Positions 1-64,000 of a stretch of DNA of 64,000 nucleotides are shown one piece after another. The DNA is from Flavobacteriaceae bacterium UBA2765 (GTDB lineage Bacteria > Bacteroidota > Bacteroidia > Flavobacteriales > Flavobacteriaceae). The first letter of the stretch is position 1, and each line of letters begins with the position of its first letter. The translations under genes were made by a program, and so were the position numbers. The stretch covers positions 39,766 to 103,765 of the forward strand of contig DEIV01000007.1 of NCBI GenBank assembly GCA_002352665.1, read 5' to 3'. The notes under the pieces are model-generated. The model searched no databases. It saw nothing but the letters and a program-made list of their open reading frames with translations, and was not told where the DNA came from.

Positions 1-1449
1 GTTGTTGTAAGAAGAACAAAATATGAATTAAAAAAAGCGGAAGCTCGTGCTCATATTTTAGAAGGATTGATAATTGCGTCTGATAATATAGATGAAGTAA
101 TTAAGATTATTAGAGCCTCTAAAAATGCTGATGAGGCTAGAGAAAATTTGATAAAGAGATTTGAATTGTCAGAAATTCAATCTAAAGCAATTGTAGAGAT
201 GAGATTGCGTCAGCTTACTGGTTTAGAGCAAGATAAACTTAGAGCGGAATATGAAGATATCATGAAGCTGATAGAAGATTTAAAAGATATTTTATCAAGT
301 GAGTCCAGAAGAATGACAATAATTAAAGAAGAATTGCAAGAGATAAAAGCCAAATATGGAGATGAGCGTCGTTCAATAATTGAATATGGTGGAGGTGATT
401 TGAGTATTGAAGATATGATACCTGATTCTAAAGTAGTAGTTACTATTTCTCATGCAGGTTATGTAAAAAGAACCAATTTAGATGAATATAAGGTTCAGAA
501 TAGAGGTGGTAGAGGTCAAAAAGGTGTAGCTACGCGAAATGAGGATTTCTTAGAACATTTGTTTGTTGCTACAAACCATCAATATATGTTATACTTTACC
601 AAAAAAGGAAAAGTATTTTGGATGCGTGTTTATGAAATACCAGAAGGAGGTAAAAATTCAAAAGGTAGGGCCATTCAAAACTTGATCAATATTGAAAATG
701 ATGATGTTGTTAATGCATTTTTGGTGACACAAGATTTAAAAGACCAAGATTATATAGATAATAATTATGTGGTTATGGTAACAAAAAAAGGGCAGACTAA
801 GAAAACGGTATTAGAGCAGTACTCAAGGCCTAGAACTAATGGTATTGCTGCAATAACAATAAAGGAAGGTGACGAATTATTAGAAGCCAAATTAACTGAT
901 GGTAATAGTCAGATTATGATCGCAGTGAAATCTGGTAAATGTATTCGTTTTGAAGAGGCAAAGACCCGACCTATGGGAAGAAATGCTTCTGGAGTTAGAG
1001 GAATTAGATTAAAAGATGACAAAGATGAGGTTATTGGGATGGTATCAGTAAATGATGAAGAAAGTAATATTTTAGTAGTTTCTGAAAATGGATATGGAAA
1101 ACGTTCTAAACTAGAAGATTATAGAATTACGAATAGAGGTGGTAAAGGTGTTAAAACCATAAATGTTACTGAAAAAACGGGCAACTTAGTATCAATAAAA
1201 AATGTTACTGATGAAGATGATTTAATGATCATTAATAAGTCGGGAATTACAATAAGAATGGCAGTTTCAGATTTACGTGTAATGGGAAGAGCTACTCAGG
1301 GAGTGCGTTTAATTAATATAAAGGATAATGATTCTATTGCGGCTGTTGCTAAAGTAATGCATGAAGATGAAGAAGATAATAATGAAAGTGATCTTGGCAC
1401 GGAAATTGAAAATAATGAAACCGACGAAACAACAAACAATCAAGAATAA
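1..1449 (+). CDS. gyrA: DNA gyrase subunit A, 5'-truncated by the window edge
   Basis: Frame is open from base 1 (VVVRRTKYELKKAEARAHILEGLIIASDNIDEVI). Contains the GyrA-box QNRGGRG, C-terminal beta-pinwheel repeats and an acidic tail. Confidence 0.97.
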   Translation, partial: VVVRRTKYELKKAEARAHILEGLIIASDNIDEVIKIIRASKNADEARENLIKRFELSEIQSKAIVEMRLRQLTGLEQDKLRAEYEDIMKLIEDLKDILSSESRRMTIIKEELQEIKAKYGDERRSIIEYGGGDLSIEDMIPDSKVVVTISHAGYVKRTNLDEYKVQNRGGRGQKGVATRNEDFLEHLFVATNHQYMLYFTKKGKVFWMRVYEIPEGGKNSKGRAIQNLINIENDDVVNAFLVTQDLKDQDYIDNNYVVMVTKKGQTKKTVLEQYSRPRTNGIAAITIKEGDELLEAKLTDGNSQIMIAVKSGKCIRFEEAKTRPMGRNASGVRGIRLKDDKDEVIGMVSVNDEESNILVVSENGYGKRSKLEDYRITNRGGKGVKTINVTEKTGNLVSIKNVTDEDDLMIINKSGITIRMAVSDLRVMGRATQGVRLINIKDNDSIAAVAKVMHEDEEDNNESDLGTEIENNETDETTNNQE

Positions 1450-1482
1450 CAATTAATTAAGAACATTAAATTTAAAACAAAA

Positions 1483-2811
1483 ATGAATTTTTCAAAGAAA
1501 AACCAAGAACCTAAAAAAATGAATGTAAACTTTTTGGGTAAAAAATCATTTGTAATGATGTTGGCTCTATTTATTGGGCTAGCAACATATGCACAAAAAG
1601 ATGAGTTGAAGGCTGCCGATAAAGCTCTAAAAGCTGATGATTTATCTACTGCTAAGGCCTCAATAGATCAGGCAGAAGGATTGATTGCTAATGCGGATGC
1701 TAAGCTTAAAGCTAAATTTTATTTTTTAAGAGCTAAGACGTATTATGATATTGGTAAAAAGAAGCCTGCTTTAGCCGAAAATGCTTATGATGAAGCAGCA
1801 AAATCTTTTCAGGATTTAATCGATTTTGAAAAACAAAGTGGAAAAGCTAAATATACAGCTGAAGCTCAACCATTACTGAATGCTTTGGTTTCTGATGTTT
1901 CAAATAAAGGAATAAAAGAATATCAAGATAAAGATTATGCTGGAGCTAAAAAAACATTGTATCAAACTTACAACTTAAGTAAAAAAGATACTGTCTTTTT
2001 AGAATATGCTGCTACAGCTGCCTATTTAGATAAGGATTTTGATATATCTTTAGAATATTTTAAAGTATTAAAAGAATTAGGTTATACAGGTATAGCAACT
2101 ACTTATTCTGCTACCAACATTGATAGTAATGCTGCTGAAAATTTTAATTCTAAATCTCAAATGGATTTGATGGTAAAAACCGGAAAATACAAAGAACCAA
2201 AAGTAGAAGTCTCAGAATCTAAAAGAGCTAATATTATAAAAAATATAGCACTTATTTTGGTAGAAAAAGGCGAAACAGAAAATGCTATTACTGCTGTACA
2301 AGAAGCAAGAAAAGCGAACCCTAAAGATGTAGATTTATTGTTTACTGAGGCTAACATCTTATTGAAGCTGGGGAAAAAGGATGAATTCGCTGTTTTAATG
2401 AAAGAGGCTATAAAAGAAGACCCTAGTAATCCAACATTGCATTTTAATGTTGGTGTGATCAGTCAAGAACAAGGTAATTTAGAAGAAGCAAAATCATATT
2501 ATGAAAAGGCAATAGAATTAGACCCTAATTATGCAGATGCTTATTTAAACATGGGAGCTTTAGTACTTGAAAAGGATAAAGAATTGGTTGAAGAAATGAA
2601 TGAAAATTTGAGTAACTTCAAAAAATACGATGCAATTAAAGCAAAACAATTAGAATTGTATAAAGAGGCTTTGCCATTATTTGAAAAAGCTCATGGTCTT
2701 AAAAAAGATAACATGGATGTGGTTAGAACATTAATGAGTATGTATGAGAACCTTGAAATGGATGATAAATTTAAAGAAATGAAAGTTCTTTGGGATGCTT
2801 CTAAGGAATAG
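1483..2811 (+). CDS. Exported tetratricopeptide repeat protein
   Basis: Signal-peptide-like N-terminus (LALFIGLATYAQ) and TPR helices (LHFNVGVISQEQGNLEEAKSYYEKAIELDPNYADAYLNMG). The true start may be a downstream Met. Confidence 0.85.
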   Translation: MNFSKKNQEPKKMNVNFLGKKSFVMMLALFIGLATYAQKDELKAADKALKADDLSTAKASIDQAEGLIANADAKLKAKFYFLRAKTYYDIGKKKPALAENAYDEAAKSFQDLIDFEKQSGKAKYTAEAQPLLNALVSDVSNKGIKEYQDKDYAGAKKTLYQTYNLSKKDTVFLEYAATAAYLDKDFDISLEYFKVLKELGYTGIATTYSATNIDSNAAENFNSKSQMDLMVKTGKYKEPKVEVSESKRANIIKNIALILVEKGETENAITAVQEARKANPKDVDLLFTEANILLKLGKKDEFAVLMKEAIKEDPSNPTLHFNVGVISQEQGNLEEAKSYYEKAIELDPNYADAYLNMGALVLEKDKELVEEMNENLSNFKKYDAIKAKQLELYKEALPLFEKAHGLKKDNMDVVRTLMSMYENLEMDDKFKEMKVLWDASKE

Positions 2812-2831
2812 TAAAACTTAAATTATAAAAT

Positions 2832-2863
2832 AAAAGCCTGTTATAATTGTATAACAGGCTTTT
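2832..2863. terminator. Bidirectional intrinsic terminator
   Basis: Perfect 14-bp inverted repeat AAAAGCCTGTTATA-attg-TATAACAGGCTTTT with A/T tracts on both sides, between convergent genes. Confidence 0.9.
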
Positions 2864-2904
2864 TTATTTAAGGGCGATTCAATTAACAGAACTCCGGTTA
2901 TTAT

Positions 2905-3675
2905 TTACAATATCTTTTTAATAACTCTTAATTTGTAGGTATGTTTTTTAAGATCTGCATTATAGATTCCGCTATGATCGAGTCTATCTATGCGTACCTT
3001 GCCGCTAGAATGTATAATATGATTGTTTGCTAAAATTATGCCCACATGTATAATCTGACCTTCATTATCATCAAAAAAAGCCAAATCACCCGGTTCTGAT
3101 TCTTCAATAAAACTTAAAACTTCTCCTTGAGTGGCTTGTTCTGATGCTTTTCTCAATAATTTATATCCATTAAGTTTATATACCATTTGCGTAAACCCTG
3201 AACTATCAATACCAAAAGGTGTTTTACCGCCCCATAAATAAGGGGAACTCAAATACATAAATGCTGATCTAATAAGTTTTTCTTTAGAAAATATTTCCGT
3301 TGTAACCCTTCCTTCAAATGACCATTTTTCACCAATAAAATCGAATTGTTTTTTTTGATAGTACGGTAATCTACTCCCAAGAACTATGGCTAATAAATCA
3401 CCTTTTTTGTCTTCTGCAAAATCAACCAACTCATATGATGAAATGTGTTTGTCCTTTGATAATTTCTCAAAATATTCTTTAGAAATTGCTGTATATTGTT
3501 CAATTGAAATCCACCCCTCACAATTATCAAAAGCTATATTGACTTTTAACCAATATTTATTCTCCTGTATCACTTTATAATGATCTCCAAATAATATTTG
3601 GGATACCATTTCACTAGAATTATCAGGTGATTCTCGGAGTGGAATATTACTTAGATTGCAAATACCATATTTCAT
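2905..3675 (-). CDS. SH3b + NlpC/P60 (C40) family protein with Ser in place of the catalytic Cys
   Basis: PYLWGGKTPFGIDSSGFTQ, PGDLAFF, HVGI and IIH motifs, plus an N-terminal SH3-like segment (PLRESPDNSSEMVSQILFGD). Confidence 0.9.
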   Translation of the reverse strand: MKYGICNLSNIPLRESPDNSSEMVSQILFGDHYKVIQENKYWLKVNIAFDNCEGWISIEQYTAISKEYFEKLSKDKHISSYELVDFAEDKKGDLLAIVLGSRLPYYQKKQFDFIGEKWSFEGRVTTEIFSKEKLIRSAFMYLSSPYLWGGKTPFGIDSSGFTQMVYKLNGYKLLRKASEQATQGEVLSFIEESEPGDLAFFDDNEGQIIHVGIILANNHIIHSSGKVRIDRLDHSGIYNADLKKHTYKLRVIKKIL

Positions 3676-3692
3676 TAATCAAAGATGTTTTT

Positions 3693-4868
3693 TTAATTAT
3701 TTTGAATAACGATAGCACTTGCACCACCACCACCATTGCATATGGCAGCTGCACCTAGTTTACCATTGTTTTGTTTTAATACATTTATCAATGTGACCAC
3801 TATTCGTGCTCCGGAACAACCCAAAGGATGACCAAGAGAAACAGCTCCACCATTTACATTTACTTTACTGGAATCTAGATCTAAAAGTTTAGTGTTTACC
3901 AATCCAACTACAGAAAATGCTTCATTGAATTCAAAATAGTCAATTGCATCAATAGTTAAATCAGCTTTAGCGAGTGCTTTAGGCAATGCTTTTGCAGGTG
4001 CAATAGTGAACCATTCCGGTTGAACAGAGGCATCAGCATATCCTTTAATTGTAGCAAGAGGTTTTAAGTTTAATTCTAATGCCTTTTCTTTACTCATTAA
4101 AACCAATGCCGCAGCTCCATCATTAAGCGTTGATGCGTTTGCTGCAGTAACTGTACCGTCTTTGCTAAAAACAGGCCTTAAATTTGGAATTTTATCCATA
4201 TTCACATTTCTAAATTCTTCATCTTCAGTAATCAATAAGGGTTCTCTCTTTCTTTGAGGAACTTCAACGGGTATTACTTCGTCTTTAAATCTTCCATTTG
4301 ACCATGCTAAGGCAGATCTTTTATAAGATTCAATAGCAAAAGCATCTTGATCTTCCCTAGAGAAATCATGCTCAGTAGCACATAAATCGCCACATGTACC
4401 CATATGCTTTCCGTCGTAAACATTTGTCAAGCCATCTTTGAGCAAACCATCTTCCAAATTAATATTACCCATTTTCTTACCGGTTCTTCCTTGAAGATAA
4501 TGAGGTGTTAATGACATGTTTTCCATACCTCCGGCTACAACAATATCTGCGTCTCCTAGTTGAATTGCTTGTACAGCTTGCGTGATTGCTTTCATACCAG
4601 AAGCACATACTTTATTAACAGTGGTACAAGGTACAGTATCCGGTATACCTGCATATAAAGCCGCTTGCTTAGCAGGAGCTTGTCCTAAACTGGCTTGTAA
4701 TACTGAGCCCATTAAAACTTCATCAACTTTATCAGGTTTTAAATTTATTTTTTCTAGTGCAGCCTTAATAGCAGTAGCACCTAATTTTGTTGCTGGGATA
4801 CTCGATAAACTACCCATAAAACTACCAATTGGCGTTCTTACTGCTGATACAATTACTATATCTTTCAT
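3693..4868 (-). CDS. atoB: Acetyl-CoA C-acetyltransferase (thiolase)
   Basis: Thiolase catalytic motifs NKVCASG, NEAF, GHPLGCSG and CNGGGG. Confidence 0.93.
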   Translation of the reverse strand: MKDIVIVSAVRTPIGSFMGSLSSIPATKLGATAIKAALEKINLKPDKVDEVLMGSVLQASLGQAPAKQAALYAGIPDTVPCTTVNKVCASGMKAITQAVQAIQLGDADIVVAGGMENMSLTPHYLQGRTGKKMGNINLEDGLLKDGLTNVYDGKHMGTCGDLCATEHDFSREDQDAFAIESYKRSALAWSNGRFKDEVIPVEVPQRKREPLLITEDEEFRNVNMDKIPNLRPVFSKDGTVTAANASTLNDGAAALVLMSKEKALELNLKPLATIKGYADASVQPEWFTIAPAKALPKALAKADLTIDAIDYFEFNEAFSVVGLVNTKLLDLDSSKVNVNGGAVSLGHPLGCSGARIVVTLINVLKQNNGKLGAAAICNGGGGASAIVIQNN

Positions 4869-5008
4869 ATCTTTAAAATATCTTTTGCGAATTTAGATAA
4901 TTTTCATCAATCTTGAAATATTATAAGAGAGTTTATAAAATGTAACAATTATTACATAATTAAGCTATAGGTTTCCTATTTTGCATAATAAATCAAAAAC
5001 AGAATTAT

Positions 5009-6376
5009 ATGAGTATAAATGAAGAATTTAGAAAGCATTATGTTGCAGTAATTGGTGGTTCAATATCAGGTTCAGAAGCTGCCAGTTTACTAGCCCAAAA
5101 TGGATTTAGAGTTGTTGTTTTTGATATGAATAGGTTACCTTATGGCAAGATAGAAGACGGTTTACCTAACTGGCACATTAATTTGAGAAATAGACAAATA
5201 AAGGAAATTGATAAAAAGTTAAATCATCCAAATATTAGATTTGTGCCCTGTGCAAAAATTGGAAAAGACATAACATTTTTAGATTTAGTTAAAAATTGGG
5301 GATTTTCAGCAATAATTATGGCAAATGGAGCTTGGCAAGATAGGCATTTGCCTATTTCTAATATTGATAAATTTATTGATAGGGAATTGATTTATCAAAA
5401 TGCATTTATCAATTGGTTTAACCATAAACATGAACCTGATTTTAAAGGAAAAATATACTCAATTAAAAGTGATACCATAGTTATAGGTGGGGGTTTATCT
5501 TCACTAGATGTTGTAAAAGTGATTATGATAGAAAAAGTAAAACAACATTTATTTTCTGAAAAAGGGATTGATATTGATCTGTTTACTTTAGAAAAAGAGG
5601 GTGTTCAAAAGGTGTTGGATAAATTCAATATTTCATTAGAAGATATTAATGTTAAAAAGGCAAAACTTATCTATAGGCGTACAGCTAGAGACATGCCGTT
5701 AAAATCTCCCAAAGATGACACTAAAGAAAGTGTTGAAGCTGCTAAAGCGGTATCAGAAAAGTTATTGAATAAATATCTAGAGAAATATTTATTTGAATTT
5801 GTTCCTTTAAGTATACCTGTTAATTTTACAGAGAAAGACAATAAATTAACAAGCATTGTTTTTCAAAATGTATCTTTAAATGAAGGTAAAATAGAACCAA
5901 TTGAGCAAAGTTATTTTGAAATTAAAACAGGTATGGTAATATCATCTATTGGTAGTATTCCTGAAAAAGTTGAAGGACTACAATATGAATATTCATCCTT
6001 AAAGATGCGAGATGAAGCCGACTATCATGTATTTGGTTATGATAATGTTTTTGCGGTTGGTAACGCCGTAACAGGAAGAGGAAATATTTTAGATTCAAAA
6101 ATGCACGGAAAACAAATGACCAAATTAATTATAGATAAACATTTAACTGATGATGCCTTTGAAAAATGGTTAGTTAATCATAATAATCAAATAAAAAATG
6201 ATGTAAATGAACAACTAAATAATATAGTAAAAGAAATATCAGAACATAAAATACAACCGGAATCTATAATTCGAGCTATTTTAGATAAAACGGATGCCAT
6301 GCATAAAAAAATAGACTTTAAAAACTATACAGATTGGGTTACCAATAACTTACCCATAAGATTAGAAGACGTTTAA
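5009..6376 (+). CDS. FAD-dependent oxidoreductase, ferredoxin/adrenodoxin-NADP+ reductase-like
   Basis: N-terminal Rossmann-like VAVIGGSISGSEAA, PYGKIEDG, second dinucleotide motif VIGGG..SLDVVK, IYRR and C-terminal VFAVGNA. Confidence 0.7.
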   Translation: MSINEEFRKHYVAVIGGSISGSEAASLLAQNGFRVVVFDMNRLPYGKIEDGLPNWHINLRNRQIKEIDKKLNHPNIRFVPCAKIGKDITFLDLVKNWGFSAIIMANGAWQDRHLPISNIDKFIDRELIYQNAFINWFNHKHEPDFKGKIYSIKSDTIVIGGGLSSLDVVKVIMIEKVKQHLFSEKGIDIDLFTLEKEGVQKVLDKFNISLEDINVKKAKLIYRRTARDMPLKSPKDDTKESVEAAKAVSEKLLNKYLEKYLFEFVPLSIPVNFTEKDNKLTSIVFQNVSLNEGKIEPIEQSYFEIKTGMVISSIGSIPEKVEGLQYEYSSLKMRDEADYHVFGYDNVFAVGNAVTGRGNILDSKMHGKQMTKLIIDKHLTDDAFEKWLVNHNNQIKNDVNEQLNNIVKEISEHKIQPESIIRAILDKTDAMHKKIDFKNYTDWVTNNLPIRLEDV

Positions 6377-6528
6377 ATGATAAATTATCCATACAAAATG
6401 TTAATTTCGAAGGTAATTAAACTATTCTTTTTTCTTAACTTAAAATAAAACTTACACTTTATAGTTATTATCAAGTTCTAATGTGCTATTTTTTTTTACA
6501 TTGCATCTAAGTTATAATAATACGACTA

Positions 6529-8601
6529 ATGAAAAAACTTAATTTGAGTGATTTTTTAAATAAATTGTATCAAAATCATGCTTTATTATATAAAATTGTT
6601 CTTTTCATTTTAACCACTTTTGCTATAGTTTATTTATTTCCTAAAGGAGCTCATTTCAAATATGAATTTCAAAGAGGGAAACCTTGGCAATATGATAATC
6701 TTTATGCTCCGTTTGATTTCGCTATTCAAAAATCAGATCAAAAATTAGAAGAAGAAAGGCAAATCGTTATATCTAATAATAAATTATATTTTTCATATAA
6801 TAAAAATATTGTCAAAAGTGTAAAGGAAAAAGTCAATAATAAAATATCTCAAAATTTACAAGATTCTATACTAAGTAAATATAACGGTAAAAAAATTATC
6901 AGTTTTTCTGATAGATTAGTTGAGCAGGTGTACATTAAGGGATATCTTAGTAAGAATGATATCAACAAGTCCGGTAAAAAACAATTAGTTGCATTAAGAA
7001 AAGGCAATGTAATTACTGATGTAGTTTTTGATAGTTTTATTAGCAACACTAACCTAAAAGATTTTATTGAACAACAAATTAATAATTCAAAATATCCTCT
7101 GTTAAAGAGTTATTTTACCACTATTTTATTAAATGAATTAGAACCTAATGTATTTTATGATGATGACCTAACAAAAAAAATTATACAAGAAGAGTTAAGT
7201 AAAATTTCATCTACTGAAGGTTTGGTTGCTGAAAATGAGAGAATTATTTCAAAAGGAGATGTAGTTGAGGGTCATAAATTCAGAATATTAAATTCCTTAC
7301 AGAATGAATCTGAATCTCAAGTTTGGAATCAGACTAATTATTATTGGATAGTATTTGGATATATTATTCTAGTAGCATTGGCCTTGTTAATGCTATTGTT
7401 ATTTTTAAAAAAATACCGAGGCTCCATATTTGAAAACAATACAAAAGTCACTTTTATTTTTTTTAATATTCTTTTAATAGTATTGATAGTCACTTTGGTA
7501 GTTAAGTATAAAGTAGATTTTCTCTATGTAATTCCATTACCTATTTTACCTATAGTGCTGAAAGCGTTTTTTGATGCTCGTTTAGGTTTGTTTACCCATG
7601 TTTTAACAGTTTTATTATTGGGTTTTATTGTGCCTAATAGTTTTGAATTCATTTTTCTACAAATTATCGCAGGTATTATTACCATTCTTACAGTTTCTGA
7701 GTTGCATAGACGTGCCAATTTATTTATATCAATAAGTCGAATTACATTGGTATATATGGTAGCTTATTTTGCGTTTTATATAATACAAGAAGGAAATATA
7801 TTAAAAATTAATTGGCAATATTTTATTTTGTTTGCCTTGAATGGTGTTTTATCATTCCTGTCATTGTTTTTGATTTATGTATATGAAAAAACCTTTGGTT
7901 TGGTATCTGATGTATCTTTATTAGAATTGTCAAATACCAATTCAAAATTATTGAGAGAACTAGCTGAGAAAGCACCTGGTACTTTTCAACATTCTATGCA
8001 GGTTGCTAATTTGGCCGAAGCTTCAGCCAATGCTATTGGTGCAAATGCCATGTTAATTAGAACCGGTGCTTTATACCATGATATTGGTAAAATGTTAAAT
8101 CCGAAATATTTTACAGAAAATCAATCAACAAATGTCAATCCACATAACGAATTACCACCTAAAGATAGTGCTAAGATCATTATTGATCATGTAATAGATG
8201 GTATAGAATTGGCTAAAAAAAATAGATTACCTGATAGAATTATTGATTTTATTAGAACGCATCATGGAACTTCATTAGTTTATTATTTTTACAAACAACA
8301 AGAATCAGAAAACTCACAAGATTTAGATAGTAAAGATTTTTCATATAAAGGTCCAATTCCTTTTTCAAAAGAAACAGCTATATTAATGATGTGTGATGCA
8401 GCTGAGGCAGCTTCTAAAAGTTTAAAAGAACCTAGTGCACAACTTATTGATGATCTCATTGAGAAAATTGTAGCCGGTCAAATGGCGAATGGACAATTTA
8501 TGAATGCTGATATTACTTTTAAAGAAATTCAAACCATTAAAAAAGTAATTAAAAAGAAATTGAATGGTATTTACCATTTGAGGATAGAGTATCCTGAATA
8601 A
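6529..8601 (+). CDS. 7TM-HD (HDIG) membrane phosphohydrolase, PgpH-like
   Basis: Extracytoplasmic domain, a multi-TM block, then PGTFQHS, YHDIGK, HHGT and DAAEAA motifs. Confidence 0.9.
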   Translation: MKKLNLSDFLNKLYQNHALLYKIVLFILTTFAIVYLFPKGAHFKYEFQRGKPWQYDNLYAPFDFAIQKSDQKLEEERQIVISNNKLYFSYNKNIVKSVKEKVNNKISQNLQDSILSKYNGKKIISFSDRLVEQVYIKGYLSKNDINKSGKKQLVALRKGNVITDVVFDSFISNTNLKDFIEQQINNSKYPLLKSYFTTILLNELEPNVFYDDDLTKKIIQEELSKISSTEGLVAENERIISKGDVVEGHKFRILNSLQNESESQVWNQTNYYWIVFGYIILVALALLMLLLFLKKYRGSIFENNTKVTFIFFNILLIVLIVTLVVKYKVDFLYVIPLPILPIVLKAFFDARLGLFTHVLTVLLLGFIVPNSFEFIFLQIIAGIITILTVSELHRRANLFISISRITLVYMVAYFAFYIIQEGNILKINWQYFILFALNGVLSFLSLFLIYVYEKTFGLVSDVSLLELSNTNSKLLRELAEKAPGTFQHSMQVANLAEASANAIGANAMLIRTGALYHDIGKMLNPKYFTENQSTNVNPHNELPPKDSAKIIIDHVIDGIELAKKNRLPDRIIDFIRTHHGTSLVYYFYKQQESENSQDLDSKDFSYKGPIPFSKETAILMMCDAAEAASKSLKEPSAQLIDDLIEKIVAGQMANGQFMNADITFKEIQTIKKVIKKKLNGIYHLRIEYPE

Positions 8602-8623
8602 ATATTATAAGTCTTTCCAAGAA

Positions 8624-8660
8624 AAAAGGAGTAAATTTAAGACTTAAACTTACTCCTTTT
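8624..8660. terminator. Bidirectional intrinsic terminator
   Basis: 18-nt arms AAAAGGAGTAAATTTAAG / CTTAAACTTACTCCTTTT (one mismatch) between convergent genes. Confidence 0.85.
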
Positions 8661-8774
8661 AAACTAAAAAAATCAACTGTATAAACTTATTAACTCTTAT
8701 ATGAAAAGAATAGTCAAATTTAGATAGAAAATTAGAATTAGATAGTAACTTAGGTTACAGAATAAATTAAAATT

Positions 8775-9959
8775 TTAGTTCAATATTTGAAAGGTTTGTT
8801 TAGCTATTTCTAATTCTTCATTTGTAGGAACCACAAGTATTTTTACTTTAGCAGAAGTTTGATGTATAGCCCTGATATTGCTATTTCTAATTTCATTTTT
8901 AGAATCATCTAATACAATATTCAAATAATCCATATTGTCACAAATCAATTGCCTTAGTTTGCTTGAATTTTCACCAATACCTGCCGTAAAAACAATGGCA
9001 TCTAGGCCATTCATGGCAGCGGTATATGCTCCAATATATTTTTTTATTCTGTAGGCATTCATTTCTAATGCCAACAAACAATCTTTATTGCCATTTTCTG
9101 CTTCAGATTGAATATCTCTTAAATCACTATAACCCGTTAATCCCAACATGCCACTTTTTTTATTCAGAATAGCATTAATTTTATCCAAATCATAGCCTAG
9201 ACTATTTACCATATGGAAAATAATAGAATGATCTATATCACCACTTCTAGAACCCATAATGAGTCCGTTAGATGGACCAAAGCCTAAACTATGATCTATA
9301 CTCTTACCATCTTTAATTGCGGTTATACTACATCCGTTTCCTAAATGAATAGTAATTATTTTTGATGCCTTTAATTGTAAAAAATCAATGGCCTTTTCAG
9401 ATACATATTTATGACTAGTGCCATGAAAACCATAAACCCTAATTCCATGTTCCGTATAAAACTCATTTGGAATGGCATATTTACTCGCTTTAATAGGAAT
9501 GGTTTGATGAAATGCGGTATCAAATACTGCTACCTGATTGGCAGAAGGAAAAATTTGTTCCGCCAATAGTATACCTTCTAAATTATGAGGATTATGCAAT
9601 GGAGCTAATTCAGCATATGCTTCAATTTTATCCTTTACTGCCTTGCTTATTAATGTGGTTTTAGAAAATGAATTTCCACCGTGAACCACTCTATGGCCCA
9701 CAGCATCAATTTCACTTGTATTTTTTATTACACCAATTTCAGTGTCTAATAAATATTCAGATATTTTTTTTAGACCGGCTTTATGATTGACAATTTCATA
9801 ATGCTTCTTTAACTCAGTAGAGTTGGTTTGATATTGTAGTAAAGCATCTTTAGCACCAATTCTTTCAATAATACCTTGACAAATTACAGCTTCTTGAGGC
9901 ATTTGAATCAATTGATATTTTATAGAAGAGCTACCCGAGTTTATAATTAATATTTTCAT
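8775..9959 (-). CDS. ackA: Acetate kinase
   Basis: INSGSSSIKY, GHRVVHGG, APLHNP, FDTAFH, YGFHGTSH, HLGNG, FTAGIGEN and PTNEE motifs. Confidence 0.97.
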   Translation of the reverse strand: MKILIINSGSSSIKYQLIQMPQEAVICQGIIERIGAKDALLQYQTNSTELKKHYEIVNHKAGLKKISEYLLDTEIGVIKNTSEIDAVGHRVVHGGNSFSKTTLISKAVKDKIEAYAELAPLHNPHNLEGILLAEQIFPSANQVAVFDTAFHQTIPIKASKYAIPNEFYTEHGIRVYGFHGTSHKYVSEKAIDFLQLKASKIITIHLGNGCSITAIKDGKSIDHSLGFGPSNGLIMGSRSGDIDHSIIFHMVNSLGYDLDKINAILNKKSGMLGLTGYSDLRDIQSEAENGNKDCLLALEMNAYRIKKYIGAYTAAMNGLDAIVFTAGIGENSSKLRQLICDNMDYLNIVLDDSKNEIRNSNIRAIHQTSAKVKILVVPTNEELEIAKQTFQILN

Positions 9960-9978
9960 GTATTTTATATAAGAATTA

Positions 9979-12072
9979 CTAATTATCTTGTGCCTGAATA
10001 GCTGTTATGATTACAGTATTATAAATATCCTCTACTGTACAACCTCTGCTTAAATCGTTAACAGGTTTGTTGAGACCTTGTAACATTGGTCCAATAGCTA
10101 ATGCTTTTGTTTCTCTTTGTACGGCTTTATAGGTATTATTACCTGTATTTAAATCAGGAAAAATAAATACACTTGCTTGACCGGCAACTTCTGAATTTGG
10201 TAATTTACTTTTTCCTACATTAATATCTACAGCGGCATCATATTGAATAGGGCCTTCTATTTTTAAGTCCGGTCGCATTTTTTTAACCAACTCAGTTGCT
10301 TTTCTCACACGTTCAACATCTTCTCCAACTCCAGAAGTACCTGAAGAATATGACAACATTGCTATTTTTGGTTCTATACCAAAAGCGGTACTCGTATCAG
10401 CAGAAGAAATAGCAATTTCTGCCAATTGTTCTGCATTAGGATTTGGGTTTATGGCACAATCACCAAAAACAGAAACTCTATCGTCTAAACACATAAAAAA
10501 CACAGATGAAACTACGGAGACACCGGGTTTGGTCTTAATAAATTGTAGGGCAGGCCTAATAGTGTGTTGTGTGGTATGAACGGCACCGGAAACCATACCA
10601 TCTGCATGACCTTTGTGTACCATCATAGTACCAAAATAGGACACATCTTCCATTAAATCATGAGCCATCGCTAAATTTACATTTTTATGTTTTCGCAATT
10701 CATATAGTGTAGTTGCATAATCTTCAAAATTAGAAGATTTAGTGGGGTTTATAATGGAGACCTTATCTAGATCTAATGTAATATCACATTGTGATAATTT
10801 TTTCTTAATCTGAGTTCTATCACCCAGTAAAGTAATTTCTACAGCATTAGTGCTTATCAATTGTTTGGCAGCCAACAAAATACGTTCATCAGTCCCTTCC
10901 GGTAATACAATATGCTTTTTATTTAATTTGGCTCTTTTAAGCAAGTTATATTGAAACATTCTTGGAGAAATGCCCTCTGCTTGGAAAGTAATTAACCTTT
11001 CTTCTAACGCATCAATCGGTATGAACTTTTCAAAGTCGCTGATTGAAGTCTTTATTTTATTTATATTTTCAGCATACATTCTTGGTTGTATGGCTCCAAT
11101 TTTATTAGTAATACTATAAGTGCCACCTTTGACCAATACTATAGGTACAATATCAGATAAACCTTTTATTAGTTTTATAATTGATTTTTCAGGTTTTAAT
11201 CCTCCGGTAAGAATAATCCCAGATATAGCTGGGTAGTTTGCCGAGATATTTGCCTGTAAAGCTCCTAAGATTAAATCGGCTCGGTCTCCCGGAGTAATTA
11301 CCAAACTATTTTCTTCCAAATAAGTAAGATAATGTCTTAATTGCATAGCACCTACACTATAAGCCCCTGCTTGGTTATTTATATAAGATTTTCCAAATAA
11401 AACTTTACCATTCAATACTTCAACAATTTCTTTAACCGTAGGATTTGCTAATTTTACGTTTAAGGGGATTACACCTTTAAGTACATCAGTAGGTAAATTC
11501 TTTTCTAATTCTTTTTGTACCAAGTCAACATTTTTGGCTTCTACTTTATTAGCAGTAACCATGAGTACTTCTGCCCCCTTATCTTTATACAAATCATAAG
11601 CTAAATATAAATTGCTAACCAATTCAACCAGGGTTTTACCAACGCCACTAGTAATAATGATTGTGGGGATACTTAAGTTTTTTGCAATGAGTACGTTAAT
11701 GTCCCATTCTACAATAGAACCTTCTCCAGAAAAATCTGTTCCTTCTACCAATATGAAGTCAAAACGATCTTCAATTACTTTATATTTTTCAATTATTGTG
11801 GTGATAATTTCATCATCTTTATTTTGATTTTTCTTATGAATAACTTCACTTATTGTAAACGCATAAGCTTCTTCATATTTAATTTTTAAATCAAAGTAAT
11901 TTAAGATAGTATTGATATGATTATCTACTTTACCTTCTTCATAGTCACTAATAATTGGCCTAAAATATCCAACTTTAGCTGTTTTACTTAACAACATTTG
12001 CATCAGCCCAATAGAAACGATGGATTTACCACTTTTAGGTTCTGTTGTGGCAATATATACAGCCTTGTTCAT
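9979..12072 (-). CDS. pta: Phosphate acetyltransferase, long form with BioD-like and DRTGG domains
   Basis: N-terminal GKSIVSIG and TPGDRAD; PTA domain IVLPEG, DCAINPNP, AMLSYS, GPIQYDAA, FPDLNTGN and DLSRG. Confidence 0.97.
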   Translation of the reverse strand: MNKAVYIATTEPKSGKSIVSIGLMQMLLSKTAKVGYFRPIISDYEEGKVDNHINTILNYFDLKIKYEEAYAFTISEVIHKKNQNKDDEIITTIIEKYKVIEDRFDFILVEGTDFSGEGSIVEWDINVLIAKNLSIPTIIITSGVGKTLVELVSNLYLAYDLYKDKGAEVLMVTANKVEAKNVDLVQKELEKNLPTDVLKGVIPLNVKLANPTVKEIVEVLNGKVLFGKSYINNQAGAYSVGAMQLRHYLTYLEENSLVITPGDRADLILGALQANISANYPAISGIILTGGLKPEKSIIKLIKGLSDIVPIVLVKGGTYSITNKIGAIQPRMYAENINKIKTSISDFEKFIPIDALEERLITFQAEGISPRMFQYNLLKRAKLNKKHIVLPEGTDERILLAAKQLISTNAVEITLLGDRTQIKKKLSQCDITLDLDKVSIINPTKSSNFEDYATTLYELRKHKNVNLAMAHDLMEDVSYFGTMMVHKGHADGMVSGAVHTTQHTIRPALQFIKTKPGVSVVSSVFFMCLDDRVSVFGDCAINPNPNAEQLAEIAISSADTSTAFGIEPKIAMLSYSSGTSGVGEDVERVRKATELVKKMRPDLKIEGPIQYDAAVDINVGKSKLPNSEVAGQASVFIFPDLNTGNNTYKAVQRETKALAIGPMLQGLNKPVNDLSRGCTVEDIYNTVIITAIQAQDN

Positions 12073-12094
12073 TTAATTTTTTAAATTTAAGTTG

Positions 12095-12102
12095 CAAATT
12101 TA
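12095..12102 (-). promoter_or_regulatory. Bacteroidota -7 promoter box for pta-ackA
   Basis: TAAATTTG on the minus strand matches TAnnTTTG, about 23 nt upstream of the pta start. Confidence 0.6.
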
Positions 12103-12294
12103 CATAATCTTTTGTCCTTTTATATTGTAAATGACGTTTAAATATTCTTAATTTATCTTAATTATTAATAACAATTTCAAAATGTAGTATTTTTTAAAGA
12201 AAATTTGTTTTGGTGTATTACCATGTAAATTTAAATAAAGGAAAAAAGGAAAAATTAAGAATGATGAGATTAAAAATTTATTGTATTTTGCCTC

Positions 12295-12318
12295 AAATTG
12301 TACTGACAAGTACAATTT
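12295..12318. promoter_or_regulatory. Palindromic operator, GntR-family-like
   Basis: Perfect 10-bp inverted repeat AAATTGTACT-gaca-AGTACAATTT ending 36 nt before the symporter start; TTGT..ACAA core. Confidence 0.6.
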
Positions 12319-12354
12319 TTGTATTTAAAAGACTATTTTAATTAATATAGGATT

Positions 12355-14001
12355 ATGAATTGGATAGATTACAGCATCATTTTGGCTTATATTATATTTT
12401 TCTTAGGAATCGGTTTCTTTTTCAAAGAAAATAAAAATTCAAAAGATTATTTTTTAGGTGGAAGAAGTATGGGCTGGTTTCCACTAAGTCTTTCTACAAT
12501 GGCTACTCAATTATCGGCCATTAGTTTTATATCAGCACCAGCTTTTGTAGGATTAAAATTAGGCGGTGGTATGAAGTGGTTAACCTTCGAATTTGCTGTT
12601 CCTTTAGCTATGATCTTTATTATGATCGTTATCATTCCTCCTTTATTTCGCTCTGGAGTAGTAAGTATTTATGAGTTTGTTGAAAAGAGATTTAGTGTTT
12701 CAACAAGACTAATTTTAAGTATTGTCTTTCAAATAAGCCGTGCATTAGGAACAGGAGTAATGGTCTATACTATTGCTATAATTCTACAGGCTGTATTAGA
12801 TATTGATTATGTCTACACAATATTAATTATTAGTGTAATTACTATTATTTATTCTTGGCAAGGTGGTATGAAAGCAGTAGTTTGGGGAGATGCCATACAG
12901 ATGATTATCTTATTTGGCGGCTTAGTCATCTGTCTTTATTATGGATGGAATCTTCTAGAAGAACATGGTGGATTGACCCAAGGTTTTGATCCAGAACGTT
13001 TAAAAGTTATTGATTATAATCTGGGTATTGGAGAAGGGAATGAATATGGTTTTTTGCCAATGCTTATAGGAGGGTTCTTTTTATATGTTTCTTATTATGG
13101 ATGTGATCAAACACAAGCCCAACGTCTTTTGTCTGCGAAAGATGAAAAAACTATTCGTACTTTATTACTTGCAAATGGGCTTTTGCGTTTTCCGGTAGTA
13201 TTGGTTTATTCTATTATGGGATTAGTTCTGGGAGGATTGATAACTTTAGCACCAGATTTTTTAAATGATATTGCCCTAGCAACGCAAAAACATTTTCCTG
13301 CAGAGTTTGAAAAAAGTGGCATGAAGGCAGACTTAATGGTACCAATATTTATTGTAAAGTATTTACCCCATGGATTTATAGGTATTTTAATGGTTGGAAT
13401 TCTTTCTGCTGCCATGTCATCTCTAAGTTCTACTGTTAATTCTTTATCAGCTGTTACTGTTGAAGATTTTTTTAATAGAGGAAAAAAGAAATTAAATGAT
13501 AAACAGTACATGTATATCTCTAAAGCCGCAGTGGTTTTTTGGGGTGTAATTTGTATTGCTGCTTCTTTTCTATTTGGAGGAAGTAAGAGTGCTGTTATAG
13601 AAATTATTAATGCCATTGGTTCTGTCTTTTATGGTCCTGTTTTGGTAACTTTTATATTAGCTTTTTTCTCAAAAAAAGTAAATCATATTGGCATGAATGC
13701 AGGAATAATAATAGCTGTATTCATTAATTTAATTTTTTCGAAAACCATACAAGAAATGTTTCATATTGACTTGGGTTTTGAAGTATTTTGGATTTGGCTG
13801 AACTTTACTGGTGTTATTATAGCTTTAGTTGTAGCATATATAGTTAGTATCTTTACAAAACATATTGCTGTGAAAAAGATTTCAAAAGTCAATTTTTCAT
13901 TAAAAGCATCAGACTTTTTAATCAAAGAAGTATATATTTTGGTAACGTTTTTTATAGCAATCTTGGTGTTTAGTTTTTACTTACCTTCCATTTTACAATA
14001 A
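12355..14001 (+). CDS. Sodium:solute symporter (SSS) family transporter
   Basis: Multi-TM protein with DYFLGGRSMGW, GGMKAVVWGDAIQ, YGCDQTQAQRLL and AAMSSLSS motifs. Confidence 0.93.
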   Translation: MNWIDYSIILAYIIFFLGIGFFFKENKNSKDYFLGGRSMGWFPLSLSTMATQLSAISFISAPAFVGLKLGGGMKWLTFEFAVPLAMIFIMIVIIPPLFRSGVVSIYEFVEKRFSVSTRLILSIVFQISRALGTGVMVYTIAIILQAVLDIDYVYTILIISVITIIYSWQGGMKAVVWGDAIQMIILFGGLVICLYYGWNLLEEHGGLTQGFDPERLKVIDYNLGIGEGNEYGFLPMLIGGFFLYVSYYGCDQTQAQRLLSAKDEKTIRTLLLANGLLRFPVVLVYSIMGLVLGGLITLAPDFLNDIALATQKHFPAEFEKSGMKADLMVPIFIVKYLPHGFIGILMVGILSAAMSSLSSTVNSLSAVTVEDFFNRGKKKLNDKQYMYISKAAVVFWGVICIAASFLFGGSKSAVIEIINAIGSVFYGPVLVTFILAFFSKKVNHIGMNAGIIIAVFINLIFSKTIQEMFHIDLGFEVFWIWLNFTGVIIALVVAYIVSIFTKHIAVKKISKVNFSLKASDFLIKEVYILVTFFIAILVFSFYLPSILQ

Positions 14002-14035
14002 ATTTTAAAAAACATAATAATATATTGAAATAGAC

Positions 14036-15700
14036 ATGATTAATATTTTAAAGAATCTCTATGGCAATCGTGCAGAATGGATTGTAGATAATATTGAGAA
14101 ATTAGTCGATGATTATAAAGATAAGATTAATAATCAAGAATATTCTCTCTCAGAAAAGGATATGCTACTAATTACTTATGGTGATAATATTCAAAAACAA
14201 AATCAAACTCATTTGAAGACATTAAAAGATTTTGTAGATAATTATTGTTTACCTGAAATCAACAGTACACATATTCTTCCTTTTTTTCCTTATACATCTG
14301 ATGATGGTTTTTCAATAACCGATTATTTTAAAGTTGATCCAAAATTAGGTACATGGGATGATATTTCAAATTTATCTGATACTAGTAACTTAATGTTTGA
14401 TGCTGTGGTAAATCACATGTCCAAGTCATCTCATTGGTTTAAGTCGTTTTTGGCGGAGGCACCTAGGTTTCAAGATTTTTTTAAAGCTGTTAACCCCAAT
14501 GTAGATTTGTCTAAAGTGGTTAGACCTAGAGTATTACCATTATTAACTCCATTTAAGGATAAAAATGATAAAGAAAAGCTTATTTGGACTACTTTTAGTG
14601 AAGACCAGGTAGATTTAAATTATGAATCTCCTGAGGTTTTTATTGCTATTTTAGAAGTATTATTATTCTATATATCTAAAGGGGCAAAATTGATTAGATT
14701 AGATGCTATTGCCTTTATTTGGAAAGAAATAGGAACAACATGTATTCATCTTCCAGAAACACATATTATTATTAAGTTGTATAGAAAAATTCTAGCCTCT
14801 GTTAACCCTAATCTTATTTTTATTACAGAAACTAATGTTCCTCATCAAGAAAATATATCTTATTTTGGTAATGGGTATGATGAAGCTCAAATGGTCTATA
14901 ATTTTACCTTGTCGCCGCTATTAGTATATTCTATTATGGAAGGTAATACTGAAGTGCTGTCCAAATGGGCTAATTCATTGGTGCTTCCAAGTGATGAAGT
15001 ATGTTTTTTTAATTTTACTGCTAGTCATGATGGTATTGGTATGAGACCACTTCAAGGAATTATTTCAGATATAGAAATAACTAAACTTGCCAATCGTACT
15101 GAGCAACATGGAGGCCAAGTGTCGTATAAAAATAATGAAGATGGTACACAATCACCCTATGAGTTGAATTGTAGCTATGTAGATCTCATCAGTAAAAATG
15201 ATGAAGATGATAACATAAGAGTTCAAAAAATGATGTTGACGCAAGCGGTAATGTTAGCCATGCCTGGCATTCCTGGTATCTATTTACATTCATTGGTAGG
15301 TTCCCAAAATTATTATAAAGGTGTTGAAGCTTCTGGAATTAAACGAAGGATAAATAGAGAAAAGCTTTTTATGAATGAATTGTCAAATCAATTGTCTGAT
15401 AAGAAAAGTTTAAGGTATAAAATATTTACATCTTATAAGCATGTATTAGGTATTCGCTCTGGAGAAAAGGCGTTTCACCCATATGGAAAAGCAGAATATT
15501 TAAATATTGATAAAAGATTGTTCATCATACAAAGAAAGTATAAAGATGATACTATTTATACTATATATAATTTTTCTAATGAATTAGTACAAATTAAGGG
15601 GCTTTACTCAAATGTTATTAATTTATTGGATGGAATTGAAGTAAAAGATCATGATTGGCAAATAGAACCATATGCTTTCTATTGGTTCAAGAAAAAATAA
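14036..15700 (+). CDS. GH13_18 glycoside phosphorylase, probably glucosylglycerate phosphorylase (YcjM-like)
   Basis: HILPFFP, SDDGF, nucleophile RLDAIAF, acid/base TETNVP, ASHDGIG and loop PYELN; adjacent to a glycerate kinase. Confidence 0.8.
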   Translation: MINILKNLYGNRAEWIVDNIEKLVDDYKDKINNQEYSLSEKDMLLITYGDNIQKQNQTHLKTLKDFVDNYCLPEINSTHILPFFPYTSDDGFSITDYFKVDPKLGTWDDISNLSDTSNLMFDAVVNHMSKSSHWFKSFLAEAPRFQDFFKAVNPNVDLSKVVRPRVLPLLTPFKDKNDKEKLIWTTFSEDQVDLNYESPEVFIAILEVLLFYISKGAKLIRLDAIAFIWKEIGTTCIHLPETHIIIKLYRKILASVNPNLIFITETNVPHQENISYFGNGYDEAQMVYNFTLSPLLVYSIMEGNTEVLSKWANSLVLPSDEVCFFNFTASHDGIGMRPLQGIISDIEITKLANRTEQHGGQVSYKNNEDGTQSPYELNCSYVDLISKNDEDDNIRVQKMMLTQAVMLAMPGIPGIYLHSLVGSQNYYKGVEASGIKRRINREKLFMNELSNQLSDKKSLRYKIFTSYKHVLGIRSGEKAFHPYGKAEYLNIDKRLFIIQRKYKDDTIYTIYNFSNELVQIKGLYSNVINLLDGIEVKDHDWQIEPYAFYWFKKK

Positions 15701-15708
15701 ATTTCAGA

Positions 15709-16839
15709 ATGAAAATAATACTTGCTCCTGATAAATATAAAGGTTCTTTAACTGGAATTCAATTTTGTAATGCAGTAACTGAAGGGATTCTATCAATTAA
15801 TCCTACATCAGAAATTATAAATATGCCTTTAGCAGATGGAGGAGATGGTACTATAGAAATTTTAGACTACCATTTACATGGGAAAAATATTAAATTGGAA
15901 GTAGAAAATCCTATCTTTAATCCTGTAGATGCAAATTATTTTTATATGGAATCTATAGATACTGCATACATAGAAATGGCAGAAGCATCAGGTATGAAAT
16001 TGCTAAGACCAGAAGAGCAAAATTGCATGTATACCACAACCTTTGGCACAGGAAAACTCATAGAAGATGCTATTAAAAAAGGAGCAAAAACCATTGTATT
16101 AGGGATAGGTGGTAGTGCCACTAACGATTGTGGTATAGGCATGGCTAAGGCTCTAGGTTATGATTTTCTCGATAAAAAAGGACAAACGATCATTCCTATT
16201 GGTAAGAACTTATTAAAAATAGATAAAATTGATACTTCCAATGTAATTAAAAGCTTAGATAAAGTAACCTTTAAAGTAGCTTGTGATGTTGCAAATCCTT
16301 TATATGGTCCGGATGGTGCCGCTTTTGTTTATGCACCTCAGAAAGGAGCTTCACCCACTCAAGTTAAAGCTTTAGATAGAGGCTTAAAACATTTTTCTGA
16401 TATAATTACGGCTCAGTTTGGGATAGATTTACAAAAAATTAAAGGTACAGGTGCTGCAGGTGGAATGGGAGCAGGGTCTTTAATATTTTTAAATGCTAAA
16501 TTATTTTCAGGGATAGATTTAGTGAAAGAACTCATAGATTTTGATCATCAAATAATAGAAGCTGATTGGATCATAACAGGAGAAGGAAAGTTAGATAGTC
16601 AAACATTATCAGGAAAAACTATTCATGGTGTACTCAGTTCTGCAAAAAAACATAATGTACCAGTGGCTGCTTTATGTGGACACATAGCATTGCCAGAAGA
16701 TGCATTAAAAGATTTTGGGATATCTTATGTTGATACAGTTATAGATAGAGCAGAATCTATAAAAGATGCCATGAATAATAGTTATACTTATCTTTTAAAG
16801 ATGGCGAAAGATTTTGCTAAAAAAAAGTTAGTGAAGTAA
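15709..16839 (+). CDS. glxK: Glycerate kinase (GlxK/GarK class I)
   Basis: APDKYKGSL, ADGGDGT, GIGGSATND, GAAGG, TGEG and SGK motifs. Start moved from 15655 to ATG 15709 (MKIILAPD). Confidence 0.93.
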   Translation: MKIILAPDKYKGSLTGIQFCNAVTEGILSINPTSEIINMPLADGGDGTIEILDYHLHGKNIKLEVENPIFNPVDANYFYMESIDTAYIEMAEASGMKLLRPEEQNCMYTTTFGTGKLIEDAIKKGAKTIVLGIGGSATNDCGIGMAKALGYDFLDKKGQTIIPIGKNLLKIDKIDTSNVIKSLDKVTFKVACDVANPLYGPDGAAFVYAPQKGASPTQVKALDRGLKHFSDIITAQFGIDLQKIKGTGAAGGMGAGSLIFLNAKLFSGIDLVKELIDFDHQIIEADWIITGEGKLDSQTLSGKTIHGVLSSAKKHNVPVAALCGHIALPEDALKDFGISYVDTVIDRAESIKDAMNNSYTYLLKMAKDFAKKKLVK

Positions 16840-16941
16840 TAATTTTCTACCTGTAGCTTTGCCAAATTTTTAAAACCCAAAAGAACCAAACTCTTTTTTA
16901 TACGAATATTGATTCACCTTTAGCGAATATGAATTCATGCT

Positions 16942-16971
16942 TTTGTTTAAGGAACTTCTAAATTACATTTG
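16942..16971 (+). promoter_or_regulatory. Bacteroidota -33/-7 promoter
   Basis: TTTG (16942-16945), 18-nt spacer, TACATTTG (16964-16971). Confidence 0.6.
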
Positions 16972-17010
16972 TTCCAATAATTAAATGCTATTTAAAAAAG
17001 AAAATAACTA

Positions 17011-17118
17011 ATGAATGAAATATTTTTTAACCATCTAAAAAACGACATATATGGGAAAATTGCTGTGAAAAACAAGAATTTGTCTTATAAAAAAAGGCAG
17101 ATTCATATTCCCAAATAA
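17011..17118 (+). CDS. Putative 35-aa small protein (MNEIFFNHLKNDIYGKIAVKNKNLSYKKRQIHIPK), or an sRNA locus
   Basis: Below the ORF-track cutoff. Has an A-rich initiation context and is bracketed by its own promoter and terminator. Confidence 0.45.
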   Translation: MNEIFFNHLKNDIYGKIAVKNKNLSYKKRQIHIPK

Positions 17119-17186
17119 AATTCCTTTCTCAACAAAGAGAATGAGTAATATTATAAAATTGTTATAGTGTTTAGTTGGTTGAGAAG

Positions 17187-17220
17187 ATTGCCTACAGAAA
17201 TGTGGGCAATTTTCGTTTTA
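17187..17220 (+). terminator. Intrinsic terminator
   Basis: ATTGCCTACA-GAAA-TGTGGGCAAT (10 bp, one G.U pair, GNRA loop) followed by TTTCGTTTTA. Confidence 0.8.
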
Positions 17221-17570
17221 TATTTTCTTTTCTAAAGAATCACATTAAAACTTTTCGAGTATAGATTCACTAGTTTTTTTGAAACTATGCTCATTTACTT
17301 TTGTTCTTGAAAAAGTTAAGAAGAGAACTCAATTGATTAATTAAATATAATTATAAACAAATTTAGTAGTTATACTATACAAATGTTCATCAATCATCTG
17401 CAAATATAGATTCATTAAATGGGTTTCAATAAATAGTTGTTATTTTCGTTCCTTAAATAGAAAGATCAGATATTATTATTATTTAAATTAAAAATTAAAT
17501 ACTAAGGCATTTGTAACAACTTTATAAGATTCAAAAATTCAACCTATTAATTAAGCTGTTTCTCAATTTT

Positions 17571-19235
17571 ATGAAATATAAAAAATACATATTATTTTCT
17601 TTCTACCTTTTTTCCAATATATTCTCTTCATTTGGCCAAGATATAGATATAGAACAACTCTTTGAGGATAAGGAATATAGTAAAGTAATCGCTGTATTAT
17701 TAGATAAAGACACAGAAAATAAACTCTCTTTAAGAGATTATTATTTATTAACAAAATCTTATGGAAAAACCAAAAGATATACTGATGGTTTAGTGTATTC
17801 AAATGAAATGATAAAAGAGTGTTTAAAAAGAAATGATACAACAAACTTAACCAAAGCCTATAATTTAAAAGCAGAAAACCTTATTGATTTAAATCAAATA
17901 AAACCAGGAATTAAATTTTGCGAATCTGTTAGCCCTACTTTTAGAAAACAAGATTCAGTTGCATTTCAACTATTGTGTTTTAAATGGGGAATGTTATATC
18001 ATAAAAACAAAGAATTTCAAAAAGCATATGACACCTATAATAAAATTACATTAAAAAAATATAGAAACTTATTTTTATTTGACAATAACTATGCGATAAT
18101 ATTAGAAGGCTTAGGTAAATATAATGAAGCTATTAAATACTCGAAAAAAGCAGTACAAAAAATTTATGATGATCATCGTGATGTTGTTATTGGACTCACA
18201 AATATTGCTATAATACTACAAAAACAAATGCTTTGGGAAGAAGCAAGAGTTTATTTAGATTCTGCTGAAAACTCAATATCAAAAAACACACCATTACGTT
18301 CTCAAAAATATGTCTATGAGCGTTATTATGAATATCATCAAATTACTAAAAATACATTTTATGCCAGCATATATTTAGAGTTTATAAATGATATTAATGA
18401 AGAGATTTTTAATAAAAGATTTGATGAAGAAATACAAGCTTTAAAAACATCACATAAAAGAGAAACTTTACTAGATAACAAACTAGAAACCTCACGTAAA
18501 GAAAAATTATGGGGTACAATTATTTTACTGTTTATTATTATTGTATTACTCTCCATACTCTACCTATTTAAATATAGAAACATCAAAGCCGCACATAAAA
18601 CGGTAATGACAGAACAAAAACTGCTTCGCTCACAAATGACACCTCACTTTATTTTCAATTCTCTTTCTGTACTGCAAGGCATGATTCTAAATAAGGAAGA
18701 CAATAAAGCTGTACGTTACTTGTCAAAATTTTCAAAACTATTACGCCTCATATTAGAAAACTCCCGAGAAAAATTAGTGCCTATAGATGAGGAATTAAAA
18801 ACCATACAAAACTATGTAGACTTACATAACATGCGAAGTGAGGTTCCTTTTAAATTTACACTAGACTTAGATGAAAACCTTACAGAAGATGTTTTAATTC
18901 CTCCAATGCTTATTCAACCTTTTGTAGAGAATGCTATAGAACATGGTTTTAATAAAGATTTCAAAAATGCAGAAATTTCTATTGAGATAATTTTTAAAGA
19001 CAAGATGCTCGTTTGTGTTATAAAAGATAATGGTATTGGTCTTAATGCAAGAAAATTAAAATCTAAAAGCAATAAAAAATCACTATCAACAAGAATTACT
19101 TCAGAACGCTTAAAAATATTTTCTAAAGAATATAAAGTAAAAACTGAAGTTTCAATCCAAGATCGTAGTGTATTTAACGAACAAGGCACACAAATTAATT
19201 TAACTTTACCTTATAAAATAGATCAAGATGCTTAA
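17571..19235 (+). CDS. TPR-containing LytS-type sensor histidine kinase
   Basis: Signal peptide, TPR-like periplasmic region, one TM, LLRSQMTPHFIFNSL H-box, PPMLIQPFVENAIEHG and DNGIG. Confidence 0.9.
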   Translation: MKYKKYILFSFYLFSNIFSSFGQDIDIEQLFEDKEYSKVIAVLLDKDTENKLSLRDYYLLTKSYGKTKRYTDGLVYSNEMIKECLKRNDTTNLTKAYNLKAENLIDLNQIKPGIKFCESVSPTFRKQDSVAFQLLCFKWGMLYHKNKEFQKAYDTYNKITLKKYRNLFLFDNNYAIILEGLGKYNEAIKYSKKAVQKIYDDHRDVVIGLTNIAIILQKQMLWEEARVYLDSAENSISKNTPLRSQKYVYERYYEYHQITKNTFYASIYLEFINDINEEIFNKRFDEEIQALKTSHKRETLLDNKLETSRKEKLWGTIILLFIIIVLLSILYLFKYRNIKAAHKTVMTEQKLLRSQMTPHFIFNSLSVLQGMILNKEDNKAVRYLSKFSKLLRLILENSREKLVPIDEELKTIQNYVDLHNMRSEVPFKFTLDLDENLTEDVLIPPMLIQPFVENAIEHGFNKDFKNAEISIEIIFKDKMLVCVIKDNGIGLNARKLKSKSNKKSLSTRITSERLKIFSKEYKVKTEVSIQDRSVFNEQGTQINLTLPYKIDQDA

Positions 19236-19962
19236 AACCTTAATAGTAGAAGACGAACTTTATATTAGAAAAGGCCTAATATCAATGGTTCAAAGTTTAA
19301 ATAAAGATATTGATATCATTGGTGAATGCGAATCAGTAAGAGATGCGGTTAGTGTAACGAATGCTTGTAAACCAGATTTAATTTTTTTAGATATCAATCT
19401 AACTGATGGTAATGCTTTTGATTTTTTAGAACAAACAAATGAGTTGGCTTTTAAAGTTATTTTCATAACGGCTTATGAACAATATGCCTTACAAGCACTG
19501 AAAAACGGGGCAGTAGATTATATTTTAAAGCCTGTTGATATAGATGAGTTAGAACATGCAATAGACAAAGCAAATAGCCTAGAACCTACTGTTCAAAAGG
19601 AACAATTGCAAATTGTTAAAAATCAAATGATAGATAATCAAAAAGACAAGCTTGTATTACGTTTGCAAGAAGGTTATCAAGTTATTGATTTTAAATCGTT
19701 AATTTATTGCAAATCAGATAAAGGATATACTAGTTTTTATTTGTCTGATGGGAAGTCATATATGGCATCAAAACCCATCAAAGAATTTGAAGGACAACTT
19801 CCTGTCAAAAAATTTATCCGTACCCATCAATCATTTATTGTCAACATGGATTATGTAGATAAATATGATAAAAACGGATATATATTCTTAAAATCTGGAG
19901 AAAAAATACCAGTAGCTACGCGTAGAAAAGATGATTTTGTATCTAGATTATTGAATGAATAA
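19228..19962 (+). CDS. LytTR-family response regulator
   Basis: REC domain (IVEDE, FLDINL, ITAY, YILKP) and LytTR domain (FIRTHQSFIVN); overlaps the kinase gene by 8 nt. Confidence 0.93.
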   Translation: MLKTLIVEDELYIRKGLISMVQSLNKDIDIIGECESVRDAVSVTNACKPDLIFLDINLTDGNAFDFLEQTNELAFKVIFITAYEQYALQALKNGAVDYILKPVDIDELEHAIDKANSLEPTVQKEQLQIVKNQMIDNQKDKLVLRLQEGYQVIDFKSLIYCKSDKGYTSFYLSDGKSYMASKPIKEFEGQLPVKKFIRTHQSFIVNMDYVDKYDKNGYIFLKSGEKIPVATRRKDDFVSRLLNE

Positions 19963-20123
19963 TAGATAAATTTTACATTTTATAACACATTATCAGATAA
20001 CAGGTTAAATGAAACGAATATCAACCCAATGCTATCGAATATATATTAGTTGATAATTATAACCTAATAACAATTATTTTAGCCTTATCAAAGAGAATAA
20101 ATATTTTTATAAATTTTACTAAA

Positions 20124-21257
20124 ATGAAAAAGTCAACCTTATCTATTCTATTTTTTATTGTGTTTTTTGTATCAAATGCACAAACCACAATTTTAAAATG
20201 GTCTCAAGTAGAAATTGCTAAACTAGGAAAAAACACAACTTATCTAAAAAGGCACAATTACGATATTAAGAACCCCGATAAGCCATTCAAACCTTTACAT
20301 GGCTTCTATAAAATTACTGATAATTATGGCAGCTATTCTGAGATTACATTCAATAGTGGAAAAGTAAATGGTACTTGGACCGATTATAATTTTGAAGGAA
20401 AACTTAAAGCAGTCTCAAATTTTAAAGAAGGACAACTGGCTGGTAAATTAACCGAATACCATCAAAATGGAAAAGTCAGCAAGGAAACATTTTATGAAAA
20501 TGGAAAAAAGTCAGGGACATGGAAAGAATATGATAGAGAAGGTAAAGAAACGGTGATACAACATTATAAAAATGGATTAAAAGAAGGAAAATGGACTATG
20601 CAAATTCTTCATGGTGGTGATCGTGTTTGTAAAATAATTGAATTTTATAAAAATGACAAACCTATGGGTACATGGAAAGAGACTTGCAATGACAAAACCT
20701 CTTGGACCAAAGAATTTTCTGCTGAGAAAAATTATATAGAAAAAACGTTTTTTTCAAATGGTATAGTAAATACACTAAAAGAATATAAAAACGGAAAACT
20801 AAATGGTAGTTATAAGGCGTATGAGAAAGATGGGACACTGACCAAACACTTTACATTTAAAGATGATAAAACAACGCTACAAAGAATATTTTACTCCTCT
20901 AATGGAAAACCAAAATCGATAACGAATTTTAAAAATGATAACAGACATGGCGTTCATAAAAAATTTCATGAAAATGGGAATAAAGAATTAGAAGCTTTTT
21001 TTGATGAAAGTTATAAAACGGGTACCTGGAAGGAGTATTCCTATGAAGGTAAATTGACCTCAATTCAAGAATATAAAAATGGTGTAGAAGATGGTTCTTT
21101 TAAATATTTTACAAAAACAGGTTTACTTAAAAAAGAAGGAGCTTATTTAAAAGGAAGACCGCAAGGCTTATGGAAAATATACAATCGAGATGGTACTTTA
21201 TATAAAGAAGTTACCTATGAAAACGGAAGAATAATTTCTGAAAAAAAATACCAATAA
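20124..21257 (+). CDS. Exported MORN-variant repeat (YwqK-like) protein
   Basis: Signal peptide and tandem G.W..Y...G repeats (YENGKKSGTWKEYDREG, YKNGLKEGKW). Confidence 0.85.
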   Translation: MKKSTLSILFFIVFFVSNAQTTILKWSQVEIAKLGKNTTYLKRHNYDIKNPDKPFKPLHGFYKITDNYGSYSEITFNSGKVNGTWTDYNFEGKLKAVSNFKEGQLAGKLTEYHQNGKVSKETFYENGKKSGTWKEYDREGKETVIQHYKNGLKEGKWTMQILHGGDRVCKIIEFYKNDKPMGTWKETCNDKTSWTKEFSAEKNYIEKTFFSNGIVNTLKEYKNGKLNGSYKAYEKDGTLTKHFTFKDDKTTLQRIFYSSNGKPKSITNFKNDNRHGVHKKFHENGNKELEAFFDESYKTGTWKEYSYEGKLTSIQEYKNGVEDGSFKYFTKTGLLKKEGAYLKGRPQGLWKIYNRDGTLYKEVTYENGRIISEKKYQ

Positions 21258-21296
21258 AAATAAACAATTAATTAATCATCTTTAAATTTAAAATCA

Positions 21297-21977
21297 ATGA
21301 AATTATTAAAAATTAGTTTAACAGTAGCAATTATCTTATTAACTGTAGGAAATAGCACTGCACAAAAATTAAAGTCATTCGGAAGTTCTATAGAGAAAAA
21401 AATGGGGCCAGTTACAAAAAAAGTACCTTATACAGATGTAGTTAGCTATTTAGGCTACGCAGCCATTGACACAGAGGATGAAGTAAGAGATGGTAAAAAG
21501 TTTTATTACATCTATGTCTGGATACCTGCTGTTGCTCCAGAATTAGGTCTAAGAATGGTATCTCCGGTAGGAAAAATGAAAGTTAAAAACGCAATTAAAG
21601 GTTCTGGTTACGATGATAATGCATCTTCTGAAGACTATTTTGATACCTATATTACATTGGAAAGGTCTGACATTATCACTAAAGACAAAATAAGTAATGC
21701 AAAAAATGCAAAATGGAATACTTTAGCAAGTAATGATGATAGTAGTGAATTGCACAAACAACCAAGTGGTAATTCTTATAATTCGGTTTTACGTTATAAA
21801 AGTAAAGTTGGCGATCCTGTTGGAGCATTAACAACTGGTTTGTATAGAATTGGTTTTACAACCTACAAAACTGGTGAAGTAAAAGGTACATTCTTAGCAC
21901 AAATTGGTTCTCCAATAAAATTACCAGGAGTTATTATGGCAAAAACAGTTGATGAGTTATTAAAACAAATGAAATAA
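21297..21977 (+). CDS. LipL32-family protein
   Basis: Blocks match Leptospira LipL32 as recalled: YYIYVWIPAVAPELGLRMVSP, YFDTYITLER, YNSVLRY and GLYRIGFTTYKTGEVKGTFLAQIG. No lipobox Cys. Confidence 0.85.
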   Translation: MKLLKISLTVAIILLTVGNSTAQKLKSFGSSIEKKMGPVTKKVPYTDVVSYLGYAAIDTEDEVRDGKKFYYIYVWIPAVAPELGLRMVSPVGKMKVKNAIKGSGYDDNASSEDYFDTYITLERSDIITKDKISNAKNAKWNTLASNDDSSELHKQPSGNSYNSVLRYKSKVGDPVGALTTGLYRIGFTTYKTGEVKGTFLAQIGSPIKLPGVIMAKTVDELLKQMK

Positions 21978-21989
21978 TCACAACTAGAT

Positions 21990-22026
21990 AATCCATTGTG
22001 TATTTCATTATAATACACAATGGATT
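21990..22026 (+). terminator. Inverted repeat / terminator after the LipL32-family gene
   Basis: Perfect 15-bp arms AATCCATTGTGTATT / AATACACAATGGATT, 7-nt loop, followed by CTTTT. Confidence 0.75.
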
Positions 22027-22178
22027 CTTTTAAGATATAATACCATAAAAAAAATAAAAAGCATAAGATGTAAAACTCCATTTACATTTATCTATAGAAG
22101 AGAAAAATATTTAGGTAGAATTTAAAAGCTTATATACTGCTAAATGCGATGAATAAATAATGCCTTATTAAAGAACTT

Positions 22179-22796
22179 ATGAAACAAGTCATTTACACAA
22201 TCTTAAGCATACTAATATTAGGGTTTACAAATTCAAAAAACAGAATTGATTCTAATGAACTAAACTCTCAAAGTGTTGATACCACTTTTGTAGTTGATGA
22301 CGCCAGTATAAAATTAATAGTTAAAAAAGGAAAACTTATTCTAGTAGAAAAAGAATATTTTTTAGACAATGAAATAATATTAGATACTATTACGCATGAA
22401 AGAACCAAATTTATTCCTGAAGGTTCAGGAGCGATAGGTGGTGCTTGGATAACATACTATAAAAACGGACAAATTAAAGCCAACGGTCAGACAAAAAATG
22501 AATTTGGATGTTGGATGGACAGTGGTTTATTTGAATATTATAGCATTCAAGGTAATTTAATAAAAACCATTCACTTTGATAATTGGAAGAATGAAAGAGA
22601 TGGTTGTCATTCAACTGTACATGATATCACACAAAAAGAATTTTATACAAATGGTCAAATTAAAGCTGTAAAATATTTTCAAAGTGCTTATGAAGAAGGA
22701 GAGCAAAATCCAGTTGGTGAATGGAAATATTATAATATAAATGGAAAAGTAATACTAACAGAGAAGTATAAAATGGTATATTTCAAAAGATACTAA
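22179..22796 (+). CDS. Exported protein with a few MORN-like repeats
   Basis: Hydrophobic N-terminus; YYKNGQIKANG, FYTNGQIKAVK and GEWKYYNING. Confidence 0.7.
   Translation: MKQVIYTILSILILGFTNSKNRIDSNELNSQSVDTTFVVDDASIKLIVKKGKLILVEKEYFLDNEIILDTITHERTKFIPEGSGAIGGAWITYYKNGQIKANGQTKNEFGCWMDSGLFEYYSIQGNLIKTIHFDNWKNERDGCHSTVHDITQKEFYTNGQIKAVKYFQSAYEEGEQNPVGEWKYYNINGKVILTEKYKMVYFKRY
22672..22715 (+). repeat. 44-bp direct repeat, copy 1 (coding, YFQSAYEEGEQNPV)
   Basis: 41/44 identical to 24980-25023. Confidence 0.9.
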
Positions 22797-22807
22797 AACA
22801 TTAAATT

Positions 22808-23440
22808 ATGAATAGAAACAAAATTATAAATACACTTATTGTAGTATTGATAAGTACATTATCAGCCTTTTCTCAACAAAAAAAGTATGAAGTCAGCCCA
22901 TTACTAAATGGAGTTGGTTTGAATACAATCCTTAGCAAAATAGACAAATATTCTTCTAAATCACAAAAAATAGAAGGAAATACTTTAGTTTATCACAGAA
23001 TTGAAGATGGTCAATTAACATTTTTAGGTAATGATGTAACAGAAGCAGTTATAAGTACAAAAAATGCTAAGGTAGCGTATATTGCTTTTATTATAGAAAA
23101 AGAAGAAATTGAAACACCTCAATTCTCAGAAAAAAATTTTGATACACTAATTTTAAAAAACAGAATTACAGAAGAAAATGCTCCTGCATATAGAAAAAGT
23201 AAACTTATTGAGTTCTATATCAAAAACTCACCAAAAACACTAAAAGCAAAAGAATACCTTACAACTAATTACAAGTTTATTTCAGAAGATTCTAATTGTC
23301 AATTTGACTGTTCTGATAAATGGGAGTCTGATTATGCAAAAATATTAATAGAAAAAAACAACTATTTTAGTTATGATAGTGAACCTCTCAAGGTATATAT
23401 TGAACAAACACTTATAATTAGATCAACTTTAATAGATTGA
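22808..23440 (+). CDS. Hypothetical exported protein
   Basis: 210-aa ORF with a signal peptide (LISTLSAFS-QQ). Confidence 0.7.
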   Translation: MNRNKIINTLIVVLISTLSAFSQQKKYEVSPLLNGVGLNTILSKIDKYSSKSQKIEGNTLVYHRIEDGQLTFLGNDVTEAVISTKNAKVAYIAFIIEKEEIETPQFSEKNFDTLILKNRITEENAPAYRKSKLIEFYIKNSPKTLKAKEYLTTNYKFISEDSNCQFDCSDKWESDYAKILIEKNNYFSYDSEPLKVYIEQTLIIRSTLID

Positions 23441-23602
23441 TTTTGATTATATAAGGCAAAAAAATAATAGCCTTAGTTATTGTTTCTTTTTTTAACGAAA
23501 TATAAGTGAACCCACCTGCCAGAGAGACAGGAAAGAAACGATTTATTAGACTTGTTTTATGGTTAAATTGGTATAAAACAGGTTGTAAGAAATTAATAAA
23601 GT

Positions 23603-24739
23603 TTATCTATTACTCGGATCATCAATAGTATTATTATCTACAGGATTTTTTACAAAAGGAAAAATAAATTGTCTAACAAAGCCTTTCGGAAATTTAACAT
23701 CTCCAAGTCCTGTACTTTCAGGCCAGGCTTTCCCAATTGGGTAATAGGTACCAAACATCATATCTATAAATGGAAAGTGAATTGCAAAATTTTTGTCATA
23801 AGCCTTAGGGTCATCAGAGTGATGCCAATGATGGTACTGTGGTGTTACAAAGACATAACGAAAAAAACCAAAATTAATACGTGTATTGGCATGAGCTAAT
23901 ACAGCTTGAATAGAAACAATAATAATATAGGTAGTAAAAACTGAAGCACTAAATCCGAATACATATAATGGTAAAAAAGAAATCGCTCTAACAGCAATCA
24001 TATCTACAAAATGAGTTCTAGAGCCAGCTAACCAATCTATATCTTTTGTTGAATGATGCACTGCATGAAAACGCCATAAATATGGTATTTTATGAAATAT
24101 ATAGTGACCAGACCATTGAAATAAATCTGAAACAAATAATGCAAGAAATAATTGAGGAATAAACCAAATACCTTGAATAGATTCCTGAAATGTTGCTAAA
24201 CCAATATTTGAGAATGCTAAGGCAGCTGGTAGTTGAACTAAAACCCCAGTGATTTGAATTAATAAATGACTAATTATAAAGTAAACTAAATCAGTTTTCC
24301 ACTCTTCATGAAACTTTGTTTGTTCAGGTTTTTTTGGTAAGAATAGTTCTATAGGAATAAATATAACTGCAGAGATAAGTATATCTAACAAAAGCCAATC
24401 TAGCCCAATTGTAAAGGATTTAGAATCAATTTCTTGATATGCTGGAAGTCCAGATGCTAATAGAATTGAAGTTCCAATTAATAATATTGCAAAAAAACCT
24501 AGTTTTGTCTTTTTACTCAAAATAAAACTTGCAAGAGCAAATCCGAAAGACAAGGTTAAAACAATTAAAAATGTAAACTTAATATAGTTTGGTTTGTAAA
24601 GTTCACGAAAATCTGCTGTAGTTAAATATTCTGGAAAATAAGCACTAATTGTTGCTCCTAAACATAGTATTGCTAAAAAAATGGAGAGGTAACCACTAAT
24701 TTTCCCTTCTCCTATAATAAGCCTTTCTTTTTGAGTCAT
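23603..24739 (-). CDS. Sterol desaturase / fatty acid hydroxylase family membrane protein
   Basis: His boxes HYIFH, FHAVHH, AHAN and HHWHH; multiple TMs. The only long gene in the array on the opposite strand. Confidence 0.9.
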   Translation of the reverse strand: MTQKERLIIGEGKISGYLSIFLAILCLGATISAYFPEYLTTADFRELYKPNYIKFTFLIVLTLSFGFALASFILSKKTKLGFFAILLIGTSILLASGLPAYQEIDSKSFTIGLDWLLLDILISAVIFIPIELFLPKKPEQTKFHEEWKTDLVYFIISHLLIQITGVLVQLPAALAFSNIGLATFQESIQGIWFIPQLFLALFVSDLFQWSGHYIFHKIPYLWRFHAVHHSTKDIDWLAGSRTHFVDMIAVRAISFLPLYVFGFSASVFTTYIIIVSIQAVLAHANTRINFGFFRYVFVTPQYHHWHHSDDPKAYDKNFAIHFPFIDMMFGTYYPIGKAWPESTGLGDVKFPKGFVRQFIFPFVKNPVDNNTIDDPSNR

Positions 24740-24979
24740 AAATAAATGTCTTAATTATTGCAATTTATAAAATTAATAAAATAACCATATTTTATTAATC
24801 AAATTCAATTTGATAACGTTTAAGCATCTAGTTTAGTATTAAAAAATTACTACTAACATAACAATTAATTTATTATTAGCACTTAACAAACATTAAGTAA
24901 AAAATCTTAAATGTTCTAACGTAAGAAAGAGTTATATTTACTTCTGAAAGCCCTAGAATTTTAATTGATTAATGGATTC

Positions 24980-25023
24980 AATATTTTCAAAGTGGGTATG
25001 AAGAAGGAGAGCAAAACCCAGTT
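24980..25023 (+). repeat. 44-bp direct repeat, copy 2 (intergenic remnant)
   Basis: AATATTTTCAAAGTGGGTATGAAGAAGGAGAGCAAAACCCAGTT, 41/44 identical to 22672-22715. Confidence 0.9.
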
Positions 25024-25056
25024 TGGGTTATTAAAAAAACAAATTATAATAGCATT

Positions 25057-25803
25057 ATGAACATTATACATATTATAAAAACAATCTTATTTCTTGCATT
25101 GTTTGGTCTAAACTCTTGTCCCACTTTTGAATTAGGAAAGAAGTTAAATGAGACCAATTCAAAAAAAGAAATTGAAACAGTAAAATCAGATAGCAATACA
25201 GATTCTGATAACGATCTAAAAAAGTATTTGGCTAAAATTGACAGTACAAATACGGTATTAAATTGGAAAAAATTAAAATGTGGTCTATATATAAATAAAG
25301 ATAATGAAATTGGCTTTAAGTTTAATATGGTGGTAGGAATTAGTCATAATGGCTATACGACTGCTTACCGCACATACTTATGTTGCGATGAAGATAGTAA
25401 GCCTTTAAAATCTATAATAGACACAACAACTTTCAAACATTTAGGGAGTACTTTTTATAAGGATAAACGAAATATCTATCACTATTATGATATGGCTGGA
25501 GGAGGTAGATTCTCTATATATGAAGGAGTAGATTATGCCACTTTTAGAGTTTTAGGCGATAGTTATGCAAAAGATAAAGATCATATTTATGGTGAAAGAG
25601 CTGGGATTTTAGAAAAAGTAGATTACAGAACTTTTGAGACCTTAAAAGGGGCTGGTCCTTACGCTAAAGATAAAAATGGATATTATTTTTGGGATGATTT
25701 AATATATACAAAACAAGGACTCAAAGATTCTATTCGTTTATCAACTTCATCTTATGCCAAAGATTTTTATAACTTATTAAAAAGTAAAAGTTTAATAAAA
25801 TGA
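25057..25803 (+). CDS. DKNYY-family lipoprotein
   Basis: Lipobox-like GLNSC; repeats FYKDKRNIY, YAKDKDHIY and YAKDKNGYY. Confidence 0.75.
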   Translation: MNIIHIIKTILFLALFGLNSCPTFELGKKLNETNSKKEIETVKSDSNTDSDNDLKKYLAKIDSTNTVLNWKKLKCGLYINKDNEIGFKFNMVVGISHNGYTTAYRTYLCCDEDSKPLKSIIDTTTFKHLGSTFYKDKRNIYHYYDMAGGGRFSIYEGVDYATFRVLGDSYAKDKDHIYGERAGILEKVDYRTFETLKGAGPYAKDKNGYYFWDDLIYTKQGLKDSIRLSTSSYAKDFYNLLKSKSLIK

Positions 25804-26525
25804 ATATTTATGCATTTTCTAAAGCATCCATAAAAAAATTAGCAATAAGGCAAACACTTTCTATTTATCCCATACTTATAAGTGTTTTGATTGCGATGTA
25901 TTTTATAATAAATCATATTGAAGGCGAAAAGGAAATGGAAAAACCATCTACGTTAATCATAATGATTAGCGTTGGGATTTTCATGTTAGTTGGAGGTTTT
26001 TTTTCAAGTAGAAAAGCAGTATCAAAAGTATTATTAGAAACTAAATTCATTCTAGAAGATGATGCTATTAGAAAAGAGATACCAAATGGTAAAGACATTG
26101 AAATTTTCTTTAGAAATATTAAAACCCTGCAACATACTAAAAAAGGAATTTTAATAAAATCTCCAAAAAAGCAATTATTTATTCCTGTTGAATTGACAAA
26201 CTTCAAAGAGTTAGAATCTAAGATTAAAAATAAAACGTACACTGGGATACAGAACTTTGATACTAAATATAAAATAAATGATACACTATTAAAAAATTTT
26301 GCCGCAATTGGTACTCTCATTTTATTAGTTGCCACATTAATACTTGAAAGAAAAACACAAAAATTATTGGCTGGTATACCTTTAATTTCAGTACTTATTT
26401 TTGCTATTTATGATGAGTTAAAAAATAAAGAAAAAGCAAGTTTATCTAGTGGAATGTTGGCTAAAGGTACTTTGATAATACTATCACTAATTGCATATTT
26501 AATTTACATTGTTATTTATTCCTAA
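25800..26525 (+). CDS. Hypothetical membrane protein
   Basis: About 5 hydrophobic segments around a soluble PH-like loop; ATGA overlap with the upstream gene. Confidence 0.7.
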   Translation: MNIYAFSKASIKKLAIRQTLSIYPILISVLIAMYFIINHIEGEKEMEKPSTLIIMISVGIFMLVGGFFSSRKAVSKVLLETKFILEDDAIRKEIPNGKDIEIFFRNIKTLQHTKKGILIKSPKKQLFIPVELTNFKELESKIKNKTYTGIQNFDTKYKINDTLLKNFAAIGTLILLVATLILERKTQKLLAGIPLISVLIFAIYDELKNKEKASLSSGMLAKGTLIILSLIAYLIYIVIYS

Positions 26526-26570
26526 TTTAATTATTTATAAGATTAAACCCAAAACAAACCTTATAACTAT

Positions 26571-26801
26571 TCAACTCTTATTGCTTGCCATATTATGCTC
26601 ACAAGTCAATTCGTGGATTATAAACATAAACAACACAAATATTGCATATAATAAATAATAAACATTTCTAAGACTTAAAGAGCGTAATATTGCAGAGTCA
26701 ATTAGCATAAAGTTTCTTAAAAAAGAAGCTTCAGAAAATATTGAAATTATTAGAAATACTAATCGCAAGATGCATAAAGTATCTAATTCTGCTGTTTTCA
26801 T
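26571..26801 (-). CDS. Doubtful small hydrophobic ORF, possibly a gene remnant
   Basis: 76-aa ORF whose frame extends upstream without a start codon; the opposite strand is also open. No family recognised. Confidence 0.25.
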   Translation of the reverse strand: MKTAELDTLCILRLVFLIISIFSEASFLRNFMLIDSAILRSLSLRNVYYLLYAIFVLFMFIIHELTCEHNMASNKS

Positions 26802-26991
26802 AACAATTCCATTCCAAGGCGTATTGATTATCCTTATTTTACTTTTAAGTTTTAGTTTAAAAATTAATAAAATAGGTGTAGTTTTAAAAACTGCTACAAA
26901 TATACATCCAGTGCTAACGAATATTGATTAGCCCTTCCTTTACTCTAATTTACAGATTATTTTTATCATTGTAAAATGTGAAAAACACATA

Positions 26992-27564
26992 ATGATAAAG
27001 AGTATGATTAATTCAGAAAAAAAAAGTGCCTTAATAAATGTAGAAAGACTAATTATTTATACAGTTGTTTTATTAGTGCTTGTTGTATTTGTTTTACAAA
27101 CAGATTACTCTATTCTAACAATAGTTCCATTTACATTACTATATTTTTTTATCATTATTTTTAATATTATATTACCTTTTCTGAAAGAGAAACAACAGAA
27201 AAATAACTTAAGGAATGATGCTATTTTCTTTTCTAATACATCACCTATTAATGTTGATAAATTAAAAAAAATAGCTGCTAAAAATTATTATTTTGATGAA
27301 GCTTTTTTCTACTATATTAATGATATGACAAAAAAAACAATTGCAATACCATTTCTAGATATATTAGAAGTTACCAAGACAAGCACTGTAAATAATAATG
27401 TTTGCAAATGGAGAGTTATAGCAATATGTAATGATAAGAAAGTTAGCTATACATTTAAACATAACTACTTTTTTTGGAATAGTAATTTTCCAGATTTTTT
27501 AGACGAAGTAAAGAGAGTGAATCCGAAAGTAAATATCTCAACGTTTAATCTTTGGAATAAATAA
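26992..27564 (+). CDS. Hypothetical membrane protein
   Basis: Two N-terminal TMs followed by a PH-like soluble region. Confidence 0.7.
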   Translation: MIKSMINSEKKSALINVERLIIYTVVLLVLVVFVLQTDYSILTIVPFTLLYFFIIIFNIILPFLKEKQQKNNLRNDAIFFSNTSPINVDKLKKIAAKNYYFDEAFFYYINDMTKKTIAIPFLDILEVTKTSTVNNNVCKWRVIAICNDKKVSYTFKHNYFFWNSNFPDFLDEVKRVNPKVNISTFNLWNK

Positions 27565-27585
27565 TCATTATAAAATTTAAAGACA

Positions 27586-28200
27586 ATGGATAAGTTCATC
27601 ATTAACCCAACAGCATTAATAAAAAACATCTTAATTACTAATAATTATATTAGAATTACAGATGAAGATTATAAAACAAAAGACTACTTTTTAGAAAAAC
27701 TCAATTCTGCTAAAAAAGGAATCTTAGATACAATTCATCAAATTGAATATGAAAAAATATTAAAAGTTGTACCTTTTACAAAAGAGAATGCTTTTCAAAT
27801 CTTTTTTAATGAAAACGATAAGAATAAAAAAACCTACTTAAAATTTAATACACTAGAAGAATTTAATGAAGTTTTAAATTTTATAATAACTAAGACTCAC
27901 TTAAGAAAAGACCTAGTTAAAATAAAGAGCTTTGAATCATATAAAACGCAACTTATAGCCACTTCAATGTCAATACTACTATTTGTTCTAATTTATATTG
28001 ATGCTCTACATGTTGAGAAAGGAGAAATAGTTGACACAACTGGGCGTAGGAGTGGTGTGAAGAAAATGTTACTTTCATTGGCAGAAACTCTAGGTACAAC
28101 AAATACCATTATTTTAGGTGCAATAATTACCATGATCCTTGCTGTTTGGACTGTTACAGCCTACAAAAAAGGAAATACAACTAAAGAAATATATATTTAA
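27586..28200 (+). CDS. Hypothetical membrane protein
   Basis: Soluble N-terminal half and two C-terminal TMs flanking GRRSGVKKMLLSLAETLG. Confidence 0.7.
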   Translation: MDKFIINPTALIKNILITNNYIRITDEDYKTKDYFLEKLNSAKKGILDTIHQIEYEKILKVVPFTKENAFQIFFNENDKNKKTYLKFNTLEEFNEVLNFIITKTHLRKDLVKIKSFESYKTQLIATSMSILLFVLIYIDALHVEKGEIVDTTGRRSGVKKMLLSLAETLGTTNTIILGAIITMILAVWTVTAYKKGNTTKEIYI

Positions 28201-28201
28201 A

Positions 28202-28786
28202 ATGCATGTAAATTTACATGAAATGATTGCAGTAGTGACTTTGATTATAACCTGTTTATTCTTTTTTGTTTCATGTGGCACTGGCTTAAAAGTAAGTAAA
28301 ACAAATTATAAAAAGATGGATAATAATTTTTCAGCAACCTTTATAAATAGTTTTTATAAAACAAGAACAGCTATTCCAGGTTTATCATCTGATATTTCTG
28401 ATGAATGTAAAACAACTATTGCCTCACTTTTAAGACTTCGTGATGTAAAGAAGTCTCAAACAGATCCTATAACATTTAAACTAAATACTGATAAAAATTT
28501 ATTAGTCACCTATATGGATAGTATACAAATTCAAAAAACAAAAATATTCAAGAGTAAACTTCGTAAAAGAGGTTATTATGAATATTTTCATTATAAAGAA
28601 AGAGTTGAAATACCACCGCTTTTTCCAATAATTTATGGCGAAGCACTTATTTCTAGACTTCGTTTGGGCTTCTCTAACAACAATCTAGTTATTGATGATT
28701 ATTAAATTTCTAATGGGAATATATTCATTTTTGCTGATGGCAACTCATATAGAGAACAATATTATTTTAAACCAATAGATCAATAA
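28202..28786 (+). pseudogene. Lipoprotein gene with a probable premature stop
   Basis: Lipobox FFVSC. After TAA at 28703-28705 the frame continues with 26 protein-like codons (ISNGNIFIFADGNSYREQYYFKPIDQ) to TAA 28784-28786. Confidence 0.55.
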
Positions 28787-28824
28787 ATTGAAACTATATA
28801 TATCATTTACATAAATAATAAGTA

Positions 28825-29862
28825 ATGAAAAAAATAATAATAATTGCCATATTTTTTTTGGTGTTAATGCTGCTTTACAACTATGTAGGTGTGGTACGTA
28901 ACTCCATTGCAAAGGCATTTTTATCAAATTCTTTTAATGAATATTCATTTTTATCAGAAAATAAAGTTGATTCTGAAGACTATCAAATTAAAAAAATTAT
29001 TGACGGTGAGTTAGATCAAAAAATTTTGTTTAATACTCTTACTCAAGAATTTATTATAACGATAAGAGATTCAGATTATGATAGAAATAATCAAGGTTGG
29101 TACGCATTATGGAAAATTGATAAAAAAGGACAAGTAATAGATAGTTTAAGTTCTAAAAACGGGATGAGTCCTATCGGCATCTATTTTGAAGAAGATCATT
29201 ATGTAGATTGGGTAGAGTCAGGAAGCAAAGCTAAGAAAGAATATAAACAGATAATAAATTTTGATAGTATTGCAAGTGCTGATTTTAATTATTTTGTTGA
29301 AAAAGCTGAAATTATTGAATATGATGGTGATTATGAGAACAAAAAAGTAAATTGTTATCTTAAAATTGAAGATAGTTGGATTGTTTTTGAATCTAAAAAA
29401 GGTTATGAAGATTATTTTTCAAATCCTGAAAAATTTTATAAACATAAAACAAAAACTACAAGTTGGCTTCTAGTCTTAGAAGACAAGATTAAACCATTTC
29501 ATAAATGGAAGGATATAAATAGTTATATATATCTACAAAAATTTGTAGGAGAATCTCGAGAATTTAAATCTTTTTATGATATCAATAACACTAGTAGATC
29601 AGGTTGGAATGGTACTGGTTATTTTTCTTTATGGCATAATTCAAGTCTCTTGCATTTCAAATCTTATACATTTAAATCAAGTTTTGGCTTTGATCCGGAT
29701 ATTTCTATATATGCCCCTCCAAACAATTACGGAGATCATACAAGAAAAATTGATATCGCATTTATTTCATTAAGTAAGAGAATGAAAAGTAATAGAGATT
29801 ATAAAGAAGTTGGTGTTTATGTAATTTGTAATAAAGATAAAATTAATAATAATGAAGATTAA
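28825..29862 (+). CDS. Hypothetical membrane-anchored protein
   Basis: 345-aa ORF with an N-terminal hydrophobic anchor. Confidence 0.75.
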   Translation: MKKIIIIAIFFLVLMLLYNYVGVVRNSIAKAFLSNSFNEYSFLSENKVDSEDYQIKKIIDGELDQKILFNTLTQEFIITIRDSDYDRNNQGWYALWKIDKKGQVIDSLSSKNGMSPIGIYFEEDHYVDWVESGSKAKKEYKQIINFDSIASADFNYFVEKAEIIEYDGDYENKKVNCYLKIEDSWIVFESKKGYEDYFSNPEKFYKHKTKTTSWLLVLEDKIKPFHKWKDINSYIYLQKFVGESREFKSFYDINNTSRSGWNGTGYFSLWHNSSLLHFKSYTFKSSFGFDPDISIYAPPNNYGDHTRKIDIAFISLSKRMKSNRDYKEVGVYVICNKDKINNNED

Positions 29863-30312
29863 CACAATTTTAATGATCTTAGCTTTAGTAATATGCTATT
29901 CAGCTACAGCTCAATAGACAAAAGAAAATACTTTTGTAAATACCCACAAAGACATGAAAGATTTATTAACTGAAAATAGGTGGGAGTCAAACCAAATTTT
30001 TGGAACTGATGTTGAAACATTCCAACTTAAAGAAGTTATTCCTAAAAAATTTGCAGGATACCTGACAACATTTACAGACACTATGACTTTTACAAGTCGT
30101 TATACAGCACCTTGTGGTAATGATGAAGAATTAGGAAGAATGAATATTGGTAGATATAAATTATTTAGCCCTAATAAAATTGAAATAATTGTAGAAACAG
30201 AGATGTTACCTAATGGATTAAATATGTCAACAGAAAAACTAAATTCTAAAAATTTGTCTTTATAATTTCAAAATCAGAAAACAAATTAATTCTTACTAAA
30301 GAAAAAAACTAA
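29852..30312 (+). pseudogene. Disrupted exported-protein gene
   Basis: Signal peptide MKINTILMILALVICYSATAQ is followed by an in-frame TAG (29915-29917), in frame with ORF 29954-30265. An apparent frameshift near 30257 leaves the tail FIISKSENKLILTKEKN in another frame. Confidence 0.75.
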
Positions 30313-30322
30313 TCGAGAAATA

Positions 30323-31951
30323 ATGAAATACATAATATATCTATATTTTATAATTTATTCAATGCTATCTTGTACACTAGTTATATCACAAGAAATAACT
30401 TTAAGCATGATAGCCGAACAATAAAAGTTATGCAAAGCAGATTACTTGGTTAAGCGTATTGATGAAAATATTCATAAGTTGGATACACTTTCACTTCAAG
30501 AGATAAAGAATATTTATGAAGAGAATTATCATTATTACGCTAATAATAAGGAAAAGATTATAATGAATTATAATCAATGGCTCAAAAAAGAAGATTCACT
30601 TTTTAATTCATTACAAAAACGATATAAAACTGAAGATGAAAAAACAATAACTAAAGAGGATACCTATTTAAATTTGGTAAATAATAACCATCTCATGTAT
30701 AGAGATACTTTACAAAATGGTGTCTATTTTGAACAAATTTTCAAAAATAAAACACATGCTATAAAAATGATTGGAAGAAATAATGGAAGTACTGTTTATA
30801 ATTTTTCTTCCGATAAAACAATTAGCCCATTTTATTTTTTAAATTTTGATTCAAAAAGAGAAGCTAATATTACAAATATCTATTATCACGATTCTCAAGA
30901 AAAGAATGTGCCAATAAAATTAGATAATTATGGTATTCAACTCAATCCCATTCCTATTCCTCTATTGAAACATGTTGACAGTATTGATTTACATATTACA
31001 GTAAAATATCTAACAAAAGTTGATACATTACGTTTTAATATAAATGAGATTGGAGTTGAAAAAAAAGGATTTTCACTATTGAAGATGGAAGATAATTATC
31101 TTGAATATTCTGCACCTTATAATTACAGTAGCTATTATAGAGGGAAAGTTCTTGAAGAAGAATTTTACAATGAAAAAGGAGAGGTTTTAGATGAAAAGTA
31201 TGGTATAACAAATATTACTATAGAAAATGCTGAAGATAGTTATCTAAAAAGATTAGGATATTTTGAAAATTCATATCTTTTAATTAAAGGGTTAAAAAAA
31301 CGAGAGAATATTTACAATGCATTAAAATATATTGAGCTACTACGTACAAACAAATATTTGCAATCAAATACAAAACAACGTCAGGTTCTAGAGGGCAATG
31401 TTAAATCATTAAAGTTGTATATAGAAAATCAAAGAGATTCCTTGTCTTTTGATGTGAGGATTAGAAATATTTCTCCTGCTAAAAACATGTATGTTCATAG
31501 ATTTAATGATAAAACTGAATTTATAGATAAAAACGGTAAAATGCTTTTTCAAATTCCTAGTGATATCTCATTTTTATACAGCTCATCCGGGAGAAACTAC
31601 TCTGAAAACTATTTTTATGTAACAGATAGTGAAAACATAAAAACTTACTATTTTTTGGATTCAAAAAATAAAATTAAAGTAAAATTACCCAATAAAGAAA
31701 TAGGTTTTGTCTGCCCATCTTTGCTATACGCGATTGGTTCAGATAATAAAATGCAACTTATGAGTACTGACCAAAATAAGGTGCTACTAGATAAATATTT
31801 TATATATTTTCAAAAATACCATTATATAGAAAAGAGTATACAAATGCATACACAAGAAAATATTTATTACCTATTCGACCAAAACAACCAACTAATAAAT
31901 CCCAAGACTTCCACACCAATAACAAAAATTACTTTAAAAAAAATAGAATGA
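30323..31951 (+). pseudogene. Large exported protein with an in-frame nonsense codon after the signal peptide
   Basis: ATG 30323 (MKYIIYLYFIIYSMLSCTLVISQE) is in frame with ORF 30446-31951 but interrupted by TAA 30422-30424. WG-repeat-like FIDKNGK near the C-terminus. Confidence 0.7.
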
Positions 31952-33507
31952 AAAGTTTAGTTAGCGTACACTTGATAATAATGTTAGTTATTTCAAATCT
32001 ATATGTAATTGCCCAAGCTGAAAAAAGTATGGTGCAACCTGAATATAGTATAGGTGATTATGGCATATCGCTAAAAAATAAAAAAATTGGCAGACTAGAA
32101 TATTATGATTGTAGTGACGAGAATTACCATGCAGAATGCTATGGTTATTTTGAAATACCTGAAGTGAATTTTAAAACTACTTGTCTATATATAATTGGTA
32201 AGGAAGTATTATTGGTTGAAGATCAGGCTTTCGATACAAATACACTACAAGCCATTGAATTGGGAAGGTCTTGGAAAGAAGCTACAAAAAAAGATGCATT
32301 GTATTTTGATAAAAACGGTTTATATAGAAGGCTATTTGCACAAAATAAAATTATAGATTTAAAAGAATATACCCATTTAGAAAGTCACTTTTTCACAAAA
32401 GGGAAAGAATTGTTTTTTGCTGATATTTATGGGTTTTATAAAATTGATAAAACTCAAAAATTAGATTTTAAGAGTATAAAACTAATTGCAGGAAATTACT
32501 TTATGGATAAAAATGGATTTTATTTCTCCAATATTTACAGTGTTGATAATGGTGGAGAAATTGACCGTATCGAGTATATTAAAATTCAAGATAGCGTTGC
32601 AAACCCAGAAATTAGTATTACTGATGATTATTGTGTAATAAATAAAAAAGTTTATACACTACACAGTCAGTTGCAAGAACTCAATTTAGATTACCGTAAA
32701 ATACAGAAATTAGTGATTGATGAGTATGACGGAAAAATAGTGCTTTCTGATGGTCTTAACGTTTATCATCGCTACCAATCTAATTATACTTTTGAAAAAA
32801 TTGATTGCAATAGTGAAAATAAAAGAAAAAAATTGTATTGTTTAGAAAAAGAATTTTCAAAAATAAGATTGTTAAGAGATACTGAATACAATGAGTATCA
32901 TTTTGATATTGATAATGGAATACTCTATTTTGATAAAAAAGATTCGAAAATGGAATTCGAAAACCCTAGTGGTACTATTTTCGAATTTGAAGATGGTTAT
33001 TATCTATATGATGATAATTGGTACGTAACTAGAATAAATGAAGTAAAGATTTGGGACTCTAATAAAGAGGCTTACCAAAATCTAGAAAGAGAAAATTATC
33101 AATTTGTTAGTAGAGAAAAATATTATTATAAAGGAAAACTCTATGGAAGTCATTCAAGACTAGAACAGAAAAAATTTAATATTAATAGCTTAAAAACAAT
33201 TAAAGCTTTTGGACGTGATTATATTGCTGATGATAAAATATTGATTGATTTTAACGAAAGTAAAAAACTGAATATAGCGAAGCTTAAAGTTTTAAAAATG
33301 TCAGATGGAGAGCCTACAAATTATCTTACTGATGGTAAAAATTTAGTTTATAAAAATCAACTAATTGAGAATTTTGAGAGTATCGATGTTAAAGTTGTCA
33401 ATCAAGATTTATTAATAACTAAAAATAATATTTACTCAAAAGGAGAAGTAATTAGTAGAGAAAAATTTAAGATCCCAATAAAATTTTTAAGTCATGAAAA
33501 AAAATAA
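31948..33507 (+). CDS. Exported protein with degenerate DKNYY-like repeats
   Basis: Signal peptide (LYVIA-Q); LYFDKNGLY, YFMDKNGFYF and YLTDGKNLVYKN. Confidence 0.7.
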   Translation: MKSLVSVHLIIMLVISNLYVIAQAEKSMVQPEYSIGDYGISLKNKKIGRLEYYDCSDENYHAECYGYFEIPEVNFKTTCLYIIGKEVLLVEDQAFDTNTLQAIELGRSWKEATKKDALYFDKNGLYRRLFAQNKIIDLKEYTHLESHFFTKGKELFFADIYGFYKIDKTQKLDFKSIKLIAGNYFMDKNGFYFSNIYSVDNGGEIDRIEYIKIQDSVANPEISITDDYCVINKKVYTLHSQLQELNLDYRKIQKLVIDEYDGKIVLSDGLNVYHRYQSNYTFEKIDCNSENKRKKLYCLEKEFSKIRLLRDTEYNEYHFDIDNGILYFDKKDSKMEFENPSGTIFEFEDGYYLYDDNWYVTRINEVKIWDSNKEAYQNLERENYQFVSREKYYYKGKLYGSHSRLEQKKFNINSLKTIKAFGRDYIADDKILIDFNESKKLNIAKLKVLKMSDGEPTNYLTDGKNLVYKNQLIENFESIDVKVVNQDLLITKNNIYSKGEVISREKFKIPIKFLSHEKK

Positions 33508-33625
33508 AACCTTCCTATTTATTCTTTTAGTTTTAATACATTTTTCAGGATACAATCAAGAAGAATTTTCTGAGGTATTCAAATTTACATTAACTCCTAA
33601 CAAATATATATTAGTTTATTATTAA
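33494..33625 (+). pseudogene. 43-codon N-terminal stub of an exported-protein gene
   Basis: MKKNKTFLFILLVLIHFSGYNQEE resembles a signal peptide; overlaps the upstream stop and terminates early. Confidence 0.45.
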
Positions 33626-33697
33626 AGCACAAATTCTCACTAATTTTATAGTATGAAAAGAATCAAATTATAATTTTGAAAACAGCAAGTGTAAAAA

Positions 33698-34984
33698 ATG
33701 AAAAAAAATATTTTCATAATAATATTATTTTGTCTAGTAGTTGACTTTTTGAATGCTCAAAATCATAAAGCATATTATAAAAATGGACAATTAAGAGAAA
33801 TAGGAACTTTAAAAAACGAAAAAGAGATAGGTGAATGGAAATGGTATTTTGAAAATGGTCAGTTAGAATCTGTAGGTAGTTATGAAAAAGGTCATCAAAC
33901 GGGACAGTGGAAAGAATATTATAGCAATGGAAAATTAAGAAGAATTAGAAATTTTATCAACGGGTTTTTAATAGGAAAATCAACTACTTATCATTTAAAT
34001 GGAAGGATTATGTTAGCAGGAAGTTATGATGATAATGGTGAAAAGATTGGCGTATGGAAAAAGTACCATTCAGATGAAAAACTTATAGGAATTTCAATCT
34101 GTAAAAATGGAAAAGAGTTTAAAAATGGAGAATGGAAATACTACGATGAAGATGGGAAAATAAAGAAAATTGAAAACTATAATTACGGAGTTAAGACTGG
34201 CAAATGGGAATTTTATGATTACTACGGTAGTATTTATTCCATTGAATATTACAAAAATGGAAAAGAAACTGGAGAGTGGAAGATGTTTAATGCTAATGGG
34301 CAGATTAAATCAATAAAAAACTTTAGCAATGGAAAACTAAATGGGTTAAGGAAAGAGCATTATAGTACAGGAGTAGTTATTACAAAAAATTATAAAGATG
34401 ACAGACTCCATGGCGAATGGAATTCATGTAAAGAGAATGGGGTTTGTTTTGAAATAGGTTATTATAAACATGATGAAAAGCATGGAAATTGGACTGATTT
34501 TTATGATAACGGGCAAATCGAAAAGGTGCAATTGTGGAAAGAGAATAAATTAATGGAGGTCATTTCTTATTTTGACGATAAGGGAATGCCTTTAGATAAA
34601 GGCACCTTAAAAGATGGTAATGGTACCGTAAAAAAGTATTATGCTGATGGTGAGTTAATATCTATAACAGAATATGTAAATGGTGAAGAGTTTGACTGGA
34701 ATAATTCAGGCCAACTCAACAACTTAGCATGGAATGCCTATGAAAATGAAACCGATAATGAAATACTAAAAAAAGCTATAAAATGGATACAACGTTCCAT
34801 TGAGTTAGATAAAAATTACTATAATGTTGATACTTTTGCAGCTTTACTATATAAAACGGGTAACTTTAAACAAGCATTAACTAATGCTGAACAAGCTATA
34901 AAAATTGCAAAAAAAGAGGAGTATGATTACAGTTCTACAACAAAGCTTATTGAACTGATACATTTGAAAATGAAAAAATATTAA
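33698..34984 (+). CDS. Exported MORN-variant repeat protein with a C-terminal TPR-like module
   Basis: Signal peptide (VDFLNA-Q), many GEWK.Y..NGQL repeats, and C-terminal LNNLAWNAYE...AIKWIQRSIELDKNYYNVDTFAALLYKTG. Confidence 0.85.
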   Translation: MKKNIFIIILFCLVVDFLNAQNHKAYYKNGQLREIGTLKNEKEIGEWKWYFENGQLESVGSYEKGHQTGQWKEYYSNGKLRRIRNFINGFLIGKSTTYHLNGRIMLAGSYDDNGEKIGVWKKYHSDEKLIGISICKNGKEFKNGEWKYYDEDGKIKKIENYNYGVKTGKWEFYDYYGSIYSIEYYKNGKETGEWKMFNANGQIKSIKNFSNGKLNGLRKEHYSTGVVITKNYKDDRLHGEWNSCKENGVCFEIGYYKHDEKHGNWTDFYDNGQIEKVQLWKENKLMEVISYFDDKGMPLDKGTLKDGNGTVKKYYADGELISITEYVNGEEFDWNNSGQLNNLAWNAYENETDNEILKKAIKWIQRSIELDKNYYNVDTFAALLYKTGNFKQALTNAEQAIKIAKKEEYDYSSTTKLIELIHLKMKKY

Positions 34985-35008
34985 TTTTAGAAGATTATTC
35001 CAAAATCT

Positions 35009-35034
35009 AAAAACTGCATTATTGCGGTTTTTTT
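35009..35034 (+). terminator. Intrinsic terminator
   Basis: AAAAACTGCA-ttat-TGCGGTTTTTTT. Confidence 0.75.
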
Positions 35035-35269
35035 ATGCTCATCAATTCAAGCGAATATAAACTAACAACTTACATAAATATATTGGTACTTTAGTTATAG
35101 CTCTTTACAAACTAATTTTGAAATGGAAAATGACAATAATTGCTTAATAAATAGGTTATTGATATGAAATCTAATATTGAAATGAAAAAAAATATAGACT
35201 TACCATTTATGTTTTTGATGGTTAATTAAGGAAAAAATTAACAGCTATTAAAAGGGAAAAAGTCAACAA

Positions 35270-38200
35270 ATGACAGTAGATATTATAAAAAAAGCACTAG
35301 TAACACTAACAATATTGTTTATTGCTATAAATGTAAAGGCACAGCATCAAAAATTTGATGAAGGCTTTATACAAGTACACAAAGAAATGCAAGCCATAAA
35401 CCCTTTACTTTTTGAAAACAAAGGTGTTGCAAAACCAATAAGCAAAGTTCCTTGGAAACAAAAAGAATTATTAGCTATTGAAAAAGGAACGATAATAAAG
35501 GTATTAGCCTATGAAGCAAAAGCAAGTATCTTTTATATTTATTTTGTGTTTATCCAAAATGAAATAGGAGACAATAGCATTGAAGTTTATGAAGTTGATT
35601 ATGCTGACCATAAACCTTACAAGGTGTTTTCATTTACTACCGAATATGAAGATGCAGAGAGTTGGAGTGCATATAGTGATAATGAAGTGATAATGAAGAG
35701 TGGATATCTCTATTTTGACAGTGATAGCACAGATGATTCTGGCTATTATTATAAATTCAAGTATAAACTTGGTGAAAAATCAAAAGTAGAAGATGCAGGA
35801 TATTTAGAAGGATATATAGATACTTTTTATAGAACCGATAATCATACTCGCACTGCTTCTGCCGAAGCAATTAACGGAGAATTGAGTATTATATATTCTG
35901 AAACTGATATAACAGAAATAGAATTTGTAACTAAAGGTTTTGAAAATGGGTTTTATATAGGAAACCTTTCTTGGTCTCTAGATGATAAAATCTTATATTT
36001 TGATAATTATGCAAGCGGTCTTGCTTGTATTTGGCGGTATAATATAGAAAGCAAAGAACTTTCTAAGATAGTGCCTGAACACGATGCAGAACATCCCTTT
36101 GCTTTTACATACAATTACAAAGAATATGTCTTTTATATAGAAGAAAATACAATAAAGGTAGCCACCAGTAAAAAGAAAGCTCGTGTTCCAAAAATAACAG
36201 ATCCAATAGGTGTTTATGAAAAATCAAAACTACAAACATTGGTAACAAATGATTTTGAAATTGCTGAAATAAAAAGATCTAGTGATAGAGCGTATACCTA
36301 CGTAACTGGCACAACTCAATATAACAGTTCTGGTACTCAAGTGTTTTCTGTTTTTTTAATAGAAAAAATGAGTAAAATAGTTTCGAAAATCAGTATGAAA
36401 ATATTGGGACTGCGTGATTATACAAAGTTAAAATCGTTAAACAACATAAATATAGATGCAATAGATGAAGCAATGAAAATACCTATTGGGGATGGAGATT
36501 GTTGTCATACAGACAATACTATTTTGTTTTTTAGAAAAAAAGACCAACTCATAAACGGTTTGCAAATAATATCTTTACATGGCGAAGAGGGCGAATATGA
36601 TACAAGAAAAATAATAACATCAAAGAATCTATTAAATCAAATTTGGATAGAAAATACTGTAGGGCATACTGGTTATGAAGATGATTCAAAACATAATTAT
36701 TTTATCAATATAGAAAAATACAAGTTTCAAAATGATAGTTTGGTTTTAATGAATCCTAAACAAGAAGATGATTACTATTATATAATTGCCAAAAACGGAC
36801 TAAATGCACGTAACAGTCCCTATTTTTCTGGTGAAAAAATAAAAGTGTTAGATTTTGGTGCAAAAGTAAAAGTATTGAATAAAACTGACTTTACCCATGA
36901 ATTATGGGACGGTAGTAAATTAGTAAAAGGAAATTGGGTTCAAATTGAAATTGAAAATAATGACGAAAAATTCACAGCATATGTCTTTGATGGCTATTTG
37001 AATAAAGAATTAGTCAATGTTAATACAGATGCAGAAGCTACGATTGCAAATGGTGAATGGAGATGGTATTATACTATTGGACAATTAGGCGAACTCGGAT
37101 TTTACAAAAATGGAGAAAAAGATGGCAAATGGAAATGGTTTTTTAAAAATGGAGCTTTAAAAGCAATTGGGAGCTATAAAGATGGAAAACCTGTAGGTCA
37201 AAGAAAATGGTATTATAATAATGATAAATTATACTGTACAGGACAATATAGTGATGGGAAAAAAGATGGAGGATGGCTTTGGTACTCTAATGATAAACCT
37301 AGACTTAGTATTACTTTTGATAAAGGTAATGTTGCTCAATTTAAAGTTTTTGATAAGCAAGAAAATGAAATCTTAAAAACCAAAAACACCGGTATTTCAA
37401 AAGTTGCCTTTACCGAATCTTATGATTATAGACATGTTTTTGAAGTACGCATTGAAAATCCAGATGATTTTAATGTATATTTTGATGGTCATTATATGTC
37501 TATTGGGAAACGAAAAAACAATAAAAAATCTGGGGAAAGTAAAAGTTATGAAAACGGAAAACTAAAAAGAATAGCACATTATAAAGCGGGTTTGAAAACA
37601 GGAAAATGGGAACACTATCTGGGCGATGAAGAAAGATTGCACTTTTCAGAACACTATAAAAATGACAAGAGAACAGGAAAATACAAATACTATCATAATA
37701 ACGGGCAATTACAATTTTCTGGGAAATATAGTAATGGTATTGAAGTAGGTAACTGGAAAAGCTATTATGATAATGGACAAATAAAAAGGAAAAGTAAATA
37801 TATTCTTGGTAATAAAGATGGTAAATGGAAGATGTATTATGAGAACGGACAATTAATGAGTACCAGCCATTACAAAGATGATAAGTATCATGGAGAATAT
37901 TTAGATTATTATGAAAATGGAAAAATTAAAGAAAAAGGCAACTATAGTAATGGAAACAAGGAAGGCAATTGGAAAGCATATCGCGAAAACGGAATTTTAA
38001 AAGAATTAACTCCGTATAAAAATGATAAAATTCATGGAGAGTGGACAGAATATGATGATGATCAAATTTTAATGTCACGTACGCAAATAAAAGATGGAGA
38101 TTTTAAAAATTTACACAAAACTAGTTTTTATCCTAACGGACAAATACGAGCTATAGGGTCTTCAGACAATGGTTCAGAATTTGGCGAATGGAAATTATAT

Positions 38201-39139
38201 TATGAAAATGGGCAACAAAAAGAAGTAAAGAATTATAAAGATGGTAAAGAAGATGGTGAATGGAAATTATATTATGAAAGTGGACAATTAAAAGCACAAG
38301 GGCAATTTATCAAAGGAGATAGAGATGGTAAATTTATTTGGTATAAAGAAGATGGCAAAATAAAAGATGCTACGGAATATAAATACAACTCTCAATATGT
38401 AATGGGAGAATGGAAGTATTTTGATAATGGAAATCTAGAATCGGTTGAACTTTATCAGAGAGATGAGTTGGTAGAATGGAGATATTATTATGAATCTGGG
38501 CAGTTAAAAGAAGTAAGACAGTACTATAAAAAGAGAACAAGAACTGGAGAATGGAAATATTATTATAAAAGCGGACAATTAAGACTTCTTGCCCATTACA
38601 ATGATGAAATACCTCAAGGTGAGTTTAAATTATATCATGAAAATGGGCAATTGTATAAAACTCAAATTTGGGAATATTATAAAAAGCTAATGAAGGTCAA
38701 TTCCTGTTTTGATGCCAAAGGAAATGCATTAAATATAGGTACATTAAAAAATGGAACAGGCACTGTAAATGAATATAATGCCAAGGGAGAACTCATTAAC
38801 ACAGTTGAATATATAGAAGGTAAAAAAGCAGAGCATAATGTATCATTAGATGATGCTTGGAATGATAGTGATAAACTCAATTCACTTGCTTGGAAAATTT
38901 ATGAAGAAGAAACCTATAAAGTAAAACTTGACTTGGCCATTAAATGGGTACAACGTTCTATTGAATTAGGTGAAAATTACTATAACACAGATACCTATGC
39001 CGCTTTATTATATAAAACAGGTAAGTATAAACAAGCCTTAAAAGTTGCTAAAAATGCCATAAAAATGGCTAAAAAAACAAATACAAAGTATAAAGTAACC
39101 CAAGAACTTATTGATAAAATAAATATGAAGCTTAACTAA
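35270..39139 (+). CDS. 1289-aa mosaic exported protein: TolB/PD40-like segment, SH3b domain, long MORN array, TPR-like C-terminus
   Basis: Signal peptide (AINVKA-Q); NLSWSLDDKILYFD; SH3b-like KNGLNARNSP...GNWVQIE...AYVFDGYL; long run of MORN repeats; C-terminal module paralogous to 33698-34984. Confidence 0.85.
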   Translation: MTVDIIKKALVTLTILFIAINVKAQHQKFDEGFIQVHKEMQAINPLLFENKGVAKPISKVPWKQKELLAIEKGTIIKVLAYEAKASIFYIYFVFIQNEIGDNSIEVYEVDYADHKPYKVFSFTTEYEDAESWSAYSDNEVIMKSGYLYFDSDSTDDSGYYYKFKYKLGEKSKVEDAGYLEGYIDTFYRTDNHTRTASAEAINGELSIIYSETDITEIEFVTKGFENGFYIGNLSWSLDDKILYFDNYASGLACIWRYNIESKELSKIVPEHDAEHPFAFTYNYKEYVFYIEENTIKVATSKKKARVPKITDPIGVYEKSKLQTLVTNDFEIAEIKRSSDRAYTYVTGTTQYNSSGTQVFSVFLIEKMSKIVSKISMKILGLRDYTKLKSLNNINIDAIDEAMKIPIGDGDCCHTDNTILFFRKKDQLINGLQIISLHGEEGEYDTRKIITSKNLLNQIWIENTVGHTGYEDDSKHNYFINIEKYKFQNDSLVLMNPKQEDDYYYIIAKNGLNARNSPYFSGEKIKVLDFGAKVKVLNKTDFTHELWDGSKLVKGNWVQIEIENNDEKFTAYVFDGYLNKELVNVNTDAEATIANGEWRWYYTIGQLGELGFYKNGEKDGKWKWFFKNGALKAIGSYKDGKPVGQRKWYYNNDKLYCTGQYSDGKKDGGWLWYSNDKPRLSITFDKGNVAQFKVFDKQENEILKTKNTGISKVAFTESYDYRHVFEVRIENPDDFNVYFDGHYMSIGKRKNNKKSGESKSYENGKLKRIAHYKAGLKTGKWEHYLGDEERLHFSEHYKNDKRTGKYKYYHNNGQLQFSGKYSNGIEVGNWKSYYDNGQIKRKSKYILGNKDGKWKMYYENGQLMSTSHYKDDKYHGEYLDYYENGKIKEKGNYSNGNKEGNWKAYRENGILKELTPYKNDKIHGEWTEYDDDQILMSRTQIKDGDFKNLHKTSFYPNGQIRAIGSSDNGSEFGEWKLYYENGQQKEVKNYKDGKEDGEWKLYYESGQLKAQGQFIKGDRDGKFIWYKEDGKIKDATEYKYNSQYVMGEWKYFDNGNLESVELYQRDELVEWRYYYESGQLKEVRQYYKKRTRTGEWKYYYKSGQLRLLAHYNDEIPQGEFKLYHENGQLYKTQIWEYYKKLMKVNSCFDAKGNALNIGTLKNGTGTVNEYNAKGELINTVEYIEGKKAEHNVSLDDAWNDSDKLNSLAWKIYEEETYKVKLDLAIKWVQRSIELGENYYNTDTYAALLYKTGKYKQALKVAKNAIKMAKKTNTKYKVTQELIDKINMKLN

Positions 39140-39227
39140 TATGAATAATAATAAAACACCACTTATTTTTATCACCTTACAACTTATTAGTTTTTTTAAT
39201 AATAACTTGGTTTTTTTATAATCAATT

Positions 39228-40058
39228 ATGAATAAAATACAACAATTATTAATACTACTAACTATACTATGTATAGGCTATAGTTGTACAACTCAAAATA
39301 AAGAAAATAAAGCGAATGATTTTACCAAGTGTGATACAAACCTAAAGCCAAAAGATACACTTCATATCACTAAAGTTAATAAAGACAGTATTTTATTTAC
39401 AGGCGTACTATACACTAATGTAAATCTTTTTCAGAATAAAAATGATAAAACATATACCGTTAAAGACGATAATCATAAAGTCTTATTAAAAAAAATGAAA
39501 CACTTTTCTAGAATTAATGGCGGGTTTCAAGCATTGAATGATGCATTAGAAATAGAATTTTACGATTTAAAATTAAATAAACTAAGCCAAGTACCAAAAC
39601 CAGAGATGTTGGAATTTTGTGGTAACGTTTCTGGTTGGAAAGTCAAAATAGAAGAAAAAGAAGATTATTATTTAGTTCAAAAGCTTGAAGGGCATAGTGG
39701 TAATTATGGTAGTACATGGCAAAATACAGATTCTATACCAAAGTTAAATAGTAAAGATATCTATTTTTTAGATAAAACTAAAAGCATAGAATTTAATGAA
39801 AATGTCTATTATCCGGAAACAATTATTATTGTATATGAAAATAGTATGGGAATACGGAAAAACAAAAAAACATATGTTTTTGATACTATTGATATTTCGA
39901 GTCTAAAAGTTCAGTGTAATGGGCTATTTGGCTATTTTGAAAAAACAGAAATAAAGTATAAAAAACTTAACCCATTTAAATATAATCTAGCTTCATTTGA
40001 ATTACCAGACGGAAGAGAAGGTTATATAGATAAATTAGGGAATGAATATTATAAATAA
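39228..40058 (+). CDS. Lipoprotein with a C-terminal WG-like repeat
   Basis: Lipobox-like IGYSC; ASFELPDGREGYIDKLG. Confidence 0.7.
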   Translation: MNKIQQLLILLTILCIGYSCTTQNKENKANDFTKCDTNLKPKDTLHITKVNKDSILFTGVLYTNVNLFQNKNDKTYTVKDDNHKVLLKKMKHFSRINGGFQALNDALEIEFYDLKLNKLSQVPKPEMLEFCGNVSGWKVKIEEKEDYYLVQKLEGHSGNYGSTWQNTDSIPKLNSKDIYFLDKTKSIEFNENVYYPETIIIVYENSMGIRKNKKTYVFDTIDISSLKVQCNGLFGYFEKTEIKYKKLNPFKYNLASFELPDGREGYIDKLGNEYYK

Positions 40059-40122
40059 GCAATGCTACTTTTGATTTATTTAACCATAAAAAAATTACTT
40101 AAAAACTATTATTTAGAAATAT

Positions 40123-40944
40123 ATGAAAAAAACACTATTCATATTATTGATGATATGCTTTTATTCTTGTAAAAAGGAAGATAAAGTACAAACTATAGAT
40201 ATAAAACAAGTTAAAGTATTAGATACTATATACTGTGATAGCAAACCAACAACTACAAAGAAAAAATTAGCAATGTATAATTCAGATTATACTTCTATCA
40301 TTAGTGTCTATCCACTAAAAGATCAAAAAATCACTGTTGCTAATGGACAAGATGTAGCAATTTGTTATCAAAATGAAATTGAGATTGTATTATTAAAAAA
40401 TAAAGATACTGTATATAATATAATTGTAAATATGGATACTATTTTCAATAATATTTCACCCTATGATAAAAGTATGTTTAAAGAAAAATTAAAAAACATA
40501 AAGCTTGATTCAATTTTTGTACGTTCACCTAGGGCAGAATACTTATATTATAATTGGAATTGTATAGATCATACAAATAATAAAGAGTATACTACAACAG
40601 ATGTATTTCAGTATATTGGTAAATCAGTAGGGAAGTTACGACCATATAATTTTAGCCGTTTGATTAACAGTTACCTCAAAGAGCAGACATTAGAGCAGAT
40701 TAATCAAAGTTTTGGTGCACCAATAGCTCAAGAAATATTTATAATGGATGGTAGTCTACCAGAGTTTAGAGGTAATCTTGAACATTATATTTCAAAAGAA
40801 GAGTATACAAAAGATTCCATTTCAATAAAAGAGGTTACATGGAGGATAAATAAAGATGATAATGTAACCATTTGGTATCAACAAAGAGAAAATAATTGGA
40901 AAGCTGTTGATGTTTTCAATTGGAATAAAAATGCAGAATTTTAA
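40123..40944 (+). CDS. Hypothetical lipoprotein
   Basis: Lipobox-like CFYSCKKED. Confidence 0.75.
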   Translation: MKKTLFILLMICFYSCKKEDKVQTIDIKQVKVLDTIYCDSKPTTTKKKLAMYNSDYTSIISVYPLKDQKITVANGQDVAICYQNEIEIVLLKNKDTVYNIIVNMDTIFNNISPYDKSMFKEKLKNIKLDSIFVRSPRAEYLYYNWNCIDHTNNKEYTTTDVFQYIGKSVGKLRPYNFSRLINSYLKEQTLEQINQSFGAPIAQEIFIMDGSLPEFRGNLEHYISKEEYTKDSISIKEVTWRINKDDNVTIWYQQRENNWKAVDVFNWNKNAEF

Positions 40945-41017
40945 TTATAGCAAAATAGATTGAAAAATAGAGGTTTTGGTTTTGAACAAAAAATCATTTC
41001 TCTTTATATCAAAAAAG

Positions 41018-41044
41018 AAGCGAGTTTCATTTTGAAACTCGCTT
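41018..41044. terminator. Hairpin terminator between the array and tRNA-Arg
   Basis: Perfect 12-bp arms AAGCGAGTTTCA-ttt-TGAAACTCGCTT, with an A-tract on the left (U-tract on the minus strand). Confidence 0.85.
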
Positions 41045-41059
41045 GTAATTAATTTTTTG

Positions 41060-41133
<74 letters not shown>

Positions 41134-41236
41134 ATTATGATTAGTTTTTGCTAATCATGAATGAAATTTTAATTTGTAACAAAGCTTATAATTTTCTTGA
41201 GAAAGTGAACTTTCAACGTATACCAATAGCTTTAGT

Positions 41237-41254
41237 TTGTCGTGATGGCAGAAT
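41237..41254 (-). repeat. Decayed copy of the tRNA-Pro 3' end (old att-like site)
   Basis: TTGTCGTGATGGCAGAAT vs TTGTCGGGGTGGCAGGAT, 15/18 identical. Confidence 0.5.
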
Positions 41255-41366
41255 ATTGTCAAACCACACTATATTTTTAATAATCAAAAAGTTACGTCTT
41301 AATACATTCACTAGGTAACTTATTTGATAAGAACTTTTGTTTTTTTTTTACCTTTTTAAAGGTGGG

Positions 41367-41374
41367 CAAATATA
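41367..41374 (-). promoter_or_regulatory. -7 promoter box directed at tRNA-Arg
   Basis: TATATTTG on the minus strand, followed by CCCACC. Confidence 0.7.
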
Positions 41375-41528
41375 CAATTTTTACTAAAAAACATTAATAA
41401 AATTTTAAGTTTTTATATATTAAATCTTTGCTTGAAGATATTCGAGAAATCCAAGAGAATAAAAGGACAACTTTTCTTGTTTAGATTCAGTTAATTTTGA
41501 TAATAACAAGACCCTTTGTCTCTATTTT

Positions 41529-41676
41529 TCAAGACATAGAATACTCTGATGACTCTGTCTCAGGATTATTTATTAACTGTTTTATCATTGGTGTTCCGCT
41601 AAAGTGTGTATTTTTGTTCATATCGAAATCTTGTGATGAAAATCAATATATAAATAGAGTGTGAAAGCCATCTATG
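41529..41676 (-). mobile_element. Remnant left end and first codons of an IS4-family (DUF4372-type) transposase
   Basis: Minus-strand ORF from 41621, MNKNTHFSGTPMIKQLINN..., resembles the recalled N-terminus of Bacteroidota IS4 transposases (MNKS.NFSGTPIIKQ.LNF). Stops after 30 codons. Candidate end CATAGATGGCTTTCACACTC at 41676. Confidence 0.5.
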
Positions 41677-41793
41677 GAAATCCCACTTTTAAAAAGTTTT
41701 ATCGAACACTAATGTATTTTTATAGTTATATTAAAAGTATGCAATGGTGTACTTATTGTTTTTGTTAGAAATTTTTAAAATCAAAACTTTTGA

Positions 41794-44700
41794 ATGGTTC
41801 AGTATAAAAGAATAGAAATATTAATTTGTATAACACTTACATTCTTTTGTCTTACTAAAGGTTTGGGACAAAATGAAACTGGCGAAAATTATAATGCTGA
41901 AAACGGTTTATCTTCTAATTGGGTTTCTTGTTTTCAATTAGACGATAACGGGTATCTTTGGTTAGGCACGCAAAATGGTCTTAATAGATTTGATGGAATA
42001 AATTTTAAAAAGTATTATAACAAGCCATTTGACAATAATAGTATTGCAAGTAATTGGGTACGTAATATAGTAAAGGATGAAACAGGTAATTTTTGGTTGG
42101 GAACCATTGGAGGTGGTTTGCAAAAATTTAATCCGTACAAACATACCTTTGACAAAAATTTTTTAATCGAAGGTGAACAACCAACCGTAGTTAAGAGAAT
42201 TGTTATATCTAACGATAAAATTTGGGTAGTTTCTGATAGAGGTTTGCTAATGGCTAAAAAACCTTATAAGAGTTTCAAGTATATATCAAAAAGTTTTTAT
42301 ATAAATATAACTAATCTAGGTAAAGAACATTTGATTTTGAGCAATAAGGATGGCCTTTTTTTATTAAATAAAAAGTCTAATCATATTCGTAGTATTAGCG
42401 AACAAAATCATCAGACGATTGCTGAAATCAATACAGATAATTTTTTTGTTTTAGAAAATCAATATATTTCAAAATATCAGATTAAAGATTCCTTAATTAA
42501 CAAATTAAGTAGTCATAAATTAAATCTTGATAATTCTAATTCAACCCTTTGGGGATCAATAAAGTTATTTTCTTCATCTTATGGAATATTAATCACATCA
42601 AAAGATGAAATTTTTAGATATGATGATACAACAAATAGTTTAATTCCCTTTTTTAAATATAGTAACAAATCTGATGACAATACAGTATTAAGCTACTATG
42701 AAACTAAAAAAGGAGATTTATGGATTGGCACAAAAAAAGGTGTATACCATCTTAGTAATCATAAAAAAACCTATGGAGATGCAGATAATGGTTGGCAAAA
42801 TGTAAAAGATGTAAAGGTTAGAGAAATTCAACTTGAAAACAATGTGCTTTGGTTAGCCAATGAAAAAGGACTGAAAAGTTATTACAAAAATAAAGAGCTT
42901 AAAACATACCTAAAGGGTAATATTACTGCGTTTAAAAAAGTAAATAACAATCTATATGCTGCAGGAAAAGATCAAAATGATCAAGCTAATTTTTGGCATA
43001 TTAACTTAAAAACAGGTCAAACTAAAAGTTTTGCTCTAAAAGACTTCAAGGCAGAAGGTAATATTTGGAAAATATTACCTGATAATGATAGAATTTTGAT
43101 TGCCGGACAATATAACTTTGGTTATTATAATTTAAAAGATGAAACTTTAAATTTTTTAAACAAAATTGGTAATCAAAAATTAAAATCGTTGGTTATTACC
43201 GATCTCTTAAAACATCATGATGAACTATGGATTGCAACACTTGATGGGCTTTTTATAACTAAAAACAATAGTTTTAAATCGGTAAAGCATTTAATAAGAA
43301 ATAAAAAAAATGGCTTAACCAATAATATTATTATGGATATACACAAAGATCAAAATGATAATATTTGGTTAGCAACTGAGGGAGGATTGCATCTATATAA
43401 TGAGAAAAATTCAACTTTTAAACACTGGGGAAGAAAAGATGGTCTTTTAGATGCTAAAGTACTAACTATTGAGTCTGACAATGAAGGCTCTCTTTGGTTA
43501 GGAACTAACTCATCAGGCCTCTTTAAATTTAATCCTTCAGATGAATCTTTTACCAATTTTAATAAAAAATTGGGACTAAGCTCTGATGAATTTTTAATGA
43601 GTGCTGGTTTTAGCCAAGACAATCAAATATTTTTAGGTACTGAAAACGAAATAGTAACTTTTGATGCCAGTACATTGCAACTTCCAAATAAAGATACGCT
43701 TAAGTTAAAAATAGAAACAATTCATGTTGATAAAGGTATTGATGATGAATTACTTAACCAAGAAACTCAAAATAAACTTGTGTTACCTTATAATTATGGT
43801 AATTTATCATTTCATTTTAATGCACCAAATTACTACAACCCAAAATCTACAACGTATTCGTATAAAGTAAATGGCTTATACGATTCTTGGGTTGATTTAG
43901 GGACATCAAATTCATTTTCGCTTGTCAATTTACCGCATGGTAACTATCAAATTCAAATAAAAGCTGAAAACCCGCTTTATACAACTTCAATACAATCATT
44001 TGCATTAACTATAAAGAGGGCTTTTTATAATACGTTTTGGGCTTGGATTCTTTATTCATCGACTCTTTTAAGTATACTTTTTTATTTTTGGAAACATTTT
44101 AAAAATAAATTAATCATCAAAAATAAATTAGAAAACCTAAAAGAGATCAATAGCTTAAAATCTAAAATGTATGCAGAAATATCTCACGAAATTAAAACAC
44201 CATTAACCCTAATAAAAGGAAATACTTCTTTACTTGCTAAAGAAGAAATAACTGAAGAACAAAAAAAAGCAATAGGCACTATTAAAAAAAGTTCAAAAGA
44301 AGTATTAAGTCTAGTAAATCAGATGTTAGATCTAGTCGCTATAGATGTAAAAAGATTTGAATTAAACTATGTTTCTAAAGATATTGTCATCTTCTTGAAA
44401 CAGTGTATCGCCTTATTTGAATCTAGAGCAAAAAACCAAAGAAAAGAACTTTTACTTAACAGCTCAACAGAAAGTTTAATTTCTAGTATTGATGTCCAAA
44501 ATTTAAAAAAAGTTATTTTCAATTTAATTACAAATGCTTTAAAATTTACGCCAACAAACGGAATTATAACCCTTGAATTGTTAGCTTCACCACCAAATAA
44601 TTTTATCATTAAAGTGAGTGATACCGGTAAAGGTATACAAGCGGAACATTTGCCAAGAATATTTGATAGATATTATAAAACTTTTGACTTAGAAAATAAT

Positions 44701-45669
44701 CTTGGATCTGGTATAGGTATGTCTTTAACAAAAGAGATTATCCAATTGATGGAAGGTGAAATAAAAGTTGAAAGTACTGTTAATCAAGGAACAACGTTTA
44801 CTATAACACTCCCAATTCAAAAAAGTAATGACAGTATTAACGATGAAAATAAGATAGAATTATTACCTTCTAACCCTTCATCTACCTTAAAAGAAGAATT
44901 TCAGTTAGTAGTAGTAGATGATAATGCCAGTTTGCTGGAATATTATAGTCAACTTTTAGACAATACTTACAATGTTAGCTACTTTCAGAATGGAAAAACA
45001 GCACTGCAATATGTTAAGAAAAATCATTGTGACTTCATTTTGAGTGATGCGATAATGCCCATAATGGATGGCTTTCAGCTTTGTAAAGAACTGAGAAAAG
45101 ATTGGACAACCTCTCACATACCTTTTATTATGGTCAGTGCTTTATCTAACTTAGAAAATAAAAATGAGGGATATAAAATAGGTGTTGATGCTTTTCTAGA
45201 AAAACCTTTTGAAGAGCAAGAATTATTAGCAGTAATTCATAACCTTTTAAACAAACAAAAAATAAGAGCCAGTTATTTTAAAAAGTACTTTAACGTTAAA
45301 AAAGAGGTCAATGCTTTATTAGCACCTAAAGATTTAGACTTTATTGATAAGCTACATAGCTTAGTATTCAATAAAGATAAAAATATTAATATTGAGATTC
45401 TTTCACAAGAACTTGGATTAAGTCGTAGTCAATTACACAGAAAAATTAAATCACTTACCGAAATGTCAACGACAGCCTATATTAACAATATAAGAATTGA
45501 AAAAGCAAAGCAATTACTTTTAAGTTCAAATTTAGACATAAACGAAATTGCATATCAAATAGGTTTTTCTGACGCCGGGTATTTCATAAAAACGTTTAAA
45601 AAACAGTTACATAGTACGCCTAAGAATTGGCGAGATACCTATAAAAAATCTGCTCCTGACAACAAATGA
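41794..45669 (+). CDS. Hybrid two-component system sensor/regulator (HTCS)
   Basis: Reg_prop propeller repeats (GYLWLGTQNGLNRFDG, NIWLATEGGL), Y_Y_Y domain, TM, HisKA SHEIKTPL, HATPase DTGKGI/GSGIG, REC SDAIMPIMDG and AraC HTH. Confidence 0.95.
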   Translation: MVQYKRIEILICITLTFFCLTKGLGQNETGENYNAENGLSSNWVSCFQLDDNGYLWLGTQNGLNRFDGINFKKYYNKPFDNNSIASNWVRNIVKDETGNFWLGTIGGGLQKFNPYKHTFDKNFLIEGEQPTVVKRIVISNDKIWVVSDRGLLMAKKPYKSFKYISKSFYINITNLGKEHLILSNKDGLFLLNKKSNHIRSISEQNHQTIAEINTDNFFVLENQYISKYQIKDSLINKLSSHKLNLDNSNSTLWGSIKLFSSSYGILITSKDEIFRYDDTTNSLIPFFKYSNKSDDNTVLSYYETKKGDLWIGTKKGVYHLSNHKKTYGDADNGWQNVKDVKVREIQLENNVLWLANEKGLKSYYKNKELKTYLKGNITAFKKVNNNLYAAGKDQNDQANFWHINLKTGQTKSFALKDFKAEGNIWKILPDNDRILIAGQYNFGYYNLKDETLNFLNKIGNQKLKSLVITDLLKHHDELWIATLDGLFITKNNSFKSVKHLIRNKKNGLTNNIIMDIHKDQNDNIWLATEGGLHLYNEKNSTFKHWGRKDGLLDAKVLTIESDNEGSLWLGTNSSGLFKFNPSDESFTNFNKKLGLSSDEFLMSAGFSQDNQIFLGTENEIVTFDASTLQLPNKDTLKLKIETIHVDKGIDDELLNQETQNKLVLPYNYGNLSFHFNAPNYYNPKSTTYSYKVNGLYDSWVDLGTSNSFSLVNLPHGNYQIQIKAENPLYTTSIQSFALTIKRAFYNTFWAWILYSSTLLSILFYFWKHFKNKLIIKNKLENLKEINSLKSKMYAEISHEIKTPLTLIKGNTSLLAKEEITEEQKKAIGTIKKSSKEVLSLVNQMLDLVAIDVKRFELNYVSKDIVIFLKQCIALFESRAKNQRKELLLNSSTESLISSIDVQNLKKVIFNLITNALKFTPTNGIITLELLASPPNNFIIKVSDTGKGIQAEHLPRIFDRYYKTFDLENNLGSGIGMSLTKEIIQLMEGEIKVESTVNQGTTFTITLPIQKSNDSINDENKIELLPSNPSSTLKEEFQLVVVDDNASLLEYYSQLLDNTYNVSYFQNGKTALQYVKKNHCDFILSDAIMPIMDGFQLCKELRKDWTTSHIPFIMVSALSNLENKNEGYKIGVDAFLEKPFEEQELLAVIHNLLNKQKIRASYFKKYFNVKKEVNALLAPKDLDFIDKLHSLVFNKDKNINIEILSQELGLSRSQLHRKIKSLTEMSTTAYINNIRIEKAKQLLLSSNLDINEIAYQIGFSDAGYFIKTFKKQLHSTPKNWRDTYKKSAPDNK

Positions 45670-45732
45670 AACAATAGTCCCATCATTTGACACATTGGTC
45701 CAATTTGTAATTTCATACTTCATCTAGTTTTG
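45667..45732 (+). promoter_or_regulatory. AraC-type tandem direct repeat plus -7 box
   Basis: TGAAACAATAGTCCCA (45667) and TGACACATTGGTCCAA (45688): 21-bp period, 12/16 identical; then TAGTTTTG (45725-45732). Confidence 0.6.
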
Positions 45733-45898
45733 TCCTCTAAAGAATTTATATAAAAATTTTTATATGATGAGATAGGCTTCATTTATTGGTTTATCAATAT
45801 TAATAAATGAAGCGAGTCTATAAAAGAACTAACCACTCTTTTGAGTAAGTATATGGTATACTTATTAGGAATAATAATATTAATAAAAAAAATGAAAA

Positions 45899-47053
45899 AT
45901 GAAAAAACTAAAAACAATTTATTCAATTTTACTAGTCTCTATTTTAATTTTATCCTCTTGTAAAAAGGATGATGATTCAACACCTCAATCCCCTCCAGAT
46001 TATGCCAGTGAGTTTGTAGGTCTTTGGAAATTTGACAATGATGAAGATTATGCCGACGCCATATTTTTTGGACCTAGTGGAGAGGCTTTTCTAGTCTTTT
46101 ATGGTGATTTAAATACTATACACCTTATCCCCGCAGATTTTAATACTTATGAATTTGAAAACAATCAAGTTAACTATTTAAAATTCGGAGATAATCCCAT
46201 CCCTTATGAGGGTGGAAACACTTTTGCCATTCCAGGGAATAGTATGACTAAAGTTGATGGCGTCAATAAATTAGATGATTTAATTGAAACGCTTAATAAT
46301 GTCAAAGACGCAATTAGTGTAGATGTTACTACTTTTTTAACAGGTGATACATATAATAACCTTGATGGTTTTGGTGATCATTTATTGGTCCCTAATCCAT
46401 CTGCAGAAGAAGGAAGGTATATCCGCTTTCAAAAATCTAATTTAAATTTTGTAGAAGAAGTTACCGGTGTTGGTCAAACGACTACGTCAATTGGTGTTTA
46501 TGACACCAATCCATTTGAGCTACTCTCTGTTTTAGAGAATAACAATAAATTTCGTACATATCAGCCAAGTAACCCTGCTTTTCATCATCCAGCTGTAGAT
46601 GACATCCCTTTTTCACCAAACCGATATAGTTGTCATGCAGTGACCAACGAAAGTGGTAGAGACCTAATTAGTTATAATCGTAATACAAAATCATTTAATT
46701 ATCATGATGTAAACATCATAAATGAACAACAAGGGGTGTCGTCATTTGCTTTTTATAAATTACCATTCAAATTAAATATTCGTGGAATGGATTATGTAGA
46801 AGATGAAAACAAATTATTGATAACCGATACTTATAACATACACATTTTTAATGTTGGTTTTAATAGTGATAGAGATGATGTTTCGGTTTTTGAACATGAG
46901 CGTTCTATAAGTATCGTGCCATTACAATTAACCAATGAATCTTTTTTTGGAAGAATTCAAGGACTTTATTACGATTCAAATGAAACTTTATATATGGTAA
47001 TAAACAACGGAAGTGTTATCAAATTAGTAAAAATCGTATTCGAATACTTTTAA
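45899..47053 (+). CDS. Hypothetical surface lipoprotein
   Basis: Lipobox LSSC followed by KKDDD, a Bacteroidota lipoprotein-export-signal-like acidic stretch. Confidence 0.8.
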   Translation: MKKLKTIYSILLVSILILSSCKKDDDSTPQSPPDYASEFVGLWKFDNDEDYADAIFFGPSGEAFLVFYGDLNTIHLIPADFNTYEFENNQVNYLKFGDNPIPYEGGNTFAIPGNSMTKVDGVNKLDDLIETLNNVKDAISVDVTTFLTGDTYNNLDGFGDHLLVPNPSAEEGRYIRFQKSNLNFVEEVTGVGQTTTSIGVYDTNPFELLSVLENNNKFRTYQPSNPAFHHPAVDDIPFSPNRYSCHAVTNESGRDLISYNRNTKSFNYHDVNIINEQQGVSSFAFYKLPFKLNIRGMDYVEDENKLLITDTYNIHIFNVGFNSDRDDVSVFEHERSISIVPLQLTNESFFGRIQGLYYDSNETLYMVINNGSVIKLVKIVFEYF

Positions 47054-47145
47054 TACATAAAATGAGCGATAACAAATAAGTTGAAACCGAAATGATTAAA
47101 ATGGGGAATCCCATCTAAACATTGAAAAACAACAAATATAAACAG

Positions 47146-48162
47146 ATGAAAAAAATAATTAAAAACATCCTACTCATCTTTATAGCTCTTTTTACAATGA
47201 GCTGTAGTGAAGATAACAATAATATTCCAGAGCAACCCACCACATCAGCATCACCTGATATATATGTTGTAGGAAAAATAAAAAACATCCCTATGCTTTG
47301 GAAAAATCGTACTGCAAGTGAACTGACGGGCGGAACCTATACAGCAGAAGCTCATTCTGTAACAGTTGCTAATAATGATGTTTACGTTGCGGGTTTTGAA
47401 AAAATAAACCTTACTAAAAAAGCTACACTGTGGAAAAATGGAAATGCTATTGATTTATCAAGTAACGCATTTACATCTTATGCCCGTTCTGTAACAGTAG
47501 TGAATAGCGATGTGTATGTTGCTGGCTTCGAGTATGAAACAAGTGGAAGTACTTTTGTAGCAAAAGTATGGAAAAATGGTGTTTCAAGCAATTTGACCAA
47601 TGGTAACCATGATGCCTTAGCAGAATCAATTAGAGTAGTAAATAATGATGTTTATGTGGCAGGTTATGAGTCAATAGGATTTGTTGATGTAGCTAAACTC
47701 TGGAAAAATGGTAGTGCAACTAATTTAACAGATGGCACCCATGAAGCTAGGGCCTACTCAGTAGCAGTAGATAATAATGATGTCTATGTGGTAGGTTATG
47801 AATTTATTGATGGTTATCATGTTGCCAAAATCTGGAAAAACGGTGTTGGAAGTAATTTAACCGATCTTAGTGTGGATGCTAAAGCCTATTCTGTAGCGGT
47901 AGAAAATAATAATGTATATGTTGCAGGTTATAAAGGTTTGGTTGCGACACTATGGATAAATGGTGAGGCTAATTCGCTATCAACAGGAAACGTACTTGGT
48001 AATGTAGCCAGATCAGTAACCTTAAATAATAGTGATGTCTATGTTGTAGGATATGTGTATGAAGAAGGTAAAACAATAGCTAAAATTTGGAAAAATGGAC
48101 AATCAAACAATTTAACAGAAAGTACTGAGGATACTGTTGCAAATTCAATTTATCTCCATTAA
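47146..48162 (+). CDS. Beta-propeller-type repeat lipoprotein
   Basis: Lipobox TMSC-SEDNN; about six ~47-aa repeats DVYV(A/V)G.E....A..WKNG...L; ATG 47146 preferred over the TTG at 47122. Confidence 0.8.
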   Translation: MKKIIKNILLIFIALFTMSCSEDNNNIPEQPTTSASPDIYVVGKIKNIPMLWKNRTASELTGGTYTAEAHSVTVANNDVYVAGFEKINLTKKATLWKNGNAIDLSSNAFTSYARSVTVVNSDVYVAGFEYETSGSTFVAKVWKNGVSSNLTNGNHDALAESIRVVNNDVYVAGYESIGFVDVAKLWKNGSATNLTDGTHEARAYSVAVDNNDVYVVGYEFIDGYHVAKIWKNGVGSNLTDLSVDAKAYSVAVENNNVYVAGYKGLVATLWINGEANSLSTGNVLGNVARSVTLNNSDVYVVGYVYEEGKTIAKIWKNGQSNNLTESTEDTVANSIYLH

Positions 48163-48192
48163 AAAGGAAATCAAATTATTAAAATATAATTA

Positions 48193-48237
48193 ATGAAAAA
48201 AATAATTAGAAACACGCTGCTCATTTTTATAAAATAA
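48193..48237 (+). pseudogene. 14-codon stub duplicating the start of the 47146 gene
   Basis: MKKIIRNTLLIFIK* vs MKKIIKNILLIFIA. Confidence 0.55.
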
Positions 48238-48242
48238 AAACT

Positions 48243-49034
48243 ATGAAAAAAATAATTTATTTACTAATAATTCCACTGCTATTTTTACAATGTAGCAGTG
48301 ATGATGACAATGGTCCAAAAGCTTATTTTCCTAAAAAAATTTCTATTGAGCCCATCACCAATATTTTATCGAACAGTAAAGAATTAATTCTTACTTACAA
48401 TAACAATAATTTAATTACTACAATTGAATTTGTTTATTTTGGTACTGTTAATGTAAATTCATTTAAGGAAATACAAATAGCATATACTACAAATAATGAC
48501 ATCAAAGAAATAAAAAGTATAAGTCTTGATAATCTAGAATCTATCACTACTATTAATCATGATGATTTTGGTATAATCTCACAAATAAATTTTCAGTCAG
48601 AAGATATTGGTTTAAAAATAAATGCAAATTACAACGCTCAAAGCAACATTTATACTCTAAACGGTGCATCAGCAATTTTTCCTATTACATTTAATTTTGA
48701 TAATAATGACGTAATACATGCAATAGGTGGTTCGGCAATAAACAACCGAAATTTTCATTATAACACACAAGAAACAGGTCTCTTTAAAGACTTAAGGCAA
48801 CAACCTGAATTAATCATGTGGTCAGAAATATTCACTTTTGGAAGCTTAAATGTAAATCTAAATTATTTGGCACCTTATAAATTAGAGAAAATAACATCCC
48901 AATTTCTAAATCATCGTCTTTACGATAATTTTGAAAAGGATGCTTCCGAAAATCTGATAAAATTTACTGATAAAGTACTTGGAGGAGGAGGTGAAAACCA
49001 ATACTCCATTTCTTACCAATATAGAAATTTATAA
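48243..49034 (+). CDS. Hypothetical surface lipoprotein
   Basis: Lipobox FLQC-SSDDDN. Confidence 0.8.
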   Translation: MKKIIYLLIIPLLFLQCSSDDDNGPKAYFPKKISIEPITNILSNSKELILTYNNNNLITTIEFVYFGTVNVNSFKEIQIAYTTNNDIKEIKSISLDNLESITTINHDDFGIISQINFQSEDIGLKINANYNAQSNIYTLNGASAIFPITFNFDNNDVIHAIGGSAINNRNFHYNTQETGLFKDLRQQPELIMWSEIFTFGSLNVNLNYLAPYKLEKITSQFLNHRLYDNFEKDASENLIKFTDKVLGGGGENQYSISYQYRNL

Positions 49035-49066
49035 AAAATAAATATAACAATTAAAATTTATAAAAA

Positions 49067-49681
49067 ATGAAAAAAATAATCATAAGTATAGTACTTATAA
49101 TATCACCAATAATAATGGTTGCACAACAACAAAACACACCTTTTATAGAAGTATTAGGTACGGTTAATTATAAGGCAAAAGCAGAAAAATATATTGCAAG
49201 CATTGAAATGTCAAAATATCTAATAAATAATGTAATTAATAAAGAAGATATAACCTTTGCAGATATAAAAGAAAACTATTTTAAAAAATTAAAAAATGCA
49301 GGCTTTGATAGACAAAGATTTAAAGAAATTTCAATGAAATATTTATCATATAGTCAAGATAAAAGTGTAATGTTAATTTTTGAAACTGAATCAAAAGAAG
49401 AGTTTGAGAATGTATTAAGTATCAAAAGTGCTGGGGTAAATATTATGTATAAAGATGTAATTTTTAAAATAACGAATCAGCAATTAGAAAATTTATCATA
49501 TAATGCCATAGAAAAGGCCAAGAAAAAAGCAGAAAAGATTGCTTTAAAAAATGGTAGAAAAATTGGTAAAATAATTATGATATCAGATCATAACTCTGCT
49601 ACAATAAAAGAAGCTCTTTATTATTTAAATGCAGATGGTGAAAAGCTATATCTAGTTACTGTTAGGTTTGAACTTTTATAA
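49067..49681 (+). CDS. SIMPL (DUF541) domain protein
   Basis: Signal peptide; IEVLG...KA; AIEKAKKKAEKIA...GRKIGKIIMISD; terminal VTVRFEL. Confidence 0.75.
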   Translation: MKKIIISIVLIISPIIMVAQQQNTPFIEVLGTVNYKAKAEKYIASIEMSKYLINNVINKEDITFADIKENYFKKLKNAGFDRQRFKEISMKYLSYSQDKSVMLIFETESKEEFENVLSIKSAGVNIMYKDVIFKITNQQLENLSYNAIEKAKKKAEKIALKNGRKIGKIIMISDHNSATIKEALYYLNADGEKLYLVTVRFELL

Positions 49682-49897
49682 ATTAAAAACATTGAAAACA
49701 ATTATTAAATAAGATAATTTATTAGATATAAAACATATTGTCAAAATGTTGAAAATTGATTTGCCTAATCGCTTTGCAAGGAAGAATTTTGATAATACCA
49801 TTCAAGTTGCTCAAAGAAAATTGACTTATCAACGAACCTATATTGAAGTTAACAAGAACAAATAAAAAAGCCTTCTACTATTGTGAAAAGCTTTCTC

Positions 49898-49916
49898 TTG
49901 TCGGGGTGGCAGGATT
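49898..49916 (-). repeat. att-like copy of the tRNA-Pro 3' end
   Basis: TTGTCGGGGTGGCAGGATT, identical to 53549-53567 (19 bp). Confidence 0.95.
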
Positions 49917-50076
49917 ACTCGTTTCACTCATGATCCTATAGATGGTTTAGTGCTCATTAAAAACTAAAATGCTACTGCATTTTTATTATTATTATTTTCA
50001 TTTCGGTTATGAAGCAAGCTTCAACCTCATGAAAATAAAAAAACCCATAAATCAAATGATTTATAGGTTTTTAATG
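49917..50076. other. 160-bp structured, non-coding unit between two att copies
   Basis: Hairpins at 49994-50036 (core TGAAGC-aa-GCTTCA) and 50041-50070 (core ATAAATCA-aa-TGATTTAT, followed by a U-tract on the minus strand). Confidence 0.7.
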
Positions 50077-50093
50077 GTCGGGGTGGCAGGATT
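50077..50093 (-). repeat. att-like copy of the tRNA-Pro 3' end
   Basis: GTCGGGGTGGCAGGATT, identical to 53551-53567 (17 bp). Confidence 0.95.
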
Positions 50094-50223
50094 AATTAAA
50101 ATTTCACAACCCCTTATATTTCAATGTATTAAACACTTTTAACTATATGCTGTTCACCGAATTGCACACTAAAGTTAAAAAAGAACTATTTAAAAACAAA
50201 TTTTATTCGTCTTTAAGGTTCGG

Positions 50224-50231
50224 CAAATATA
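50224..50231 (-). promoter_or_regulatory. Outward-facing -7 promoter box at the island end
   Basis: TATATTTG on the minus strand, 130 bp from the att copy at 50093. Confidence 0.55.
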
Positions 50232-50355
50232 ATATGCTATTAATTGTTACACAAGATAATTTATACTTTAATTTTAGTTTATAATCTAAGTACGGAATTT
50301 TATCAAAATAAGAGATTCATGGCTATCCAAAAACCTTGAAGTTCTTAGAATTAAA

Positions 50356-51717
50356 TTATTTTGTCACTAATAGTTTTCCTGTTAGTATTTCATCTTTATA
50401 TTTTACACGAACAATATAAATACCTTCATTCCAGCCTGCTGTTTGTATTTTTATGCTTTTACTTTTCAGTTTGTCTTTTTTTAATTTTTGAACATTCATG
50501 AGGTCGTAAATTTCTAAATCCCATTCTCCAATTTTATCAAAAGTTGTTTCGGCTGATGACGATTTCTGATCCGTTTCTTCCGGGTTACCTTGTTCAATAG
50601 AAACTGTGGTTTCACCGTAGGTGGGGTTAGGGTAAAAACTTAGATAATAATTTTGCATTATCTGGTAAGACTCGCTATGCCAATTCCCTTCTCCACATGG
50701 GTTATGAGCCCTGACGTAAACAGTTTCATAGCCGTAACTGTAAGGAGGTACAAATACCACAGAAACCATATCTTTATCTTCCGTTTCAAAATGACTCCAA
50801 CCAGAACTGTAATTCCAGTCATAATCATCAATACCCATAACGGTTTCATCTACAGCATAAGTTTTGGTTGTAACCCACAGAACATTTTGTTCCCCAGCTA
50901 CAAAAAAATCCTGTCCACTATAATTTGAATTTTGAATATCCAATTCATTAGGTGAAGGTGGGCCTGCCCACAAGTTTTTTTGAGTAGAATAGCCAGATAC
51001 TGTTGCCTTTATCCATCCGATTCCTGAACCACTTGCAGAAAAGTTACAAGGATTCGAGCCTTGAGATGAGTTCATAGTAATATTACTACTTTTGCTCCAA
51101 GTAATAGTTGATCCACTAGGAAGATTATTCATAGTAAAAGGAGATCCTGCTGAACAAATTATATCAGGTCCAGATATTGAAGGTGGTGTGAAATTTCTTT
51201 TATAATATTTTAAAACAGAGGAATTATATGGAGTATAGGTAGGATTATGCCTCATTAAAGGCCATTGCCCCCATTTTGAATCATATTTTCCTGAAACGAC
51301 TGATTCAATTGCTGAATGATCATCACTTGCATAGGATATTTTTTCCGCCTCCGTTGAGGAGATTTCAATATAACTACCATCCTGCCAATATTTATCATCA
51401 CCAGGTGTATTCATCCAATAATTTGTACAACCTGTACATTCTGTCAAATACCATGCATACGCATGGCAATTATATGTTGTTGAAGCATCGTTTATTATTG
51501 TTGCATTAGGAAATGCCGCTGCCGCTTGAGCGTTAGTGGCAATAATCTGGCTTTGCGACATTTCATTAAATATTAATACAGTTACTGGTGTACCATTTGG
51601 AGTGTACACAGTTGTTGATTGTGCAAAAGAGCTGTTTAAAGGAAATAATAAAGCATAGAGACTTACTATTACAGATAAGTTTGTTGGTAATTTAAGGAAT
51701 TTAAAATTGGTTTGCAT
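50356..51717 (-). CDS. T9SS type A cargo protein with a putative papain-like Cys/His domain and an Ig-like linker
   Basis: Signal peptide (NSSFA-Q); YNC84HAYAW, DH134SAI and SKWG..PLMRH; C-terminal T9SS signal FYPNPT...GWNEGIYIVRV...TGKLLV. Confidence 0.85.
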   Translation of the reverse strand: MQTNFKFLKLPTNLSVIVSLYALLFPLNSSFAQSTTVYTPNGTPVTVLIFNEMSQSQIIATNAQAAAAFPNATIINDASTTYNCHAYAWYLTECTGCTNYWMNTPGDDKYWQDGSYIEISSTEAEKISYASDDHSAIESVVSGKYDSKWGQWPLMRHNPTYTPYNSSVLKYYKRNFTPPSISGPDIICSAGSPFTMNNLPSGSTITWSKSSNITMNSSQGSNPCNFSASGSGIGWIKATVSGYSTQKNLWAGPPSPNELDIQNSNYSGQDFFVAGEQNVLWVTTKTYAVDETVMGIDDYDWNYSSGWSHFETEDKDMVSVVFVPPYSYGYETVYVRAHNPCGEGNWHSESYQIMQNYYLSFYPNPTYGETTVSIEQGNPEETDQKSSSAETTFDKIGEWDLEIYDLMNVQKLKKDKLKSKSIKIQTAGWNEGIYIVRVKYKDEILTGKLLVTK

Positions 51718-52438
51718 AATCTAATATTATATTTAAGGTTTCTATATTATTGTTTAGTTCAACATCATTTATAAAGATGTTCATAAAGTTATTAGTAGCT
51801 ATTTCTTCTAAAAAAGGGGCATAGTTTTCAAGAACCATTACTCTGGCCATGATTAGTGCCTCTACTTTTAGATTAAAAATACTATATGGGTCTCCGATTC
51901 TCTTAAACTCAATATATTTATTAATTGCTTCATTTAAAAGTTCCCTTCTTTCGGCGGGAGTCAATTGTTCTATAAAAATATTTTGGGCTTGTACCATACT
52001 CATGTAAATGAAAAACAAGCTGTAATCTACTATATCAGTATTGTTAGGAGGACAAGAAGGGTTCATTAGTTTAAAACGGTTCAACATTAAGCGACCTGCC
52101 TCGTTTCTTGATTCAAGTGTAATGAATCCATTAAAATTATTCATTTGACTTTCAGTACCTTTTTGAATACTTTCAAATGCAAGCATACTACTTAACAAAG
52201 GGTAGTCCAAGCACGTTTCAACCAAGCCGTAAGTACTGATACTTGTAAGTTTATCTTCAGGTAACTGAAGGATGTCAATCATTTCTTGTCCACTAGTCAA
52301 TTCTTCCCATTCGGGCATCCCTGGCCTTACAGGAAATATATATTGGTCGGATGGCTTAGGAGAGAAAGTCAAACAAATTTCCTCATCATGCTTATTACAA
52401 GCTATCAATATGACGAATAATATATATATATATTTCAT
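51701..52438 (-). CDS. Uncharacterised lipoprotein, paralog of 52435-53154
   Basis: Lipobox LIAC; YIFPVRPGMPEW, QLPEDKLTSISTYGLVETCLDYPLL and FNG; overlaps the T9SS gene by 17 nt. Confidence 0.85.
   Translation of the reverse strand: MKYIYILFVILIACNKHDEEICLTFSPKPSDQYIFPVRPGMPEWEELTSGQEMIDILQLPEDKLTSISTYGLVETCLDYPLLSSMLAFESIQKGTESQMNNFNGFITLESRNEAGRLMLNRFKLMNPSCPPNNTDIVDYSLFFIYMSMVQAQNIFIEQLTPAERRELLNEAINKYIEFKRIGDPYSIFNLKVEALIMARVMVLENYAPFLEEIATNNFMNIFINDVELNNNIETLNIILDYANQF
52420..52433. repeat. (AT)7 simple sequence repeat in the first codons of the lipoprotein gene
   Basis: ATATATATATATAT within MKYIYIL. Confidence 0.8.
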
Positions 52439-53154
52439 TCTATAAACATTCGTCCTTTTTCCATTATATCGTCAATGATAGCCAAATCAACAAGCAGACC
52501 TTTTTCAATAAAAATACTTTTAGCAAAATTAGCTTTGTCACTCTCTAGGTTTTGCGAGGTATCAGACTCCAAAGATCTCCCCATTACCCATATCGAAATA
52601 GAGGTGCCATGTGTGCTAAAAATAGAAATATGTTTTTGCTTAGAATTATACTTATCAAAACACAATTTTACCAAGTCTTTTTTCTCAGCCACTATTAAAG
52701 TAGATAAAATAACCTTTTGGGCAAGAAAGGTTTCAATATACGAAAACTCAAATGTAAAGTTTCCTTTTTGTTCATCTGTCCATTCAGAATTATAATTATT
52801 AGGAGACATTTTCGAGTAAACTTTTATTAATTCGGTTCCTGAATCTTTTCTACTTATTAATTCTTGAATACCATTGAATTTTTTTGTCAAAGCATTAAAA
52901 CCTGTCTGCAAATCGTCATATGCGAATAGGGTGCTTAAAAGCGGATAATTTAAACATGTTGTTACTAAATCTCCAGTCGACATTGATTTTAACATTTCTT
53001 CAGGTATTTGACAAGCCAAATACATTTCTTCAGAATTATTAAATTGCTTCCATTCTTCATCTCCAGGTCTTATTGGAAAATTATAAGGTTGGCTATACAT
53101 GTTTATAGCGAACACACAAAAGAGTACAAATAGATAATTGATTTTTTCTTTCAT
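52435..53154 (-). CDS. Uncharacterised exported protein, paralog of 51701-52438
   Basis: SPI-type signal (AINMYS-Q); YNFPIRPGDEEW, QIPEEMLKSMSTGDLVTTCLNYPLL and FNG; ATGA overlap with the next gene. Confidence 0.85.
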   Translation of the reverse strand: MKEKINYLFVLFCVFAINMYSQPYNFPIRPGDEEWKQFNNSEEMYLACQIPEEMLKSMSTGDLVTTCLNYPLLSTLFAYDDLQTGFNALTKKFNGIQELISRKDSGTELIKVYSKMSPNNYNSEWTDEQKGNFTFEFSYIETFLAQKVILSTLIVAEKKDLVKLCFDKYNSKQKHISIFSTHGTSISIWVMGRSLESDTSQNLESDKANFAKSIFIEKGLLVDLAIIDDIMEKGRMFIE

Positions 53155-53300
53155 TGTTTTTAATATTTTAAAAGTTAGATTTTTAGTTTATATTTTTATA
53201 AAATATTTCCCTCTAGACAACTAATTGTTCCTAATGAGTTTCTCAACAACTTTGATTTATCTAATACAAGTTTTAGGATTCTATATTTAGAAGATAGTAA

Positions 53301-53308
53301 CAAAGTTA
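53301..53308 (-). promoter_or_regulatory. -7 promoter box for the three-gene cassette
   Basis: TAACTTTG on the minus strand, about 147 nt upstream of the 53154 start. Confidence 0.55.
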
Positions 53309-53551
53309 CTAAATTGCGAATTATAGTTTTATGACTTTTATCATAATTCAAAATCAATTGAGTGTATGAGATAAACGGTTTGGTAAACCAGTAATTTTAT
53401 TATGGTTTTCCCGTAAAAAAGATAGTTCGTTAAATAGAATTAACTAATCATAAAAAATTCTCTATATAAGCGTGTTCGTAAAACTAAGGGGGAAAAGCAA
53501 GAGGGTAACACGCTACGCGATGTTACTAATCTATAATTTACTGTTTTTTTG

Positions 53552-53626
53552 TCGGGGTGGCAGGATTCGAACCTGCGGCCTCCACGTCCCAAACGTGGCG
53601 CGATAACCGGGCTACGCTACACCCCG
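53552..53626 (-). tRNA. tRNA-Pro(TGG)
   Basis: CGGGGTGTAGCGTAGCCCGGTTATCGCG-CCACG-TTTGGGA-CGTGG..GGTTCGAATCC..CACCCCGA. Confidence 0.97.
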
Positions 53627-53717
53627 AAATGGTTATCAAACTTTTATAATAACCCTGTAACAATTTTTGTTACTTTTCAATACATCAAAGCGTAGTTTAT
53701 CCCGCATTTGATGCGGG

Positions 53718-53742
53718 GCTACACCCTGAATAGGTTATCAAA
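53718..53742 (-). repeat. Duplicated tRNA-Pro 5' end plus upstream flank
   Basis: GCTACACCCTGAATAGGTTATCAAA vs 53616-53640 GCTACACCCCGAAATGGTTATCAAA (22/25), adjacent to the hairpin CCCGCAT-ttg-ATGCGGG. Confidence 0.8.
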
Positions 53743-53904
53743 AATATGAAAGAAGAGATTAACTTCGTTGATCCCTTTTACCACATTCTGCTAATAGAAT
53801 TGGAAATGTGCCTAAGGCACATTTAAATCTTTTAGAATAAAAACCAATTCAAGCGAGCTTGATTAATTTTTATTTCAAAAAGCTTAATCAATTCTATTTG
53901 ATTG

Positions 53905-53991
53905 CGGAGAGGAAGGGATTCGAACCCCCGGTACCCGTAAAGGTACAACTCCTTAGCAGGGAGCCCCGATCGACCACTCCGGCACCTCTCC
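53905..53991 (-). tRNA. tRNA-Ser(GCT)
   Basis: GGAGAGGTGCCGGAGTGG..CTCC-CTGCTAA-GGAG, long variable arm GTACC-TTTACG-GGTAC, GGTTCGAATCC..CCTCTCCG. Confidence 0.97.
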
Positions 53992-54025
53992 AAAATTAAT
54001 GAACATCACTTTTTTTAAGTGGCTG

Positions 54026-54033
54026 CAAATGTA
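54026..54033 (-). promoter_or_regulatory. -7 promoter box for the tRNA-Ser/Pro operon
   Basis: TACATTTG on the minus strand, followed by CAGCC, 34 nt from tRNA-Ser. Confidence 0.8.
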
Positions 54034-54205
54034 ATAAATTTGATGATTTACCACCTAATATTTTTATAATATTTTACAAGAAATTAGTAAATACCTTTAT
54101 TTAAGAATCTAAATAAATAATATTTAACATCTTATAAGCTTTCATTGTTCAGAATATATTATAAATTTAGTGATTATAATTAGCAATAACTTAAACAAAT
54201 TATAC

Positions 54206-54676
54206 ATGATTACATTAACAATTAATAGCAAAAAACATCAAATTGATGTAGATTCTAACATGCCCTTATTATGGGCAATTAGAGATTTTGCAGAGTTAAC
54301 AGGAACCAAATATGGTTGTGGAACAGGAGTCTGTGGTTCTTGTACCGTGTTAATTGATGGAGATCCAATCAGGTCTTGCTTAACTCCTGTTTCTGAAGTT
54401 GAAGGTAAAAGTATCCTTACTATAGAAGGTGTTGAAAATGAAAACAAAGTGTTACAAGAAGTCTGGGAAGAGCTTAATGTACCTCAATGCGGATATTGTC
54501 AATCGGGCCAAATCATATCTGCCCTAGCTTTGCTAAATAAAAATACCAATCCAACCGATAAAGATATTGACGCAGCAATGAGTGGAAATATTTGTAGATG
54601 TGGAACCTATAAAAGGATAAGAAGTGCAATCCATAAAACTGCTGAATTGAATAATGCTAAAACCGAAATAGAATGA
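54206..54676 (+). CDS. (2Fe-2S)-binding subunit, isoquinoline 1-oxidoreductase alpha (IorA)-like
   Basis: GTKYGCGTGVCGSCTV, RSCLT, QCGYCQSG and GNICRCGTY; ATG 54206 preferred. Confidence 0.93.
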   Translation: MITLTINSKKHQIDVDSNMPLLWAIRDFAELTGTKYGCGTGVCGSCTVLIDGDPIRSCLTPVSEVEGKSILTIEGVENENKVLQEVWEELNVPQCGYCQSGQIISALALLNKNTNPTDKDIDAAMSGNICRCGTYKRIRSAIHKTAELNNAKTEIE

Positions 54677-56871
54677 ACCCAATCCAAAAAATTACAAGAA
54701 GAGGTTTTATTAGAAGTGTAGGACTAGCCTCGGGTGGTTTAATCATAGCCTGTAATGTACCTTCATCAACTGAAAAGAGTCCAATGAAAAGAGCTTTTAA
54801 TGGCAAAACATTTGAACCCAATCTATTTATTCAATTAAAAGATAATGGCGATTTAATTTTAATTGCCTCACGATCTGAAATGGGGCAAGGTATTCGTACC
54901 GCATTAACGTCTGTTATTGCTGATGAAATGGATGCTGATTGGAATTTGGTAAGTGTTGAGCAAGCTATCGGGCATCCAAAATATGGAAACCAAAATACTG
55001 ATGGATCTCGAAGCGTGAGAACACTTTATGAAACAATGCGTAAAATGGGTGCTACTGCCAGAGCAATGTTAATTACAGCTGCTGCTAATAAATGGAATGT
55101 AGATCAATCTACCTTAATAACGGAAAATCATTATGTAATTGATACAACAAATAATAAAAAATTATTTTATGGTGATTTGTTACATGAAGCTGCAGAAATT
55201 GCCATTCCTGAAAATCCAATTTTAAAAGATCGAAAGGATTTTAAATATATAGGCAAAGGTCTAAAAAGTATCGATGGTGCGGGTTTTGCATCTGGCAAAC
55301 CAAAATACGGAATGGATATCAAAATACCGGAAATGAAATATGTTGCAATTACAAGGTGTCCTGTCACTTTTGGAACGGTCAAAAGTTTTGATAAAACAAA
55401 AACTATGGCCATTAACGGGGTTGTTGATGTTATTGAAATACCAAGAATTGCTAAACCCTTTGGAGTTTTAGGTGGTGTGGTAGTTATCGCAAATAATACA
55501 TGGGCTGCTTTTAAAGGAAAAGAAGCATTAGAAATAGTATGGGATAACGGAAACAATAAAGGATATAATAGTGATGCATATGCGAAAATGATAACCGATA
55601 ACGTACATAAAAAAGGGAAAGAAATACGGAATGATGGTAATGTACATAAGGCATTTAAAAATGCTGCACATATTGTTGAAAGTACTTATAATTTGCCGCA
55701 TTTAGTTCATGCACCTATGGAAGTACCAAATGCAACCGCTATAATTAAAGACGGTAAATGTGAAGTTTGGGCACCAACTCAAGACCCACAAACAGCAAGG
55801 AAAGAAATAGCTGACTATTTAGAAATAGATGAAGAAAATGTGATTGTAAATATTACTTTTTTAGGTGGTGGATTTGGTAGAAAATCTAAACCCGATTTTA
55901 TGGTAGAAGCTGTGGCTGTTGCTAAAGCAATAAATGCTCCTGTTCAGGTGATATGGACCCGTGAAGATGATATTCAGCACAGCTATTACCATGCAGTTAG
56001 TGCACAATATATGAAAGCTTCATTAGATGATAATGGAAATGTTACCGGTTGGCTGCATAGGGTAGCCTATCCATCTATTACATCAACATTTGCTCCTGAT
56101 ACGGGTTATGCTGCAGGCTTTGAATTTGGTATGGGCTTAACAAATATTCCTTATCAAATAGATAATGTACGTTGCGAAAATGGTAAAGCTCTTGCCCATG
56201 TAAGAATAGGATGGTTCCGTTCAGTAATTAATATCATACAAAGTTTTTCTGTAAATATTTTTGTTGATGAATTGGCTGCCAAAGCGGGTAAAGATTCATT
56301 ACAATTTAGATTAGATTTAATAGGAAAAGACCATATAGTAGAATCAGATTCCGGATATCATTTTGATAATGCAAAACTGAAAAACGTATTAAAAACTGCT
56401 GCAAAAAATGCAGATTATGGTAAAAAGCTACCTGAGGGACACGGAATGGGAATAGCCATTCACTATAGTTTTTTAACCTATGTAGCATCTATTGTAGAAG
56501 TTTCTGTTATTGATGGCAAGCTAAAAATTCACAAAATATCTTCAGTTATTGATTGTGGTACGGCAGTAAATACGGATACCATTAAATCTCAAATGGAAGG
56601 TGCAGCAATTTTTGGTATGTCTTTGGCTTATTATGGTAAAATAACGGCTAAAGAAGGTGCCATTGAACAAAGTAATTATCACGATTACCAAATGCTACGC
56701 ATTCATCAAACTCCTGATATTAATGTAGAAATTATTAGTAGCCATGAGAAACCAACAGGAGTTGGAGAACCTGGCGTTCCTCCAATAGCACCGGCCATAA
56801 TTAATGCTATTTATAATGCTACAGGTAAACGTTATTATTCGTTACCATTATCAGATCATGGATTGGTTTAG
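54673..56871 (+). CDS. Molybdopterin-binding subunit, xanthine dehydrogenase family (IorB-like), Tat-exported
   Basis: Twin-Arg ITRRGFIRSVG; RSEMGQG, TDGSRS, HAPME, LGGGFGRK and GVGEPGVPP. Confidence 0.92.
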   Translation: MNPIQKITRRGFIRSVGLASGGLIIACNVPSSTEKSPMKRAFNGKTFEPNLFIQLKDNGDLILIASRSEMGQGIRTALTSVIADEMDADWNLVSVEQAIGHPKYGNQNTDGSRSVRTLYETMRKMGATARAMLITAAANKWNVDQSTLITENHYVIDTTNNKKLFYGDLLHEAAEIAIPENPILKDRKDFKYIGKGLKSIDGAGFASGKPKYGMDIKIPEMKYVAITRCPVTFGTVKSFDKTKTMAINGVVDVIEIPRIAKPFGVLGGVVVIANNTWAAFKGKEALEIVWDNGNNKGYNSDAYAKMITDNVHKKGKEIRNDGNVHKAFKNAAHIVESTYNLPHLVHAPMEVPNATAIIKDGKCEVWAPTQDPQTARKEIADYLEIDEENVIVNITFLGGGFGRKSKPDFMVEAVAVAKAINAPVQVIWTREDDIQHSYYHAVSAQYMKASLDDNGNVTGWLHRVAYPSITSTFAPDTGYAAGFEFGMGLTNIPYQIDNVRCENGKALAHVRIGWFRSVINIIQSFSVNIFVDELAAKAGKDSLQFRLDLIGKDHIVESDSGYHFDNAKLKNVLKTAAKNADYGKKLPEGHGMGIAIHYSFLTYVASIVEVSVIDGKLKIHKISSVIDCGTAVNTDTIKSQMEGAAIFGMSLAYYGKITAKEGAIEQSNYHDYQMLRIHQTPDINVEIISSHEKPTGVGEPGVPPIAPAIINAIYNATGKRYYSLPLSDHGLV

Positions 56872-56934
56872 TAAGCTGTTAATAACTAGGCAATAATTAT
56901 ATAGTTTTAAAATTTGCAATTTAGAGAGGTTTTG

Positions 56935-56942
56935 TATTTTTG
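56935..56942 (+). promoter_or_regulatory. -7 promoter box for the transketolase gene
   Basis: TATTTTTG, 22 nt upstream of ATG 56965. Confidence 0.55.
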
Positions 56943-56964
56943 AGACGTTTAAAACTAAAAAATA

Positions 56965-57810
56965 ATGTCCAGAATACAGGAATTACAAAATTTTACCACA
57001 CAAGTAAGAAGAGATATATTACGAATGGTGCATGCCGTAAATTCAGGACATCCTGGAGGTTCTTTGGGCTGTGCAGAATTTCTTACGGTGCTATATCAAG
57101 AGGTCATGCATTATTCGACCAATTTTTCCATGGACGGAAAAGATGAAGATTTATTCTTTTTATCAAATGGTCATATTTCTCCGGTATATTATAGTGTGTT
57201 GGCTCATAGTGGATTTTTCCCCGTTAAAGAATTAGCTACATTTAGAAAATTAAATACTCGTTTACAAGGACATCCTACAACGCATGAAGGGTTACCCGGT
57301 GTTAGAATTGCTTCAGGCTCTCTCGGACAAGGTATGTCGGTTGCCATAGGTGCAGCACAAGCGAAAAAATTAAATGGTGATGATTCTTTGATCTATACCC
57401 TTCACGGGGATGGTGAGTTACAAGAAGGTCAAGTTTGGGAAGCCATGATGTACGCGGCAGGTAAAAAAGTAGATAATCTTATTTCAACAGTAGATTATAA
57501 CGGGCAGCAAATAGATGGATCTACAGATAATGTTATGCCAATGGGCGATTTAAAAGCAAAATTTGAAGCTTTTGGATGGGATGTGTTAGAAATAAAAGAA
57601 GGTAATGATATTGAAGCCATCATAATGGGATTAAAAGAAGCCAAAAGTAGAACCGGAAAAGGAAAACCCGTTTGTATATTACTTCATACTGTAATGGGTA
57701 ATGGTGTTGATTTTATGATGCACACTCACGCCTGGCATGGTAAAGCTCCTAATGATGAGCAATTAGCTATTGGCTTAGCACAAAATGCTGAAACACTAGG
57801 CGATTATTAA
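56965..57810 (+). CDS. tkt: Transketolase, N-terminal (TPP-binding) subunit
   Basis: SGHPGGSL, LSNGH, LQGHP, GSLGQG, GDGELQEG..WEA and WHGKAP; 281 aa, i.e. a split enzyme. Confidence 0.93.
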   Translation: MSRIQELQNFTTQVRRDILRMVHAVNSGHPGGSLGCAEFLTVLYQEVMHYSTNFSMDGKDEDLFFLSNGHISPVYYSVLAHSGFFPVKELATFRKLNTRLQGHPTTHEGLPGVRIASGSLGQGMSVAIGAAQAKKLNGDDSLIYTLHGDGELQEGQVWEAMMYAAGKKVDNLISTVDYNGQQIDGSTDNVMPMGDLKAKFEAFGWDVLEIKEGNDIEAIIMGLKEAKSRTGKGKPVCILLHTVMGNGVDFMMHTHAWHGKAPNDEQLAIGLAQNAETLGDY

Positions 57811-57862
57811 TATCAAATTTAAATTACTAAAACTTTCTCCAAAGGGAATTGAATAATGTGGC

Positions 57863-58579
57863 TTACTGTTGCGTATAGTAATTATAATCTTTAATCACAA
57901 TATCAATAAACTCAATAGGTTTCAATTCAGTTTTAATATCTGTTATCTGAATAATTTTGTTATGTAGTTTAACTATAACATTATGATTCCCTTTTCTCTT
58001 GGCTGTGCTATACATCTCTTTAATTGATTGAATATCTGTATCCGATAGTGTAGTTACCTGAGGAAAAGTAGGGACATAATCTTCAGGAATATCAGCAATT
58101 AAGGTATCGTGTATACTAATTCGTTTTTTTTCTGAAATAATAGTTGTCCCGGCAGCAATATCACCTAAACGCTGTCCTTTTCCATTTAACAGAATAGTCA
58201 ATAAAGCAATTGACCCACCGGCAAGATCTATGTCTATTAAACGAAGCATCCATCTTAGTAAATAACTACCAAATGTTGGTTTAGATCCGTCAATTTTTAC
58301 AACCCTAATTTTATTGGCATATTTACCGGGAGTTTGACCATTCATCAATACTTCAAATAATAAACTATAAAAAAATACAGGCAACCCTAATATAGAATAT
58401 ACAAACCAAAGATCCATGCTAGGAGGTAGGTCTAAAGCATTCATTATCCAAATTAATATAATATAATAGCCTACAATTATCAATAAATCTAGAACAAAAG
58501 ATCCTATTCTGGTACTTACATTGGCTACATTTTGATGAATACTTACATTTTGAGCAGTTTCTATTTGAAAATTATCCAT
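57863..58579 (-). CDS. RDD family protein
   Basis: RIGSFVLD, GQTPGK...IRVV, LLRW and QRLGDIAAGT. Confidence 0.9.
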   Translation of the reverse strand: MDNFQIETAQNVSIHQNVANVSTRIGSFVLDLLIIVGYYIILIWIMNALDLPPSMDLWFVYSILGLPVFFYSLLFEVLMNGQTPGKYANKIRVVKIDGSKPTFGSYLLRWMLRLIDIDLAGGSIALLTILLNGKGQRLGDIAAGTTIISEKKRISIHDTLIADIPEDYVPTFPQVTTLSDTDIQSIKEMYSTAKRKGNHNVIVKLHNKIIQITDIKTELKPIEFIDIVIKDYNYYTQQ

Positions 58580-58671
58580 TTTTACGTTTATTTGTACAAA
58601 TAGTATTTGATATTTATCTACCGGCGAATATAAAAATAATCTACTATTTTCAAATCATTAAAATGATATAA

Positions 58672-59643
58672 ATGCGAGAAGCAGCTTTTGTTAAAATACA
58701 TAAAGATAGATGGCAGTTATTTGAGAATGTGCTCGCAAAAAAAGAACAGATTAGCCCTGATAAATTATCTGACCTTTATATTGAAATTACAGATGATTTA
58801 AGTTATGCCAAAACATTTTATCCTAATAGTAATACTGTAAAATATTTAAATAGTATTGCAGCTAGTGCTCATCAAAAGATTTATAAGACAAAAAAAGAAG
58901 GCAAAAACAGGTTGATTAGTTTTTTTAAAACGGAATTTCCATTAGAATTTTATAACCACCAGAAACAATTGCTTATCGCATTTTTAGTTTTTGCGTTTTT
59001 TGCTATTGTCGGTGCATTTTCGGCTTCAGAAGATGGTGATTTTGTAAGGTTAATTCTTGGAGATAACTATGTGAATATGACCTTAGAAAATATTGAAAAA
59101 GGAGACCCAATGGCAGTTTATAAGCAAGAAGGTCAAACTGAAATGTTTGTTTCTATAACGATAAACAATATTAAAGTAGCTATGTATGCTTTTTTATTGG
59201 GTATTTTATTTTCAATAGGCACATTATATGTAATGATGCAGAATGGTATTATGTTAGGGTCTTTCTTATACTTTTTTTATGATAAGGATTTATTATGGGA
59301 ATCAACCAGAACCATTTGGATCCATGGTACCATAGAAATTTCTGTAATTATAATAGCGGGTTGTGCCGGAATGGTATTAGGTAACGGTTTACTTTTTCCG
59401 AAAACATATACCAGACTTGATTCTTTTAAAAAAAGTATAAAGACCGGATTAAAAATTATGGTAAGTACCATTCCCTTTTTTATTGTAGCAGGATTTTTAG
59501 AAGGGTTTGTAACAAGACATACAGAAATGCCAGATTGGTTGGCAATTATTGTTATTCTAGTCTCTTTAGCAGCTATTATTTATTATTATATTATTTATCC
59601 AATACAATTAACCAAGCAAATACAAGAAGATGGAGCACAATAG
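58672..59643 (+). CDS. SpoIIM (DUF95) family membrane protein
   Basis: MREAAFVK, NNIKVA, QNGIMLG, IHGTIEIS and AGFLEGFVT. Confidence 0.9.
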   Translation: MREAAFVKIHKDRWQLFENVLAKKEQISPDKLSDLYIEITDDLSYAKTFYPNSNTVKYLNSIAASAHQKIYKTKKEGKNRLISFFKTEFPLEFYNHQKQLLIAFLVFAFFAIVGAFSASEDGDFVRLILGDNYVNMTLENIEKGDPMAVYKQEGQTEMFVSITINNIKVAMYAFLLGILFSIGTLYVMMQNGIMLGSFLYFFYDKDLLWESTRTIWIHGTIEISVIIIAGCAGMVLGNGLLFPKTYTRLDSFKKSIKTGLKIMVSTIPFFIVAGFLEGFVTRHTEMPDWLAIIVILVSLAAIIYYYIIYPIQLTKQIQEDGAQ

Positions 59644-60520
59644 TTTTATTGAATTTAAAAAAGAAAGAGATTTAGGAGCCATTATAAATGATACATTTAA
59701 ATTTATAAGAGAAAATTGGAAGGCCTATTTTGGAGCTATCATCAAAATAGCAGGGCCAACTATTTTAGGGGGAGCTATTTTGATGGTTTTGTCATTAAGT
59801 TATTTTACTGGTGTTATTGGTGATATGCAAGGCCTGGCTGGAAGTGATGATCCTAATTCGGTTTTTGGTTTAATGGGATCTGTATTTGGATGGATGGGCT
59901 TATTATTTCTTATTATTATAGTAGTTTATGTAGTTGTATCTCTCACCTCTCTATACTATATAAAATCTTATATAAACACTAATGGCAATGTTGATATTGT
60001 TGATGTAAGAAATAATACATTCAAAAATATTTGGAAATTTATTGGACTGGGTATTTTAATTATTATCATGGTCTTTTTTGGTGCTATAATGTGCTATGTA
60101 CCCGGTATTTATTTATGGGTAGTATTGTCATTAGCCACATCTATTATGGTATTTGAAAACAAAAATATTGGCGATACTATTTCACATTGTTTTACTTTGA
60201 TAAAAGGAGAATGGTGGAACACCTTTGGTGTTGTATTATTAGTTGGCCTATTAGTTGGAATGTTAGGATATGTATTTTCTATTCCCGCACTAATTTATCA
60301 AATTATTAAAATGGGTACAATGATTGGAGAAAATGATCCAACTGATACTTTTAATTTACTTAGAGACCCCGTGTATGTAGCTTTAAATGTATTGTCTTAT
60401 GTTGGTAGATTTGTACTTTCTTCAATTACATTAATCGCCTCAGTATTTATTTATTATGATTTAAATGAACAAAAAAATTTAACAGGAACCATTGAAAAAA
60501 TAGACAGTTTAGGTCAATAA
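59630..60520 (+). CDS. Conserved integral membrane protein
   Basis: About 6 TMs; ERDLGAIINDTFKFIRENWK; IYYDLNEQKNLTG. Confidence 0.75.
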   Translation: MEHNSFIEFKKERDLGAIINDTFKFIRENWKAYFGAIIKIAGPTILGGAILMVLSLSYFTGVIGDMQGLAGSDDPNSVFGLMGSVFGWMGLLFLIIIVVYVVVSLTSLYYIKSYINTNGNVDIVDVRNNTFKNIWKFIGLGILIIIMVFFGAIMCYVPGIYLWVVLSLATSIMVFENKNIGDTISHCFTLIKGEWWNTFGVVLLVGLLVGMLGYVFSIPALIYQIIKMGTMIGENDPTDTFNLLRDPVYVALNVLSYVGRFVLSSITLIASVFIYYDLNEQKNLTGTIEKIDSLGQ

Positions 60521-60524
60521 CCCA

Positions 60525-61250
60525 TTGAAATATTATTTACTTTACATATTTGTATTATTTACTGTATCTATTACAGCCCAAAAAGATTCTCTTAAAGTTA
60601 ATTATGATAACCGCATGATTACACTAAAGCGGTTTGATGCTGATAATTTAGAAAAATATAGAACGGATAAAGAATTTAACTATGAAATCAAAAAAAGACA
60701 AACTACATTTTTAGAACGTTTTTTTAATTGGTTAAAACGAGTATTATACAATTTTTTATCTTGGTTATTTGGCAATGAAAAAGCAACTGGAATTTTAGCT
60801 ATAATAATTAAAATTGTACCTTATGTCATTGCAGCCATAGTTTTATTTTTATTGCTTAAATTCTTCTTAAAAGTTAATATGAGTCATATTATTTCTGGAA
60901 AAATAAATAAATCTACTGTGCAATTAACAGAAGATGAAGAATTGATTAAGAATCAAGATCTATCTGAATTGATACAGCAAGCGGTAGAGCAGAAAAATTA
61001 TCGTTTGGCAGTTAGATATTATTATTTATTGGCATTACAAAAACTCTCAAATCATCAAATAATTGATTGGCAGCAGCAAAAAACCAATGAAGATTATATC
61101 AAAGAAATAAAATCTCAAATTATAAAACAAAAATTCTCTTCAAGTACCTATTTATATGATTTTGTTTGGTATGGAAATTTTGAAATAAATGAATTAGAGT
61201 TTGCCAAAGCGGAAACTCAATTCAATGAATTAAATAAACTCATTTCATAG
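60525..61250 (+). CDS. DUF4129 domain protein
   Basis: YRLAVRYYYL, KTNEDY and YDFVWYGNF. Confidence 0.8.
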   Translation: MKYYLLYIFVLFTVSITAQKDSLKVNYDNRMITLKRFDADNLEKYRTDKEFNYEIKKRQTTFLERFFNWLKRVLYNFLSWLFGNEKATGILAIIIKIVPYVIAAIVLFLLLKFFLKVNMSHIISGKINKSTVQLTEDEELIKNQDLSELIQQAVEQKNYRLAVRYYYLLALQKLSNHQIIDWQQQKTNEDYIKEIKSQIIKQKFSSSTYLYDFVWYGNFEINELEFAKAETQFNELNKLIS

Positions 61251-61251
61251 T

Positions 61252-62448
61252 TTGGATAAAAAGACAAAAATATATCTTGGTGTTTTTATAGTCATTTTTA
61301 TTGCTATTATTTATGTAGAATATGTAAAACCTAAGCCGATTAATTGGTTTCCTTCCTATGTAGCCAAGCATAAAATGCCATATGGAACCTATGTTTTACG
61401 CAATGAATTGGATAATTTATTTCCGGAAACTACCATTGATAATATAGATATACCACCATATGTTTTTTTACAGGATAGTACAAAAAAAGGTACATATATT
61501 TTTATTGATGACGGATTAAATTTTGGAGAAGAAGAATTTGACAAACTATTAGCATTTGTAAATAGGGGTAACGATGTTTTTATCTCTACTCATGGTGTAA
61601 ATATTGATACCTTAAATTTAAAAACTGAACCTATTTCTTCCGTTGCCTATGAACAAAGTGTTTTTTTTAAATTATACAATAACAAACTAAGTACTAAGGA
61701 ATTTAAATTTGATAGAAGTTTTTACAATACTTCATTCTCTAAGATTGATACAGCACATGCCATTGCTTTAGGTAAAACTGGTTATATTAATGAAGACGAT
61801 AAGAGAGTTTCTGAAGGAATTAATTTTATAAAACACCCATTTGGTAAAGGAAATTTTTATTTTCATACTTTCCCAGAAGCATTTACCAATTATTATATAT
61901 TAAAATCTCCTAATCATGAATATTCAGCTTCAATTTTATCATATTTAGACAGTGCTAAACCAATATTTTGGGATGCTTATTATAAGTCTGGAAAAAAAAC
62001 CATGGCAGCCTCTCCAATGCAATATTTATTAAGCTCAAAAAGTTTAAAATGGGCTTATTACATAGCATTACTCGGCATATTATTTTTTGTGATTTTTGAA
62101 GGTAAACGAAAGCAAAGATATATTCCAATTATTACACCATTAAAAAATCAAACCTTAGCCTTTACTAGAACAATCGCCAATATGTATTATGAAAAATCAG
62201 AACATAAGAATATTGCAGAACATAAGATTACTTATATATTAGATTATATTCGTACGAAGTTGCATGTACCTACTATTGCTATTAATGATAATTTTTATAC
62301 CTATGTGGCTTCACGTAGTGGTAATAGCAAAGACAATGTTGTTAAGCTTTTCGATTATATTGATGAAATACATCAAAAAAATAATATTTCACCACAAGAA
62401 TTAATAAAACTAAATACTTTAATAGAAGCATTTAAAAATCCGAATTAA
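61252..62448 (+). CDS. DUF4350 domain protein
   Basis: N-terminal TM; KMPYGTYVL, GKGNFYFH..PEAFTNY; second TM; RKQRYIP...N.TLAF. Confidence 0.8.
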   Translation: MDKKTKIYLGVFIVIFIAIIYVEYVKPKPINWFPSYVAKHKMPYGTYVLRNELDNLFPETTIDNIDIPPYVFLQDSTKKGTYIFIDDGLNFGEEEFDKLLAFVNRGNDVFISTHGVNIDTLNLKTEPISSVAYEQSVFFKLYNNKLSTKEFKFDRSFYNTSFSKIDTAHAIALGKTGYINEDDKRVSEGINFIKHPFGKGNFYFHTFPEAFTNYYILKSPNHEYSASILSYLDSAKPIFWDAYYKSGKKTMAASPMQYLLSSKSLKWAYYIALLGILFFVIFEGKRKQRYIPIITPLKNQTLAFTRTIANMYYEKSEHKNIAEHKITYILDYIRTKLHVPTIAINDNFYTYVASRSGNSKDNVVKLFDYIDEIHQKNNISPQELIKLNTLIEAFKNPN

Positions 62449-62449
62449 T

Positions 62450-63454
62450 ATGGAAAATACACAAGAAAATCCAAAAGAAGAGGAATTACAATTTAATAAC
62501 AGGATAGATTTAAGCCAATTAAAAATTGCAGTTCAACAGATAAAAGAGCAATTGCATCAAGTAATTATTGGTCAAGATGAATTTATGGATTTGCTTTTGG
62601 TAGCATTATTGGCTGACGGTCATGTGCTAATAGAAGGTGTTCCTGGGGTAGCAAAAACAATTACGGCAAAATTATTAGCTAAGACCATACATACTAATTT
62701 TAATAGAATTCAATTTACACCTGATTTAATGCCGTCAGATATTTTAGGAACTTCAGTTCTAAATATGAAAACATCGGACTTCGAATTTAAAAAAGGGCCT
62801 ATTTTTTCAAATTTAGTATTGATAGATGAAATTAACAGGGCACCTGCAAAAACACAAGCAGCCTTATTTGAAGTAATGGAAGAAAGGCAAATTACTATTG
62901 ATGGCTCAAAATACCCAATGCAACCACCTTTTATGGTACTGGCAACACAAAACCCTATAGAACAAGAAGGTACCTATGCATTACCGGAAGCTCAATTAGA
63001 CCGTTTTTTGTTTAAAATTAATGTAGGTTATCCAAATTTAGAGGAAGAGGTTTTGATTATACAATCTCATAATAATCGTAAAGGAGCTTTACCGCAATCA
63101 TTAATTGCATCTGTTTTATCAGAAAAAGAACTGGCGGAATACCGAAGTAAAATATATGAAATTCTTGTCGAAGATAAGATAGTTAAATATATAGCAGAGA
63201 TCATTAGTAAAACCAGGAATCATCCACATTTATATTTAGGTGGTTCTCCAAGGGCAAGTATAGCAGTTTTAATGGCTGCTAAAGGTTTTGCCGCTATTCA
63301 AGGTAGAGATTTTGTGATACCAGAAGATGTTAAGAAAAGTATGTTCCCTGTTTTAAGACATAGAATTATTTTGACTCCAGAACGTGAAATGGAAGGAATG
63401 ACTACGGATAAAGTTATTGAAATGATCATCCAATCTGTTGAAGTGCCGAGATAA
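62450..63454 (+). CDS. moxR: MoxR family AAA+ ATPase
   Basis: Walker A GVPGVAKT, RIQFTPDLMPSD, Walker B LIDEINRAP, ATQNPIEQEGTY.LPEAQLDRF and SPRA. Confidence 0.95.
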   Translation: MENTQENPKEEELQFNNRIDLSQLKIAVQQIKEQLHQVIIGQDEFMDLLLVALLADGHVLIEGVPGVAKTITAKLLAKTIHTNFNRIQFTPDLMPSDILGTSVLNMKTSDFEFKKGPIFSNLVLIDEINRAPAKTQAALFEVMEERQITIDGSKYPMQPPFMVLATQNPIEQEGTYALPEAQLDRFLFKINVGYPNLEEEVLIIQSHNNRKGALPQSLIASVLSEKELAEYRSKIYEILVEDKIVKYIAEIISKTRNHPHLYLGGSPRASIAVLMAAKGFAAIQGRDFVIPEDVKKSMFPVLRHRIILTPEREMEGMTTDKVIEMIIQSVEVPR

Positions 63455-63486
63455 TCTTAACTTTGATCTAACAAACCATTGGTAAA

Positions 63487-64000
63487 ATGAGAATAATTCC
63501 GGCTATTGATATAATTGAAGGTAAATGTGTACGTCTGACTAAAGGCGATTATTCCACAAAAAAAATCTATAATGAAAACCCGTTAGAGATAGCAAAGGAG
63601 TTTGAAGCTCACGGTATTGAATATGTACATTTGGTTGATTTAGATGGAGCTAAGGCCAGTCATATAGTAAATTATAAAATTCTAGAGCAAATTGCTTCTA
63701 ACACTCAATTAAAAATTGATTTTGGGGGTGGATTAAAAACGGATGAAGATTTAAGAATTGCTTTTGATAGTGGAGCAAACCAAGTTACAGGAGGAAGTAT
63801 AGCTGTTATAGACCCAAATCGTTTTGAGCATTGGATTTCAACATACGGAAACGATAAAATTATTTTAGGTGCTGATGCCTTAGGAGAAAAAATAGCAATA
63901 GGTGGATGGTTAGAATCTTCTGAACAAGAATTGATACCTTTTATACAAAATTATCAGCAAAAAGGTATCCAATACGTTATTTGTACCGATATTAGTAAAG
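63487..64000 (+). CDS. hisA: ProFAR isomerase HisA, 3'-truncated by the window edge
   Basis: Absent from the ORF track. [41 protein letters not shown] and VICTDISK. Confidence 0.95.

Follow-up and report, generated by a model that had tools for sequence, protein, structure and literature searches.

A 12-kb run of accessory genes is wedged between tRNA-Arg(TCT) and tRNA-Pro(TGG), two tRNA genes that are adjacent in related species, in the genome of a marine Aureibaculum. This region very probably consists of integrative elements that site-specific tyrosine integrases inserted in tandem and that have since decayed. The reading is drawn from core repeats, an empty site in relatives, flanking arms homologous to those found in elements that carry an integrase, and integrases that are themselves absent or disrupted. 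The window, i.e. the whole 64,000-nt stretch of DNA analyzed, lies on a 121-kb contig (C139) of a draft assembly of 155 contigs. The tRNA genes, attachment cores and flanking landmarks were as follows:

41059-41133, minus strand: tRNA-Arg(TCT), last gene of the ancestral Ser-Pro-Arg cluster (ARAGORN; Rfam, 71 bits)
41134-41236: spacer between Arg and Pro in the ancestral cluster and chromosomal (B) flank of the attachment site, aligning with the 103-nt spacer of G014
41237-41254, plus strand: O4', displaced and decayed tRNA-Pro 3' end at the outermost junction (15/18)
49898-49916, plus strand: core O3, exact 19-mer (17-nt core plus TT)
50077-50093, plus strand: core O2, exact 17-mer
from 53551: core O1, the first 17 nt (plus strand) of tRNA-Pro and the live attachment site
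53551-53626, minus strand: intact tRNA-Pro(TGG) (ARAGORN; Rfam, 67.5 bits)
53716-53746: incomplete duplicate of the tRNA-Pro leader and 5' end
53904-53991, minus strand: tRNA-Ser(GCT), first gene of the cluster (ARAGORN; Rfam)

The 17-nt core GTCGGGGTGGCAGGATT occurs exactly at 49900, 50077 and 53551, with no match in 100 shuffled sequences. A search with the 18-mer TTGTCGGGGTGGCAGGAT allowing up to three mismatches added the 15/18 copy at 41237-41254 (chance expectation 0.01). The cores delimit segments of 8.6 kb (41255-49897), 160 bp (49917-50076) and 3.46 kb (50094-53550). An earlier note on this DNA had described two exact copies, one 15/18 copy and the segment sizes; its layout and repeat coordinates were borne out. 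Its worry that the 17-mer might be common genome-wide was dispelled, as only seven copies exist: three here, two at a second tRNA-Pro(TGG) (contig C140) and two within an array of units (contig C152), all in a tRNA-Pro or island-junction context. All core copies end at the same T-loop nucleotide of tRNA-Pro, and each is followed, towards the tRNA, by a different hairpin and T-run.

An empty, compact Ser-Pro-Arg locus, as predicted in the earlier note if the cluster had been split by insertion, was found in two congeneric species, with a Pro-Arg gap of 14 nt in G012 and 103 nt in G014. The Arg-spacer-Pro stretch of G014 aligns to 41059-41254 of the window with 85% identity over 196 nt, the closest genomes compared being other species (85% spacer identity), and the position of O4' matches exactly the tRNA-Pro 3' end of this empty site. 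Because the alignment extends from tRNA-Arg across the spacer and into the decayed core, 41255-53550 (12.3 kb) is, judging by this comparison, DNA inserted between tRNA-Arg and tRNA-Pro. Adjacency of the Ser and Pro genes is kept across the genus in the relatives compared. The Pro-Arg interval measures 2.3 kb in G002, 5.9 kb in G016 and 9.4 kb in G005, and G013 carries a tRNA-Pro array of ~59 kb with four cores and two integrase types.

It is highly improbable that the repeats are decayed tandem duplicates of tRNA-Pro, chance matches or assembly artefacts, with ancestral genes lying between them. The partial 5' copy at 53716-53746 does show some local duplication, and the genome is a draft in 155 contigs; however, all copies stop at one T-loop nucleotide, the chance expectation is ~0, relatives possess the empty site, and the arms flanking the repeats are homologous to those of integrase-bearing elements. 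Furthermore, the repeat flanks differ from the C140 copies (89-91% identity), which makes a collapsed or chimeric assembly unlikely.

Integrases targeting tRNA-Pro, which the earlier note had proposed to look for, lie directly after this tRNA gene, at a distance of about 215-240 nt, in five congeners (G013, G022, G006, G004 and G001) and, in disrupted form, at the second tRNA-Pro on C140. At 47 of 74 testable Flavobacteriaceae loci, the integrase start was preceded by the end of tRNA-Pro at a distance of 213-394 nt (213-238 nt in nearly all), and ~20 further loci had a core at about -227. The integrases of the relatives are of the Bacteroidota type, 400-420 aa long, with Arm-DNA-bind_5, Phage_int_SAM_5 and Phage_integrase domains; these arm-binding tyrosine integrases would constitute a tRNA-Pro-specific family, delineated here. 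Among the 61 P arms scored, most have two copies of GGTGT(G/A)CA at a spacing of 12 nt; GTTACCT occurs twice in type-2 P arms, and the P'A and P'C arms described below contain inverted site pairs. The sites covary with integrase lineage (type 1 versus type 2); conservation and covariation are the two features that point to their putative role as arm-type sites.

According to these comparisons, the integrases would have recombined within the final 13-17 nt of tRNA-Pro(TGG), and an intact family element consists, in the tRNA direction, of tRNA-Pro with the core, P arm, integrase, cargo, P' arm and displaced core copy. The intact P arm (~215 nt) comprises a terminator hairpin, a direct pair of putative arm-type sites spaced by 12 nt and the integrase promoter, and the P' arm (~140-160 nt) the same site pair in inverted orientation.

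The inner, 3.5-kb cassette contains the following features:

50094-50231: distal arm P'A, of type-1 integrase elements
50356-51717, minus strand: T9SS-secreted protein, 453 aa, with PKD_6 and Por_Secre_tail (Pfam, NCBIfam)
51701-53154, minus strand: two paralogous genes of 245 and 239 aa (ORFs), 29% identical to each other
53420-53538: non-coding block adjoining tRNA-Pro, 83% identical to G006 L041 2175-2290

Integrase-bearing elements in C140, G022, G006 and G013 have distal arms that share 79-89% identity with P'A. Within P'A, two GGTGTGCA-like sites form an imperfect inverted pair (50151-50170) that matches the direct repeat in the type-1 integrase P arm. The C-terminal 278 aa of the 453-aa protein are 75% identical to an S8-subtilase T9SS protein of the C140 element; its N-terminal domain received no assignment from Pfam or NCBIfam, and searches of the same two databases gave no match for the paralogues. 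The corresponding order in G006 runs from tRNA-Pro through the P arm and the integrase (604-1842) to the homologue of 53420-53538, 340 nt downstream of the integrase. The same block abuts tRNA-Pro here, which indicates that the P arm and integrase were deleted. Its hairpin motif has four occurrences in the genome. Descent from an integrase-bearing element is thus indicated by the block position in G006 and by the P'A arm and T9SS gene held in common with the C140 element, and by homology the cassette is what a type-1 element left behind.

The outer, 8.6-kb block contains a hybrid two-component system (HTCS) regulator and lipoprotein genes:

41255-41417: distal arm P'C, of type-2 tRNA-Pro integrase elements
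41374-41367, minus strand: TATATTTG box within P'C, a putative promoter pointing towards tRNA-Arg
41794-45669, plus strand: HTCS sensor/regulator, 1291 aa (Pfam)
45899-49681, plus strand: four genes for predicted lipoproteins/secreted proteins (ORFs), at 45899-47053, 47122-48162 (44-aa repeats), 48243-49034 and 49067-49681 (SIMPL-like)
49860-49897, minus strand: terminator-like hairpin at the tRNA-proximal end, adjoining O3

P'C shares 77-84% identity with core-adjacent arms in G004 (two) and G013 (two) and with tRNA-Arg-adjacent remnants in G002 and G005; the elements with this arm in G013 and G004 carry a type-2 integrase. A 17-nt deletion in the P'C of the window takes out one of two putative GGTAAC sites. 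O4' differs by two substitutions from the core GTCGGGGTGGCAGAATG common to other junctions of this arm type, and its ...GAAT ending is common to all of them. Real decay in O4' would therefore amount to those two substitutions only. The earlier note had taken the decayed copy for the oldest: its decay is genuine to that extent and its greater age plausible, though not proven, with the GAAT ending being a trait of the arm type.

Pfam domains of the 1291-aa regulator are Reg_prop, Y_Y_Y, HisKA, HATPase_c, Response_reg and HTH_18, and SIMPL was the sole Pfam match among the four downstream genes. Homologues of the lipoprotein genes lie within the G013 tRNA-Pro array, between cores 2804413 and 2818410, and also in G021, where the regulator has a homologue of 60% identity. 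The surroundings of the G021 cluster are different, and neither a core nor a tRNA was found within the 12 kb examined, so this HTCS/lipoprotein gene set is not exclusively island-borne. At the proximal end of the block, the hairpin at 49860-49897 is 93% identical to C152 7997-8036, where a core likewise comes next; beyond this hairpin, 49682-49897 had no canonical P-arm homology. The distal arm is thus the sole basis for a type-2 origin, and by its homology the block is a probable type-2 remnant.

Between these two blocks lies the short segment:

49917-50076: 160-bp arm-only unit, comprising P'B motif, palindrome and terminator hairpin
49917-49937: P'B motif ACTCGTTTCACTCATGATCC
within 49917-50076: palindrome TGAAGCAAGCTTCA
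50039-50072: terminator hairpin of the unit

The unit is 91% identical to C140 11164-11335 and 89% to C140 4452-4615, and is also present in G002, G003 and one Polaribacter MAG. It might be an autonomous miniature non-coding integrative element, made of att sites only, that inserted here as a separate third event, which we regard as improbable. The presence/absence difference between G013 (tRNA, core, P arm, integrase) and C140 (tRNA, core, unit, degenerate core, 97% identical canonical P arm, integrase) is bounded exactly by cores. Three to four tandem units occur in C152, pairs of cores separated by 135-177 nt are found in G002, G022, the Polaribacter MAG and an Algibacter genome, and the core-P'B junction turned up in a single further genus among the 200 sampled. 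However, the C152 units are only ~70% alike, and in G003 the P'B motif terminates a larger element, so that such units can arise by internal deletion. Moreover, the block 49914-50231, spanning the P'A-core-unit junction, is contiguous and 89% identical to the C140 junction, which fits co-transfer; the unit may thus have come within a composite element. A 177-bp circle would also be expected to be a poor substrate for arm-dependent tyrosine integrases. The unit therefore appears to be a recurrent arm-only remnant for which a separate event in this genome is not obvious. As for the earlier claim of at least three successive events, the four cores do imply three somewhere in the history of the stack, while in this genome at least two, and not necessarily three, took place.

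In agreement with the earlier statement that no integrase remains, a PF00589 (tyrosine recombinase) profile search gave no match on the whole 121-kb contig. The gene content of the stack is confined to regulator, lipoprotein and T9SS cargo, with no integration or transfer genes detected with Pfam, NCBIfam and PF00589. Neither a canonical P arm nor a GGTGT[GA]CA site was found in 41000-53700, so that a complete attR is lacking from every segment. Type-1 integrase genes occur in the genome only as the two on C140, at the second tRNA-Pro, and both are disrupted: int#1, 94% identical to an intact orthologue, by a 1-nt deletion in an A6 run, and int#2 by a stop codon and a frameshift. A sequencing error might account for the int#1 frameshift, which falls within a homopolymer of this draft assembly; the cell would then still have a working type-1 integrase. 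A type-2 integrase is absent from the genome, the best other integrase (C116) being 44% identical.

The segments could still be mobile, as att-flanked non-autonomous passengers for whose excision and reintegration the C140 type-1 integrase, or that of an incoming element, would act in trans, but we consider this unlikely. O1, O2 and O3 are exact, P'A keeps its site pair, the single missing A of int#1 may be an assembly error, and G002, G005, G016 and G013 also contain integrase-less blocks with arms of the same types; cis-mobilisation of such elements is described for streptococci in PMC5704250. Against this stand the lack of any complete attR in the stack, the lack of a type-2 integrase in the genome, the core substitutions and arm deletion at the type-2 junction, and int#2, which is clearly dead. 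The earlier note had left the islands as either immobilised or mobilised in trans; immobilisation is the better supported, given the missing integrase-proximal arms, the P'C deletion and the disruption of both type-1 integrases. The islands are thus probably immobile at present, and the 3.5-kb cassette alone appears to keep a complete distal site.

For the stack of decayed elements, we infer the following order of events. A type-2 element (GTTACC sites, P'C) carrying the HTCS/lipoprotein genes would have entered the compact Ser-Pro-Arg cluster. A further element, now the 160-bp arm-only unit, would also have inserted, possibly within a composite, and a type-1 element (GGTGTGCA sites, P'A) with T9SS cargo would then have been stacked on the tRNA side. 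Each insertion would have regenerated the tRNA and moved older elements outward. Later deletions would have removed all P arms and integrases, with decay of the outermost junction as well, leaving the segments as fixed accessory gene blocks. The 3.5-kb cassette could presumably leave only as passenger of a new type-1 element at the tRNA (cis-mobilisation).

Among known systems, the mobilizable elements NBU1 and NBU2 of Bacteroides integrate into the 3' ends of tRNA-Leu and tRNA-Ser. They resemble the family described here in their Bacteroidota arm-binding tyrosine integrases, the tRNA 3'-end target and the integrase adjoining the regenerated tRNA. They differ in target tRNA and in that no mob/oriT genes were identified here, the likeness to IntN1/IntN2 being one of description; nor were conjugation or mobilisation genes seen in the relatives' elements examined.

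Displaced tRNA fragments mark island ends in Islander-type tRNA/tmRNA islands, which likewise target the tRNA 3' part, regenerate the tRNA, leave a displaced 3' fragment at the far end and form tandem arrays (PMC4383910). However, their defining integrase gene is missing here, being confined to the relatives and to the second tRNA-Pro. Marine genomes also provide examples of elements stacked together with partial tRNAs: in the tycheposons and tRNA-anchored islands of Prochlorococcus, also marine, repeated integration at one tRNA displaces older elements inward, and scattered partial tRNAs, degenerated elements and niche-adaptive cargo are found (10.1101/2020.12.28.424599). This likeness is one of description; integrase family and host phylum differ, and no replication or packaging module is present here.

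A parallel in build-up and decay is offered by CIMEs (cis-mobilizable elements), the att-flanked islands derived from ICEs and IMEs (ICESt1/ICESt3 of Streptococcus thermophilus) by deletion of integrase and transfer genes, as outlined in PMC5704250, which cites Pavlovic 2004 and Bellanger 2011 for tandem accretion and decay to CIMEs. The segments described here similarly lack integration and transfer genes, the integrase having been lost by deletion from the 3.5-kb cassette and probably also from the 8.6-kb block. They differ from the CIMEs treated in that source in host (a marine flavobacterium), target (tRNA-Pro) and integrase type (Bacteroidota, Arm-DNA-bind_5). The definition given there includes functional attL and attR, whereas here the cores are accompanied by distal (P') arms only. 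CIMEs may travel along with a functional neighbouring element (PMC5704250); no functional element adjoins the present stack. The locus is thus CIME-like, combining tandem accretion with decay, a known route by which islands are built up and degraded.

Three tRNA genes frame the stack, whose parts are described below in the tRNA direction (high to low coordinates):

41059-41133, minus strand: tRNA-Arg(TCT), by tRNA prediction and Rfam
53551-53626, minus strand: tRNA-Pro(TGG), by tRNA prediction and Rfam
53904-53991, minus strand: tRNA-Ser(GCT), by tRNA prediction and Rfam

Read on the plus strand, the tRNA-Pro 3′ end is the 17-mer GTCGGGGTGGCAGGATT. Exact copies were found in tRNA-Pro (core O1), at 50077 (O2) and at 49900 (O3), with no match in 100 shuffles, and the 18-mer with two flanking T's, at 3 mismatches, located a decayed outermost core at 41237-41254 (O4′; chance expectation 0.01). 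On re-measurement, the repeat coordinates, match counts (19, 17 and 15 of 18) and segment sizes of the earlier note were all correct. High genome-wide frequency of the 17-mer, which that note had named as a point against its reading, was not observed: there are just seven copies in the whole 3.98-Mb draft genome, those outside the window lying at 4616 and 11336 of contig C140 (the latter in a tRNA-Pro) and at 7864 and 8037 of contig C152, in an array of units. An Rfam search of 40900-54200 recovered just the three tRNAs plus a single chance match below threshold; neither the 160-bp unit nor the hairpin motif of the cassette matched a known RNA family.

The Ser-Pro locus was compared in 13 congeners, the relatives compared being different species from the window's genome. 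The predicted empty Ser-Pro-Arg locus is present in G014 and G012, where the three tRNAs are contiguous, with an Arg-Pro gap of 103 nt and 14 nt, respectively. The tRNA-Arg of G014, its spacer and the first 16 nt of tRNA-Pro align with window positions 41059-41254 at 85% identity. Since this alignment reaches the decayed copy, the latter sits exactly where the 3′ end of tRNA-Pro falls when the locus is uninterrupted; 41255-53550 is consequently inserted DNA. The Pro-Arg interval measures 2.3 kb in G002, 5.9 kb in G016 and 9.4 kb in G005, all three without an integrase; G013 carries an array of ~59 kb, whose cores lie at 2759008, 2797048, 2804413 and 2818410.

The flank past tRNA-Arg (window ~8600-41058) is variable too. 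Homologues of window positions up to 8600 come within ~2.6 kb after tRNA-Arg in G002, while in G012, G016 and G014 tRNA-Arg is followed by homologues of another contig of the window's genome (C105). The ~32 kb beyond the window tRNA-Arg are specific to the arrangement found here and include a 1289-aa MORN/SH3 protein (35270-39139), whose gene was considered as a paralogue of the island hybrid two-component system (HTCS) and rejected. Neither an integrase nor a repeat of the tRNA-Arg 3′ end, which would mark an island to the left of tRNA-Arg, was found in this flank. On the other side, a 127-nt segment between tRNA-Pro and tRNA-Ser (53628-53754) is missing from the closest relative, G014. In it, the tRNA-Pro leader and the first ~10 nt of tRNA-Pro are present once more (53716-53746), as what looks like a 5′-end pseudo-fragment; a strong hairpin (CCCGCAT..ATGCGGG) comes next in the tRNA direction.

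In G013, G022, G006, G004 and G001, a tyrosine integrase of 400-422 aa (domains Arm-DNA-bind_5, Phage_int_SAM_5 and Phage_integrase) begins just downstream of tRNA-Pro. A scan of GTDB species genomes recovered 80 such loci at 65-93% identity from many marine Flavobacteriaceae genera. Upstream sequence was sufficient at 74 loci; of these, 47 have the end of a tRNA-Pro (TGG or GGG) 213-394 nt from the integrase start (nearly all 213-238), and ~20 further loci have a core at about -227 and no whole tRNA, thus occupying internal array positions. At least two lineages, ~51% identical to each other, were distinguished: type 1 (G013, G022, G006 and C140) and type 2 (G004 and the second G013 element), with G001 representing a third, related lineage.

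Each integrase-proximal (P) arm opens right after the tRNA end with a hairpin and T-run, whose structure is kept while its sequence varies by element. Type-1 P arms contain a direct GGTGT(G/A)CA pair with 12-nt spacing, ~100-112 nt from the core, which is present in most of the 61 P arms scored; type-2 P arms contain GTTACCT twice in the same place. The matching pairs are inverted in the distal arms, as AGTGTGCAATT(A/C)GGTG(T/A)ACA in P′A and GGTAACCGAATAGGTAAC in P′C. Conservation and covariation suggest that these pairs (GGTGTGCA and GTTACC) are putative arm-type binding sites. No account of these tRNA-Pro elements of Flavobacteriaceae turned up in a literature search. The comparison delineates two related tRNA-Pro-specific integrase lineages, widespread in marine Flavobacteriaceae, and the covariation of arm sites with lineage gives a precise att-site anatomy for island annotation in an ecologically important family.

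Within the 3.5-kb cassette, tRNA-Pro/O1 is followed by 22 nt and a non-coding block (53538-53420, tRNA direction), whose homologue in G006 is found 340 nt past the integrase stop. As this block is near the tRNA here and past the integrase in G006, the P arm and integrase of the cassette were deleted. Alignment of 53300-53570 to canonical P arms revealed shared hairpins and no further homology. The cargo comprises two paralogous genes without assigned function and a 453-aa T9SS protein, whose PKD/CTD half shares 75% identity with the S8-subtilase T9SS protein of a C140 element; searched against PDB and NCBIfam, the cargo received no functional assignment except PKD and the T9SS tail. The far end is a P′A arm (50231-50094), then O2. 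The hairpin motif GGTAACACGCTACGCGATGTTAC has four copies in the genome (window 53497-53535, C116:35861-35902, C4:13530-13587 and C150:1400-1438). An intact 415-aa integrase precedes the C116 copy, and in G006 the motif, which has no Rfam match, follows the tRNA-Pro integrase at a distance of 340 nt.

P′A, O2 and the 160-bp unit form one contiguous block (49914-50231), 89% identical to C140 4452-4768, with the unit and then O3 on the tRNA-distal side of O2. Both tandem elements of C140 show the order outer core, unit, degenerate core (GTTAGAGTGACGGAATT), canonical P arm and integrase; the G013 P arm is 97% identical to that of C140, and the unit is absent there. The unit opens with the motif ACTCGTTTCACTCRTGATCC (P′B) and closes with a terminator hairpin. 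In G003, P′B ends a larger element that abuts a core, P arm and integrase. We read the unit as probably an element that lost its interior and kept just its two arm ends. P′B was also considered as a genome-wide REP-like repeat; this was rejected, all six copies in the genome being at a tRNA-Pro core. A further three to four tandem ~175-nt units, ~70% alike and each ending in a tRNA-Pro core, occur at C152:7519-8053, in a 1.9-kb non-coding stretch of a 42-kb contig with no tRNA gene; G013 synteny gave no informative match that would connect this array with the C140 island at its far end. The motif GGATCACGAGTGAAGCGAGTAATCC is common to the unit and to ~100-nt tandem repeats in loci L043 (G005; 544-860) and L104 (1-180), which are followed by a different hairpin and not by a tRNA core; the G005 copies are just downstream of tRNA-Pro.

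In the tRNA direction, the 8.6-kb block starts with a terminator-like hairpin (49897-49860, 93% identical to C152), followed by the cargo (a SIMPL-like lipoprotein, three other lipoproteins and an HTCS), the P′C arm (41417-41255) and O4′. Apart from hairpins, 49682-49897 showed no homology to canonical P arms on alignment. In G004 and G013, GTCGGGGTGGCAGAATG precedes each P′C arm (two per genome), and the elements have a type-2 integrase. O4′ differs from the GTCGGGGTGGCAGAATG consensus by just two core substitutions, and the window P′C has a 17-nt deletion that takes out one of two GGTAAC sites. Judged by this one arm, the block is probably a type-2 element. Homologues of its lipoprotein genes and a distant HTCS occur in the third segment of the G013 array, which lacks an integrase, and the full homologous cluster (60-74% protein identity) is found in another context in G021, with no core within 12 kb.

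The non-coding stretch upstream of the HTCS gene (41569-41711) is 78% identical to G003:C120 729-868, ~470 nt from a core/P arm/integrase junction, and is a candidate for a regulatory or RNA element conserved among such islands. The lipoprotein gene 47122-48162, mostly five to six tandem 132-nt (44-aa) repeats, has paralogues on C43 and C116. The Bacteroidota -7 consensus is TAnnTTTG. Both P′ arms contain GGCAAATATA, which reads TATATTTG on the tRNA strand and fits this consensus; the P′C copy faces tRNA-Arg. We hypothesize that splitting the cluster cost tRNA-Arg its operon promoter, and that the P′C box is a candidate replacement.

The earlier note stated that no integrase remains, and indeed none was found on the window's contig; nor did 41000-53700 contain a canonical P arm or a GGTGT[GA]CA site. 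The genome search suggested in the note located a second tRNA-Pro(TGG) at C140:1-11411 with two tandem type-1 elements. Genes for an S8 subtilase with T9SS tail, small lipoproteins, SSB and a RadC-like JAB protein are among their cargo. Both integrase genes are broken: the first, 94% identical to the G013 integrase, lacks one A from an A6 run, and the second is interrupted by a stop codon and a frameshift. The only other similar integrase, encoded on C116, shares just 41-44% identity with each type; a role for it at the type-2 junction was rejected at 44% identity to type 2.

Tandem accretion followed by decay is supported with refinements. Three integration events over the history of this DNA follow from the four cores, as previously proposed; for the genome itself the number falls to at least two, because the P′A-core-unit junction also occurs on C140 and the unit possibly arrived within a composite element. 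Provided that newcomers insert at the site containing the tRNA, the 8.6-kb block would have come first, the unit second and the cassette last. The decay of O4′ and P′C agrees with this order, and with the decayed site as the oldest, but does not prove it.

The segments retain distal arms only. If a new integrase element docked at the tRNA, its P arm could recombine with a P′ junction, mobilising the segment as a passenger in cis. This would be possible in principle for the cassette, with its exact O2 and site pair, and hardly for the 8.6-kb block. It is conceivable, though we consider it improbable, that the distal-arm-only layout is functional and not simply decayed, and that marine Flavobacteriaceae have a passenger system built on it: blocks would need a core and a ~150-nt P′ arm, one tRNA-Pro-docked integrase element would collect any number of them via its own P arm and a farther P′ junction, and 160-177-bp units would be minimal passengers. 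If true, this would amount to integron-like, tRNA-anchored shuffling of regulator, lipoprotein and T9SS cassettes between species.

The stack illustrates a route by which accessory sensing and surface genes (HTCS, lipoproteins, T9SS cargo) are acquired and then fixed in Aureibaculum genomes, and shows that a tRNA operon can be split in the process. That tRNA islands accrete in tandem and decay is textbook knowledge. This process has been described for cis-mobilizable elements (CIMEs) derived from ICEs and IMEs (PMC5704250) and for tRNA islands generally (PMC4383910), and stacked elements with partial tRNAs are reported in marine Prochlorococcus (10.1101/2020.12.28.424599). The stack is of an already known kind and adds a member in a little-studied host family, not a new principle: it resembles CIMEs (PMC5704250), as decayed islands in tandem at a tRNA.

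Follow-up and report, generated by a model that had tools for sequence, protein, structure and literature searches.

Organization of the locus

Within the 64,000-nucleotide stretch of Flavobacteriaceae DNA that we analyzed (the window), three overlapping minus-strand open reading frames, which we call g1, g2 and g3, follow one another closely enough that the start of each downstream gene lies within the end of its predecessor. The overlaps were read on the sequence, with an ATGA shared by g1 and g2 and 17 nt shared by g2 and g3, which confirmed the coupling described in the initial annotation of this DNA. The features of the locus are as follows:

53551–53626, minus strand: tRNA-Pro(tgg), of which the 3′ 17 nt (53551–53567) are the repeated att-like core
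52435–53154, minus strand: g1, type-A partner, 239 aa; ORF with an SPI-type signal
51701–52438, minus strand: g2, type-B partner, 245 aa, lipoprotein; ORF with a lipobox
50356–51717, minus strand: g3, cargo protein of the type IX secretion system (T9SS), 453 aa; ORF with domain matches
51178–51621, minus strand: g3 residues 33–180, DUF7689-type Cys/His domain
51466–51468 and 51316–51318, minus strand: codons of g3 C84 and H134, respectively
50683–51177, minus strand: g3 residues ~181–345, PKD-like/Ig-like linker region, with a PKD_6 match at residues 283–345
50365–50634, minus strand: g3 residues 362–451, T9SS type-A C-terminal sorting domain, matching Por_Secre_tail
50077–50093, plus strand: first exact 17-nt repeat of the tRNA-Pro 3′ end, closing the trio's 3.46-kb segment on its distal side
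49900–49916, plus strand: second exact 17-nt repeat of that tRNA-Pro end, 177 bp beyond the first

From its N terminus, g3 thus consists of a signal peptide, the Cys/His domain, the PKD-like region and the type-A C-terminal domain (CTD). Scans of g1, g2 and g3 against PHROGs and with PADLOC returned no match, and a sigma-70 promoter scan, which does not cover Bacteroidota promoters, gave counts no higher than those of shuffled sequences. Our results support the view that the three genes form one functional unit.

A widespread cassette between tRNA-derived repeats

The 17-mer at the 3′ end of tRNA-Pro (GTCGGGGTGGCAGGATT) occurs exactly three times, at 53551, 50077 and 49900, and was matched in none of 100 shuffles. 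Between the end of the tRNA and the first copy lie 3457 bp in which the only real genes are g1, g2 and g3. A genome of the same genus has a single 17-nt copy and other content, and 24 further species of the genus lack the enzyme encoded by g3. The segment therefore displays the two marks of a tRNA island, a distal direct repeat of the tRNA 3′ end and absence in relatives, which supports classifying the trio as accessory DNA that sits between tRNA-derived repeats. No integrase gene was found between tRNA-Arg and tRNA-Pro, an interval that holds a hybrid two-component regulator, lipoproteins, a SIMPL protein and the trio. The stretch between the two distal copies is non-coding and contains a hairpin followed by a T-run (50039–50072).

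When other loci of the cassette were inspected, a tRNA was a neighbor in only 3 of 60, indicating that the link to a tRNA is local to this genome. The initial annotation had placed the trio in a tRNA-Pro island of its own; the trio is indeed the sole cargo between the exact repeats, but it is no invention of the island. The cassette is widespread and old, occurring in Bacteroidota, Fibrobacterota, Ignavibacteriota, Acidobacteriota, Chloroflexota and Actinomycetota, usually without an adjoining tRNA. The N-terminal domain of g3 forms 1980 clusters at 50% identity, and species genomes yielded at least 526 matches to it. Many members come from gut and oral Bacteroidales, with the enzyme being present in ~1% of the Bacteroidota genomes sampled.

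g3 is a T9SS cargo protein with a conserved Cys/His domain

The tail of g3 scored 31.2 bits against PF18962 (Por_Secre_tail, cut-off 27) and 27.5 bits against TIGR04183 (cut-off 23), a signal peptide could be read from the sequence of its N terminus, and the same genome encodes SprA (2497 bits) together with 49 CTD cargo proteins. With a CTD above cut-off, a signal peptide and the machinery in the genome, g3 qualifies as T9SS type-A cargo, and the Ig-like linker and C-terminal secretion signal previously proposed for it were both borne out by profile matches (PKD_6 at residues 283–345 and Por_Secre_tail at residues 362–451).

The motifs that had been singled out in the N-terminal domain proved to be the conserved ones. 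Among 259 distinct relatives, C84, H134, S147, K148, W149 and G150 were each kept in 98–100%; C84 and K148 were kept in all of them and H85, H134, S147 and H157 in 99.6%, and S135 and W149 were likewise invariant or nearly so. AlphaFold modeled residues 33–180 with a pLDDT of 96.5, and in this model helix 52–59 is predicted to begin at C52 (C84 of the full protein), which would place the Cys at a helix N terminus, with H134 opening strand 102–106. Searching the PDB with the model using Foldseek returned MepS/Spr at the head of the best 12 matches, followed by Trichomonas NlpC, CwlO, PlyPy and the C39 domain of PCAT1, although these matches were weak and not significant (E of at least 0.4, TM 0.41–0.47), and the similar ones obtained from BFVD were weak as well. 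At the level of sequence, hmmscan detected no match to NLPC_P60 (PF00877) in g3, hhalign gave a probability of only 0.1% when 262 family domains were compared with 16 canonical NlpC/P60 domains, and neither g3 nor the enzyme profile retrieved any sequence from the PDB. From the Cys at the modeled helix N terminus, the invariant His on a strand and the NlpC/P60 top folds, we consider it plausible that the domain is papain-like.

The Pfam family to which the domain came closest was DUF7689 (PF24738), which the isolated domain matched with 22.6 bits, exactly the gathering cut-off. Membership is borderline, the whole protein having scored 14 bits; the genome search gave 23.1 bits summed. DUF7689 was matched by 46 of 56 relatives, some of them above the cut-off (for example, 26 bits for L094 and 25.2 bits for P0185). 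No function is known for this Pfam family and no paper in the literature library names it; a search there on the T9SS in connection with NlpC and immunity yielded nothing of relevance.

g1 and g2 are paralogs routed to different places

BLASTP aligned g1 with g2 at 29% identity over 204 residues (E = 2e-30), establishing the paralogy that the initial annotation had read from shared motifs. The family to which they belong is, as had been suspected, unrecognized: neither protein matched Pfam or NCBIfam, the partner profile found no relative in the PDB, and our evidence supports a family with neither a Pfam model nor a name in any source. The N terminus of g1 is of the SPI type, with mature g1 beginning just before the conserved Y-x-F-P-I-R-P-G-x-x-E-W motif, and g2 has the lipobox ILIAC with Cys14, followed by NKHDEE; the residues after the lipobox Cys include acidic ones.

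This split routing, which had been noted for the one locus, recurs across the family. Of the 38 loci with two partners, 31 have a lipoprotein in the position next to the enzyme and 35 have an SPI-type signal on the distal partner, which supports regarding the soluble-plus-lipoprotein pair as a conserved feature and not an accident of this genome. In a tree of the partners, type A clusters with single and fused partners and type B forms separate old groups; g2 is an old paralog of g1.

The partner family is linked, and often fused, to the enzyme

Of 80 enzyme loci, 76 either carry one or two partner genes immediately upstream in the same orientation or encode the partner as an N-terminal fusion with the enzyme. 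The partner HMM matched the N-terminal 200–250 residues of ~45 of 198 enzyme-family proteins, and fusions occur at ~12 of 80 genome loci, including those of Kribbella, Micromonospora, Acidobacteriota, Chloroflexota and some Bacteroidales. Among 401 sampled Bacteroidota genomes, enzyme and partner occur in the same four, adjacent to each other, and DNA homology to the nearest trio, that of Maribacter orientalis, spans exactly g1, g2 and the enzyme domain. Viewed from the partner, the association is looser: in a locus scan seeded with a subset of the partner alignment, the full alignment being too divergent, the enzyme was missing from about 8 of 20 informative loci, and two of these carry other T9SS cargo instead (a Peptidase_S8 protein and an unknown 811-aa protein), so the partner is not strictly dedicated to the enzyme. 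A tblastn search for remnants of the enzyme in the partner-only loci found none, and no orphan partner arrays were seen.

A model of a fused protein reached a pLDDT of 90.6 and a pTM of 0.83, with low confidence in the linker. These values imply that the two domains pack in a defined way, and the partner domain is predicted to be all-alpha. Foldseek with the whole fused model retrieved generic helical proteins only, and the partner's own matches were to scaffold/adaptor proteins of the 14-3-3 and TPR-like kinds and were very weak (E > 0.05, TM < 0.3).

Beyond the trio, the cassette has no general conserved neighbor genes, with a TonB-dependent-receptor group present at 10 of 80 loci. Some genomes carry tandem duplicate trios (L043, L137). 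At four loci a 120-aa lipoprotein fills the slot adjoining the enzyme; homology between it and the different N-domain of Parabacteroides-type enzymes was considered and rejected, BLASTP being negative.

A proposed prodomain supplied in trans

In many lineages, monoderms among them, the type-A partner makes up the N-terminal part of the enzyme polypeptide itself, which is why we think that g1 and g2 are best read as a prodomain delivered in trans. Our favored explanation, to which we assign a probability of about one half, is that the trio is one horizontally acquired operon for a papain-like secreted hydrolase and its trans-acting, prodomain-like chaperone or inhibitor partners. By this account g3 would be exported through Sec and then through the T9SS, and its N-terminal ~145 residues would be a DUF7689-type hydrolase of papain or NlpC/P60-like architecture, in which C84 would serve as the nucleophile at the helix N terminus, H134 as the general base on the following sheet, and S147-K148-W149-G150 would take the position of papain's N-S-W-G. 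The enzyme would most likely act on a peptide or amide bond, either in protein or in peptidoglycan. The soluble, periplasmic g1 and the lipoprotein g2, as anciently diverged all-alpha members of one family, may bind the Cys/His domain and either help it fold or hold it latent during its passage across the periplasm, with g2 presumably doing the same job at a membrane, and both would be left behind once the T9SS exports the enzyme.

Fusion is also a classic sign of subunits that act together, and the helical partners could instead be working parts of a holoenzyme that serve in substrate recognition, activation or anchoring, with the lipoprotein tethering the enzyme at the surface. Such adaptors are familiar, NlpI acting for MepS and EnvC for amidases, and the compactness of the fused model (pTM 0.83), the scaffold/adaptor character of the partner's sole, very weak fold matches and the presence of the family beside other T9SS cargos would all suit this arrangement. 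So would the acidic residues of g2, which by sequence resemble the surface-lipoprotein export signals of Bacteroidota, where acidic residues follow the lipobox Cys. However, g1-type partners have no T9SS tail and in Bacteroidota should therefore remain periplasmic while the enzyme leaves, and the 14-3-3 and TPR-like matches fall short of significance, so that we find this arrangement rather unlikely. The initial annotation had also raised the possibility of immunity proteins, in which case g3 would be an antibacterial T9SS effector, such as a peptidoglycan amidase, and g1 and g2 its periplasmic and membrane-anchored immunity proteins. In keeping with a toxin, the island is accessory (24 other species of the genus lack the enzyme, which occurs in ~1% of the phylum sample), the partners are routed to the periplasm or a membrane like Tai/Tsi proteins, some genomes have tandem duplicate trios, and the best fold matches are to peptidoglycan endopeptidases. 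Against this idea, the partner, unlike a separate Tae/Tai-like immunity protein, shares one secreted polypeptide with the enzyme in many lineages (the ~45 of 198 proteins and ~12 of 80 loci with N-terminal fusions), as expected of a detached prodomain acting as chaperone or latency inhibitor and not of an immunity protein. In addition, the partner genes precede the enzyme gene, orphan partner arrays were not seen, and polymorphic-toxin delivery domains are absent. Partners A and B are also of old origin and have diversified along with the enzyme instead of being hypervariable. A classical toxin–immunity pair is thus disfavored, and we rate it as improbable.

It could also be that the Cys/His domain is not a hydrolase at all but a binding or metal-holding module, with the partners being unrelated co-transcribed proteins. 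The domain has no significant match to any solved enzyme, its profile comparison with NlpC/P60 was negative, and the adjacent C84 and H85 together with H134 and H157 could in principle hold a metal. We judge this very improbable. The papain plan is recognizable in the invariant Cys at the modeled helix N terminus, in the invariant His on the sheet and in SKWG, every one of the best fold matches is a papain-like enzyme, and the near-obligate linkage to the partners would be left unexplained.

Returning to the prodomain in trans, the pattern of fusion and splitting suggests delivery as two differently anchored copies, which bears on how T9SS cargo enzymes are kept fit for export and from doing harm while in the periplasm. 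For none of the many members of the enzyme family is an activity known or a structure solved, and the partner family lies outside Pfam. A broader and decidedly unlikely extension is that the all-alpha family is a general, unrecognized class of proteins that serve T9SS cargo in trans as prodomains or holding chaperones. If so, soluble and lipoprotein members would keep varied secreted hydrolases folded and latent until the T9SS pulls them out, their clients so far would be the DUF7689 Cys/His enzyme, a subtilisin and others, and the same domain would work in cis in bacteria without a T9SS.

Comparison with known systems

Among characterized systems, the trio resembles the NlpC/P60 and CHAP cell-wall hydrolases (RipA, CwlO, PcsB) and MepS–NlpI, in which a small Cys-His domain with its Cys at a helix N terminus is accompanied by a helical partner, whether as an N-terminal fusion or in the form of a lipoprotein. 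RipA, CwlO and PcsB are auto-inhibited by their helical N-terminal parts. MepS and CwlO are among the best fold matches of the g3 domain, at a TM of only 0.41–0.47, but the domain has no profile homology to PF00877, it conserves YNCH, DHS, SKWG and H157 in place of the Cys-His-His of NlpC/P60, and the partner fold has no significant TPR or coiled-coil match.

The initial annotation had pointed to a different parallel, that with the Tannerella KLIKK proteases and potempin lipoproteins and with Bacteroides C10 proteases and staphostatin-like inhibitors. In these systems (KLIKK proteases and potempins, staphopains and staphostatins, Bacteroides C10 proteases and Bfi), as proposed for the trio, a secreted (T9SS) hydrolase is co-transcribed with a small dedicated partner retained in the envelope; one partner here, g2, is a lipoprotein as potempins are. 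Whereas staphostatins and potempins have a beta-barrel fold, the modeled partners are all-alpha and match no such family, so kinship with these inhibitors falls away and the comparison holds by analogy only. The partners also differ in comprising ~210 residues, in being encoded before the enzyme gene, in being two paralogs instead of one and in that their inhibitory role is putative, and g3 is not an M12, S8 or C10 peptidase.

The arrangement of the fused proteins, with a largely helical N-terminal part, a flexible linker and a Cys-His domain, is that of papain-family zymogens (cathepsin propeptides, SpeB and the pro-region of protein-glutaminase), and the SKWG of g3 recalls papain's NSWG. There was no sequence match or significant fold match to these zymogens, and in contrast to them the pro-part is often a separate gene and duplicated. 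It is also larger than the enzyme domain (~210 versus ~145 residues), which is unusual for a prodomain.

A three-gene operon with a T9SS sorting signal

The three overlapping ORFs described in the initial annotation were reproduced on the sequence, both in their coordinates and in their junctions:

52435–53154, minus strand, g1 (ORF, 239 aa)
51701–52438, minus strand, g2 (ORF, 245 aa)
50356–51717, minus strand, g3 (ORF, 453 aa)

The junction of the g1 stop and g2 start reads agaATGAaa (4-nt overlap) and that of the g3 start and g2 stop reads ATGCAAACCAATTTTAA (17-nt overlap), indicating that both overlaps are real. Pairwise alignment of g1 and g2 gave 29% identity across 204 residues (E 2e-30), confirming that they are paralogs. 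The g1 product begins with an ordinary signal peptide, followed almost directly by a conserved Y-N-F-P-I-R-P-G motif, and g2 with a short signal that has the lipobox ILIAC at its end. The g3 product comprises a signal peptide, an N-terminal domain without a firm Pfam assignment, a PKD_6 match (residues 283–345), and a tail (residues 362–451) that is a type-A T9SS sorting domain, scoring above the cut-offs of both PF18962 (31.2 bits, cut-off 27) and TIGR04183 (27.5 bits, cut-off 23), in agreement with the C-terminal signal originally proposed. The host genome contains SprA (2497 bits), and g3 is one of its 49 CTD-bearing proteins.

The enzyme domain likely has a distant papain-like plan

Among 259 distinct near-full-length enzyme domains, C84 and K148 were 100% conserved, H85, H134, S147 and H157 were 99.6% conserved, and S135, W149 and G150 were 98–99% conserved, with conservation in the Y-N-C-H block arising partly by construction because 80 of the 259 sequences had been retrieved with this block as search pattern; positions outside it, and the 150 HMMER matches, are unaffected by this bias. 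C84 and H134, whose conservation the initial annotation had set as a test of its proposal, are thus both retained. In an AlphaFold2 model built from a 56-row alignment (pLDDT 96.5, pTM 0.89), a helix begins at C84; an antiparallel sheet follows, in which H134 begins one strand and SKWG is located on the strand after it. Foldseek detected no significant match to this model in the PDB; the first twelve entries were MepS/Spr, followed by other NlpC/P60, CHAP and C39 enzymes, all below significance, with the top matches at TM 0.41–0.47 overall and cores of 70–80 residues superposing at 3–4 Å. A BFVD search returned similar weak matches. Compared profile to profile with 16 canonical NlpC/P60 domains, the enzyme gave no match, and the domain is not a member of PF00877. 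The Pfam family DUF7689 scored 22.6 bits against the isolated g3 domain, which is exactly its cut-off, and matched 46 of 56 relatives, some above cut-off; no paper in the literature collection searched mentions this family. We consider it likely that the domain is a distant, uncharacterised branch with a papain-like plan. Its fold neighbours suggest that the predicted enzyme may act on a peptide or amide bond, in peptidoglycan or protein.

Partner and enzyme form a widespread cassette

A word-based search with g3 residues 30–180 returned 56 clusters, from Bacteroidota, Thermoanaerobaculia and Micromonospora, and an exhaustive HMMER search with residues 33–180 against 1.84 billion representatives returned 1980 clusters at E <= 1e-3 and 1060 at E <= 1e-10. 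Scanning one genome per species yielded at least 526 enzyme relatives, from which we kept 80 loci and ran our own HMMs of the partner and enzyme domains on their six-frame ORFs. The layout of the window, two partner genes and then the enzyme on the same strand, was found in ~35 of the 80 loci, and a single partner gene ahead of the enzyme in ~25. Another ~12 were fusions, in which one ORF carried the partner domain N-terminal to the enzyme domain; they include loci from Kribbella, Micromonospora, Acidobacteriota, Chloroflexota and some Bacteroidales, with a T9SS tail on some. Only 2–4 loci had an enzyme without a partner, two of these at a contig edge. The partner domain also occupied the N terminus of ~45 of the 198 proteins gathered by the enzyme searches. 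No other neighbouring gene was generally conserved beside the cassette in the surveyed loci. The closest trio by DNA, in Maribacter orientalis and a TARA contig (70% identity), is similar across window positions 53169–51201, which span g1, g2 and the enzyme domain, with the PKD and CTD part outside. The cassette is thus widespread rather than invented locally, and only 3 of 60 loci had a tRNA nearby.

The association was also visible from the partner side. Across 401 evenly sampled Bacteroidota genomes, with only six candidates scored per genome in either search, the enzyme profile matched four genomes and the partner profile, run independently, matched the identical four, with the genes adjacent in each. 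A partner-seeded survey, combining a metagenome scan with contigs encoding independent partner matches, gave 12 informative loci with the enzyme adjacent or fused (two of them tandem duplicate trios), 4 interrupted by a contig end, and ~8 without the enzyme, in which tblastn detected no enzyme remnant. One enzyme-less locus (L135:2771-7503) encodes an A and B partner pair, then a 163-aa lipoprotein followed by a T9SS-tailed Peptidase_S8; another (L091:3875-8043) encodes a 418-aa partner-domain protein and then a protein of 811 aa in which a T9SS sorting domain, but no catalytic family, could be recognised. With 12 loci against ~8, the partner family occurs mostly, but not exclusively, alongside the Cys/His enzyme, rather than mostly apart from it.

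A complete trio (A, B, enzyme) is present twice, in tandem, within a single genome at L043:1475-7820 and likewise at L137:1933-6936. A contig labelled Wujia chipingensis, Lachnospiraceae (L054), carries partner and enzyme genes near-identical to those of a Muribaculaceae contig (L052), and is probably mis-binned rather than a Firmicute copy. A Cys-rich lipoprotein of ~120 aa, for which BLASTP showed no relation to either the helical partners or the Parabacteroides-type enzyme N-domain, lies between partner A and the enzyme at L009:4638-4991, L013:1356-1721 and L024:1392-1769, and precedes a partner-less enzyme at L023:4550-4921. P0170, an 804-aa protein from the HMMER search, has the Cys/His domain N-terminal on a Peptidase_C25 (gingipain-like) T9SS protein, and further relatives bear beta-helix, Kre9/KNH or TPR parts.

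Two partner types

The different routing noted for g1 and g2 recurred across the 38 two-partner loci: the distal partner (type A) had an SPI-type signal in 35, and the enzyme-proximal partner (type B) was a lipoprotein by lipobox pattern in 31, most of the other 7 having an atypical Cys box. In a maximum-likelihood tree of 106 partner domains, every distal partner grouped with the single and fused partners, the proximal lipoproteins fell into two or three deep groups of their own, and the A/B label changed only three times; g1 and g2 were each placed beside their own Maribacter counterpart. Judged from these groupings and label changes, type A is the universal component and type B an old, Bacteroidota-specific addition. 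The initial annotation did not recognise the partner family; it is absent from Pfam and unnamed in every source consulted, and a profile search of the PDB gave no relative.

A possible prodomain

Fusion, adjacency and co-occurrence together make it very likely that partner and enzyme cooperate physically. We modelled a natural fusion, P0037 (410 aa), with a mixed alignment (pLDDT 90.6, pTM 0.83). An extended segment containing the conserved N-terminal motif precedes an all-alpha partner domain (residues 48–251), which is followed by a linker (pLDDT < 50 at residues 261–264) and the enzyme domain. The pTM of this two-domain chain implies a probable defined inter-domain packing; linkers range from about 10 to 57 residues across fusions.

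Bacteroidota partners have no T9SS tail and so should stay behind: the enzyme would be exported and the partners would remain in the cell. In monoderm bacteria the partner domain is carried along at the N terminus of the secreted protein. Such a pattern is consistent with a prodomain, in which the partner would serve, in cis or in trans, as folding helper and latency keeper, and the lipoprotein paralog would do the same job at a membrane. We assign this whole statement a probability of about 50%. The partner might instead be a working subunit or adaptor, which we think unlikely. A toxin–immunity pair, among the options first raised, is weakened both by the partner–enzyme fusions and by the gene order and seems quite improbable, and we very much doubt that the Cys/His domain is non-catalytic.

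Systems that pair a secreted hydrolase with a prodomain or inhibitor dedicated to it are already known, and the comparison originally drawn with potempin and staphostatin is apt for the arrangement, in principle, but not for ancestry. What is new is the enzyme family, so far only a DUF at its threshold, the unrecorded partner family, and the division of the partner into two forms that diverged anciently and are anchored differently.

The trio occupies a variable interval between tRNA genes

Two tRNA genes delimit the surroundings of the trio:

41059–41133, tRNA-Arg, far end of the variable interval
53551–53626, minus strand, tRNA-Pro(tgg), tRNA call

The last 17 nt of tRNA-Pro recur as exact copies at 50077–50093 and 49900–49916 (0 of 100 shuffles gave a match), and g1–g3 are the sole real coding content of the 3457 bp from tRNA-Pro to the first copy. 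Besides the trio, the whole interval contains a hybrid two-component regulator, three lipoproteins and a SIMPL protein, and inspection of its gene content revealed no integrase. The congener G223 retains the tRNA-Arg, tRNA-Pro, tRNA-Ser frame, with an interval of 5.9 kb (12.4 kb in the window), different gene content and the 17-mer in single copy; by this comparison, window 41059–53626 is a replacement hotspot. None of the genus's 24 other species (every candidate scored) and none of the 28 sampled genomes of the family contained the enzyme. Together with the different interval in G223, these absences identify the trio as accessory DNA in a tRNA-flanked variable spot.

The G223 interval (L112, G223:C104:85400-92200) encodes unrelated lipoproteins and a 632-aa protein. 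Between the two 17-nt copies in the window lies a 160-bp non-coding piece (49917–50076), either a scar or a miniature element, which on the minus strand contains a hairpin of 15 pairs and, after it, a T-run (50039–50072). A lipoprotein gene at 47122–48162, with no match in a Pfam search, is made of five to six 132-nt repeats (W-K-N-G ... N-D-V-Y-V-A-G-Y) and adjoins two more lipoproteins with acidic stretches after the lipobox Cys, all within the same interval.

Follow-up and report, generated by a model that had tools for sequence, protein, structure and literature searches.

A predicted T9SS-exported papain-fold enzyme encoded with two paralogous putative guard proteins in a flavobacterial three-gene locus

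Described guarded hydrolases and the locus

The gingipain RgpB prodomain and the pro-region of protein-glutaminase are N-terminal inhibitory prodomains of secreted cysteine hydrolases. In the T6SS Tae/Tai pairs, an adjacent Sec-exported periplasmic protein or lipoprotein occludes the active site of the amidase, and in MepS-NlpI, LytE-IseA and the coiled coils of RipA, PcsB and Cg1735 control comes from a separate protein or a helical element, which sits on the active site or governs access to it. To our knowledge, envelope self-protection during T9SS hydrolase export has so far been worked out only for the gingipain prodomains and the Tannerella potempins. [quoted passage not shown]

Here we describe a locus within a 64,000-nt stretch of DNA from the marine flavobacterium Flavobacteriaceae bacterium UBA2765 (the window), in which three genes encode two paralogous proteins, called guards for the role proposed below, and an enzyme with predicted T9SS export (Table 1). 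The first-pass annotation had read these as three translationally coupled genes, and their coordinates were reproduced together with an ATGA overlap between genes 1 and 2 and a 17-nt overlap between genes 2 and 3, both read from the sequence of the minus strand. The trio are the sole ORFs between 50094 and 53550, as expected from their earlier description as the entire cargo of a 3.5-kb segment, and genes 1 and 2 are indeed paralogs, with 29% identity over 204 residues (E = 2e-30).

Table 1. Features of the three-gene locus and its surroundings in the window
Feature	Coordinates	Strand	Basis
Gene 1, soluble guard paralog, 239 aa	52435..53154	-	ORF
Gene 2, lipoprotein guard paralog, 245 aa	51701..52438	-	ORF
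Gene 3, enzyme with predicted T9SS export, 453 aa	50356..51717	-	ORF and domain matches
Gene 3 catalytic domain, DUF7689-like, aa 34-176 (143 aa)	51190..51618	-	Pfam, AF2, invariant residues
Gene 3 Ig-like / PKD_6 spacer, about aa 183-345	50683..51171	-	PF19408
Gene 3 T9SS type A C-terminal sorting domain, aa 362-451	50365..50634	-	PF18962, TIGR04183
tRNA-Pro (TGG), 3' end is the right-hand repeat	53551..53626	-	ARAGORN
att-like repeat copy 3, within the tRNA-Pro 3' end	53551..53567	.	Exact match
att-like repeat copy 2, bounding the 3.5-kb segment on the left	50077..50093	.	Exact match
att-like repeat copy 1, 160 bp left of copy 2	49900..49916	.	Exact match
Non-coding leader, tRNA-Pro to gene 1	53155..53550	-	Part 53447-53537 compared with a congeneric genome

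As in the KLIKK-potempin system, a lipoprotein gene (gene 2) lies immediately upstream of, and co-oriented with, the gene for a T9SS enzyme (gene 3), so that gene order and lipoprotein routing both match. However, potempins are beta-barrels of 98-132 residues (OB-fold or eight-stranded), whereas the guard is an alpha-solenoid of ~220 residues with no detectable relation to them, and the KLIKK enzymes are metallo- or serine peptidases, whereas gene 3 encodes a papain-fold cysteine enzyme. Potempins also have neither a soluble periplasmic paralog nor fused forms, and they are established inhibitors, whereas the guard is a putative one. Membership in the potempin system was ruled out by the length (220 residues) and all-helical fold of the guard, and for that reason the locus may work like the potempin system rather than belong to it.

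The comparison with inhibitory prodomains comes from relatives in which guard and enzyme are fused: in these, signal peptide, guard and catalytic domain follow one another in one chain, with a T9SS tail behind them in Parabacteroides, which is the layout of a zymogen whose prodomain would cover the active site during periplasmic transit. Unlike these prodomains, the guard here comes from genes of its own, as two differently targeted copies; it exceeds the catalytic domain in size, no processing site is known for it, and the folds are unrelated to those of gingipains (C25). The Tae/Tai pairs (Tae1/Tse1-Tsi1, Tae3-Tai3, Tae4-Tai4) share with the locus a papain-like NlpC/P60-CHAP cysteine amidase fold and the existence of orphan copies of the protective gene. 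In contrast to them, the guard lies upstream of the enzyme, is often fused to it and shows no relation to the Tai/Tsi families in its profile searches and among the fold matches listed (no Tai/Tsi entry is among the best 50 rows of each of two guard PDB fold searches), and the structural similarity of the enzymes reaches only Z 3-5. Gene 3 carries a Sec signal and a T9SS C-terminal domain, whereas effectors delivered by a T6SS have no Sec signal, which rules out membership among the T6SS effectors. MepS-NlpI, LytE-IseA, RipA, PcsB and Cg1735 are of the same catalytic fold class as gene 3, but the guard has no sequence or specific fold relation to NlpI, IseA or the coiled coils, and those enzymes remodel the wall of their own cell whereas that of gene 3 has predicted T9SS export.

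The enzyme, the guards and their modelled complex

The gene 3 product starts with a signal peptide, followed by a catalytic domain of 143 aa, a PKD-like region and, at its C-terminus, a T9SS type A domain. By inspection, the predicted signal has a basic n-region and a hydrophobic core and ends in SFA, leaving Gln at +1. PKD_6 (PF19408) matches in two stretches (E = 1.1e-7, best at residues 283-345), and the tail is recognised by both Por_Secre_tail (PF18962; 31.2 bits against a cut-off of 27, within residues 362-451) and TIGR04183 (27.5 bits against a cut-off of 23), which bears out the Ig-like linker and T9SS signal first proposed from the letters of the sequence. The translocon component SprA is encoded in the same genome (a 2398-aa ORF, PF14349 E = 1e-163), and by its sorting domain, its Sec signal and the presence of a translocon, gene 3 encodes predicted T9SS type A cargo.

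The catalytic domain and its neighbours in AFDB and the Atlas point to DUF7689 (PF24738). The whole protein scores 14.0 bits (E = 0.085) against a gathering threshold of 22.6, while the domain alone scores 22.6 bits, exactly the cut-off (E = 1.8e-4), and 52 of 57 catalytic-domain homologs match at E <= 1 (best 9.5e-6). Since the match lies at or below the gathering score, the gene 3 domain would be a divergent subfamily, and the name of the family, a DUF, says nothing about function; enzymes of this type occur in at least 539 species genomes.

Modelled alone with AF2, the catalytic domain reaches a pLDDT of 97.5; in this model C84 opens a helix (51-60 in model numbering) and H134 opens a strand. 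The best 25 matches of its model among 48,161 PDB representatives are all NlpC/P60 or CHAP cell-wall hydrolases (89-100 aligned residues), the T6SS amidases Tse1 and Tae3 among them, with Z from 6.1 to 4.5; a Z of about 6 is moderate, and the case rests on the consistency of the match list. The match list also contains 7v6s/8xud, 8i2f, 4q4t, 4cgk and 8auc, from the MepS-NlpI, LytE-IseA, RipA, PcsB and Cg1735 set. The AFDB matches include DUF7689, CHAP, C51 and NlpC/P60 entries, with TM by query of 0.93-0.69 in the top eleven rows, and entries named CHAP, C51 and NlpC/P60 occur among those at 0.69-0.79. Foldseek of the same model against the PDB returned nothing at E <= 0.001. Judged from these PDB and AFDB fold matches, the modelled domain is of papain-like fold, as the first-pass annotation had suspected from its motifs, and falls in the NlpC/P60-CHAP class.

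Across the 57 homologs, the motifs YNC84H.YAW, DH134SA and S147KWG and the residue H157 are invariant, C84, H85, H134, S135, S147, K148, W149 and H157 among them. In 78 further domains fetched by motif from other genomes, those of these residues that lie outside the fetching motif are also invariant, including H134, on which these domains were not selected. The candidates for a third polar residue that would orient the catalytic His, S147, H157 and D113, are all invariant, and S147 of S-K-W-G presumably stands at the position of Asn175 in the N-S-W-G of papain.

Gene 1 has a predicted signal-peptidase-I cleavage site between MYS and QPYNF that leaves an N-terminal Gln, and 13 other loci carry a gene 1-like gene in first position with the same kind of signal. 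In the products of genes 1 and 3 alike, predicted cleavage puts Gln at +1, in keeping with the Bacteroidetes Q-rule (PMC5837995). Gene 2 instead has the lipobox LIAC, with Cys14 followed by N-K-H-D-E-E, and the two paralogs carry different routing signals, as had been claimed. Nearly all gene 2 homologs are lipoproteins, and in the guard tree gene 2 and the second-position partners from 13 loci form one group (SH-aLRT 93). The Bacteroidota lipoprotein export signal is C-X-K-(D/E)2, in which, according to Lauber et al., residue position is critical (PMC5080379). This motif is exact in 12 of 25 gene 2 homologs, and acidic residues follow the Cys in 23 of them; in gene 2 itself (C-N-K-H-D-E-E) the acidic pair comes one position later than in the optimum signal, and the stretch after its Cys resembles such an export signal.

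The AF2 model of gene 2 is all-helical (pLDDT 91.8), and the guard fold is an ARM/HEAT-like alpha-solenoid of about 220 residues. No Pfam or NCBIfam family matches gene 1 or gene 2, and Foldseek of the guard model against the PDB gave nothing at E <= 0.001, while at least 4131 clusters at 50% identity match the guard family.

A multimer model of partner and catalytic domain, as the first-pass annotation had suggested making, passed its controls and placed the guard over the active-site face. The complex scored 0.87 versus 0.33 for the best of 3 controls (of solved complexes, 51 of 78 attain that mark; of mismatched pairs, 2 of 108), and three runs agreed in at least 95% of contacts, with a guard pLDDT of 92. 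On the enzyme side the modelled interface includes residues 83-85 (N, C84, H), 133 and 149-152, and on the guard side P39, G40, W44 and P80; across the whole guard family no other position is as conserved as W44 or P80. Taken jointly, the predicted interface residues show no excess conservation over the remaining guard positions (mean entropy 2.61 vs 2.57, p 0.71). The anchors P, G, W, P, L and A of the gene 2 interface are retained in gene 1. It is this model that supports binding of the guard over the Cys84-bearing face; no similar complex is known, and a PDB sequence search with the catalytic profile was empty. Such a complex is a prediction and would look the same for inhibition as for activation.

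Linkage and fusion across bacteria, and the tRNA-Pro repeats

We compared 80 enzyme loci from different species. A single guard gene lies directly upstream of the enzyme in 37 of them and a pair of guard genes in 14, and in 24 the guard is fused to the enzyme, so that a guard is directly upstream or fused in 75 of the 80, across about ten phyla. The two-guard loci with complete N-termini follow the window, with a signal-peptidase-I signal on the first gene and a lipoprotein second. Four enzyme loci have no guard (L014, L070, a partial copy and a locus at the edge of a contig), and one locus, L074, holds tandem guard-enzyme pairs. Seen from the guard side, the partner stands without a recognisable enzyme in 13 of 34 assessable metagenome loci. 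Intact guard genes without an enzyme include those of L098 and L099, which share 79% identity with gene 2, those of L119 and L120, where both guard types occur, and the two at P0230, which are followed by a SocA_Panacea gene. On the survey for obligate co-occurrence proposed earlier, the guard family is tightly linked to this enzyme, but the co-occurrence is not obligate.

A single chain with the guard N-terminal to the catalytic domain occurs in Actinomycetota, Acidobacteriota, Chloroflexota, Myxococcota and some Bacteroidales. The guard profile aligns with the N-terminal region of these fused proteins at an hhalign probability of 100% (E = 3.2e-49, 220 columns), and the same AFDB entries match the guard model and the catalytic model over adjacent ranges. 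Fused forms fall in at least three separate places on the guard tree, and one protein has guard, guard and enzyme in a single chain, mirroring the trio. By these profile and gene-order comparisons, the enzyme-plus-guard module recurs across many bacterial phyla, often fused, and is uncharacterised, no publication on it having been found in the literature searched. The trio, put forward in the first-pass annotation as a candidate new system, is not a self-contained one; on the sequence comparison it is the split form of a widespread guard + DUF7689 two-domain protein that is fused in other phyla. Because the fused form exists elsewhere, a prodomain-like inhibitor is favoured over a chaperone, short of proof.

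The module is sporadic: it turned up in 3 of 300 other genomes from the same phylum, once as a marginal hit (E 9e-4), and was not found in the congeneric G223. In the window it lies by exact repeats of a tRNA-Pro 3' end, as described before, but because of a third exact copy of the 17-nt GTCGGGGTGGCAGGATT at 49900-49916 the site has three repeats (Table 1), not two; none occurred in 100 shuffles, so that the chance expectation is nil. The ORF list for 50094-53550 contains no integrase. In the congeneric genome G313, the same core sequence adjoins a tyrosine integrase, and the sequences flanking core and integrase match the two inner ends of the 3.5-kb segment at 84-87% identity, with part of the leader (53447-53537) 87% identical to the integrase-adjacent sequence. 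For that reason the segment looks like the integrase-less remnant of a tRNA-linked mobile element. A syntenic empty site could not be identified in the relatives compared because the flanks are not conserved. A tRNA is near 1 of 23 other loci scanned for tRNAs (L072), and the trio's own tRNA-Pro island, although its repeats are present, is incidental to the module.

Readings of the guard

We think it somewhat probable that the guard keeps a secreted papain-fold hydrolase latent, acting in trans in the window, with substrate, roles and compartments as proposed here. The module would consist of a papain-fold cysteine amidohydrolase (DUF7689) and an alpha-helical guard of ~220 residues over its active-site face. 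The enzyme would cross the inner membrane by Sec, fold in the periplasm and leave through the T9SS by its C-terminal domain; the gene 1 guard, soluble in the periplasm, would keep it inactive during transit; and the gene 2 guard, an outer-membrane lipoprotein probably flipped to the cell surface, would neutralise enzyme that remains on or returns to the producer's surface, as potempin lipoproteins do. The substrate would most likely be an amide bond, either of the stem peptides of peptidoglycan or of proteins that are secreted or lie on the surface. Several observations count against this reading: a pure prodomain role leaves the enzyme-less guards (13 of 34 loci) unexplained, and if the substrate is peptidoglycan, the surface guard has no obvious job; the lack of excess conservation at the modelled interface, the moderate PDB fold matches and the shifted acidic pair of gene 2 also weigh against it.

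If true, two large families, that of the DUF7689-type enzyme and that of the guard, both uncharacterised, would gain a role together, and a single inhibitor domain would be seen to serve in two ways, as a prodomain in the same chain or as proteins of its own targeted to the periplasm and the surface. It bears on how the envelope of a diderm is protected from the folded hydrolases that the cell sends out through its T9SS, both during transit and afterwards, and it would make the gene 3 enzyme a candidate bacteriolytic or proteolytic exoenzyme of marine flavobacteria with a ready-made putative specific inhibitor.

A rather unlikely alternative is interbacterial competition, in which a T9SS-released peptidoglycan amidase or endopeptidase would act against competitors while genes 1 and 2 provide immunity, also against the toxin of neighbours. 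The catalytic domain belongs to the fold class of Tse1/Tae1, Tae3 and Tae4 (3vpi Z 5.2, 4hz9 Z 4.5, 4bi3 Z 3.2), which pair with periplasmic immunity proteins, and the tandem pairs of L074, the sporadic distribution and the tRNA-linked mobile remnant in the window all fit such a system. The intact enzyme-less guard genes (L098, L099, L119, L120, P0230) resemble orphan immunity genes, but they may be mere decay products. Immunity proteins are normally not fused to their toxins, yet 24 of the 80 loci are fused, T9SS-tailed ones included; a route for a T9SS-released protein into the periplasm of a Gram-negative target is not known, nor does either the catalytic domain or the guard form a polymorphic cassette on an otherwise conserved scaffold for delivery. 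The capping-inhibitor biochemistry would be the same as in the latency proposed above, with a different biological role. A broader version, which we regard as unlikely, takes the guard as a new phylum-spanning inhibitor family for DUF7689 hydrolases, serving as a prodomain in cis and as immunity in trans, with the split form of Bacteroidota a T9SS-dependent antibacterial amidase accompanied by two-compartment immunity (periplasmic and surface lipoprotein) and orphan immunity genes; on that version no effector-immunity system of such kind would have been tied to the T9SS before.

It is also quite improbable that the guard is a required subunit rather than an inhibitor, be it as an intramolecular-type folding chaperone, as an escort in secretion, or as a subunit for substrate recognition or activation that completes the cleft. 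Fusion and strict upstream linkage fit an obligate subunit equally well, the ARM/HEAT-like alpha-solenoid is a common scaffold for binding partners, contact of the modelled interface with catalytic residues could mean cleft completion, and NlpI, a helical lipoprotein, is an adaptor of MepS (NlpC/P60) and not an inhibitor (8xud, 8xup). However, the four guard-less enzyme loci and the persistence of guards without enzymes do not suit an obligate subunit, two differently routed guards are hard to explain as a stoichiometric subunit of an exported enzyme, and the catalytic domain alone models confidently as a complete papain-like fold. That the trio are three functionally unlinked secreted proteins, chance neighbours in a junk island, is extremely improbable: the window copy has neither an integrase nor a characterised homolog, but such chance is already contradicted by fusion and linkage (75 of 80 loci adjacent or fused in about ten phyla; hhalign E 3e-49 to the fused forms), and the three ORFs are intact, the catalytic residues are invariant and the complex model passes its controls.

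Gene arrangement and the predicted secreted enzyme

The ORFs of the window confirm the three coupled genes of the first-pass annotation, all on the minus strand at the positions tabulated below: gene 1 ends and gene 2 begins within a common ATGA, and gene 2 overlaps gene 3 by 17 nt. Genes 1 and 2, which encode the two partner proteins (here called guards) and had been described as paralogs, do align with 29% identity across 204 residues (E 2e-30), and together with gene 3, which encodes the enzyme, they are the only ORFs of substance between the tRNA-Pro gene and the nearer repeat of its 3′ end. The window's own genome has the module in a single copy. Promoter and terminator scans gave counts not above those of shuffled sequence; a single public sequencing run, a marine metagenome, is listed as containing this DNA, and none of RNA is.

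Positions of the features discussed, in the window or in the named locus (L-numbers) from another genome or metagenome
Feature	Sequence	Position	Strand	Remark
Gene 1	window	52435-53154	minus	ORF, 239 aa
Gene 2	window	51701-52438	minus	ORF, 245 aa
Gene 3	window	50356-51717	minus	ORF, 453 aa
Interval holding the trio	window	50094-53550		
tRNA-Pro(TGG)	window	53551-53626	minus	same strand as trio
Second repeat copy	window	50077-50093		17 nt, exact
Third repeat copy	window	49900-49916		17 nt, exact
Both left repeats	window	49900-50093		copies 160 bp apart
Hairpin, then T-run	window	50039-50072	minus	15-bp stem
Inner left end matched in G313	window	50094-50219		
Inner right end matched in G313	window	53447-53537		
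Partial tRNA-Pro copy	window	53690-53742		
Repeat lipoprotein	window	47122-48162		346 aa
Hybrid two-component regulator	window	41794-45669		1291 aa
Overlapping ORF pair	window	54170-56871		168 aa and 732 aa
DUF7689, then Peptidase_C25	L038	1988-4453		T9SS protein
DUF7689, then beta-helix	L055	5893-8271		T9SS protein
DUF7689, then beta-helix	L072	5854-8040		T9SS protein
Tandem guard-enzyme pairs	L074	3477-6465		Eubacteriales MAG
Stretch with 17-nt core	L092 (G313:C1)	1045-2847		
Tyrosine integrase gene	L092 (G313:C1)	1225-2502		
Core copy, 2 mismatches	L092 (G313:C1)	8410-8426		

In gene 3, Pfam and NCBIfam identify PKD_6 and, at the C-terminus, a T9SS type A sorting domain that exceeds both curated cut-offs; the T9SS translocon SprA is encoded in the same genome. 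The predicted cleavage sites of genes 1 and 3, before Q22 and Q33 respectively, fit the Q-rule of Bacteroidetes (PMC5837995). The catalytic domain (residues 34-176) scores exactly at the threshold of Pfam DUF7689, which 52 of its 57 homologs match too, and a profile sequence search of the PDB returned no match at E <= 10.

To place the domain by fold, we used an AlphaFold2 model built on the 57 homologs (pLDDT 97.5). Foldseek against the PDB gave weak matches only, none at E <= 0.001, while in an exhaustive structural alignment against 48,161 PDB representatives the best 25 were all NlpC/P60 and CHAP peptidoglycan hydrolases (Z 6.1 to 4.5 over 89-100 aligned residues), among them MepS, LytE, SagA, RipA/B, CwlO and the T6SS amidases Tse1 and Tae3. 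Neighbours in the AlphaFold DB include entries named DUF7689, CHAP, Peptidase C51 and NlpC/P60 (TM by query 0.93-0.69 for the top eleven rows), and the ESM Atlas is consistent with this result. Invariant or nearly so among the 57 homologs are Y82, N83, C84, H85, W101, D113, S115, H134, S135, S147, K148, W149, H157 and P163, which bears out the conservation of C84 and H134 that had been anticipated. A further 78 domains from other species' genomes were retrieved by the motif YNCH.YAW, so that only positions outside the motif count as independent evidence; in these, H134, S135, S147, K148, W149, H157 and P163 are all invariant. By fold and invariant residues, the gene 3 domain is a predicted Cys/His amidohydrolase in the NlpC/P60-CHAP class. 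The likening of gene 3 to the papain C...H...N-S-W-G arrangement was thus right at the fold level, as judged from the model, the fold matches and the invariant Cys and His.

The guard family and its linkage to the enzyme

Neither gene 1 nor gene 2 matched a Pfam or NCBIfam family. Among 1.84 billion cluster representatives searched with a profile, 4131 are relatives at E <= 1e-3, and 3113 of them reach E <= 1e-10. The gene 2 model is all-helical (pLDDT 91.8). Foldseek against the PDB returned nothing at E <= 0.001, and VIA-align gave generic ARM/HEAT-like helical matches alone; since their scores (Z <= 9.5) fall within the stated noise for helical proteins, the guard cannot be assigned to any known fold of inhibitors or immunity proteins, nor did the fold searches point to the staphostatin/C10 analogy that had been offered. 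Gene 1 has a signal of the signal-peptidase-I type and its product is probably soluble, judging by this signal. Gene 2 has the lipobox LIAC, and its close homologs are nearly all lipoproteins, in which the residues after the lipidated Cys are acidic in 23 of 25 homologs and read C-X-K-(D/E)2 in 12 of these 25; gene 2 itself, with C-N-K-H-D-E-E, is one position off. In Capnocytophaga the C-X-K-(D/E)2 lipoprotein export signal suffices for surface exposure (Lauber et al., PMC5080379).

The enzyme scan, run on one genome per species, found a relative in at least 539 species genomes, and we classified the best 80 loci, which span Bacteroidota, Actinomycetota, Acidobacteriota, Chloroflexota, Fibrobacterota, Myxococcota, Ignavibacteriota, Patescibacteria, Bacillota and Pseudomonadota. 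A guard lies upstream or is fused in 75 of the 80: one gene directly upstream on the same strand in 37, two genes upstream in 14 and a fusion to the enzyme in 24. At one locus the guard gene is downstream. The four loci with no partner include one at a contig edge and one partial copy. Wherever two-partner loci have complete N-termini, the order is signal-peptidase-I form, lipoprotein form, enzyme, as in the window. Maribacter orientalis DSM 16471 (L001) is one carrier of this trio. Some T9SS proteins are multi-enzyme cargo, with a right-handed beta-helix (L055, L072) or a Peptidase_C25 domain of gingipain type (L038) after the DUF7689 domain, and these too have a guard gene upstream.

In fused homologs (Micromonospora, Thermoanaerobaculia and others) the catalytic domain occupies about residues 245-420, and the N-terminal 240-290 residues align with the partner family over 220 columns (hhalign probability 100%, E 3.2e-49). 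Four AlphaFold DB entries likewise match the partner model in their N-terminal part and the enzyme model in the adjacent C-terminal part. Kribbella also has a fused homolog. Parabacteroides has a single chain of partner, enzyme and T9SS tail, and a metagenomic protein of 1175 aa (P0100) joins partner, partner and enzyme. Guard-guard fusions without the enzyme also occur (cluster representatives P0095 and P0166), as do two guard-enzyme pairs in tandem (L074). Three Micromonospora fusions (P0046, P0047, P0050) have signal peptides with T-R-R and a hydrophobic stretch, resembling the twin-arginine (Tat) motif; if that motif is real, guard and enzyme would be exported already folded.

We used the topology alone of a partner-domain tree and read signal types from the N-termini of the loci. 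Gene 2 clusters with the lipoprotein genes that stand second at 13 loci (SH-aLRT 93), which come from Flavobacteriia, Chitinophagia and Bacteroidia, and gene 1 clusters with first-position genes, which indicates that the duplication is old and has been maintained. The tree has fused forms at three or more separate positions.

Seen from the guard's side, the co-occurrence mostly holds. The partner profile gave three matches in 300 other genomes of the phylum, both solid ones with the enzyme just downstream. In a metagenome scan seeded by the partner motif, the enzyme was present at 21 of 44 loci, the contig ended too early to tell at 10, and at 13 there was room of at least 900 nt with no recognisable enzyme, so the partner family mostly, but not always, accompanies the enzyme. 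These orphan copies are real: two loci (L098, L099) have a lone intact lipoprotein with 79% identity to gene 2, two (L119, L120) have both partner types, and one further locus, found by exact-sequence look-up, has two partners and then an unrelated gene. At L101 an intact guard without enzyme stands with a C-terminal remnant of a gene-1-type copy, and at L130 a transposase-like ORF follows two guards in the enzyme's place.

Complex model and the proposed role of the guard

We modelled enzyme residues 34-176 with the mature gene 2 protein. The complex scored 0.87 against 0.33 for the best of three controls, a mark that 51 of 78 solved complexes attained, as did 2 of 108 mismatched pairs. Three runs share at least 95% of contacts (partner pLDDT 92), and since PDB sequence and fold searches found no similar solved complex, a score that only reproduces a known structure is unlikely. 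The enzyme interface includes 83-85, including C84, together with D133, W149-W152 and 158-163, and is in the model the face carrying the catalytic residues. The partner contributes P39-G40 and W44 (R-P-G..W motif), P80-L81 (Y-P-L-L) and 86-91. No other position in the family is as conserved as W44 (85 of 85 sequences) and P80 (84 of 85), and gene 1 retains both anchors. The guard interface is not more conserved than the rest (entropy 2.61 versus 2.57 bits, p 0.71); among its predicted residues only the anchors W44, P80 and P39 stand out.

Because fusions occur in many lineages, the gene order is strict and the model lies confidently over the catalytic face, we consider it settled, on sequence and modelling, that the helical domain is dedicated to the enzyme as its predicted binding partner. 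The earlier interpretation, a secreted enzyme with dedicated partners, is in this sense supported overall. Our preferred reading is that the guard occludes, as a latency or inhibitor module that would cover the C84 face and keep the enzyme latent, because C84 is covered in the model, because fused forms place the guard N-terminally like the classical prodomains of secreted cysteine hydrolases, and because split guards, having their own export signals and no T9SS tail, would remain in the envelope while the enzyme leaves via the T9SS. The orphan copies also suit a protective protein. Such occlusion could serve either to keep a degradative exoenzyme in zymogen form or to give immunity to an antibacterial amidase: a toxin-immunity pair would fit the orphan guards and the sporadic, mobile distribution, and the guard-enzyme fusions speak against the classical form of such a pair. 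An obligate activating or chaperoning subunit is a less likely reading, under which orphan guards would make no sense.

The closest experimentally characterised analogue of the trio is the Tannerella KLIKK-potempin system, in which each T9SS peptidase has, encoded just upstream, a surface lipoprotein that blocks its cleft and protects the producer's surface (PMC9890683). Compared with potempins, the guard has a different, larger, helical fold; the enzyme, unlike the KLIKK enzymes, is papain-like, and the trio has an extra, putatively periplasmic guard copy. As a general kind, secreted hydrolases paired with a cognate prodomain or inhibitor are already known. Three things appear new: the guard family itself, the way it is used both in cis and in trans, and its presence as two copies sent along different routes. 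In the literature searched we found nothing relevant on DUF7689, on a T9SS-linked CHAP/NlpC-P60 enzyme with partners, or on a T9SS peptidoglycan hydrolase with immunity.

The tRNA-Pro island and its surroundings

The exact repeats said to border the trio are real, with three copies rather than two: the 17-nt 3′ terminus of the tRNA-Pro gene, GTCGGGGTGGCAGGATT, recurs twice to the left of the trio, where none is expected by chance (100 shuffles). There is no integrase in the window segment between the repeats. In G313, a complete congeneric genome, the identical core adjoins a tyrosine integrase (Arm-DNA-bind_5, Phage_int_SAM_5, Phage_integrase), and sequences there are 84% and 87% identical to the left and right inner ends of the window segment. 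For these reasons the segment looks like what is left, without the integrase, of a tRNA-Pro integrative element which acquired the trio. A tRNA lies within ~6 kb at only one of 23 other loci scanned (L072), and the island is context, not part of the system. When we sought an empty tRNA-Pro site in the congeneric genome G223, the tRNAs alone aligned, the flanks being unconserved at both DNA and protein level.

The two left repeats, with a hairpin and T-run between them, suggest either that integration happened twice in succession or that a tandem element has decayed here. About 100 bp upstream of the tRNA-Pro gene, a sequence beside a short hairpin is an 88% copy of the first 11 nt of the tRNA and its 14-nt 5′ flank, and looks like the leftover 5′ fragment of a second tRNA-Pro. 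At L092, the G313 integrase precedes a response regulator and an ABC exporter with a C39 peptidase, of the bacteriocin-exporter type. No tRNA is near, and the whole seems to be a related integrative element that carries other cargo.

Between tRNA-Arg and tRNA-Pro the window has 12.4 kb, against ~6 kb of unrelated content in G223, which marks a variable region. After tRNA-Arg comes the hybrid two-component regulator (Reg_prop, Y_Y_Y, HisKA, HATPase_c, Response_reg, HTH_AraC). The repeat lipoprotein has about seven repeats of a ~40-residue unit (…DVYVAGY…WKNG…) and no Pfam family, and G313 has several tandem paralogs of it. To the right of tRNA-Ser, the shorter ORF of the overlapping pair has a [2Fe-2S]-type Cys pattern and overlaps the start of the longer; by eye, the two resemble the small and large subunits of a molybdopterin-dependent dehydrogenase of the aldehyde oxidase / isoquinoline oxidoreductase type.
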